From Campylobacterota bacterium (GTDB lineage: Bacteria > Campylobacterota > Campylobacteria > Campylobacterales > Sulfurovaceae): 24,818 nucleotides of DNA. The DNA is taken from the NCBI GenBank assembly GCA_034722955.1, contig JAYEOM010000011.1, positions 1 to 24,818 on the forward strand. Reading direction: 5' to 3'. The number at the start of each line of letters is the position of its first letter. The stretch's first letter is position 1. Shown here one piece after another: positions 1 through 24,818 of this stretch. Under the pieces are notes generated by a model, which saw only the letters and a program-made list of their open reading frames with translations, was not told the origin of the DNA and searched no databases. Position numbers and translations under genes: made by a program.

Positions 1-9
1 TCTATTCAC
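1..9 (-). CDS. Start of an unidentified gene running off the left edge (GTG AAT AGA)
   Basis: Minus strand reads AAAGGA-actgtt-GTG AAT AGA, with a TATAAT at 65-70 (minus) upstream. Only 3 codons are visible. Confidence 0.35.
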
Positions 10-73
10 AACAGTTCCTTTCGGCTACAATCAGCTATATTTTAAATAATTAAGATATTTTTTATATTATACC

Positions 74-571
74 CTATATGAAACAATACTCATAATAAGC
101 ACAGCGTTTGCAGTGATTTTCAAATATAGGCTTAGGAGGATTTGATAAATCTATCAACGCCTCTATCTTCCCTAGCACCTCCAAAAGCTCCTTTTCATTC
201 TCATCATCTAGCTCTATATACTCTATCTTTTTACTCTGCCTCTTCTTCTCTATGTACTCAATCTTGCCCTTTTTGAGTACCCCTTTGGCTTTGAGCTTGT
301 AGAGGTAGAGTAGCACCTGCCACTTGACTGCTTCGGGGTCACTATCAGACTTTTTGACCTCTACCAAATAGTCACGGGTGAGTTTGTCTATCTTGACATT
401 GTCTATGCTTATCTCTGTCTTTTTGCCTTTTTCTTCGTTGATTTCGTGGAGTATCTTGCCTATGCGTACATCTTCACTATTCTCTTCGAGGTTGATGCGG
501 TTGGCATGGAGCCAACACTGGGTCTTGCAGTGGAAATAGTAGTTGATTAGTGTTCCTGTGACGGGGTTCAT
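74..571 (-). CDS. cas4: CRISPR-associated exonuclease Cas4
   Basis: VTGTLINYYFHC..Q.WL N-terminus, RecB-like ID...EVKKS motif, QVLLYLY, and C-terminal CxxCxYxxYC Fe-S cysteines; 165 aa, typical of I-B Cas4. Confidence 0.95.
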   Translation of the reverse strand: MNPVTGTLINYYFHCKTQCWLHANRINLEENSEDVRIGKILHEINEEKGKKTEISIDNVKIDKLTRDYLVEVKKSDSDPEAVKWQVLLYLYKLKAKGVLKKGKIEYIEKKRQSKKIEYIELDDENEKELLEVLGKIEALIDLSNPPKPIFENHCKRCAYYEYCFI

Positions 572-581
572 TGTTTTCCTT

Positions 582-1262
582 TTACTCTATAAACTGCAAA
601 CTATGTTTCATAGCATTTCTCAAAAAAACGACCATCTTCGCACTCTCATCAAACCCATCCAAATACTCCCTCTTCTCTTCGCTCAATATTAATGGCGGTA
701 TGAAGTCATTTTGTATCGCTTGAAAAGTCATCAAGAGTCTTCCTATCCGTCCATTGCCATCAGCAAAAGGGTGGATAGTCTCAAACGCAATATGAAACTG
801 AGAAATATCCTCGATATTCATACTACTGTTTTTGTATCTATAGAGTAGATTTTCTAAAGTTTGAGATATCTTATTGGGCGGCGTAAGTGTAACCAAACTA
901 CCTTGTATATGTCTCTCATCAGCTCTATATGCTCCTATAGGTTTGGGGACAAAAGAGGGCATCACCTGCAAAGCATCTTCAAACATAATCTCATGCAAGT
1001 CCTTGATAAAAGCCGTATCAAGCCCTCTTGTAGGATTGGCTGATTCGCGTATCACGACATCAAAAGCCTTGGCAAATCCCAAGATAACCAACTGCTCATG
1101 CATAGGTTTTTCTTTGGCTGTTATGCCATACTCCAAGAGCAATTTAGTCTCTCCAAAAGAGAGTGTAGTTCCCTCCATAGCATTAGAGTGATGCGTCACA
1201 GAGAGCCGCAACTCCCGAAACAGTCTCTCTTTTTGTTTTGTTGTTAGGGTGTTAAGTTTCAT
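582..1262 (-). CDS. Fic/DOC family protein (putative AMPylase with intramolecular inhibitory helix)
   Basis: Canonical HPFADGNGRIGR motif and an N-terminal (S/T)xxxE(G/N) motif, SNAMEG. Confidence 0.93.
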   Translation of the reverse strand: MKLNTLTTKQKERLFRELRLSVTHHSNAMEGTTLSFGETKLLLEYGITAKEKPMHEQLVILGFAKAFDVVIRESANPTRGLDTAFIKDLHEIMFEDALQVMPSFVPKPIGAYRADERHIQGSLVTLTPPNKISQTLENLLYRYKNSSMNIEDISQFHIAFETIHPFADGNGRIGRLLMTFQAIQNDFIPPLILSEEKREYLDGFDESAKMVVFLRNAMKHSLQFIE

Positions 1263-1277
1263 TTTTTGGATTTCCTT

Positions 1278-3908
1278 TTATAAAAACATTCCCACATTTT
1301 CACCCTTTAAAACAGAAGTATCTAAGCCATTTTTATAGGTATAAATAATTGAACCATTTTCAAAGCCTCCGTCATAAGCTAAAAACTCTCTATCTAAAAC
1401 CAAATAACCATACTCCTCTTTAGAATACACTCCTAATCTCTCTACTCCACTTCCTTGATATTTTGCCAAAGAGAAAGTATATTTAGAAATTTCTGAAGCT
1501 AGAGTTTGTAGTTTGATATTTTTATTGGTAAAATCTAACTCTTTGTTTTGAACAAGCTCTCCATACTCTTTCCAGACTCTCATAGCCTCATCACACCAAG
1601 GTACAAAAACAGAAACCGATTCCATATCAATAATCTTAATGTGTGATTCACTAAATCTAAGGTTTTTGATATGATCAATATAACTATCTAATCCCTCTAT
1701 AAATGGAGTATCGTTTGATTCTTTAATCTTTGCAATTACTTGGTTATAATAAATATCAAAATCTTTAGTCTCCAGAACATTTTTTTTCTCTTCTTTTCCC
1801 TCTATTGTTTCTATATATTCAGAGGATATTCCAAGTCTCTTATCGCCCTTATAAACAAACTTAGCTTTAGGATTTTCCATCTCAAACAAAAAGAGTTTAT
1901 TTCCTGCTTTTGAAGAGTTGCGATTGATACGCCCTGCGAGTTGTTCATCACTATCTATAAGAGATTTTTCTTTAAATCCAATATCCATATCTATATCCAC
2001 ACCAGCTTCCACCACCTGTGTAGTCACTAGCAAAATATTTTTATCGTTATTCTCTTTTAAAAAATCAATAATCTCTCTTCTTCTTGGCTCTAATATCGTA
2101 CCACTCAAAATAAATATCTCATCAAAAAATATTTTATTTTTAGCTACTGCCTCTTGATAAAACTCATCTGCACCTTTTTTGGTAATGAACTCTATAATAG
2201 TTCTCACGACATTACTTTCATTACTCTCTAATTTTTGGTACGATTTACTCTCTTGCAATAATCTCTTATAAATATCTTTTGAATCTTTTATAGTTTTCTT
2301 TTCGGTAGATATATCAACTCGTCGTCCAAAATTTGGATTTGAAAAATACTCTTGTTTATTTGATACCAAAGGAATAAACTTACTATTTGGCTCATTTAAA
2401 ATATCGCCTATCTTTGGCAAAGTAGCACTCATAACAATAAATTTGATATTAAATTGCTCTGCAAAACTATCAAGTAGATAAACGATACTAGACCACAAAG
2501 AGGGGCTATAAGTCTGTATCTCATCTATTATTACTATAGAGTTAGCCAATCTATGAAAGATATAGTTATCATCTTTACTTACACCCGTGAGGATATTAAA
2601 AAACTTTACATGACTTAGCATCGTAATAGGATAATTCATAAATTGATTATCTAAAAAGTTTGTTTTATCATCTCCATAAATACCATCTTTCTCTATCTCA
2701 TTCTTATCATTATATTTTGCTTTTGAGTGAAGTTGTACTATCTCACTATTATCGAGATCTAAAACATCTTTTATAGCGTCATAGGTTTGTGTGATAAGTG
2801 TCGTAAATGGAAATACATAAAAGATTTTATTGATAGAACTATCCTCTTTTAAAATCTCAACTGCACTCATAAGAGATAAGTTTGTTTTTCCTGCACCTGT
2901 GGGGGCTTCAATATAAAAGAGATTTTTAGTTATATTGTCTTTTAGATTTTCTCTCACTTCCAAAAAGAGTTTATTTCTTAAGATATTGAGATTTTTATTT
3001 GATTTTTCTTCTAAATATTTAAAATCAATCTCTATAGTTTTAATATCCTTTAGAGCTTGATTAAAAGTCTTTTGTTTCTTGTCTTTATCAAATTTATCAA
3101 TATAAAACTCATTATAAACTTTATCATTAAACTCTTTATCTATCAATCCAAAATCTTTATACGCAAGTTCTTTTTGATTGCCATAATTCATAAATTGAGC
3201 TGTGGCGTAGTAGTCCGATATGATGAGGAGGGAGAAGAGGGATTTTGAGAGTAAAAATAGTGTATCTTTGTTCTCCTCAATATAATCATAAATATAAGAA
3301 AAAACCCTATTTTCATCTTTATGCACTTTAATCAAATTTATTTGAATATCAAAGAGATTTAAAAACTGTTCCAAATCATCAGAAAATTCAAATTCTGAAC
3401 TTTGATAAATAGAACCATGATGCTTTGAAATAAAATATCCAAAAAGATAAACCATACTTTCAATAATTTCTATCTCATCTTCATCCCACTTTTTAACATC
3501 AAGTTCTTCTAAAGAGTGATTGATAAAAAGATATGCACCTAATGGCGAATGATTACTACCCTCTGATAATTCAATATTTTTGAACTTCTCATTAGCCATT
3601 TTATCAACTTGAAAATTATCATTCATTTTTCCCATGTCATGCCAATAAACAGCTTTGGCAAATAGATATTTTACAAAATTACCAAACTCTGTTTTTTCTT
3701 TTACATCTTCCAATAAATCGACACTCTGAACAAAAAGTTTATCAAGATGATTTTCTAAGCCATTTTTATCTACTAGAAGTAAAAAATAGTCATAAACTAA
3801 ATCTATATGCTCCTTTAGGCTCTCTTTTTCATTTTCTCTTATATGTGCTTTATATTTATCATCTATATCACGCTTTATATCCAATTCGCTAAATTTTAAA
3901 AGAGACAT
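1278..3908 (-). CDS. cas3: CRISPR-associated HD nuclease/helicase Cas3
   Basis: N-terminal HD domain (HDMGK, HH, SDY), then SF2 helicase motifs APTGAGKT, IIDEIQ, MSAT, TQVVEAGVDID and QLAGRINR. Confidence 0.96.
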   Translation of the reverse strand: MSLLKFSELDIKRDIDDKYKAHIRENEKESLKEHIDLVYDYFLLLVDKNGLENHLDKLFVQSVDLLEDVKEKTEFGNFVKYLFAKAVYWHDMGKMNDNFQVDKMANEKFKNIELSEGSNHSPLGAYLFINHSLEELDVKKWDEDEIEIIESMVYLFGYFISKHHGSIYQSSEFEFSDDLEQFLNLFDIQINLIKVHKDENRVFSYIYDYIEENKDTLFLLSKSLFSLLIISDYYATAQFMNYGNQKELAYKDFGLIDKEFNDKVYNEFYIDKFDKDKKQKTFNQALKDIKTIEIDFKYLEEKSNKNLNILRNKLFLEVRENLKDNITKNLFYIEAPTGAGKTNLSLMSAVEILKEDSSINKIFYVFPFTTLITQTYDAIKDVLDLDNSEIVQLHSKAKYNDKNEIEKDGIYGDDKTNFLDNQFMNYPITMLSHVKFFNILTGVSKDDNYIFHRLANSIVIIDEIQTYSPSLWSSIVYLLDSFAEQFNIKFIVMSATLPKIGDILNEPNSKFIPLVSNKQEYFSNPNFGRRVDISTEKKTIKDSKDIYKRLLQESKSYQKLESNESNVVRTIIEFITKKGADEFYQEAVAKNKIFFDEIFILSGTILEPRRREIIDFLKENNDKNILLVTTQVVEAGVDIDMDIGFKEKSLIDSDEQLAGRINRNSSKAGNKLFLFEMENPKAKFVYKGDKRLGISSEYIETIEGKEEKKNVLETKDFDIYYNQVIAKIKESNDTPFIEGLDSYIDHIKNLRFSESHIKIIDMESVSVFVPWCDEAMRVWKEYGELVQNKELDFTNKNIKLQTLASEISKYTFSLAKYQGSGVERLGVYSKEEYGYLVLDREFLAYDGGFENGSIIYTYKNGLDTSVLKGENVGMFL

Positions 3909-4633
3909 ATCACACCCTCATCAGTCTCATAAAGATTTTGAAGTTCTTTAGTAGATTTAAACATATTATTAGTATATAAAAAGTCATAATATTTATACTG
4001 TTTTAACTTCTCATCAAAACCAATAGGTAATCTCTCAAATAGATAAAAATAGTTGGTAGTCCTCTCTTTGTATCCACTATTTTTAAGTACAAAATTTTCA
4101 TCTTTTTTTATTATCGTTTTTACTTCAAATTTCTCTTTTGATTCTATTTTTTCAAATTTAGTATGTTGATGGAAATTATCCCACCACAAAGAAAATTCAT
4201 TTTTGCCCATATATGGAGGATAAACAGCTCTATGATTTTTCAAATAATCAATCAACTTTTGATGTTCTTCATTCTCATCATCAAGTTCAAGATAAATTCT
4301 ATAAGCAGGATTGACAAGTGTCTGCTCTGTAATATTGGATATTGAACCATTTGTCGTATTGTTAAAAATGATAAACTCTTTTTTAAATATACCACCATTT
4401 TCACTACTTGGAGCAATGGCTAGTCTAATATCTTTAAGTTTATCATAATACTCTGGCATTTTAGACTTGTCTCTATTTTGATTATGTCCATCATACCCCA
4501 TAATGGCACCAAATATTCCTAAGAGATAAGGCTTATGAATGATATTGTATGATACAAAAATCTTATCATTAATATCAGGCTTTTTAAACATTCCAAACTC
4601 TGACTTAATTGTAAAACTAATTAGTTTTTTCAT
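3896..4633 (-). CDS. cas5: Type I-B Cas5
   Basis: FGMFKKPD...SY..IHKPYLLGIFGAIMG N-terminal motif and YMGKNEF; lies between cas7 and cas3. Confidence 0.92.
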   Translation of the reverse strand: MKKLISFTIKSEFGMFKKPDINDKIFVSYNIIHKPYLLGIFGAIMGYDGHNQNRDKSKMPEYYDKLKDIRLAIAPSSENGGIFKKEFIIFNNTTNGSISNITEQTLVNPAYRIYLELDDENEEHQKLIDYLKNHRAVYPPYMGKNEFSLWWDNFHQHTKFEKIESKEKFEVKTIIKKDENFVLKNSGYKERTTNYFYLFERLPIGFDEKLKQYKYYDFLYTNNMFKSTKELQNLYETDEGVICLF

Positions 4634-4634
4634 A

Positions 4635-5591
4635 TTAGTTCACTTCTACAACTTTTAATAAATCATAAATTTTTACTTTATCTTTTAGTGTATCACTATC
4701 ATTTATAACATTTAAAAGTTCTTCAATATAATAAAGTTCTATAGAATCAATTTCACTTTCATATTTAGTCAAATAAGTTATAAGATTTGTAATATCAAAA
4801 GAGTTATTACCCTCTTTATCTTTTTCAAACTTAATAAACTGTGTAAAACTAGGAAGTGTCAAAGTAGAAGTTTCATTGAGCGTTACATAGATAGAGAGTT
4901 CATTTTCAACTCCAGCTTTTGAATGAGAATCATAAAAAGTAGCAGAGTTATTAAAAGCATTTTTTAAGATAGATATATCATTATTTGATAGAGTTTTTAT
5001 ATCACTCACTGTATTTTTCCAACTTGATAAATTTTGAGGATTTACTGAAAAGTTATGAATATAATGGGCTTCTGTAGCTTTACTCATACTTCCTATCGCT
5101 GTAAATGGTGCTAAGATTTCATCTGTATAGACTCGTCCTTTTTTATATAAATCAGTTGCATGATTAATTTGTACATTTCCATGAATAGAGATATTATTTC
5201 CTTTTGCTCCATCAGGTGTAAAAGTTGCACCAAAAAGTCTTACATCAATAGCCTCTGTTAAATTTTTAAAAACACTCTCTTTATCACTTTTTTTAACATT
5301 TGAATTATCTTTTAATTTGGTATCAAAAAGTACCTCGTAACTTGTTTTCAAATCATCTGTTTCTATCTTATTGTGAAAGTGCTTAGTAAATAATACTTTT
5401 TCATCACTATAATTCTTTTTAATATAGTTTCTTACCAACCACTTAAAAGATTTATCAGTTGCATAAAAACTACCATCACTTTTAAGTCTTCTAGGAAGTC
5501 CAGAAAAATCTGCATTATAATTTGCATTAATTGCCTTAACTACCACACACCCATAAACTCTATTTTTAAATTCACTACTACTCATTTTCAT
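4635..5591 (-). CDS. cas7: Type I-B Cas7 (Csh2-like); true start is probably the ATG at 5585
   Basis: NRVYG...NANYNADFSG.P, ATDKSFKW.VR and DVRLFGATF motifs. The AGGAG RBS is better spaced to the second ATG. Confidence 0.92.
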   Translation of the reverse strand: MKMSSSEFKNRVYGCVVVKAINANYNADFSGLPRRLKSDGSFYATDKSFKWLVRNYIKKNYSDEKVLFTKHFHNKIETDDLKTSYEVLFDTKLKDNSNVKKSDKESVFKNLTEAIDVRLFGATFTPDGAKGNNISIHGNVQINHATDLYKKGRVYTDEILAPFTAIGSMSKATEAHYIHNFSVNPQNLSSWKNTVSDIKTLSNNDISILKNAFNNSATFYDSHSKAGVENELSIYVTLNETSTLTLPSFTQFIKFEKDKEGNNSFDITNLITYLTKYESEIDSIELYYIEELLNVINDSDTLKDKVKIYDLLKVVEVN

Positions 5592-6051
5592 TTTCTCCTA
5601 TGTTATTATTTTGATATTTAATTTGGTTGTCAGAAAAATATCCTGCGATCATATACTCTATTACATTGTCCATCTCTAAATTATCTTTATAGGTCATCAT
5701 CATACTCATAGCATTATCATATCTCCTATCAAATTTCAATTCATGAGCATATTTTTTATGAGTTTCCCACATATACTCTTTAAGTAATTTACTTGTTTGC
5801 CACTCTGTAAACCCTGAAAAGTCGGCATGTGATTTATTCTCATTTTTACCTTTTTTCTTGCTTATTAAGAATCTTGCTAATTGACCACATAAAAAAGCAT
5901 AGAGTTTATCATCATCTAAAATCATTTCAAGACCTCCGACAAACTCCTTTTTTAGTGTTTTTCCATCAGATTTAAATTCTAAACTATCTTGCCAACACCC
6001 CAAAGAATTTCCCATTTTCTTTTTAAGTTCTATAAATTCACCACTATCCAC
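5578..6051 (-). CDS. cas11: Putative internally translated Cas11b (157 aa) within cas8b copy 2
   Basis: In-frame GTG at 6051 preceded by AAAAGGAGGAGACAAAA (strong SD) just before the C-terminal helical domain. Internal Cas11 translation is known for I-B/I-C/I-D. Confidence 0.65.
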   Translation of the reverse strand: MDSGEFIELKKKMGNSLGCWQDSLEFKSDGKTLKKEFVGGLEMILDDDKLYAFLCGQLARFLISKKKGKNENKSHADFSGFTEWQTSKLLKEYMWETHKKYAHELKFDRRYDNAMSMMMTYKDNLEMDNVIEYMIAGYFSDNQIKYQNNNIGENENE

Positions 6052-7524
6052 TTTTGTCTCCTCCTTTTGATTTAAACTAAATAGTAAATTTAGCTTCTCT
6101 TTTATCTCATTTTCATAAATAGAATACCCATCTTTGTTGTTATTATCATGCCTGATATTATCAATAATAATATCAAGTAACATCTCTCTAAAATCTATCA
6201 ATCTTAAAGCACTTTGATGTGATTTATAGATAAAGTCATAAAAATTTTGTCGATACTTAAGAAGATAATTTTTAAGAATGTTGTTTGAATTACCCGAGTC
6301 TATTTTCCAATAGGTTATTTTTAGATCCTTATAGTCACTAAAATAGTTATATTGTAGTTTTTTATCAAAAATAAGCTCATTAATAATTTTTTCAAATTGA
6401 AAGACACTTAGTTTTTTATCATAAAAACCACCTAAATTAAAACTATTTTTTATTTGTAAAAAGTTTTCTATCTTTAGAGTTGTCATATATTCAAAATTTT
6501 CGATATAATCTAAATCTGTAATCTGTAATTTCCAACCATTATCACTTTTTGAATAATAATTTAAAAGATAAAAGTTTTTTAAATCTTTAGGATTTGTATA
6601 ATAGATAGATTTAATTATCTCTCTATAACTCTTCTTCTTCTCATTATCTTTTAAAATACTTTTTTGTTCTCCAAAAAGATTTTTATTATCAATAAATAGA
6701 GGAAAAGGTTTTGTAAGTTGTTGATTATCAGTCATAACCTTAAATTTATGAAGCTTTAAAGTACAAGTTTTACAAACATGATTAGTGAGTTTTAAAGGCA
6801 TAGTACCTTTCATACCTAAATCATCTCCTAATGTAGATAAGACATAAGGTAGAGAAAGCTCATCTGAATATTCTTCACAAAGAGAACAGTTTCCTTTATG
6901 AAACCCTGCTTTTTTTGTATCTAAAAATGCTCTTTTTTCTACAAATTTTTCATAAAAAGACTTCACAATATTTAAGCCTACATCAATATAAACCCGTATC
7001 TCTATAGAAACTTCTTTTTTGTTCTTTTTTTGATTTTCATATTTTTGTTTTAATTCAGTGACAATACTTTTTTTCCCAAGCAATAGTTTTTCAAGATTTT
7101 CTTCAAGATATTTTTGAATTTCTATTAATTTATTTTTATCTTCATCATCATCTAAATAAATACTAGCACTTTCATACTGAACTTTAATTCTGTTTGCTTT
7201 AGCATTTAGATTTGTGTTAACTGTTTCATTCTCATCTAATTTATTATAAAAAACTTTTACTGTCAAAATATATGGAGAGCTTCCTCCTAAACCTTTATTT
7301 TTATCAAGATATTTATTGTGCATACCTTTTTGATAGTAAGTCATATATTTGAGAATCTCTTTTAATTCACTATCTAAATTATCAATATCCAGTAAATCTT
7401 TGCAAACCATATCATTTTGAATTTTAATAAAGTAATGAAGATAGGCTTTACTTACTTCATTTTGAATAAAATAATCCTCTATCTTTGGATTTGCATCCAT
7501 AAACTCCACAATCTCTTTAATCAT
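5578..7524 (-). CDS. cas8b: Type I-B Cas8b large subunit (copy 2, adjacent to cas7), with Zn-finger cysteines
   Basis: Directly upstream of cas7; CSLC...CKTC; C-terminal helical domain with FLCGQLARFLIS and NAMSMMMTY motifs shared with copy 1. Confidence 0.82.
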   Translation of the reverse strand: MIKEIVEFMDANPKIEDYFIQNEVSKAYLHYFIKIQNDMVCKDLLDIDNLDSELKEILKYMTYYQKGMHNKYLDKNKGLGGSSPYILTVKVFYNKLDENETVNTNLNAKANRIKVQYESASIYLDDDEDKNKLIEIQKYLEENLEKLLLGKKSIVTELKQKYENQKKNKKEVSIEIRVYIDVGLNIVKSFYEKFVEKRAFLDTKKAGFHKGNCSLCEEYSDELSLPYVLSTLGDDLGMKGTMPLKLTNHVCKTCTLKLHKFKVMTDNQQLTKPFPLFIDNKNLFGEQKSILKDNEKKKSYREIIKSIYYTNPKDLKNFYLLNYYSKSDNGWKLQITDLDYIENFEYMTTLKIENFLQIKNSFNLGGFYDKKLSVFQFEKIINELIFDKKLQYNYFSDYKDLKITYWKIDSGNSNNILKNYLLKYRQNFYDFIYKSHQSALRLIDFREMLLDIIIDNIRHDNNNKDGYSIYENEIKEKLNLLFSLNQKEETKVDSGEFIELKKKMGNSLGCWQDSLEFKSDGKTLKKEFVGGLEMILDDDKLYAFLCGQLARFLISKKKGKNENKSHADFSGFTEWQTSKLLKEYMWETHKKYAHELKFDRRYDNAMSMMMTYKDNLEMDNVIEYMIAGYFSDNQIKYQNNNIGENENE

Positions 7525-7577
7525 TTTACTAATCCTTTATTTTTTACTAAAATTGCCAAATAAACAAAAAACTGCAT
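7521..7577 (-). CDS. Putative 18-aa leader peptide MQFFVYLAILVKNKGLVK coupled to cas8b copy 2
   Basis: GAGGAG SD 5 nt before the ATG at 7577; its TGA overlaps the cas8b ATG (ATGA). Confidence 0.4.
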   Translation of the reverse strand: MQFFVYLAILVKNKGLVK

Positions 7578-7726
7578 ATAATCTCCTCATATAATTTCTT
7601 CTAAGAGTAAGCCATCTTTTTTCAAAAGTTTTTCAACTTTAAAGCAAAGAGATACTACTCTGTTAGAATTGAAGTACTAACTTCAAATCTTTCCTAAAAC
7701 GATTATGACACACTAAACCTTATAAG

Positions 7727-7744
7727 TCACTAGTATAAGAAAGT
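7727..7744. promoter_or_regulatory. TCA PAM plus crRNA-like-RNA target overlapping a candidate minus-strand -10 box (TATACT, 7737-7732) of the cas8b2 operon
   Basis: + strand reads TCA|CTAGTATAAGAAAGT, 14/15 identical to the sequence following the repeat at 7872. The reverse complement contains TATACT. Confidence 0.65.
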
Positions 7745-7803
7745 AAATAAAAATAGAGAAATTTTAGAAAAAAATAGAAATACTAATCAAATATTTTGTT
7801 TTT

Positions 7804-7814
7804 TATACTAAAAT
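7804..7814 (+). promoter_or_regulatory. Candidate -10 box (TATACT/TAAAAT) for the crRNA-like RNA
   Basis: TATACT at 7804-7809 and TAAAAT at 7809-7814, after an A/T-tract upstream region and just before the 5' arm of the predicted RNA. Confidence 0.4.
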
Positions 7815-7816
7815 CA

Positions 7817-7909
7817 CGATTAGCAACAATATCTTTATCTTTTTGAACCGATACATAAGGTGTATTTAAATCTAGTATAAGATAGTTTTAGAATTGTTGC
7901 TACTTTTTT
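7817..7909 (+). ncRNA. Candidate crRNA-like regulatory RNA (CreR/CreA-like): solitary repeat + pseudo-spacer + U-tract; ends approximate
   Basis: Repeat at 7842-7871, spacer from 7872, flanking 10-bp inverted repeat (TAGCAACAAT 7821-7830 / ATTGTTGCTA 7893-7902) and T6 at 7904-7909. Confidence 0.65.
7842..7871 (+). CRISPR. Solitary type I-B-like CRISPR repeat TTTGAACCGATACATAAGGTGTATTTAAAT
   Basis: 30 nt with an ATACA-TAAGG-TGTAT hairpin and an 8-nt 3' handle ATTTAAAT. Resembles, from recollection, the I-B repeat family of the form NTTGAAC...ACAT...TGTATTTAAAT. Single copy, not an array. Confidence 0.75.
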
Positions 7910-7917
7910 ACCTACTC

Positions 7918-8718
7918 CTACCTACCAATACAACATTTCTTATACTTCTTACCACTGCCACAAGGACAAGGGTCATTTCTGCCCACTTTTGAAAAAGGTT
8001 CTATATTGTCTTGAAATACATTAAGCTTAGTTTTCTCTTTTCGTAAACCTAAATGTATTTCTATACTTTCTATATCTCCACACATTAGCTCATCTACATC
8101 TTTAGTTTTATAAGTTTTACGAATCAAATCAATATGTCTATCTTTTCCGAGGGTAACAAGAGATGTGATAGCAAAAGAGAGAGCGACAGGATGGGTCTTT
8201 TCATTTTCTAGATAACGAATCATCATAGCTTCTATACGATTAGAACTATTTGGCTCTGTTTCTAACATATACTCTATACCATCAAAGATACCTATAAGTC
8301 CATATAATTCTGGATTTTCAAATATATATTTCTCAAAATAATCCAATCCATCTATACCCATATTTGTGACATATTGGACAAAAGCTTCAAGAAAATATTC
8401 ATTTCCATCATTCTCTTTCTCTTTCTATTTCTTCTCTAAAATAATATCAATAGACTCCACAGCTTTTATTTTACCTAGAACATTGACAGCATGTATCGTA
8501 GCAAAAAAGAATTTTTCTATTAATTTATCATCATCTATCAAGTTATATGCTTCATATGTAGCCAATTCAATAAGCTCATCTGTATCATCTTTTGTAAATT
8601 TGAATTTTTCATAAATCTTTAAATTAACTTTTCCTCGCAAAGACTCTTTGCCCAACTCAAACAGTGCTTGTATCTTTGTTGAATACTTTTTTGTAAAATC
8701 TCCGTATACTCTGTTCAT
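7918..8718 (-). pseudogene. Helical (DUF1186-like) + SEC-C motif protein interrupted by one in-frame TAG at 8425-8427
   Basis: ORFs 8425-8718 and 7918-8361 are in the same frame, reading ...[31 protein letters not shown]...; C-terminus [20 protein letters not shown]. The DUF1186 label is tentative. Confidence 0.75.
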
Positions 8719-9398
8719 TTTGTTTCTCCTTTTGATTTTAGTTTTTTGGTTAAGAAATAGACTATCATTTGAGAAAACTCATAATATTTACCATTATCAT
8801 CTATCTCTTCATACTTGCTAACATCCTGCTTGATGGTCTGATTTGTCCAGCCTCGTTTATTTAGATTTTGAATTAACCTTTGATAAGATTGCTTTCGGTT
8901 TCTTTTCAACATTGAATTATTGAGATTTAAAATAGTGTTTAACTCTTTATCTATTCTAGAATCCACAGAAGAGATGTCTCCTAATTTAGAATATTTTATA
9001 TATTGCTCTATAGCACCTAAAAGATTGATACTATTTAATTCATCTTCTCCTTTAAAGCTATCACAATACTGCTCTTTTTTTCGTTTGCCCTCGCCTCCAT
9101 TACAAGCAATAAAAAGATTTTGGTAATCTATTTGCACATCTCTATTTTTTGTTTGTGGTTTAAAATGTTCTATTTTACTACTATTGCAATCTATGCGACT
9201 CATACAATAACAACAGATATAACCTTGCTCTTCTAAAAGCTGTTTTCTTAGATTATATTTTTCATCTTCGCTACAACCTTCTTTTGTTTTATCTTTAAAA
9301 TCTTCATAAATATTACTTTTTCTCAAATCACTATGAGTAATAGAGCTTCTATACTCTGTAAGACTTTTGGGTTCTGTTCCTTTATTTATCTGTTTCAA
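8715..9398 (-). CDS. HNH endonuclease, TIGR02646 / Septu-retron PtuB-like
   Basis: LLEEQGYICCYCMSRI, IEHFKPQ, DYQNLFIAC...CDSFKG and LNLN..L...R motifs; directly downstream of an ABC ATPase. Confidence 0.85.
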   Translation of the reverse strand: MKQINKGTEPKSLTEYRSSITHSDLRKSNIYEDFKDKTKEGCSEDEKYNLRKQLLEEQGYICCYCMSRIDCNSSKIEHFKPQTKNRDVQIDYQNLFIACNGGEGKRKKEQYCDSFKGEDELNSINLLGAIEQYIKYSKLGDISSVDSRIDKELNTILNLNNSMLKRNRKQSYQRLIQNLNKRGWTNQTIKQDVSKYEEIDDNGKYYEFSQMIVYFLTKKLKSKGETK

Positions 9399-9401
9399 GT
9401 A

Positions 9402-10328
9402 TTAATCCCTCCAAAAAGCTATATCATTTCTCATTGCCAAAACTTCACTATCATTTTCACCTATAACCTTTTCAAGAGTATCAATACATATTTCAGCTTC
9501 ATCATATTTGTCATCATTCAAAAGCTCTTGACACTCTTTAATTTTTTTGGAGACACTCTCTTCTCTTGTATATTGTATTCCCATAACTTCTTCAAGAACC
9601 CACTCTATATCACGACCATAAGCCAATACATCATTTATAACCTCGACCTCGTCATTTTCATTCATAGCAAGAAGTCTAATCCACTCATTTTTTGCACTCC
9701 CAATAATATGAGGCGAATGAGTAGCTATAATGATTTGACAATTATTCTCTTTGGCAAAAGTTTCATAGAGTTTCAGTATTTTATTTTGCCATGATGGATG
9801 CAGAGATAGCTCTGGCTCATCTATAAGAACAATTTGGTTTCTAATATCTTTAAAATAGAGGTACAACACTTTAGAGAGAAGAGTTTTCTCTCCTGTAGAT
9901 ATATCATCTATAGAGAGCTTGTCACCTCTTTTATTTCTAAAAAATAAATTTCCCTCTCCATCTCTACTATCAAATACTATTTTCATATCAAAACCATCTA
10001 ATATACTATTGATATAATTACGAACTCTTTTGTATATTTTACTCGCAACTATATCCTCTTCATAAACCATTTTTTCTATATATTTGGGCATAAATTCTTT
10101 GATGTCGTTCAAACTATATTGTGCAGGGAAGTAGATAGAATTATGGGCAATTTCACTCTTTATAAACTCTAAAATAGTTGTTTTTCCTGTACCATTGACT
10201 CCTGCTATGATAATAAGCGGTAGAGGATTGCTATTTTTATCAGAAAATGAGATTTTAAAATCTTGAAACAATTTATACTCTACGATATGTAAGTCTTGTA
10301 ATTTTTCTCCTCTATCTACATCAAACAT
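9402..10328 (-). CDS. ABC/AAA ATPase, Septu/retron PtuA-like
   Basis: Walker A GVNGTGKT, signature ISTGEK, Walker B VLIDEPELSLHPSWQ, H-loop ATHSPH and C-terminal YGRD..WVLEEVMG. No adjacent permease; paired with the HNH gene. Confidence 0.85.
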   Translation of the reverse strand: MFDVDRGEKLQDLHIVEYKLFQDFKISFSDKNSNPLPLIIIAGVNGTGKTTILEFIKSEIAHNSIYFPAQYSLNDIKEFMPKYIEKMVYEEDIVASKIYKRVRNYINSILDGFDMKIVFDSRDGEGNLFFRNKRGDKLSIDDISTGEKTLLSKVLYLYFKDIRNQIVLIDEPELSLHPSWQNKILKLYETFAKENNCQIIIATHSPHIIGSAKNEWIRLLAMNENDEVEVINDVLAYGRDIEWVLEEVMGIQYTREESVSKKIKECQELLNDDKYDEAEICIDTLEKVIGENDSEVLAMRNDIAFWRD

Positions 10329-10713
10329 TATCTACTTCCCTCTTCATATAAAAGATATTCTCACTCAAAGCCCCCACCAAAAAACTATCCATATTTTTAG
10401 ATAGAGATAGTTTATCACTCTCATCATACGCCATAATCAAACTCATAGCATTGTTGAACTTCACATATCCCAAGCTAATGGCGTGTTTATATTTGAAGTA
10501 TTCACTCTCTATGACTCTCTTTAGCTTAGTTGAACTGTTGGCTCTCAAATAAGACTCTAGCAAATCACCATTTTTTTGATGAGCTTTGCTCTGCGATATG
10601 AGATATTTTGCCATCTGACCAGAGATATAAAAAAACTCTTCTGCTGTTAGATTATCATAATTTGCATCCTCTATTCTCTCTATCATACTCTCTTGCATCT
10701 TTTTTATATTCAT
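10321..10713 (-). CDS. cas11: Putative internally translated Cas11b (130 aa) within cas8b copy 1
   Basis: In-frame ATG at 10713 (MNIKKMQ...) preceded by AAAAGGGAGAAGAGACT. Confidence 0.6.
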   Translation of the reverse strand: MNIKKMQESMIERIEDANYDNLTAEEFFYISGQMAKYLISQSKAHQKNGDLLESYLRANSSTKLKRVIESEYFKYKHAISLGYVKFNNAMSLIMAYDESDKLSLSKNMDSFLVGALSENIFYMKREVDNV

Positions 10714-11988
10714 AGTCTCTTCTCCCTTTTTGCGTAATGAAAATTTTAGATTTAAGCTCAGTCCAGCTGAAAGAAATCTCCCTCTAATGATATGTTCTAT
10801 AGCCAAATGTGTTGCATACTTCTCTATGACTTTATAAAATGCTCTATCATCATACTTTTTGAAATACCCACTCATCGCATCGCGTGTAGTGTAGATAAAT
10901 GAAGCGAAATTATTGTCAAGTTTTTTATACACTTCTCCATAATAGTTATTTTTGAGTTGTCTATTATAGAGTACCTCATCTATTTTATCCTCTAAAATAT
11001 TGAGATATTCTATAGTCTCATCTTCTATCAGCACTTTACCCTTTTTGAGTAGCAGATGGTTTTTTATAGTGATAGGCTCTTTTAATTTATCTATTTTAAT
11101 AGGCAAATAATCAAAATCTATAACCAAATCTTTTTCTCTAAAGTCCCTATTGATAAAAAACTCACTACCTAGGGGTGTTTTGTCCATATATTTTTGAGTC
11201 TTTAGCCAATCAAAAAACTTTTTTTCCATAAGAACATCTTCTTTGAGTATCAGAAATGGTGTAGATGTTTTTCTTGTTAAATTCTTACAAAATGGTTTTT
11301 TATCATTTAGCACTATATTTGAATCAGGTAAACCATAAATAAGATTTTCTATGTATTTTGAATAAATATTTTTATTAAAAAGTTTAAGTGAAAAATAGAT
11401 AGCACTTTCTTCTTTATATCTATCCAATGGCACATCAAAAAATATTTTAATATAATTGGTAATTTCATTATCTTTTGCAAGATTCATAATTGTTTCCATA
11501 TTATTTTTTAAAAATTTATATTTTTTAGCAACATCACGCTTTCTATCACAAGTATTTAATTTCTTATACTCTTTTACAATTTTTATTTCATGTTTATCTT
11601 TGAAAGAAAAATTCAATAATTTATTATATAGATTTTTTTTAATATGTTCTAAATTCTCTAAATTAAATTGCTCGACTTTCATATATAAAGATAAATAATT
11701 ATTATTATGAATAATCTTTTTGGGTGCATCAAGAACTTTTCTATTGCTTATCACATCACTATAATAGTCCCTCTCCTTAAACCACTCATAGGCTTTACTA
11801 TTTAATCCACCGTTGATATCACTAAAAATTAGTTCTCTATTTTTGCGTTTGACTATAAAAGCTTGGGAGGTCTTATCACTATTGACTTTGATATACATCC
11901 CCTCTTTTAGCTCATAAGAACCCAAAATTAGCATATCACCTCTCTGTTCATACTCTCTTTTGAATACTTCTAATAAATCATAAATCAT
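10321..11988 (-). CDS. cas8b: Type I-B Cas8b/Csh1-like large subunit (copy 1, adjacent to cas6)
   Basis: Csh1-like N-terminus (MIYDLLEVFK...ILGSYEL.EG.YI, RDYYS, KKIIHNNNYLS, LNDKKPF) and C-terminal SGQMAKYLISQSK and NNAMSLIMAY; ATGA overlap with cas6. Confidence 0.82.
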   Translation of the reverse strand: MIYDLLEVFKREYEQRGDMLILGSYELKEGMYIKVNSDKTSQAFIVKRKNRELIFSDINGGLNSKAYEWFKERDYYSDVISNRKVLDAPKKIIHNNNYLSLYMKVEQFNLENLEHIKKNLYNKLLNFSFKDKHEIKIVKEYKKLNTCDRKRDVAKKYKFLKNNMETIMNLAKDNEITNYIKIFFDVPLDRYKEESAIYFSLKLFNKNIYSKYIENLIYGLPDSNIVLNDKKPFCKNLTRKTSTPFLILKEDVLMEKKFFDWLKTQKYMDKTPLGSEFFINRDFREKDLVIDFDYLPIKIDKLKEPITIKNHLLLKKGKVLIEDETIEYLNILEDKIDEVLYNRQLKNNYYGEVYKKLDNNFASFIYTTRDAMSGYFKKYDDRAFYKVIEKYATHLAIEHIIRGRFLSAGLSLNLKFSLRKKGEETMNIKKMQESMIERIEDANYDNLTAEEFFYISGQMAKYLISQSKAHQKNGDLLESYLRANSSTKLKRVIESEYFKYKHAISLGYVKFNNAMSLIMAYDESDKLSLSKNMDSFLVGALSENIFYMKREVDNV

Positions 11989-12707
11989 CTCATCCCCCTA
12001 CCCAAACAAAACCCACCACCAAAGCTATTCTTCTCTCCAAGCCCACAAGCTAGGGCTACAAAAGCCAACTTTTGGCTCACTTCATCTTCGTTGGGAACTA
12101 TCTTGAACTTATTGCCATAAAACTTGACAGGTTTGCCATCACTATGTGTTTTGTTGGTTTGTATAGTCTGTAGGCGGTTGTTTTTGAGTTCAAATAGTTG
12201 GATGAAGTTTTGTATGCTTTTGATTGGTTCATTGTAAAACTCTTGGTATTTTTTCTCTAGGTTGTCTTGAAGTTGTTTATGTAGGAGCATCAAGTCATCT
12301 TCTTTGACCCAGTATCTGTCTTTGGCTACGGTGACGATGACAGGGGTGGCAGAGTAGAGTTCTGAGATGAAAAATTGGTTGATAGTTTTTTTGTGTGTCT
12401 CTACTATGAGTAGGTGGGGGTTGTCTATGTTGGCTCTTAGCGTAGTGGAGAGTCTATCTATGAAGCTCTTCTCTAGTGAGCGGATGACAAACTTATAGGT
12501 GTTGCCTTTGAGATATATCTTGTCGCGTTCTATGGGAAGTAGTCCACCAAACAGATAGTGTTTAAATCCTGTAGTACTATGAAGTTTTTTCAGCTCCTCG
12601 TCTTGAGCCATAGAGTAGCTGATATAGCGTGATAGTATGTCAAAGCTTTGCGTGAAGCTAATATCCTCTTTTATGTATGCTGTGCATGTCAGTTCAAAAT
12701 ATTTCAA
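11985..12707 (-). CDS. cas6: CRISPR-associated endoribonuclease Cas6
   Basis: C-terminal G-rich loop GLGEKNSFGGGF; H...FKHYLF motif; TTG start with AAGGAG RBS. Confidence 0.95.
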   Translation of the reverse strand: MKYFELTCTAYIKEDISFTQSFDILSRYISYSMAQDEELKKLHSTTGFKHYLFGGLLPIERDKIYLKGNTYKFVIRSLEKSFIDRLSTTLRANIDNPHLLIVETHKKTINQFFISELYSATPVIVTVAKDRYWVKEDDLMLLHKQLQDNLEKKYQEFYNEPIKSIQNFIQLFELKNNRLQTIQTNKTHSDGKPVKFYGNKFKIVPNEDEVSQKLAFVALACGLGEKNSFGGGFCLGRGMR

Positions 12708-12736
12708 AATATCTCCTTATTGAAAATAATATTTTG

Positions 12737-12745
12737 ATTATAGCA
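12737..12745 (-). promoter_or_regulatory. Extended -10 promoter (TGCTATAAT) of the cas6 operon
   Basis: Perfect TGnTATAAT about 30 nt upstream of the cas6 start. Confidence 0.7.
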
Positions 12746-12805
12746 CAACCCAGAGGGATAGGTGTGATATTGTGCCATCTTGGAGTATCCTGATTTGGAA
12801 CCTTC

Positions 12806-15046
12806 TTAGAAACGCTCCTCCATCTCTACATTGATCTCTCTCATTTTTGCTCCTTGATCTAGGCATCGTATCTGATGTTTGCCAGGGGGTAGGTAGCGGT
12901 ATAGCGGTATCCCTGATTTGCCCTCAAGTGGAGGGTCATTGTCTATCAGCCACAGGATAGTGGTATTTGTCTCAAAGGCGTAGCATTGTAGTTTTGTCTT
13001 TTTGAACTCTTGGGGCAAGAGTCTGTTTTGGATCTGTTTCTGCCCATCGACAGGACTGGTGATGAGGGGATCATATGCTCTCCACATGGGATAGCAGGTA
13101 TGGGATGATAGCTCCTCCATAGAGCTGATACGCCTACGGTCAAAGAGTGTCGCTAGAACCTCTGCACGCAGTAGATGACATGGCAGTGTCGCATCGACCC
13201 CATCGATAACTTCATCATATATATACTCTCTGCAAGCTCCTATCTCTATGGTATCTTGACATATTTTTTTACTCTTGATACCTTGAGGCTTGACAAACCA
13301 CTCCTTGGGCTTAAGCAGCCCAAAGATATCCAACAGTGTCGGAGAAGCTGCGGCTAGCCCTGTAAGTCTCCTCTCTTTTTTGCCACTACTAGTCAAGCTC
13401 TTTCCCATAGAGCCATCAAAGTTACCATACCACACTGCGACCGTATATTCAGGAGTATACCCAATACTCAGCATATCTCTAGCATTGGCAGATGTCCCTG
13501 TCTTGAACGCCACTCTCGAACTACTCCCCATATACTCCCATGAGCTTGTAAACGATTGTCTCGGAGCATCGACAAGGATTTGACTGATGAGATAGGAGGA
13601 CTCCTCTGTGAGGATCTTCTGACCTATGGGCGGACTATGGGGCAAAAACGAGCTATTTCGGTAGAGACCTTTGTTTGCAAAAGAGGCAAACAGTTCTGCC
13701 AAATTTTTGAGCGTGATGCCACACCCGCCCAGTGTCAATGAACTACCATAATAATCTTTTGGATGGTTGATAGAGGAGATATTTGCCTGCTTGAGCAGAC
13801 TATAGAGAGAGGCATCACCTAGAAGTCTATCTAGCTCAACAGCAGGGATATTGAGAGAGAGTTGCAGTGCCTCTTTGGCTGTCACTTCACCTAGAAACTG
13901 TTCACTGTAGTTGAGCGGTTTGTAGCCTTCGATACTCAGAGGGATATCATATAGTTTTCTCAGCGGAGTGATAAGTCCCTGCTCCAGTGCTTTGGCATAG
14001 ATGAAAGGCTTGAGTGTCGAACCGGGACTCACTAGTGCTTTGAGACCATCCACCTCTCCTCCATATCTCTTGTCTCTAAAATCTTGAGAGCCTACATAAG
14101 CCAATATTGTCATATCTCTATTGTCGATGACAATTGCGGCAGCATTGTAGATATGCAGCTGATTTAGTATCTCTATCTTATCTTTTAGAAGATATTCTAT
14201 CTGCTGCTGTAGGGAGAGATCTATCGTAGTGACAACCTTGCCTCCGCCTCTAAATTTGGCACTAAGTTGCGGAGCGAAATATACCAAATCCGCTCTATGA
14301 GGAGATAGACTCTCCTGCATAGCCCTACTATACCTCTCTTGTGATAAACCATCATCATCATAGAGTCTAGTGAGCACCTTCTCTTTGAGACGGTTTATAC
14401 GAGAGAAGTTTTTTGACTCTTTTTTGGGCAGGTTTAGATTTGGATTTTGAGGGATAGCTATGAGGTAGGCTATCTGAGCAAGCGAAAGAGACTCTACAGG
14501 CGTGTCGAAGTAGGCAAAAGCAGCCGATGAGAAACCCTCTATATTTCCCCCGTATGGTGTATTGTTGAGGTACATTTCCAAAATCTCATCTTTGGAGTAG
14601 TGATACTCCAGCTGTAGAGAGATAAACATCTCTATAAGTTTATTGCCTACTGTTCTAGGCTTGCGATGCATCATCCTAGCTACCTGCATCGTCAGTGTTG
14701 AAGCCCCTATGGTGCGTCGGTTTCGGAGATTGAACCATGCGGCTCTAGCCAGAGAGATGGGGTTGATACCAAAATGGTGATAAAAATAGTGATCTTCATA
14801 TGCCAAGAGTGTTTGCCTGATATCTTCTGTGATCTCAGATGACTCTATGGGTATCCGCAAAAATCCATCTTCGCTCAAGTGCAGACGCAGCAGTTGATGG
14901 TGCCGATCATAGATCAGGGTTGACTGGGGTTTATAGAGTCGTTTTCGATCCAGAGGATAGAGTCTATCCAGCAGCAAAAACAGAAAGATAGAGAGGAGTA
15001 TAGATAGAGATAAAACTTTGATAGTTTTTCCTACTTTTACCACCAT
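12806..15046 (-). CDS. pbpC: Penicillin-binding protein 1C
   Basis: N-terminal TM; transglycosylase motifs EDHYFYHHFG and GASTLTMQVAR; transpeptidase STLK, SLN and KTGT; PBP1C C-terminal domain (PGKHQI). Confidence 0.92.
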   Translation of the reverse strand: MVVKVGKTIKVLSLSILLSIFLFLLLDRLYPLDRKRLYKPQSTLIYDRHHQLLRLHLSEDGFLRIPIESSEITEDIRQTLLAYEDHYFYHHFGINPISLARAAWFNLRNRRTIGASTLTMQVARMMHRKPRTVGNKLIEMFISLQLEYHYSKDEILEMYLNNTPYGGNIEGFSSAAFAYFDTPVESLSLAQIAYLIAIPQNPNLNLPKKESKNFSRINRLKEKVLTRLYDDDGLSQERYSRAMQESLSPHRADLVYFAPQLSAKFRGGGKVVTTIDLSLQQQIEYLLKDKIEILNQLHIYNAAAIVIDNRDMTILAYVGSQDFRDKRYGGEVDGLKALVSPGSTLKPFIYAKALEQGLITPLRKLYDIPLSIEGYKPLNYSEQFLGEVTAKEALQLSLNIPAVELDRLLGDASLYSLLKQANISSINHPKDYYGSSLTLGGCGITLKNLAELFASFANKGLYRNSSFLPHSPPIGQKILTEESSYLISQILVDAPRQSFTSSWEYMGSSSRVAFKTGTSANARDMLSIGYTPEYTVAVWYGNFDGSMGKSLTSSGKKERRLTGLAAASPTLLDIFGLLKPKEWFVKPQGIKSKKICQDTIEIGACREYIYDEVIDGVDATLPCHLLRAEVLATLFDRRRISSMEELSSHTCYPMWRAYDPLITSPVDGQKQIQNRLLPQEFKKTKLQCYAFETNTTILWLIDNDPPLEGKSGIPLYRYLPPGKHQIRCLDQGAKMREINVEMEERF

Positions 15047-15100
15047 GCAAGCCGTTAAATACCGATAGCCAAAGATCTATTTTTACTCTGTTTCATCTAT

Positions 15101-16168
15101 CTAAAACCTAACCCCAAGACCAAAACTATCTGGTATCTCTATCTGGGATTCATTGAAAATTACTCCACCCTCTACAGGGTTGTTTTGGCATAGACTTACC
15201 GCATCGAGATCCAGCATCGTAATGAGATCGGCCCTAGCAGAGGCGACATGAACAGCAGCACCCACAGAGATAGGACCCTCCAGCATACATCCAAGCATAC
15301 ACTTGACCCCATAGTCATCAGCGATATCTGCCAATTTGAGTGCGTTGCTGATACCTCCGCATTTTGCCAATTTGATATTTATGAGATCAACAGCTTGGAG
15401 ATTTAGCAGTTGTCTCGCATCACCAAGAGTAAAGAGAGATTCATCAGCCAGCAGAGGAGTTTCAACTCGCTCTTTGATATAACGCAACCCCTCGATATCA
15501 TCAGCTTTGACCGGTTGTTCTACAAGCTCCAGTCTGACTCCTCTCTTTTCCAGTGTTGTCAATATAGATACACTCTCTTTGGCTGTCCACCCTTGGTTGG
15601 CATCGACTCTTAGTGTGATATCTCTGCCTACAGCTTGATATATCTCCTCTATGCGTTGGATATCTCTCTCTACGCTCTCCCCAACTTTTAGCTTAAGTAT
15701 AGAGTAACCCAGATCAACACTAGAGAGTGCATCAGAGACCATCTTCTCCATATCTCCCAGAGATATAGTGATATCTGTCTCAAATGCTTTTTTCTCTCCG
15801 CCCAACATCCGATATAGAGGAAGATTTTGGTTTTTAGCCTTTAGATCATAAAGAGCGATCTCCAGTGCTGATTTGGCTGTAGTGTTTTTGAGTATACGAT
15901 ACTCTACTATATCGATCAAACTATCAAAATCTTCGATCTCTCTACCTACGATAAAAGGGCTTAGATAGTCGATCACAGCCTGCATAGTCCCCATCGTCTC
16001 ACCTGTGATCACAGGTGTAGGAGCCCCCTCTCCATAACCTTTTGTCTCACTATCAGTGTGGATGATGACTACCATATCCTCCAGAGACTCTACCCTCCTC
16101 AACGCAGTCTGAAACGGTCTCTTGAGAGGCGATGTGAGTATTTTGGTCTCTATTTTTGTGATTTTCAT
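15101..16168 (-). CDS. L-Ala-D/L-Glu dipeptide epimerase (enolase superfamily)
   Basis: KLKVG, DANQGW, EQP, ADES, NIKLAKCGG, GCMLE and DLD motifs. Confidence 0.9.
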   Translation of the reverse strand: MKITKIETKILTSPLKRPFQTALRRVESLEDMVVIIHTDSETKGYGEGAPTPVITGETMGTMQAVIDYLSPFIVGREIEDFDSLIDIVEYRILKNTTAKSALEIALYDLKAKNQNLPLYRMLGGEKKAFETDITISLGDMEKMVSDALSSVDLGYSILKLKVGESVERDIQRIEEIYQAVGRDITLRVDANQGWTAKESVSILTTLEKRGVRLELVEQPVKADDIEGLRYIKERVETPLLADESLFTLGDARQLLNLQAVDLINIKLAKCGGISNALKLADIADDYGVKCMLGCMLEGPISVGAAVHVASARADLITMLDLDAVSLCQNNPVEGGVIFNESQIEIPDSFGLGVRF

Positions 16169-16174
16169 TCTGTT

Positions 16175-17059
16175 CTAATTTTTGTCATTAAATACATATC
16201 TTTTATCTACCACTTCAACATTGGGCGGAGTACCATAGAGTTCAAAATGGTCATACCCCTCTTTGAGGTTTAGCCAAAAATCATACCATTTGTGACTACT
16301 ATAGTAGTCCATATTCTCTTCTATCATCCGAAAAGGAAAGATGTGTACCCGTACCAGTCTCTGCTTCTGCTCCAGTGCTTGGGCTACCAGTTCATAGATC
16401 TCCTCTATCTTCTCATCAGTCATAGCATAACACCCTATAGAGACACAATCACCATGCACCATCAATGCACTGCCGGTTCTATGGTGTATGCGATCATAAC
16501 TGTTGGGGTACCCTAGGTTGAAAGAGAGATGAAAGCTACTGTTTGGGTTTAACCTGCCTTTTGTGACATAGTAAAACCCCTCTGGCCCCTGCAAGTCTCC
16601 CTCTCTGAGCTTGGGTCCCAAGTAGCCTGACTGACTACAGATCGTATAGGTTTGCAGTAGCTCATATCTCTCTTCTGTTTTGATCCAGAGTTCAAGTTCA
16701 AATGACAATTTAAATATACGGATAAAGATCTCATCACCAATCTCTGCACCCAATCTAGAGAGTTGCTCAGTGAGTGTAGCTTGAGGAGGGGGGAGTGTGA
16801 GATTGGCATCATGAGTTATGATCATATTGTCTATATCAAACACTTGAGACTGGACTGGATGATGAGAGCTAGATAGATACGATATGATCGTGTTGTTTAT
16901 ATCTAGCTCCTCGGAGATCACTTCAGACTCCTTCTGCTTTGCCATACCACTAAGGTACTCTTCTCTCTCTGTCTCCATACCGTCACCTCCCTTGATCCAG
17001 TACTGATCTACCAATACGATAGCCAACACCATAGTCAACAAGAGAGCGAAATACTTCAT
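16175..17059 (-). CDS. YkuD / L,D-transpeptidase family protein (YafK/DpaA-like)
   Basis: IRIFK, GPKLREGD.QGPEGFY, LGYPN.YD and HGDCVSIGCYAM catalytic motif; N-terminal TM. Confidence 0.9.
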   Translation of the reverse strand: MKYFALLLTMVLAIVLVDQYWIKGGDGMETEREEYLSGMAKQKESEVISEELDINNTIISYLSSSHHPVQSQVFDIDNMIITHDANLTLPPPQATLTEQLSRLGAEIGDEIFIRIFKLSFELELWIKTEERYELLQTYTICSQSGYLGPKLREGDLQGPEGFYYVTKGRLNPNSSFHLSFNLGYPNSYDRIHHRTGSALMVHGDCVSIGCYAMTDEKIEEIYELVAQALEQKQRLVRVHIFPFRMIEENMDYYSSHKWYDFWLNLKEGYDHFELYGTPPNVEVVDKRYVFNDKN

Positions 17060-18204
17060 CGACTATTTTGCAGAGCAGTCGAACAGACATATGCAGAGCT
17101 AAATGCCCACTGAAAATTGTAGCCACCCAGTCTACCTGTCACATCAAGTACTTCCCCCAAAAAGTAGAGCCCTTCAGTCTTTTTGCTCATCATGGTTTTG
17201 GAGTCTATATGATCAGTATCTACACCTCCCTTTGTCACTTCAGCCTTCCCATATCCAAAAGTACCTGCCGGAGCGAAACGATACTCTTTGAGTATCAGTA
17301 GTTTATCTACATCTGAAAACTTCAACTGATTTATCGGCATATCAGGGATATTCAACTCTCTCAAAAGCACTCTGCTGAGACGCTTTGGTATTGGCAGCAG
17401 CGTGCTTACCAGTTTTTTAGATCTTGAGTGGTCATAGGGATTCCATCCCGGTAGAAAATCGATCTCTATTTGACCCTTCTCCCAGTAGAGTGACGCATCC
17501 AAGACAGCTGGCCCACTGATACCCTTGTGTGCGAACAGCAGTGAACCCAAACAGCTTTGACCTGCTACTTTGATCTCTACATCTGTAGAGACACCAGATA
17601 GTGATTTGAAGAAAAATTGCTCTTTTTGCAGAGTAAACCCTACAAGTGCAGGTGCTGTACGCTTGATAGTATGTCCAAATGATTTTGCTACTCTATAGCC
17701 TATATCATCTGCACCCAAGAGGGAGAAACTCAGTCCTCCGGATGCGATGACAACACGCTTGGCATGATAACTTCTTTTTTCTGCGTGGATATAGAAGTAC
17801 TCTCCCCTTCTACTTACCTCTTCTATCTTCTGATCAGTCACTATGGTGTTATCTCGGTTCTCTTTTTTGAAAATATCTAAGATCTCACTAGCACTGTGGG
17901 GACAAAAATATTGCTGATTTTTATGCAATACAGGCTCAAGTCCTCGATCATTTAGCCACTTGAGTAGACTATACTGATCAAACTGCTTCAAAACCTCACT
18001 GATAAAGTAGTGATTGCCCAGATAGTTTACAGGCTCTAGCCATCTGTTTGTGATATTGCATCTTCCGCCACCAGAGACCAGTATCTTGGCACCTACTCTG
18101 CTATTGCCATCAAAGATCACTACCTCTCTCCCCTTTAGTAGAGAACCCAGCATCAACCCACTCGCACCTGCACCAATTATTGCTATATCAATTACATCAT
18201 TCAT
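17056..18204 (-). CDS. HI0933/YhiN (BaiN-like) NAD(P)/FAD-dependent oxidoreductase
   Basis: GAGASG, KILVSGGGRCNITN, VTKGGV and GEVLDVTGRLGGYNFQWAFSS. Confidence 0.93.
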   Translation of the reverse strand: MNDVIDIAIIGAGASGLMLGSLLKGREVVIFDGNSRVGAKILVSGGGRCNITNRWLEPVNYLGNHYFISEVLKQFDQYSLLKWLNDRGLEPVLHKNQQYFCPHSASEILDIFKKENRDNTIVTDQKIEEVSRRGEYFYIHAEKRSYHAKRVVIASGGLSFSLLGADDIGYRVAKSFGHTIKRTAPALVGFTLQKEQFFFKSLSGVSTDVEIKVAGQSCLGSLLFAHKGISGPAVLDASLYWEKGQIEIDFLPGWNPYDHSRSKKLVSTLLPIPKRLSRVLLRELNIPDMPINQLKFSDVDKLLILKEYRFAPAGTFGYGKAEVTKGGVDTDHIDSKTMMSKKTEGLYFLGEVLDVTGRLGGYNFQWAFSSAYVCSTALQNSR

Positions 18205-18373
18205 GGTTATTATTATAGCTTAGAAGACAAAAAACAACCCCAATAAAACAAACCATATAGACAATTGTGAATTTTTGTGAAACAAAGCAGCAAAAAGTAT
18301 ACGATTTAGTATATTTTTGGATGATGTGACCCTTTTTATAGTATAATATCAAAAAATATGGAAAGGGTATACA

Positions 18374-19078
18374 GTGTTGAAAATACTCTATTTATCTATC
18401 GCTCTACCCTTGGCAACTCTAGCAAATATATTTATTGTGACAGATAAACAGGGCAATATCCTCCACAAGAGGGCTATCACTCACATCGAAAATCGCTATC
18501 TCAACCAAAGTGCAACAGAGTACTCCTACCAAGCTATCTTTGATGAGCTACATAGAGAGGAGCACTTTGCCCTTCGTGCACAAGCTGCTAGAGAGAGAGT
18601 AGCTCGCATCAGTAGAGAAAAAGCGATCGCCAAAGAGCGTGGTGAAACCTACAATCTCAGCAAAATAGACAAAGCTCAACTGCTCAGAGATGCCAACTTC
18701 TTTAAAGGCGGAAAATATATATGGGGAGGCACCACACCCAAAGGCTTCGACTGCTCAGGATATGTACAGTACCTTTTCAAAAAACACAAAGTCAATCTAC
18801 CCCGTACTGCATGGTCTCAGTCAAAACTAGGTCAAAAGATCACACTCCCACAACTCAAAACAGGAGATCTGCTCTTTTTCAATACTGATAAATCACGAGG
18901 TATCCCCGTCTCTCATGTAGGCATATATATGGGAGATGACAAGTTCATCCATGCAGCTTCACGAAAAAAAGGGATCATCATCTCACCTCTGTCGGGATAT
19001 TATCAAGATCGCTTTGTCGTAGCAAAACGGATCATAAAGCCTCACATCAGAGCAGCAAAAATCGCATCATCCCACTAA
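18374..19078 (+). CDS. NlpC/P60 (C40) cell-wall peptidase
   Basis: YIWGG...GFDCSG, LPRTA, GDLLFF, HVGIY and FIHA motifs; signal-like N-terminus; TATAAT at 18342-18347. Confidence 0.92.
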   Translation: MLKILYLSIALPLATLANIFIVTDKQGNILHKRAITHIENRYLNQSATEYSYQAIFDELHREEHFALRAQAARERVARISREKAIAKERGETYNLSKIDKAQLLRDANFFKGGKYIWGGTTPKGFDCSGYVQYLFKKHKVNLPRTAWSQSKLGQKITLPQLKTGDLLFFNTDKSRGIPVSHVGIYMGDDKFIHAASRKKGIIISPLSGYYQDRFVVAKRIIKPHIRAAKIASSH

Positions 19079-19088
19079 AAGTATCAGC

Positions 19089-19880
19089 ATGAAACAGACC
19101 CCCGTAGAGCATCTAGATACTCCACAACTACAGATCTACCGTACACTTCGTGACAATCAAACTACTCAAGACAACAGCTTCATCGCGGATAGTCCCAAAG
19201 TTGTCAATATGTTACTGCATAGAGGGATAGAAGCTAGAAGTCTGCTCGCGACAGAGAGTTACTACAGAGCCAATGAAGCACTACTCAAGAGCAGAGAGGT
19301 TCTGACATGTTATGTTGCACCCAAAGCAGTAATAGAGACGATAATCGGTCACAAAATCCACCACAATGTCATGATGCATGGAGTTCGGCCTCCACAACAG
19401 AGTATAGATGAGCTAGGAGACCGTATCATTATGCTCGATGAACTATCCAAAACGGACAATGTAGGTGCCATAGCCAGAAGTGCCGCCGCCTTAGGTATAG
19501 ACTCACTCATCGCACCCTCTCGCGGTCCACATCCATATGGACGACGCGCTCTGCGTGTATCTATGGGCTATATCAGCCAGCTCAAACTCCATATCTATGA
19601 TGATATCCATCAGACAATGTGTGAACTCAAAAAACTTGGATATAGTATATTTGCTGCTGAAGTCACCCCCGATGCAATACCTCTATCCAAGGCAGTAGTC
19701 CCTGACAAATGGGTACTGCTGATGGGACATGAGCAGCGGGGCATCTCAGCAGAGATCCTCAAACTTTGTGATGAGATAGTCCAGATAGAGATGGAGCCGG
19801 AGATCAAAAGTTTCAATGTCGCCATAGCAGCCTCTATACTCATGTACCAATTTAAAATGAAAACTACAGGGAATTTCTAA
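19089..19880 (+). CDS. TrmH/SpoU family RNA methyltransferase
   Basis: [20 protein letters not shown] and SFNVAIA SPOUT motifs. Confidence 0.9.
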
Positions 19881-20431
19881 AGCCTCTGCAATTTTCGTAA
19901 ACCCTCTTTGACTAATGTGGCTGTATCACCGCTAGAACCGCTGAGTGCTTTTTGGATATGCTCTTTTTTAAATCCCAGACTCTCTAGTGCCAATACCGCT
20001 TCACCTATAGATGAGCTCTCTTCACTCTCTTGTGCATCGACAATAAAATCTGCCAACTCTACGAGTATACGACTAGCACTCTTGGGACCTATGCCGGGTA
20101 CGCGTTTGAGCATTGTGACATCTTTACTCGATATCACAGTAGCGAAAGTAGCCGGAGAAAAAGTAGAGCAGATAGCCAAGCCTACCTTGGGACCTACACC
20201 ATTGATCTTGATAAGTGTATCAAACATCTTTTTTTCATTGAGCTGTGCAAAGCCAAAAAGAAGCTGTGCATCTTCACGGATGATATGTGTCGTATAGAGT
20301 TTGGCTCTCTTCTCTACGATAGCATTGGAGGTATTGATCGAGACAAAGACTTCATAGATCAATCCATTGATATTGAGATGGATAAAGGTCGGATCTTTTC
20401 TCTCTACACTACCCTCTACTCCTACGATCAT
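19877..20431 (-). CDS. ruvA: Holliday junction branch migration protein RuvA
   Basis: [13 protein letters not shown], HhH motifs INGVGPK and VPGIGPKSA, and ALESLGF. Confidence 0.96.
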
Positions 20432-20532
20432 CTCTTATCCTTTTTTAACCCGAATTATGCAATAGAATTGCTAAGATAGCGATTATGGTATTTTAGATAC
20501 AATAAAACAATTTACCCAAAAGGCTCCAGACA

Positions 20533-22632
20533 ATGCATCCAAAAAGTATCTACATAGCATCAGCAGATCCTCAAGCAGGCAGTTTGATCATCGCCATAGG
20601 CATCATGGAGATGCTCAAGAGTGCATTTAATCGTGTTGCTTTTTTTCGTCCTATTATTCCCGGAGAGAGAGGGCGAGAGAGTGATATTGACTTCATGTTA
20701 AACCACTTTGATTTAGATATGACATATGACGAGTGCTGTGGATTTGAGGTCAACGAATATCTCTCTGCCTATGCAGATGATAGTGATGAGAAGCTATGTG
20801 AAATTTTGATCAACAAAATCACAAGACTTCAAGAGTCTCATGATTTTGTCTTGATCGAAGGTTTTCATCGTAGTGTCTTCAGCTCTTCACTCGATTTTGA
20901 TATCAATCTCAAAATCGCCAAAAATATCGGTACAACATTTGTACCTATCCTAAATGCCAAAGAGAAGAGTGTCGATGAGATCATCAATGAAGCACAGATC
21001 ATAGAGGAGATCATAGAGGAGGAGGGGTGCTTACATCTCACAACATTTATCAACCGTTGTGATCCTCAGATAATAGATGAGATCAAAGAGCATCTCCAAA
21101 TCAAAAAAGAGAATGCATATCTCCTCCCAGAGGTCAAGGTACTCGATATGCCTACTATCGGCCAAGTATTGGACTCCTTGGGTGCTGAGATGATCATGGG
21201 GACAGATCAGCAGCTTGAGCATCTAGTGATGAGGAAAAAGATCGCCGCCATGGAGGTAGAGAACTATCTTTCACATATTTCAGATGGCAATCTAGTGATA
21301 GTTCCCGGTGACCGTATCGATATCATTCTCGCTTCACTGGTCTCTTATCATGCAAAGAAACACCCCAATATTGCCGGTATTATTCTGAGTGGAGGATTTA
21401 GACCCAGCCAAGCTATCATGGATCTGCTAAAGGACTTTGGTGAGATAGTAGTACCGATACTTGCTGTCAAGTGTGATAGCTATGAGACAGCCATAGCACT
21501 AGACAAAGTCCAAGCAAAGATCACTCCGCAGAGCAGCAGAAAGATAACACTTGCAAAGGGTATCTTCGATACCAATGTAGACAAGCAGGCAATCTCAAAA
21601 CGATTCCAAGAGAGCTCTAGTGATATATTGACACCGATTATGTTCGAGTATAGACTCTTTGAGAGAGCTCGCTCCAATAGACAAAAGATAATCCTCCCTG
21701 AGAGTTCAGATGATCGCATACTAAGAGCTACAGAGATTTTACTACTTAGAGATATAGTTGATATTATTCTCTTGGGTGATCCTAAAGTGATATATCATCA
21801 AAGTGCCCTATTGGGGATAGATATCAGTGGTGCCAAGATCATAGATCACAGAGAGAGTTCACTTTGTGAAGATTTTGCTGAAAAGTTTTATCAACTACGC
21901 AAACATAAAGGTATGACTGCAAAAGCGGCTAGAGATGAGATGACACACCCCAACTACTTCGCAACCATGATGATCTATGAGGGGTTGGCTGACGGTATGG
22001 TCTCTGGTGCTACACATACTACTGCTGATACAGTACGCCCTGCTCTTCAGATCATAAAAACAAAACCTGGTATCTCTATAGTGTCTAGTCTATTTTTTAT
22101 GTGTTTGGACACCAAAGTACTCATCTACGGTGATTGTGCAGTCAATCAAGATCCAAATGCAGAGGAGTTGGCAGAGATCGCTATCTCCTCAGCAGATACT
22201 GCAGCACAATTTGGTATCGAACCTCGTGTCGCTCTACTCTCCTACTCTACAGGTGATTCAGGCAGTGGTCCAGATGTCGAAAAGGTGAGAAAAGCGACTA
22301 GAATAGCCCAGTTCAAACGCCCCGATCTACTCATAGAGGGACCGATACAGTATGATGCAGCGATAGATAAAAAGGTTGCACAAAAGAAACTCCCCGGAAG
22401 CAGAGTCGCGGGTCGTGCTACGGTCTTTATATTTCCTGATCTCAATACAGGAAACAACACTTACAAAGCGGTCCAGCGTTCTACAGATGCACTTGCTATC
22501 GGACCTGTACTTCAAGGACTCCGTCTACCTGTCAATGATCTAAGTCGTGGTTGTCTAGTGGATGATATCGTCAACACAGTAGCTATCACAGCCATACAAG
22601 CACAACAAAACGATCAGAGAGGCGGGAGATAG
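20533..22632 (+). CDS. pta: Phosphate acetyltransferase (long form with DRTGG domain)
   Basis: VPGDR DRTGG region, then ILPES, DGMVSGA.HTT, DCAVN, EGPIQYDAA, FPDLNTGN.YK and NDLSRG. Confidence 0.96.
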   Translation: MHPKSIYIASADPQAGSLIIAIGIMEMLKSAFNRVAFFRPIIPGERGRESDIDFMLNHFDLDMTYDECCGFEVNEYLSAYADDSDEKLCEILINKITRLQESHDFVLIEGFHRSVFSSSLDFDINLKIAKNIGTTFVPILNAKEKSVDEIINEAQIIEEIIEEEGCLHLTTFINRCDPQIIDEIKEHLQIKKENAYLLPEVKVLDMPTIGQVLDSLGAEMIMGTDQQLEHLVMRKKIAAMEVENYLSHISDGNLVIVPGDRIDIILASLVSYHAKKHPNIAGIILSGGFRPSQAIMDLLKDFGEIVVPILAVKCDSYETAIALDKVQAKITPQSSRKITLAKGIFDTNVDKQAISKRFQESSSDILTPIMFEYRLFERARSNRQKIILPESSDDRILRATEILLLRDIVDIILLGDPKVIYHQSALLGIDISGAKIIDHRESSLCEDFAEKFYQLRKHKGMTAKAARDEMTHPNYFATMMIYEGLADGMVSGATHTTADTVRPALQIIKTKPGISIVSSLFFMCLDTKVLIYGDCAVNQDPNAEELAEIAISSADTAAQFGIEPRVALLSYSTGDSGSGPDVEKVRKATRIAQFKRPDLLIEGPIQYDAAIDKKVAQKKLPGSRVAGRATVFIFPDLNTGNNTYKAVQRSTDALAIGPVLQGLRLPVNDLSRGCLVDDIVNTVAITAIQAQQNDQRGGR

Positions 22633-23822
22633 TGAAAATTCTCATACTCAACTCTGGCAGTTCATCTATAAAGTGCCAATATTTCATAGATCAGATCAGT
22701 GTCGCATCCATCACTATAGAGAGTATCGGTGATGCTGAAAGTTTCAGCGAAGTCAAATATGCTGACCAGACTTTAACGCAGAGCCAAACTATAGCTGACC
22801 ATCATCAAGCCTTGAGACTACTCTTTGAGCTACTGCAAGAGTACATGATACTATCCTCTATCTATGAGTTGGATGCTGTAGGGCATCGTGTAGTACATGG
22901 TGGTGCCAAGTTTGACCAACCTACACTCATCACACAGGAGGTGATAGATACTATAGGCTCACTCATTCCGCTCGCTCCTCTACACAACCCTGCCAATCTT
23001 GATGGTATCAAAGCGATGCAGATGATGCGTCCTGATCTGCCTCAAGCAGCAGTCTTCGATACAGCATTTCATCAGACAATGGCTAAAACCGCCTACCTCT
23101 ATCCTGTCCCGTATGAACTATACACGGAGTACAATATCAGACGCTATGGATTTCATGGCTCATCACACTCTTTTGTTGCCAAACGAGCAGCCGAGATGAT
23201 GAAGAGAGATCTTGGGTCACTCAACCTCATCACACTGCATATCGGCAATGGTGCCAGTGCTACAGCTATAGAGTCAGGAGAGAGTATAGATACCTCTATG
23301 GGGATGACTCCTCTGGAGGGGTTGATGATGGGTACTCGCAGTGGTGATATAGATCCTGCCATCATCCCATTCCTCTCTGAGAATCTCCAAGTAGATATCG
23401 ATCATATCGATAAACTGCTCAACAAAGAGAGTGGTCTCAAAGGTATATGCGGCACAAACGACATGCGTCAAATCATAGAACAGGTCAACTCAAATGATGA
23501 GATGAGCAGACTCGCTCTGGAGATGTACACATACCGTATCAAGAAATATATCGGAGCCTACACTGTTATATTGGGTCGCGTGGATGCTATCATCTTCACA
23601 GGAGGCATCGGAGAGCATGCAACAAAAGTCAGAGAGATGGTATGCGATGGACTAGAGATATCGATAGGTGTCAAGATCGATAAGCAGAGAAATGCTCGTT
23701 ATGAGAAAGATGACAAAGAGATTCATCATAGTGATAGCAAGATCAAACTCTTTGTTATCAAAACCGATGAAGAGTTGGAGATAGCCCTTCAGACAGAGAA
23801 GCTTATAGAGAAGAGCTTATAG
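22632..23822 (+). CDS. ackA: Acetate kinase
   Basis: LNSGSSSIK, GHRVVHGG, APLHNP, FDTAFH, RRYGFHG, MGTRSGD and FTGGIGE. Confidence 0.97.
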   Translation: MKILILNSGSSSIKCQYFIDQISVASITIESIGDAESFSEVKYADQTLTQSQTIADHHQALRLLFELLQEYMILSSIYELDAVGHRVVHGGAKFDQPTLITQEVIDTIGSLIPLAPLHNPANLDGIKAMQMMRPDLPQAAVFDTAFHQTMAKTAYLYPVPYELYTEYNIRRYGFHGSSHSFVAKRAAEMMKRDLGSLNLITLHIGNGASATAIESGESIDTSMGMTPLEGLMMGTRSGDIDPAIIPFLSENLQVDIDHIDKLLNKESGLKGICGTNDMRQIIEQVNSNDEMSRLALEMYTYRIKKYIGAYTVILGRVDAIIFTGGIGEHATKVREMVCDGLEISIGVKIDKQRNARYEKDDKEIHHSDSKIKLFVIKTDEELEIALQTEKLIEKSL

Positions 23823-23841
23823 ATCACTATTTGGTGATTAT

Positions 23842-24579
23842 TTACCTTTTTTCAACTTTTTTGATGGCAGCATCATTTTCACTATCTAGGTTGATATACT
23901 CAAACAGAGGTGTATGGATAAGATGCATTCCAAAATCATATATCGGCATCACCTCAAGAGTCCCACACTCCAAAGAGAGGTCAAACATATGCCCACCAAC
24001 CTGTCGGGATCTATCCAAAAAGTGAAAATGAAAACCGGGAACATTGATAGCTCCCATATACTCTGGAAACCAGAAACCAACTATAGCTCCAAATATATCT
24101 TTGAAATCAAAGCTCGTCTGCACTTGCGAAATCGTTTCACACAGAGGTCTATGCCCTTGGGGTTGTGGATGCTCAGAGCGAACATCAATAGAGCTAAAAT
24201 CACCTTTTAGATGAAGTGCATAGATGATATTTCTGGACTTCAGTAGAGATAAGATCTGGTTTTCCAACACTGCAAGACTACTGCACCGATCTAGCGAGTA
24301 ACTATATTTATGCTCAAAATGAGTCACAAGAGCAAATGGTGTCTTCATATCTGGAGAAACCTTATGGGCTCTCCCATCTGCATCGATACGATAGAAGTAT
24401 CCATCTATTGCAATCATCTCACCATTGACAGCATCAAAAGTTCCAATACCAAAATCCCCATGATGTGCCAACTCATCAAAACTCACATCTCCCTCATATA
24501 CACCACCCAAAAGTGACCGTATGGTACCGACCTGATATAACATATTTCTATTTTTAGAAGTTGAAATTGATTTGTCCAT
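23842..24579 (-). CDS. budA: Alpha-acetolactate decarboxylase (AlsD/BudA)
   Basis: GDFGIGTF..NGEMI, TPFA and GFHFHFL...GGH Zn-binding motifs. Start placed at ATG 24579 (GGAG SD) instead of the ORF-track TTG at 24594. Confidence 0.9.
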   Translation of the reverse strand: MDKSISTSKNRNMLYQVGTIRSLLGGVYEGDVSFDELAHHGDFGIGTFDAVNGEMIAIDGYFYRIDADGRAHKVSPDMKTPFALVTHFEHKYSYSLDRCSSLAVLENQILSLLKSRNIIYALHLKGDFSSIDVRSEHPQPQGHRPLCETISQVQTSFDFKDIFGAIVGFWFPEYMGAINVPGFHFHFLDRSRQVGGHMFDLSLECGTLEVMPIYDFGMHLIHTPLFEYINLDSENDAAIKKVEKR

Positions 24580-24704
24580 AGATACTACTCCCAATTGGCT
24601 AAACTCAACATAATAAAAGTATAATGTTGCTTGATATATATTTTCATCATAATATTACCATAAAATCAGAGAACTATTTCCAAAATAACCAAGGAGACCC
24701 CCAT

Positions 24705-24818
24705 ATGAGCAGTACCCTAACCTCTATCCTATTCATCTATATTTTCATCTTTTTGGGATATTTAGGCAAAAGGATATTTAGAGATGAGATGAATGAGAGG
24801 ACACTTACACTCTTTTCT
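24705..24818 (+). CDS. Probable AEC-family (auxin efflux carrier-like) transporter, 5' part only
   Basis: AAGGAG RBS, then MSSTLTSILFIYIFIFLGYLGKRIFRDEMNERTLTLFS, open to the window end; hydrophobic N-terminus with LGY..KR. Confidence 0.6.
   Translation, partial: MSSTLTSILFIYIFIFLGYLGKRIFRDEMNERTLTLFS

Follow-up and report, generated by a model that had tools for sequence, protein, structure and literature searches.

A type I-B CRISPR-Cas locus with two Cas8b genes in a Campylobacterota bacterium is probably a recombination mosaic of two effector cassettes

The effector and adaptation modules of CRISPR-Cas systems reportedly undergo modular shuffling, a theme of the classification papers of Makarova and Koonin. 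In published accounts of canonical type I-B systems, Cas11b arises from an internal start in cas8b (PMC11096372, PMC11899642, bioRxiv 10.1101/2020.04.18.045682). CreTA and CreR are described as crRNA-like regulators of type I-B systems, and CreTA is placed between cas6 and cas8 in Haloarcula hispanica (bioRxiv 10.1101/2023.03.10.532045). Septu, which combines an ATPase (PtuA) with an HNH nuclease (PtuB), is reported to have been co-opted by the retron Ec78/Eco7 (PMC12819146, PMC12673091, PMC13096335). Here we analyze a type I-B locus in a stretch of DNA of 24,818 nucleotides (hereafter the window) from a Campylobacterota bacterium of the Sulfurovaceae (GenBank assembly GCA_034722955.1, contig JAYEOM010000011.1).

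The first-pass annotation of this DNA reported two intact, divergent cas8b genes beside a single set of other effector genes. Both open reading frames are present on the minus strand without internal stops. One, cas8b-1 (10321..11988; 555 aa; 28.5% GC), is an intact large subunit of what we call the type-1 effector cassette and is orphaned here. The other, cas8b-2 (5578..7524; 648 aa), is the large subunit of the resident type-2 cassette. The PADLOC Cas8b model PDLC01507 is common to both, matching Cas8b-1 over its full length (residues 1-552, E 3.3e-108) and Cas8b-2 over residues 289-641 only (E 9.3e-34). No Pfam or NCBIfam model matched either protein. Homologous C-termini and dissimilar N-termini had been proposed for the pair, and BLASTP and profile-profile comparison agree on this. 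BLASTP gave a C-terminal match only (26% identity over 95 aa, E 2e-7), and comparison of the two families (12 sequences for Cas8b-1, 18 for Cas8b-2) aligned residues 303-550 of Cas8b-1 with 347-639 of Cas8b-2 (~240 columns, probability 99.5%, E 4e-22), with no match between the N-terminal ~300 residues. The CxxC...CxxC motif occurs in Cas8b-2 only, again as first described (codons at 6888..6763). It is conserved in the Cas8b-2 family, with an invariant C213 and almost no variation at C216, C251 and C254.

AlphaFold models of the two proteins (pLDDT 73 for Cas8b-1 and 70.5 for Cas8b-2) both have type I-C Cas8c chains as their best structural alignments. For Cas8b-1 these reach Z 8.1-9.8 (8dfs_I: 421 aligned, rmsd 10.1), the next unrelated structure stands at Z 4.6, and residues 426-552 align with the small helical protein 3e0z at Z 11.0. 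The Cas8b-2 model is weaker, at Z 6.0-7.7 for Cas8c and 8.7 for residues 494-638 against 3e0z. Foldseek E-values were all above 0.001 for both models. The PADLOC profile and the Cas8c-like fold indicate that both proteins are Cas8-like, each with a predicted Cas8-like fold and a C-terminal Cas11-like helical domain. In cas8b-1, a putative internal Cas11b frame (10321..10713, minus strand; 130 aa) would be translated from Met426. This residue is invariant in 12 Cas8b-1 homologues, and its codon has aaGGGAGaagagact just ahead, with GGGAG as ribosome site. In Cas8b-2, no clear ribosome site accompanies Met504; Met534, although it has GGAGG, is not a conserved residue.

The remaining cas genes are also on the minus strand. 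Overlapping cas8b-1 by 4 nt is cas6 (11985..12707; 240 aa; NCBIfam TIGR01877, 73.6 bits against a cut-off of 58.65; PADLOC Cas6b, E 1.9e-72), with a GC content of 40%, like the host genome. There is no cas6 directly upstream of cas8b-2, which is followed by its cognate cas7 (4635..5591; Pfam PF05107, 92.9 bits), cas5 (3896..4633; NCBIfam Cas5b, 96 bits against a cut-off of 97; PADLOC Cas5, E 9.7e-29) and cas3, encoding an HD nuclease and helicase (1278..3908; NCBIfam cas3_core 147 bits, cas3_HD 57 bits). Inserted between cas3 and cas4 (74..571; Pfam Cas_Cas4, E 2.9e-49) is a fic-domain gene (582..1262, minus strand; 40% GC; Pfam Fic, E 1.6e-17; PADLOC PDC-S04, E 7.9e-40); copies 61-63% identical lie between cas7 and cas5 in genomes G056 and G080. 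Contig C71, which has k-mers in common with the window start at its end, where cas1 and repeats also lie, continues the operon past cas4 with cas1, cas2 and a CRISPR array. Also present between the two cas8b genes, and missed at first pass, are ptuA, ptuB, a broken SEC-C gene and a solitary CRISPR-repeat-like element.

Campylobacterales encode two effector cassettes, ~30% identical to each other, on one cas6/repeat/cas4 backbone. Cas8b-2, Cas7, Cas5 and Cas3 of the window are 59, 68, 73 and 65% identical to those of G034, and 85, 92, 93 and 94% identical (Cas3 over the first 284 aa) to those of metagenome contig L060; both carry canonical cas6-cas8b2-cas7-cas5-cas3 loci. Where Cas8b-1 homologues occur (45-66% identical), the accompanying Cas7, Cas5 and Cas3 are just 28-38% identical to those of the window. 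The sister of Cas8b-1 is the G375 copy (67% identity). Our search of 401 genomes identified 26 others with a Cas8b-1 homologue, 23 of them resolved downstream. The type-1 cas7 (cas7') is directly next in 16 of these and follows a small ORF or gap in three; in the other four, ptuA-ptuB lies between cas8b and cas7'. None of the 23 has a second cas8b. Type-2 loci with upstream context have cas6 upstream (12/12), and cas8b-1 or ptuAB precedes cas8b2 in none of the 12. The double-Cas8b arrangement was found in 0 of 35 related loci. The repeat family is common to both cassette types, the repeats of G196 (type 1) and L073 (type 2) being nearly the same. Cas4 of the window shares 79% identity with a type-1 locus and 82% with type-2 loci, and the Cas6 tree does not resolve cassette affinity.

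The assembled genome, 99.97% complete by marker genes, does hold a single Cas7/Cas5/Cas3 set, as annotated: there is one Pfam Cas7 match, and a type-1 Cas7 query found only the resident cas7 and no cognate Cas7 for Cas8b-1. To describe this set as shared by both Cas8b proteins is misleading, because the Septu pair and a pseudogene separate the cas8b genes and the Cas7, Cas5 and Cas3 of the Cas8b-1 family are ~30% identical to the resident ones.

In the window, cas8b-1 follows cas6 and precedes ptuA, and only 19 nt are left of its cognate cas7. This scar (8700..8735, minus strand) comprises the ribosome-binding site and the opening 19 nt (MNRVYG) of a type-1 cas7 that is otherwise lost, with the breakpoint at 8699/8700. 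The same MNRVYG start, with the same aaaggag upstream, opens cas7' in eight type-1 loci. The scar agrees with the Cas7 start region of G011 at 11 of 11 residues, and its surroundings match the ptuB-cas7' junction of G375 at 73 of 91 nt. Contigs from run X5, which belongs to another study, match the window down to base 8700 and continue as cas7' (..VLGIKAKMAN). In the window the cas7 start is fused in frame to a 5' truncated SEC-C/DUF1186-like gene (7918..8718, minus strand). Read-through translation places an in-frame TAG at 8427..8425, which splits this gene into ORFs of 97 and 147 aa. Full-length homologues of this gene (271-288 aa, 47-66% identity) start with MLET..., not MNRVYG. One run X5 contig is without 6 nt at 8422, removing the TAG. 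The scar shows that Cas8b-1 lost its partners through accidental recombination and not by a designed duplication.

By their profile matches, ptuA and ptuB are adjacent genes for a Septu ATPase and HNH nuclease, both on the minus strand. PtuA (9402..10328; 308 aa; PADLOC PtuA, E 5.6e-73) scores 140 bits with the NCBIfam PtuA model, below the 500-bit cut-off, and its gene overlaps cas8b-1 by 8 nt. PtuB (8715..9398; 227 aa) matches PADLOC PtuB (E 1.9e-61) and NCBIfam TIGR02646 (69.1 bits, cut-off 52.15), and scores 87.7 bits with the NCBIfam PtuB equivalog model, below its cut-off of 150. The order cas8b1-ptuA-ptuB-cas7' recurs in G375, G196, G414, G080 and partly G029, across several GTDB families. 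Our literature search found no paper describing Septu genes at the cas8b-cas7 junction of type I-B operons. The window PtuA is a short form in which the ~150-aa N-terminal domain of other cas-embedded PtuAs is absent. It is closest to stand-alone PtuAs (60-71% identical; just 47% for cas-embedded ones), which makes the left block of the locus a mosaic too.

The 393-bp region upstream of cas8b-2 holds psi-R (7842..7871, plus strand), a solitary degenerate repeat, antisense to the cas genes and identical at 26 of 30 positions to the array repeat of contig C71, the neighbour of the window at its start. Of the four mismatches, three are in the hairpin loop, and the ATACA/TGTAT stem is kept; psi-R thus appears to be a degenerate repeat that keeps the Cas6 hairpin. 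It had no Rfam match. The pseudo-spacer that follows (7872..7905, plus strand) ends in a hairpin and T-run, and 14 of its first 15 nt match positions 7730-7744. The candidate target of the crRNA-like RNA (7727..7744, plus strand) reads TCA then CTAGTATAAGAAAGT. It overlaps the -35-like hexamer of a minus-strand promoter-like site (7730..7702), a consensus match and so a candidate promoter only; with 32 such sites against 27.7 expected from shuffled sequence, there is no enrichment. In contig L062, psi-R is conserved between cas6 and cas8b2, directly upstream of the latter, and a matching C-to-G change is present in both pseudo-spacer and target. Separate promoters for the two cas8b genes, as previously suggested, are plausible. 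Given its overlaps with cas6 and ptuA, cas8b-1 is probably read from upstream of cas6.

Cas8b-1 shows no decay and no stop codons, and the internal Cas11 start and ribosome site are kept. It departs from 11 of 129 columns invariant in seven relatives, which is mid-range for the family (0 to 16%). Its lineage has accumulated 73-103 unique changes against 19-33 in its sister, so evolving faster by a factor of 2.5 to 4.4 (p 1e-5 to 3e-11), and 51 of 73 lineage-specific changes fall in residues 100-299, the N-terminal part that differs most between the families. In neutrality simulations, 44-76 excess changes left the frame open in 0.1-3.3% of cases. Thus, cas8b-1 was under selection for most of the branch. 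In run X5, a relative at ~92% identity apparently retains cas7', so these changes may predate the orphaning and decide nothing on present function.

We consider it probable that recombination between two effector cassettes made this locus a mosaic, with Cas8b-2 as the working protein and Cas8b-1 as an intact orphan. Among the explanations first offered, a still-intact remnant left after replacement of a cas8-7-5-3 module gains support from the breakpoint scar and the split gene affinities, and alternative Cascades or a decoy or sensor Cas8 are neither supported nor refuted. The backbone common to both cassettes would be cas6, the repeat family and cas4-cas1-cas2. On it, cas8b-2, cas7, cas5 and cas3 would form one coherent cassette, most likely the working Cascade with Cas3. 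The psi-R element would have arrived with this type-2 cassette and probably represses the cas8b-2 promoter in the manner of CreR/CreA. The genes cas8b-1, ptuA and ptuB would be the remains of a cassette that reads cas6-cas8b1-(ptuA-ptuB)-cas7'-cas5'-cas3' in relatives; cas7', cas5' and cas3' would have been lost, leaving the cas7' ribosome site and six codons fused to the truncated, stop-broken SEC-C gene. Probably cas8b-1 is still co-transcribed with cas6 and the Septu pair, which is predicted from its genes to act as an independent defence. The mosaic could have formed by replacement of the effector genes in a type-1 locus, or by insertion of a type-1 fragment between cas6 and cas8b-2 of a type-2 locus. 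The Cas6 tree and the Cas4 identities favour neither direction.

Were Cas8b-1 to assemble on the same crRNA/Cas5/Cas7 backbone as Cas8b-2, the cell would have two alternative Cascades, and with them another PAM range or protection from anti-CRISPRs that target Cas8b-2. This would fit two intact genes, repeat and Cas6 families common to both cassettes, the conserved core and Cas11 start of Cas8b-1, and the concentration of its changes in the N-terminal part. We nevertheless consider it unlikely: the Cas7 and Cas5 that accompany Cas8b-1 homologues differ greatly from the resident ones (28-38% identity), the arrangement does not recur in the 35 related loci, the scar records an accident, and the fast evolution of Cas8b-1 may predate the event. 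The tight cas8b1-ptuA-ptuB-cas7' order in several GTDB families, the 8-nt overlap and the survival of exactly the cas8b-1-ptuA-ptuB block could also mean that Cas8b-1 was kept for work with the Septu pair, as a sensor, scaffold or PtuAB regulator, in a unit able to outlive Cascade. However, every complete relative has a full Cascade and cas3, so that a Cascade-independent role would be without precedent. Further, ptuAB is absent in 16 of 23 resolved type-1 loci, 14 of 18 PtuA loci in other genomes were not seen in a cas8b1-ptuA-ptuB-cas7' setting, and unrelated genes adjoin the two nearest full-length PtuAs (G047 and G043). Other small ORFs occur at the same site, fitting an insertion hot spot, and we regard such a Septu-linked role as quite improbable. 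More generally, it is doubtful that Cas8b-1 is kept beside ptuA-ptuB because it and the Septu pair act jointly, whether the large subunit links Cascade status, or anti-CRISPR attack on Cascade, to PtuAB activity or acts as an additional large subunit of the resident Cascade.

Being a metagenome-assembled contig, the window could join two co-occurring strains, one of type 1 and one of type 2, with no cell having both Cas8b genes. A contig from sample X2 has cas8b-2 (7156-7524, 0 mismatches) directly next to another cas6 allele, with 21 mismatches over 122 nt, and run X5 also has a cas6/cas8b-2 joint; canonical variants therefore co-exist with the mosaic arrangement. None of the contig matches listed reached across 7525-7605, which links psi-R to cas8b-2. 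Against a chimera, the two new junctions (ptuB/scar/SEC-C and SEC-C/psi-R) are each spanned by exact contigs of a different sample. In this independent sample of the same study, a 2,325-nt contig (3 mismatches) spans the SEC-C ORFs, ptuB, ptuA and the cas8b-1 3' end, and a 298-nt contig (0 mismatches) runs from the SEC-C stop into the pseudo-spacer. The independent contig L062 places psi-R directly upstream of cas8b2, depth in X2 is present in 30 of 30 bins, and the cas7'-SEC-C fusion needs a real recombinant regardless. Misassembly is thus a very improbable source of the arrangement.

As a probable mosaic, the locus gives a base-resolved snapshot of type I-B effector cassettes swapped on a common cas6/repeat/adaptation backbone, and suggests that a large subunit can stay behind intact after a swap. 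If the orphan Cas8b were functional, it would bear on the evolution of PAM range and anti-CRISPR resistance, and if it were kept with Septu in either of the roles above, the cas8b-ptuA-ptuB-cas7 operons of Campylobacterales would constitute a previously undescribed CRISPR-Septu hybrid system. As things stand, the locus is an instructive but unsurprising outcome of defence-island recombination. Two leads are the placement of Septu genes between cas8b and cas7 in the type I-B operons of several lineages of Campylobacterales, and a CreR/CreTA-like repeat element that may travel with the type-2 cassette.

Compared with a canonical type I-B locus (cas6-cas8b-cas7-cas5-cas3-cas4-cas1-cas2), all parts are present, and cas8b-2, cas7, cas5 and cas3 are in canonical order. 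Unlike it, this locus has a second Cas8b, from a deeply divergent cassette and without its own Cas7, Cas5 and Cas3, and foreign genes, ~3.7 kb in all, that part cas6 from the presumed working cas8b. The psi-R element resembles CreTA/CreR in its degenerate repeat, its pseudo-spacer, its short seed match by a PAM-like triplet and its location upstream of cas8; in L062 its place between cas6 and cas8 is also that of CreTA in Haloarcula hispanica. It differs in that a single repeat-like unit was noticed, in a bacterial host, and in that psi-R of the window is now parted from cas6 by the inserted block. As in retron Ec78, ptuA-ptuB sits within the operon of another defence system, but here the host operon is type I-B cas, the position is between cas8b and cas7, and there is no reverse transcriptase or msDNA. 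Modular shuffling is the closest parallel to the locus as a whole, with two ~30% identical cassettes apparently exchanged by recombination on one cas6/repeat/cas4 backbone, although here the exchange seems to be captured unfinished: the breakpoint falls within cas7, where it is placed to the base, and one large subunit remains as an orphan.

The window, an entire 24.8-kb contig from a metagenome-assembled genome, encodes a type I-B locus with two cas8b genes. Read along the minus strand, the gene order is pbp1C (15046..12806), cas6 (12707..11985), cas8b-1 (11988..10321, 555 aa), a ptuA-like ATPase gene (10328..9402, 308 aa), the HNH nuclease gene ptuB (9398..8715), an ORF of 97 aa (8718..8425), a SEC-C-motif ORF (8361..7918, 147 aa), a gap of 393 bp (7917..7525), cas8b-2 (7524..5578, 648 aa), cas7 (5591..4635), cas5 (4633..3896), cas3 (3908..1278), a Fic-domain gene (1262..582) and cas4 (571..74). 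The start of the window has k-mers in common with the end of contig C71 of the same genome, which carries cas1 and the first array repeats; from its expected position, cas2 should be on C71. We conclude that the locus probably records an incomplete exchange of effector cassettes, in which Cas8b-1 was orphaned together with an embedded Septu pair.

The presence of two intact Cas8b genes in one locus, claimed in the first-pass annotation, is confirmed: the PADLOC Cas8b model PDLC01507 matches Cas8b-1 end to end (E 3.3e-108) and Cas8b-2 from residue 289 onward (E 9.3e-34). Neither protein has a match in Pfam or NCBIfam. Their C-termini are homologous and their N-termini dissimilar, as the annotation had read them. 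BLASTP aligns 95 C-terminal residues only (26% identity, E 2e-7), and comparison of the family profiles (12 and 18 members) aligns ~240 columns (probability 99.5%, E 4e-22), with the N-terminal ~300 residues unaligned. The CxxC...CxxC motif remarked on in the second copy is conserved across the Cas8b-2 family and missing from Cas8b-1. AlphaFold models (pLDDT 73.2 for Cas8b-1 and 70.5 for Cas8b-2) are closest to Cas8c. The best alignments of Cas8b-1 are to type I-C Cas8c chains (Z 8.1-9.8; next unrelated row Z 4.6), and over residues 426-552 it aligns with 3e0z, a small protein of helical fold (Z 11.0). The Cas8b-2 model is weaker (Cas8c Z 6.0-7.7, 3e0z Z 8.7), and Foldseek against the PDB gave no match at E <= 0.001 for either model. 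Sequence searches of the PDB returned 0 hits for Cas8b-1 and, for Cas8b-2, a lone and irrelevant match to ribosomal protein L1 (E 0.012). Met426 of Cas8b-1 is invariant in the family and has a GGGAG site upstream, which would fit an internally translated Cas11b; in Cas8b-2 the signs of such a start are less clear.

In a set of 61 related genomes, seven have a Cas8b-1 homologue and four a Cas8b-2 homologue, with the window's genome counted in both; one scan of genome contigs yielded three loci only. The gene order in genome G034 is cas6-cas8b2-cas7-cas5-cas3-cas4, and the encoded proteins are, respectively, 58, 59, 68, 73, 65 and 63% identical to those of the window. Metagenome contig L060 is 85% identical in Cas8b-2, 92% in Cas7, 93% in Cas5 and 94% in Cas3. 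Cas8b-1 homologues are 45-66% identical, whereas Cas7, Cas5 and Cas3 of their loci are merely 28-38% identical to the window's. Cas7, Cas5 and Cas3 split by cassette (type 1 with Cas8b-1, type 2 with Cas8b-2). The Cas6 tree is unresolved and does not separate Cas6 by cassette type. Nor does Cas4 identity separate the types, and the idea of a type-1-like Cas4 was dropped because type-2 loci (L073 and L074) carry Cas4 at 82% identity. The repeat family is common to both cassette types, and the repeats of the type-1 locus of G196 and the type-2 locus L073 are nearly identical. GC content in the window is 40-42% for cas6, fic and cas4, close to that of the host genome, and 24-32% from cas3 through cas8b-1. 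A similar if smaller contrast recurs in six relatives, whose cas6 and cas4 tend to be more GC-rich than the effector genes, and GC content was thus rejected as a marker of a native block.

The region between the two cas8b copies contains a scar of type-1 cas7 (cas7'), and the window's genome has no type-1 cas7. The 97-aa ORF opens with MNRVYG, as type-1 Cas7 does in eight loci, and is preceded by the same aaaggag as type-1 cas7; against the ptuB-cas7 junction of genome G375, the window matches at 73 of 91 nt. The 97-aa and 147-aa ORFs form one frame split by a single TAG, and the read-through product is 47-66% identical to seven aligned SEC-C/DUF1186-like proteins of 271-288 aa. These homologues start MLET..., and homology begins at about residue 10 of the window ORF. 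Thus, the first 19 nt of cas7' are fused to a 5'-truncated, stop-broken SEC-C gene. Searched against five relatives, the SEC-C product matched proteins of roughly 875 and 163 aa, and these in the C-terminal SEC-C motif only. Contigs from run X5, a metagenome of another study, follow the window as far as base 8700 and from there run into cas7' (VLGIKAKMAN); another X5 contig has the fused SEC-C ORF without the 6 nt that contain the TAG. This stretch (8422-8427) is also missing from all seven aligned homologues, and one contig from run X3 lacks a single nucleotide at 8426. The TAG site is polymorphic in related populations.

The genes downstream of cas8b-1 give strong matches to Septu models (PADLOC E 5.6e-73 for ptuA and 1.9e-61 for ptuB) and fall below the stricter NCBIfam equivalog cut-offs. 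Gene order was compared across a sample of 401 genomes of the order, 26 of which, besides the window's, have a Cas8b-1 homologue. In these, cas7' is immediately next in 16, preceded by a small ORF or gap in three and by ptuA-ptuB in four (G375, G196, G414 and G080); three loci are interrupted by contig ends, leaving 23 resolved. In G029, from the first sample, cas6-cas8b1-ptuA is followed by the contig end. The ptuAB-bearing loci in these five genomes are L022, L050, L051, L052 and L017. Genes of such operons abut or overlap. The cas-embedded PtuAs are 487-512 aa long and have in common a ~150-aa N-terminal domain starting MTYW(H/Y)MQLHP, also found on one stand-alone PtuA. The window's PtuA is without this domain and is closest to short PtuAs, those of G343 (69-71%, partial) and G047 (60%; a stand-alone copy). 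Its form and affinities imply that the left block (cas8b-1/ptuAB) is a patchwork itself. Literature searches found no description of Septu/PtuAB within cas operons or of two Cas8b genes in one locus; the lone text match for 'two Cas8' was irrelevant.

Of the 129 columns that do not vary among seven relatives, Cas8b-1 deviates in 11, a mid-range figure for its family. Its branch length is 0.42 versus 0.086 for its sister, and relative-rate tests with four outgroups gave 73-103 window-unique versus 19-33 sister-unique changes (p 1e-5 to 3e-11), with control pairs balanced. Cas8b-2, Cas7, Cas5 and Cas4 have no such asymmetry; for Cas3, one outgroup of the three used reveals it (76 vs 43, p 0.002). 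In simulations, neutral change as large as the excess in Cas8b-1 would keep the frame open in only 0.1-3.3% of trials. Tests on PtuB were set aside as outgroup-dependent (41 vs 12; 20 vs 28; 23 vs 9). X5 contains ~92% identical cas8b-1 pieces and an intact ptuB-cas7' junction; should both belong to a single genome, the excess change in Cas8b-1 would for the most part be older than the orphaning.

The annotation had offered three readings: alternative Cascades, a decoy or sensor Cas8, and an intact remnant left after module replacement. The last is the best reading, and alternative Cascades rank lower. Two Cascades, each with its own Cas8b, would be in keeping with the intact state of both genes; we consider this reading unlikely. 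That Cas8b-1 and Septu form a functional unit is more doubtful still; it would suit the recurrence of ptuAB in four other operons and sits poorly with the 16 loci that pass directly to cas7'. Complex predictions for Cas8b-1 with PtuA (0.28 and 0.00 vs a mark of 0.32, without controls) are evidence neither way.

An assembly chimera we regard as the least probable. In another sample of the same study, a 2,325-nt contig spans 8173-10473 with 3 mismatches and a 298-nt contig spans 7873-8170 with 0; 7525-7605 has no covering piece among the matches listed. In that sample, too, cas8b-2 (7156-7524, 0 mismatches) directly abuts another allele of cas6, and X5 has a comparable joint. Thus, canonical variants co-exist with the order found in the window, and the proposed recombination event looks recent.

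The window's genome has two more CRISPR arrays, on contigs C43 (from about 16540 up to its end) and C109 (its first ~400 nt), with unrelated repeats of 30 and 37 nt, and two additional cas1 genes (C109 and C106), indicating at least three CRISPR-Cas systems. Nearly every gene junction of these I-B operons is occupied by accessory ORFs in one genome or another (L019 4214-6550 in G048; L023/L089 1490-1957; L096 3161-3655; 226-228 aa in L091, L092 and L098; 172 aa in L071 and L082). Examples include a 778-aa NERD and SEC-C protein at the cas5/cas3 junction, small ORFs at cas6/cas8b or cas8b/cas7 junctions, and 421-aa ORFs at the cas3/cas4 junction (L064, L073 and L074). The Fic-domain gene is likewise placed at differing junctions: between cas3 and cas4 in the window (582-1262, minus strand; PADLOC candidate PDC-S04, E 7.9e-40), and at the cas7/cas5 junction in G056 and G080 (L016 4707-5393 and L052 11846-12532; 61-63% identical to the window's). 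In G043, two small ORFs (L014 3762-4284), and not cas6, lie upstream of an 81% identical cas8b-2 homologue; by eye, we take them to resemble a nucleotidyltransferase/HEPN toxin-antitoxin pair.

The gap upstream of cas8b-2 contains a solitary degenerate repeat (7842-7871, plus strand) with 26 of 30 matches to the array repeat, three of the four changes falling within the hairpin loop. The 15 nt that follow match 7730-7744 at 14 positions. TCA precedes this candidate target, which shares bases with the -35 of a promoter-like site, a kind of site no commoner here than in shuffled sequence. In contig L062 the element recurs between the cas6 end and cas8b2 (80% identity over 123 nt), with a C-to-G difference that occurs in pseudo-spacer and target alike. 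Among the upstream regions compared (G034, G043 and L062), the element is common only to L062, with no conserved element in the alignments of G034 and G043, and Rfam has no match in 7400-8100. The element is part of the type-2 cassette and supports the earlier remark that only one of the two copies, cas8b-2, is under such predicted control. Directly 5' of cas8b-2 is a small hydrophobic ORF (7521-7577, minus strand; 18 codons, MQFFVYLAILVKNKGLVK), with GAGGAG upstream and a stop codon that runs into the start of cas8b-2; in the same place, L062 has an ORF of 28 codons with an MQF start (299-385, plus strand). The product may be a leader peptide or a CreT-like toxin controlled by the repeat-like RNA. 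The window's repeat-like element resembles CreA/CreR of Haloarcula type I-B, which is encoded between cas6 and cas8 and whose repression acts on the promoter of cas8, not on cas6 (bioRxiv 10.1101/2023.03.10.532045).

Follow-up and report, generated by a model that had tools for sequence, protein, structure and literature searches.

Organisation of the cas locus

The window, that is, the complete 24,818-nt stretch of DNA analysed here, is the entire contig C11 of a 2.51-Mb Campylobacterota assembly comprising 140 contigs. All of its relevant genes are on the minus strand. The gene for the presumed processing enzyme, cas6 (11985..12707; NCBIfam cas_cas6, 3e-20; PADLOC Cas6b, 2e-72), is followed by genes for a full-length Cas8b of 555 aa (10321-11988), Septu PtuA (9402-10328) and PtuB (8715-9398), a 97-aa open reading frame and a SEC-C-motif protein (7918-8361). 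A 393-nt intergenic region separates the SEC-C gene from cas8b2 (5578..7524; PADLOC Cas8b model, 9e-34), which encodes the second Cas8b, of 648 aa. This is the first gene of the presumed regulated operon, cas8b2-cas7-cas5-cas3-fic-cas4 (74-7524). Pfam and NCBIfam matches identify cas7, cas5, cas3 and cas4 (74-571); the Fic gene (582-1262) is recognised by the PADLOC models PDC-S04 and SoFic. The open reading frames of cas6, cas8b2, cas7, cas5 and cas3 are all intact. On contig C71, the cas1 reading frame is missing the N-terminal half and is joined to HipA domains; the CRISPR system may therefore be partly decayed.

The 393-nt intergenic region houses a creR-like unit. A 4.1-kb block carrying a second cas8b, Septu and SEC-C has been inserted right beside this unit, and alleles without the block exist. 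Defence cargo (Septu, a second Cas8b and Fic) is found inserted around the unit.

A solitary repeat and its pseudo-spacer

The unit begins with a lone 30-nt pseudo-repeat, psiR (7842..7871, plus strand), whose position the first-pass annotation had given correctly and whose kinship with the genome's own CRISPR array can now be established. A piece of type I-B array, consisting of two 30-nt repeat copies and one 37-nt spacer, is present at the end of contig C71, directly downstream of cas2 and in the same direction. psiR matches the repeat of this array at 26 of 30 positions. The differences are confined to position 1 and to loop positions 15-17; the 3' 13 nt are identical, including the 8-nt handle ATTTAAAT (7864-7871). 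The predicted fold contains the repeat hairpin (7850-7856/7860-7866, plus strand), and the Cas6 cut in psiR is predicted between 7863 and 7864. When both strands of the 2.51-Mb genome are scored against the array repeat, the tally is two sites at 30/30 (the array), one at 26/30 (psiR), five at 21/30 and fourteen at 20/30; psiR is the sole off-array site above 21/30 genome-wide. Like CreR/CreA elements, it derives from the cognate repeat and keeps the handle nucleotides.

The window contains one repeat copy at ≤3 mismatches, and the element is thus not a canonical CRISPR array. Downstream of the pseudo-spacer there is nothing resembling another repeat, and the 30 nt that come next already run into the end of the SEC-C gene. 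In relatives, the arrays are downstream of cas2 and run in the direction of the cas genes, with repeats of the form CTTGAACC...GTATTGAAAT or ...GTATTGAAAC. psiR runs antisense to the cas genes and occupies the opposite end of the operon; a stray array end is thereby excluded.

The pseudo-spacer that follows psiR is 38 nt long in all, close to the 37 nt of the only assembled array spacer. Its first 15 nt form the seed, CTAGTATAAGATAGT (7872..7886, plus strand), which matches a target; the rest (7887..7909) comprises a linker, a 3' helix arm and a U-tract. The target, or protospacer, is CTAGTATAAGAAAGT (7730..7744, plus strand), 142 nt upstream of the seed. A TCA triplet (7727..7729), the candidate PAM, precedes the protospacer on its 5' side, as read on the strand that has the sequence of the pseudo-spacer. 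Seed, target and triplet all lie where the first-pass annotation had placed them, and the match pattern that it had described is reproduced: positions 1-11 and 13-15 are identical, position 12 differs (14/15 overall), and the match falls to 7/22 beyond position 15. A partial seed match within the same cas locus is a characteristic of CreR/CreA elements.

This match exceeds what chance would give. With the pseudo-spacer held fixed against a 393-nt Markov region of the same composition, on either strand, a seed match of 14/15 or better has P = 0.00055 (20,000 trials), and a run of at least 11 from position 1 has P = 0.00135 under the same null. Of 8001 actual 15-mers in the window, 15 have a partner of at least 14/15 within 400 nt. 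The 15-nt pair does not appear among the 20 largest repeat families listed by a repeat search of the window. The 11-nt seed is present three further times in the genome, on contigs C42, C100 and C109 (flanks ACT, TTC and ACT, respectively); these copies lie within open reading frames and have other flanks, and they were therefore treated as chance occurrences.

Candidate PAM

The first-pass annotation had assumed TCA and had proposed deriving the PAM from array spacers; a related system was used for this. Malaciobacter canalis has a Cas8b with 64% identity to cas8b2, and the 42 spacers of its I-B array were searched against 184 genomes of its family. Nine sites were found at ≥31 of 33-36 positions, representing seven distinct spacers. 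TCA is the 5' flank for four of the seven (spacers 12, 24, 26 and 27). The other flanks are TCT for spacer 37 (in two genomes), CCA for spacer 10 and AAA for spacer 7, the last being a match to the organism's own chromosome; a weaker site (27/34) is flanked by TAT. As TCA is the commonest flank in this related system, the assumed PAM is reasonable. The part of the derivation that concerned the window's own genome yielded nothing: its single assembled spacer has no exact match in viral contigs. Queries from the arrays of relatives gave no match in a phage collection and, in a plasmid collection, matched only the repeats of other arrays.

Homologous units in cas8b2 relatives

Cas8b2 is scarce, occurring in 4 of 250 genomes of the family when the window's own genome is counted. 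A wider set of relatives comprises 11 cas8b2 loci in species-level genomes and 27 in metagenome contigs. Related cas8b2 records are assigned to Sulfurimonas, Malaciobacter and Arcobacteraceae. In most relatives, cas6 or a gene of ~170 aa abuts cas8b2, leaving no spacer region. A creR-like unit is present in 2 of the 38 related loci, both metagenomic (L033 and L023), and in none of the 11 species-level loci. An apparent unit in a further locus, L010, was rejected because the match sits inside cas6.

In L033 and L023, the unit is located between cas6 and cas8b2 and is antisense, as in the window. The encoded Cas8b proteins are, respectively, 86% (over residues 1-79) and 74% identical to that of the window. 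TCA is unchanged in both loci and all 13 pairing positions match in both. In L033, position 6 has changed in pseudo-spacer and target alike; in L023, G>C at position 4 and G>A at position 10 are found in both pseudo-spacer and target, and the only mismatches between seed and target are at positions 6 and 12. Two pairs of the psiR hairpin are also maintained by compensatory changes in these loci. The covariation of seed and target that the first-pass annotation had proposed to look for is seen at positions 4 and 10 of L023. A conserved element whose seed and target change together is a further characteristic of the CreR/CreA kind.

An unbiased scan looked for any 15-mer that comes after a handle-like octamer and matches a site 45-260 nt upstream at 13/13 pairing positions. 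Across the window and the 38 related loci (379,543 nt), three of its four hits are the units of the window, L023 and L033, and the fourth is a duplicated array spacer; no hit arises in 20 shuffled copies.

Assembled contigs (which are not expression data) provide two further alleles, expressed here as joints between window positions. Contigs of run X5, from another study, have joints 7901 to 12006 and 7475 to 7784; these fit a further relative in which the unit is directly between cas6 and cas8b2. A contig from the sister sample X2 has the joint 7524 to 12001. Here the start of cas8b2 is identical and cas6 adjoins it, with neither the unit nor the inserted block; the unit is therefore dispensable.

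One-repeat units in Arcobacteraceae

I-B genomes of Arcobacteraceae have solitary repeats ~9 kb from their arrays and on the opposite strand. Six of these were examined (L063, L064, L065, L068, L070 and L075). In all except L065, the repeat is just after the cas6 stop codon, the pseudo-spacer is unrelated to that of the window, and a target matching at 13/13 pairing positions is located 99-133 nt upstream; these targets are flanked by TCA in three loci and CCA in two. For L065, no target was found within 2.5 kb at a threshold of ≥12/13. Targets were recorded only at ≥12/13, so the 13/13 figure is conditional on this filter; what can be taken from it is that five of the six lone repeats have such a site beside them.

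Together with the window, L033 and L023, these loci make a set of eight units. Mismatches occur at position 6 in five of the eight and at position 12 in seven, and nowhere else in the seed; past position 15, agreement does not exceed background (6-9 of 21-22). The candidate PAM is TCA in six units and CCA in two. According to the CreA paper, positions 6 and 12 take no part in pairing (PMC8501985). The mismatch positions agree with the first-pass annotation, which had described a position-12 mismatch as tolerated. With at least four unrelated seeds, the eight units are an unusually clean natural data set. Thirteen pairing positions, two flipped-out misses and a stop at nucleotide 15 give sequence-level support for the 5+1 geometry of Cascade; the stop likewise supports 15 nt as a preferred length for binding without cutting.

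RNA anatomy and the leader:pseudo-spacer helix

Conservation points to a putative creR -10 box, TATACT (7804..7809, plus strand); the corresponding sequence is TATAGT in L033 and TATACT in L023, and it is always 11 nt upstream of a short complementary segment. In the minimum free energy fold, this segment, TAGCAACAAT (7821..7830, plus strand), is the 5' arm of a helix between leader and pseudo-spacer. Its partner is the 3' arm ATTGTTGCTA (7893-7902, plus strand), at pseudo-spacer positions 22-31. The 98-nt fold has an energy of -19.8 kcal/mol (z = -3.15). Nine helix pairs are invariant in the three-sequence consensus of the window, L033 and L023. A U6 tract (7904-7909, plus strand) follows the helix in the window only; it is in a window-specific insertion and is absent from L033 and L023.

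Equivalent helices of 8-15 bp, with other sequences, are found in L063, L064, L068, L070 and L075. The leader:pseudo-spacer helix is consequently present in all eight units, at 8-15 bp and involving pseudo-spacer positions of about 16-31. Its sequence is wholly replaced between groups (AGCAACAA, AGTAAAATTACT, TACAACAAATCT and TTACAACATTACTTT) and its complementarity is maintained. A role as minus-strand terminator for cas6 was considered and rejected, since no U-tract follows the helix on the minus strand in any unit. In Rfam, the sole match (Plastid-psbA-3) scored 18.9 bits, below its gathering score of 48.4, and was dismissed.

Candidate promoters of cas8b2

The target is ~200 nt upstream of the cas8b2 ATG, in the sole intergenic region upstream of this gene, and it overlaps or adjoins three candidate -10 boxes on the minus strand (7702..7766). 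These are TAAAAT (7766->7761), TATACT (7737->7732) and TGtCATAAT (7710->7702). The second is inside the target and is the box which the first-pass annotation had pointed out in the reverse complement, directed toward cas8b2. The -35 element of the third, GTGACT (7730->7725), overlaps the PAM; the box itself aligns with TGcTATTAT in L033 and cATTATAAT in L023, where 12 more nucleotides separate it from the target. The intergenic region is 24% G+C and contains 5 promoter-like sites against 2.4 expected. Such boxes are common at this composition, so all three are treated as candidates for the cas8b2 promoter.

Whichever promoter is used, Cascade at 7727-7744 would pair with the non-template strand of the cas8b2 unit; it would also obstruct read-through from cas6. 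A possible cas6 remnant in the last 18 nt before the cas8b2 ATG was dropped as a candidate, because a shared ribosome-binding region explains the similarity equally well.

Interpretation and alternative explanations

The unit is probably a gene for a one-repeat, CreR-type (crRNA-like) regulatory RNA of type I-B, which guides Cascade to repress the effector operon. This interpretation is supported by comparative evidence from sequence: the repeat, the seed match, TCA, the covariation, the hairpin and the helix. The first-pass annotation had read the element as a repressor like CreA/CreR, and every computable check (array repeat, PAM of a relative, covariation, mismatch positions) is favourable to that reading.

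The steps that we infer run from transcription, Cas6 cutting and Cascade loading through promoter choice to repression and its relief. A short plus-strand transcript of ~7816-7909 would begin just before the helix formed by the leader (7821-7830) and the pseudo-spacer (7893-7902). Cas6 would cut the pseudo-repeat 8 nt before the pseudo-spacer, and the product, AUUUAAAU followed by about 31-38 nt, would be loaded into Cascade (Cas8b2-Cas7-Cas5). Cascade would then recognise TCA at 7727-7729 and pair with the minus strand at positions 1-5, 7-11 and 13-15 of 7730-7744. The resulting 15-nt partial R-loop would allow binding without recruitment of Cas3. This R-loop would cover the cas8b2 promoter or lie immediately before it, where it would also meet polymerases reading through from cas6, and so would reduce transcription of cas8b2-cas7-cas5-cas3-fic-cas4. 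Repression should be relieved once crRNAs titrate Cascade or something blocks it; such relief by anti-CRISPRs or crRNA competition is extrapolated from published CreR work.

Three other explanations dispense with an RNA guide. The element might be a functionless relic, i.e. a decayed array end or a recombination scar in which the 15-nt direct repeat is a duplication. The locus is indeed a mosaic, with the 4.1-kb block beside the element and block-less alleles known. A relic is nevertheless highly improbable: the element runs opposite to both the cas genes and the array, whereas the arrays of relatives are downstream of cas2 and in the sense direction; it is conserved in L023 and L033 with compensated changes; the same design recurs with unrelated seeds in five other loci; and the similarity sets in precisely where repeat gives way to spacer and stops at position 15. 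Solitary repeats acting as RNA anti-CRISPRs have been described (PMC10651486), and a Racr-like decoy RNA could soak up Cas6 or other Cas proteins without any guiding. Such a decoy needs neither a PAM-flanked seed match nor the seed-target covariation seen here, and the element is within a host cas locus rather than a mobile element; this explanation is very unlikely too. Direct repeats in promoter regions are often operators, and the two 15-mers could in principle be sites for a DNA-binding protein with the repeat incidental. However, each of three unrelated seed sequences across the loci would require a different protein, the 15-mer copy beside psiR has no TCA, and mismatches confined to positions 6 and 12 fit the geometry of Cascade and not an operator. 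We give almost no weight to this explanation.

Alternatively, the RNA guide could be real and have as its main task the restraint of something besides, or other than, the Cas effectors, as in an addiction module of the CreTA type. The candidates would be a toxic RNA or peptide encoded in the intergenic region, an 18-aa open reading frame (7578->7522) with an AGGAG ribosome-binding site, or Fic. The Haloarcula hispanica element between cas6 and cas8 controls the toxin gene creT as well as cas8, and the window has a near-consensus plus-strand promoter (TTGCCA-18-TATAAT, 7553-7582, 11/12), a motif AGGAGATTATATG in common with L033, and the Fic matches to PDC-S04 and SoFic. Against this, the distance from the presumed creR start to psiR is only ~26 nt, and between target and psiR (7745-7841) there is no ATG or GTG and no mini-ORF. 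A CreT-like mini-ORF with rare codons plus a hairpin was not seen. L023 lacks a conserved counterpart of the 18-aa open reading frame, and the peptide encoded in L033 is different; Fic is missing at the cas3-cas4 junction of the relative G030. Hence a CreTA-type module is considered unlikely.

A repressor of the effector operon remains the preferred reading, and the helix suggests how such a single-repeat guide might work. By defining both ends of the RNA, it could do the work of the absent second repeat. It might also sequester the guide's 3' half and so restrict pairing to the 15-nt seed, which would be a safeguard against self-cleavage. The leader:spacer helix is therefore a testable idea for both the ends and the harmlessness of a single-repeat guide. 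The presumed repressed operon carries the Fic gene and abuts a Septu system and a second Cas8b, which is the basis for the idea of a toxin backup: loss of Cascade activity, e.g. through an anti-CRISPR, might switch on a toxin as a backup defence if this idea is true. A joint reading, in which the units constitute, among the one-repeat CreR elements, a 'helix-closed' subclass of their own in the I-B systems of Campylobacterota, with the helix roles and the toxin backup both included, is speculative and on balance doubtful.

For annotation purposes, the long cas6-cas8 intergenic region in these genomes should be regarded as a putative regulatory RNA gene and not as empty DNA.

Comparison with known systems

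The unit belongs to the CreA/CreR kind that has already been described, and the mechanism was published in 2021-2023. The CreTA system of H. hispanica is reportedly the work of Li et al. 2021, Cheng et al. 2021 and Liu et al. 2023. In this I-B system, the one-repeat creA is situated between cas6 and cas8 and has a T-rich terminator at its end. Its pairing involves positions 1-5 and 7-11; creT and cas8 are both repressed by it, whereas cas6 is not (10.1101/2023.03.10.532045; PMC8501985). The window's unit resembles this CreA, as published, in subtype and in its cas6-cas8 intergenic location. Both have a single degenerate repeat which retains 5'-handle nucleotides, seed pairing at 1-5 and 7-11 with positions 6 and 12 unpaired, and a target beside a PAM (a candidate PAM here), located at the cas8 promoter in H. 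hispanica and near the candidate cas8b2 promoters here. In both, cas6 is outside the repressed unit (presumed in the window). The two also differ in several respects. The host here is a bacterium (Campylobacterota) and not a haloarchaeon; the candidate PAM is TCA rather than TTC, and the seed is 15 nt rather than 11 nt. No recognisable creT toxin is present here, and the gene is antisense to the cas genes. Finally, a conserved leader:pseudo-spacer helix is found in place of the simple T-rich terminator reported for H. hispanica.

The CreR of the Salmonella enterica I-E system matches, over 15 nt, a site that has a PAM beside it and is located ~140 bp upstream of casA (10.1101/2023.03.10.532045). 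Like the window's putative RNA, it is described as a stand-alone Cas regulator with no known toxin; its 15-nt match is flanked by a PAM, that of the window by the candidate PAM. Spacing can be compared as follows: here the pseudo-spacer is 142 nt from the target, which is ~200 nt upstream of cas8b2, and in S. enterica the target is ~140 bp upstream of the first cascade gene. Unlike the unit in the window, the S. enterica element is of subtype I-E and has two pseudo-repeats (a mini-array), and its 15 matching nucleotides are consecutive, while position 12 is mismatched here.

Elements of this kind are predicted to be widespread, and the surroundings of cas6 in I-B loci are among the places named (Shmakov et al. 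2023, PMC10120712). The elements of that survey share with the window's unit a repeat-like sequence in a long intergenic region around I-B cas6; their spacers partly match promoter regions with a cognate PAM, to which the candidate promoters and the candidate PAM would correspond here. In contrast to the unit here, the I-B examples quoted there are upstream of cas6 and target the cas6 promoter, and most of the elements are two-repeat mini-arrays. The word 'Campylobacter' does not occur in the main text of that survey, supplementary lists aside. Similarly, Arcobacter and Sulfurimonas have no occurrences in the main text of CreR-type papers, whose supplementary lists may include such loci, and a search for literature linking Arcobacter or Sulfurimonas with CreR, CreA, crRNA-like RNAs or mini-arrays found none. 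If the interpretation from sequence is correct, the units would extend RNA-guided self-repression of Cas effectors, as known from CreR and CreA, to type I-B systems of Campylobacterota.

A CreR with a single psiR and a rho-independent terminator is known from type V-A (10.1101/2024.10.29.618823). As in the window, the V-A element, according to its description, consists of one pseudo-repeat and a pseudo-spacer, and it is directed at an effector promoter, as is proposed for the window's unit; its terminator can be compared with the putative U-tract end found here. The V-A effector is Cas12a, however, and its terminator is a local hairpin after the spacer and not a helix of leader on spacer. Main-text accounts of CreA, CreR and mini-arrays, figures and supplements aside, make no mention of a leader:spacer helix; within those accounts, the conserved leader:pseudo-spacer helix is the one feature of these units which sets them apart from published CreA and CreR elements.

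Gene content of the cas locus

A block of about 4.1 kb (7903-12005, minus strand) separates cas6 from the creR unit, the predicted CreR-like RNA gene of this locus. It contains a second, full-length Cas8b of 555 aa (10321-11988, minus strand), together with the Septu genes PtuA/PtuB, an open reading frame of 97 aa and a protein with a SEC-C motif, all on the same strand. As a result, the window locus has two different Cas8b genes against a single cas7-cas5-cas3 set. The block is absent from L023 and L033, two metagenomic loci with a homologous creR unit between cas6 and cas8b2, and from the contigs of sequence runs X5 and X2. At its N-terminus (MIYDLLEV), the 555-aa Cas8b is similar to the N-termini of Cas8b-like open reading frames in L063 and L064, two Arcobacteraceae loci.

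An 18-aa open reading frame (MQFFVYLAILVKNKGLVK; 7522-7578, minus strand) with a strong AGGAG ribosome-binding site precedes cas8b2 and ends in a stop codon that overlaps the ATG of that gene. The motif AGGAGATTATATG in this region is common to the window and L033, where a different 27-aa peptide comes after it; L023 does not contain the motif. The plus strand of the same stretch carries a near-consensus promoter-like sequence, TTGCCA-18-TATAAT (7553-7582).

Between cas3 and cas4 lies an inserted Fic-domain gene (582-1262, minus strand; PADLOC PDC-S04 8e-40, SoFic 2e-22). The operon that is predicted to be repressed by the CreR-like RNA includes this gene.

Other CRISPR components of the genome

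On contig C71 of the same genome (L066), a 700-aa open reading frame (589-2691, minus strand) combines the N- and C-terminal kinase domains of HipA with the C-terminal half of Cas1 (positions 148-282 of the 283 in the Pfam model) and lies directly upstream of cas2 and the array. It is a fusion of HipA and Cas1 or else a cas1 gene interrupted by hipA. Contigs C43 and C109 carry a second CRISPR repeat type (GTTTCAATCCCC...); a second CRISPR-Cas system therefore probably coexists with the I-B system.

Comparison with related loci

A solitary repeat in L065 (G353:C2:414400-416900; 1228-1257, plus strand) matches the repeat of Malaciobacter canalis at 27/30 positions. No cas6 adjoins it, and nothing within 2.5 kb matches its seed; it may represent a crRNA-like RNA that acts on a distant target. 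In M. canalis itself, array spacer 7 agrees at 33/33 positions with a site on the chromosome of the same organism (coordinates of the observation: L048, G250:C1:728182-728228, and L012, 19589-19621). The flank of this match is AAA, which differs from the inferred PAM. The site lies within a short unit that has a TATAAT box and a hairpin resembling a terminator, and is kept at 32/33 in another genome (L060).

Downstream of cas6, the intergenic region of many related I-B loci contains a conserved palindrome, CCTAGG (or CCCAGG)...CCTCTCCTGTAAA...TACAGTGA...CCTAGG. It is located at 1040-1095 in L063 and 1055-1112 in L064, and also occurs upstream of the gene after cas6 in L012, L016/L044, L031 and L041/L042. 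Some of the I-B loci that have the element carry a creR-like unit, and others lack one.
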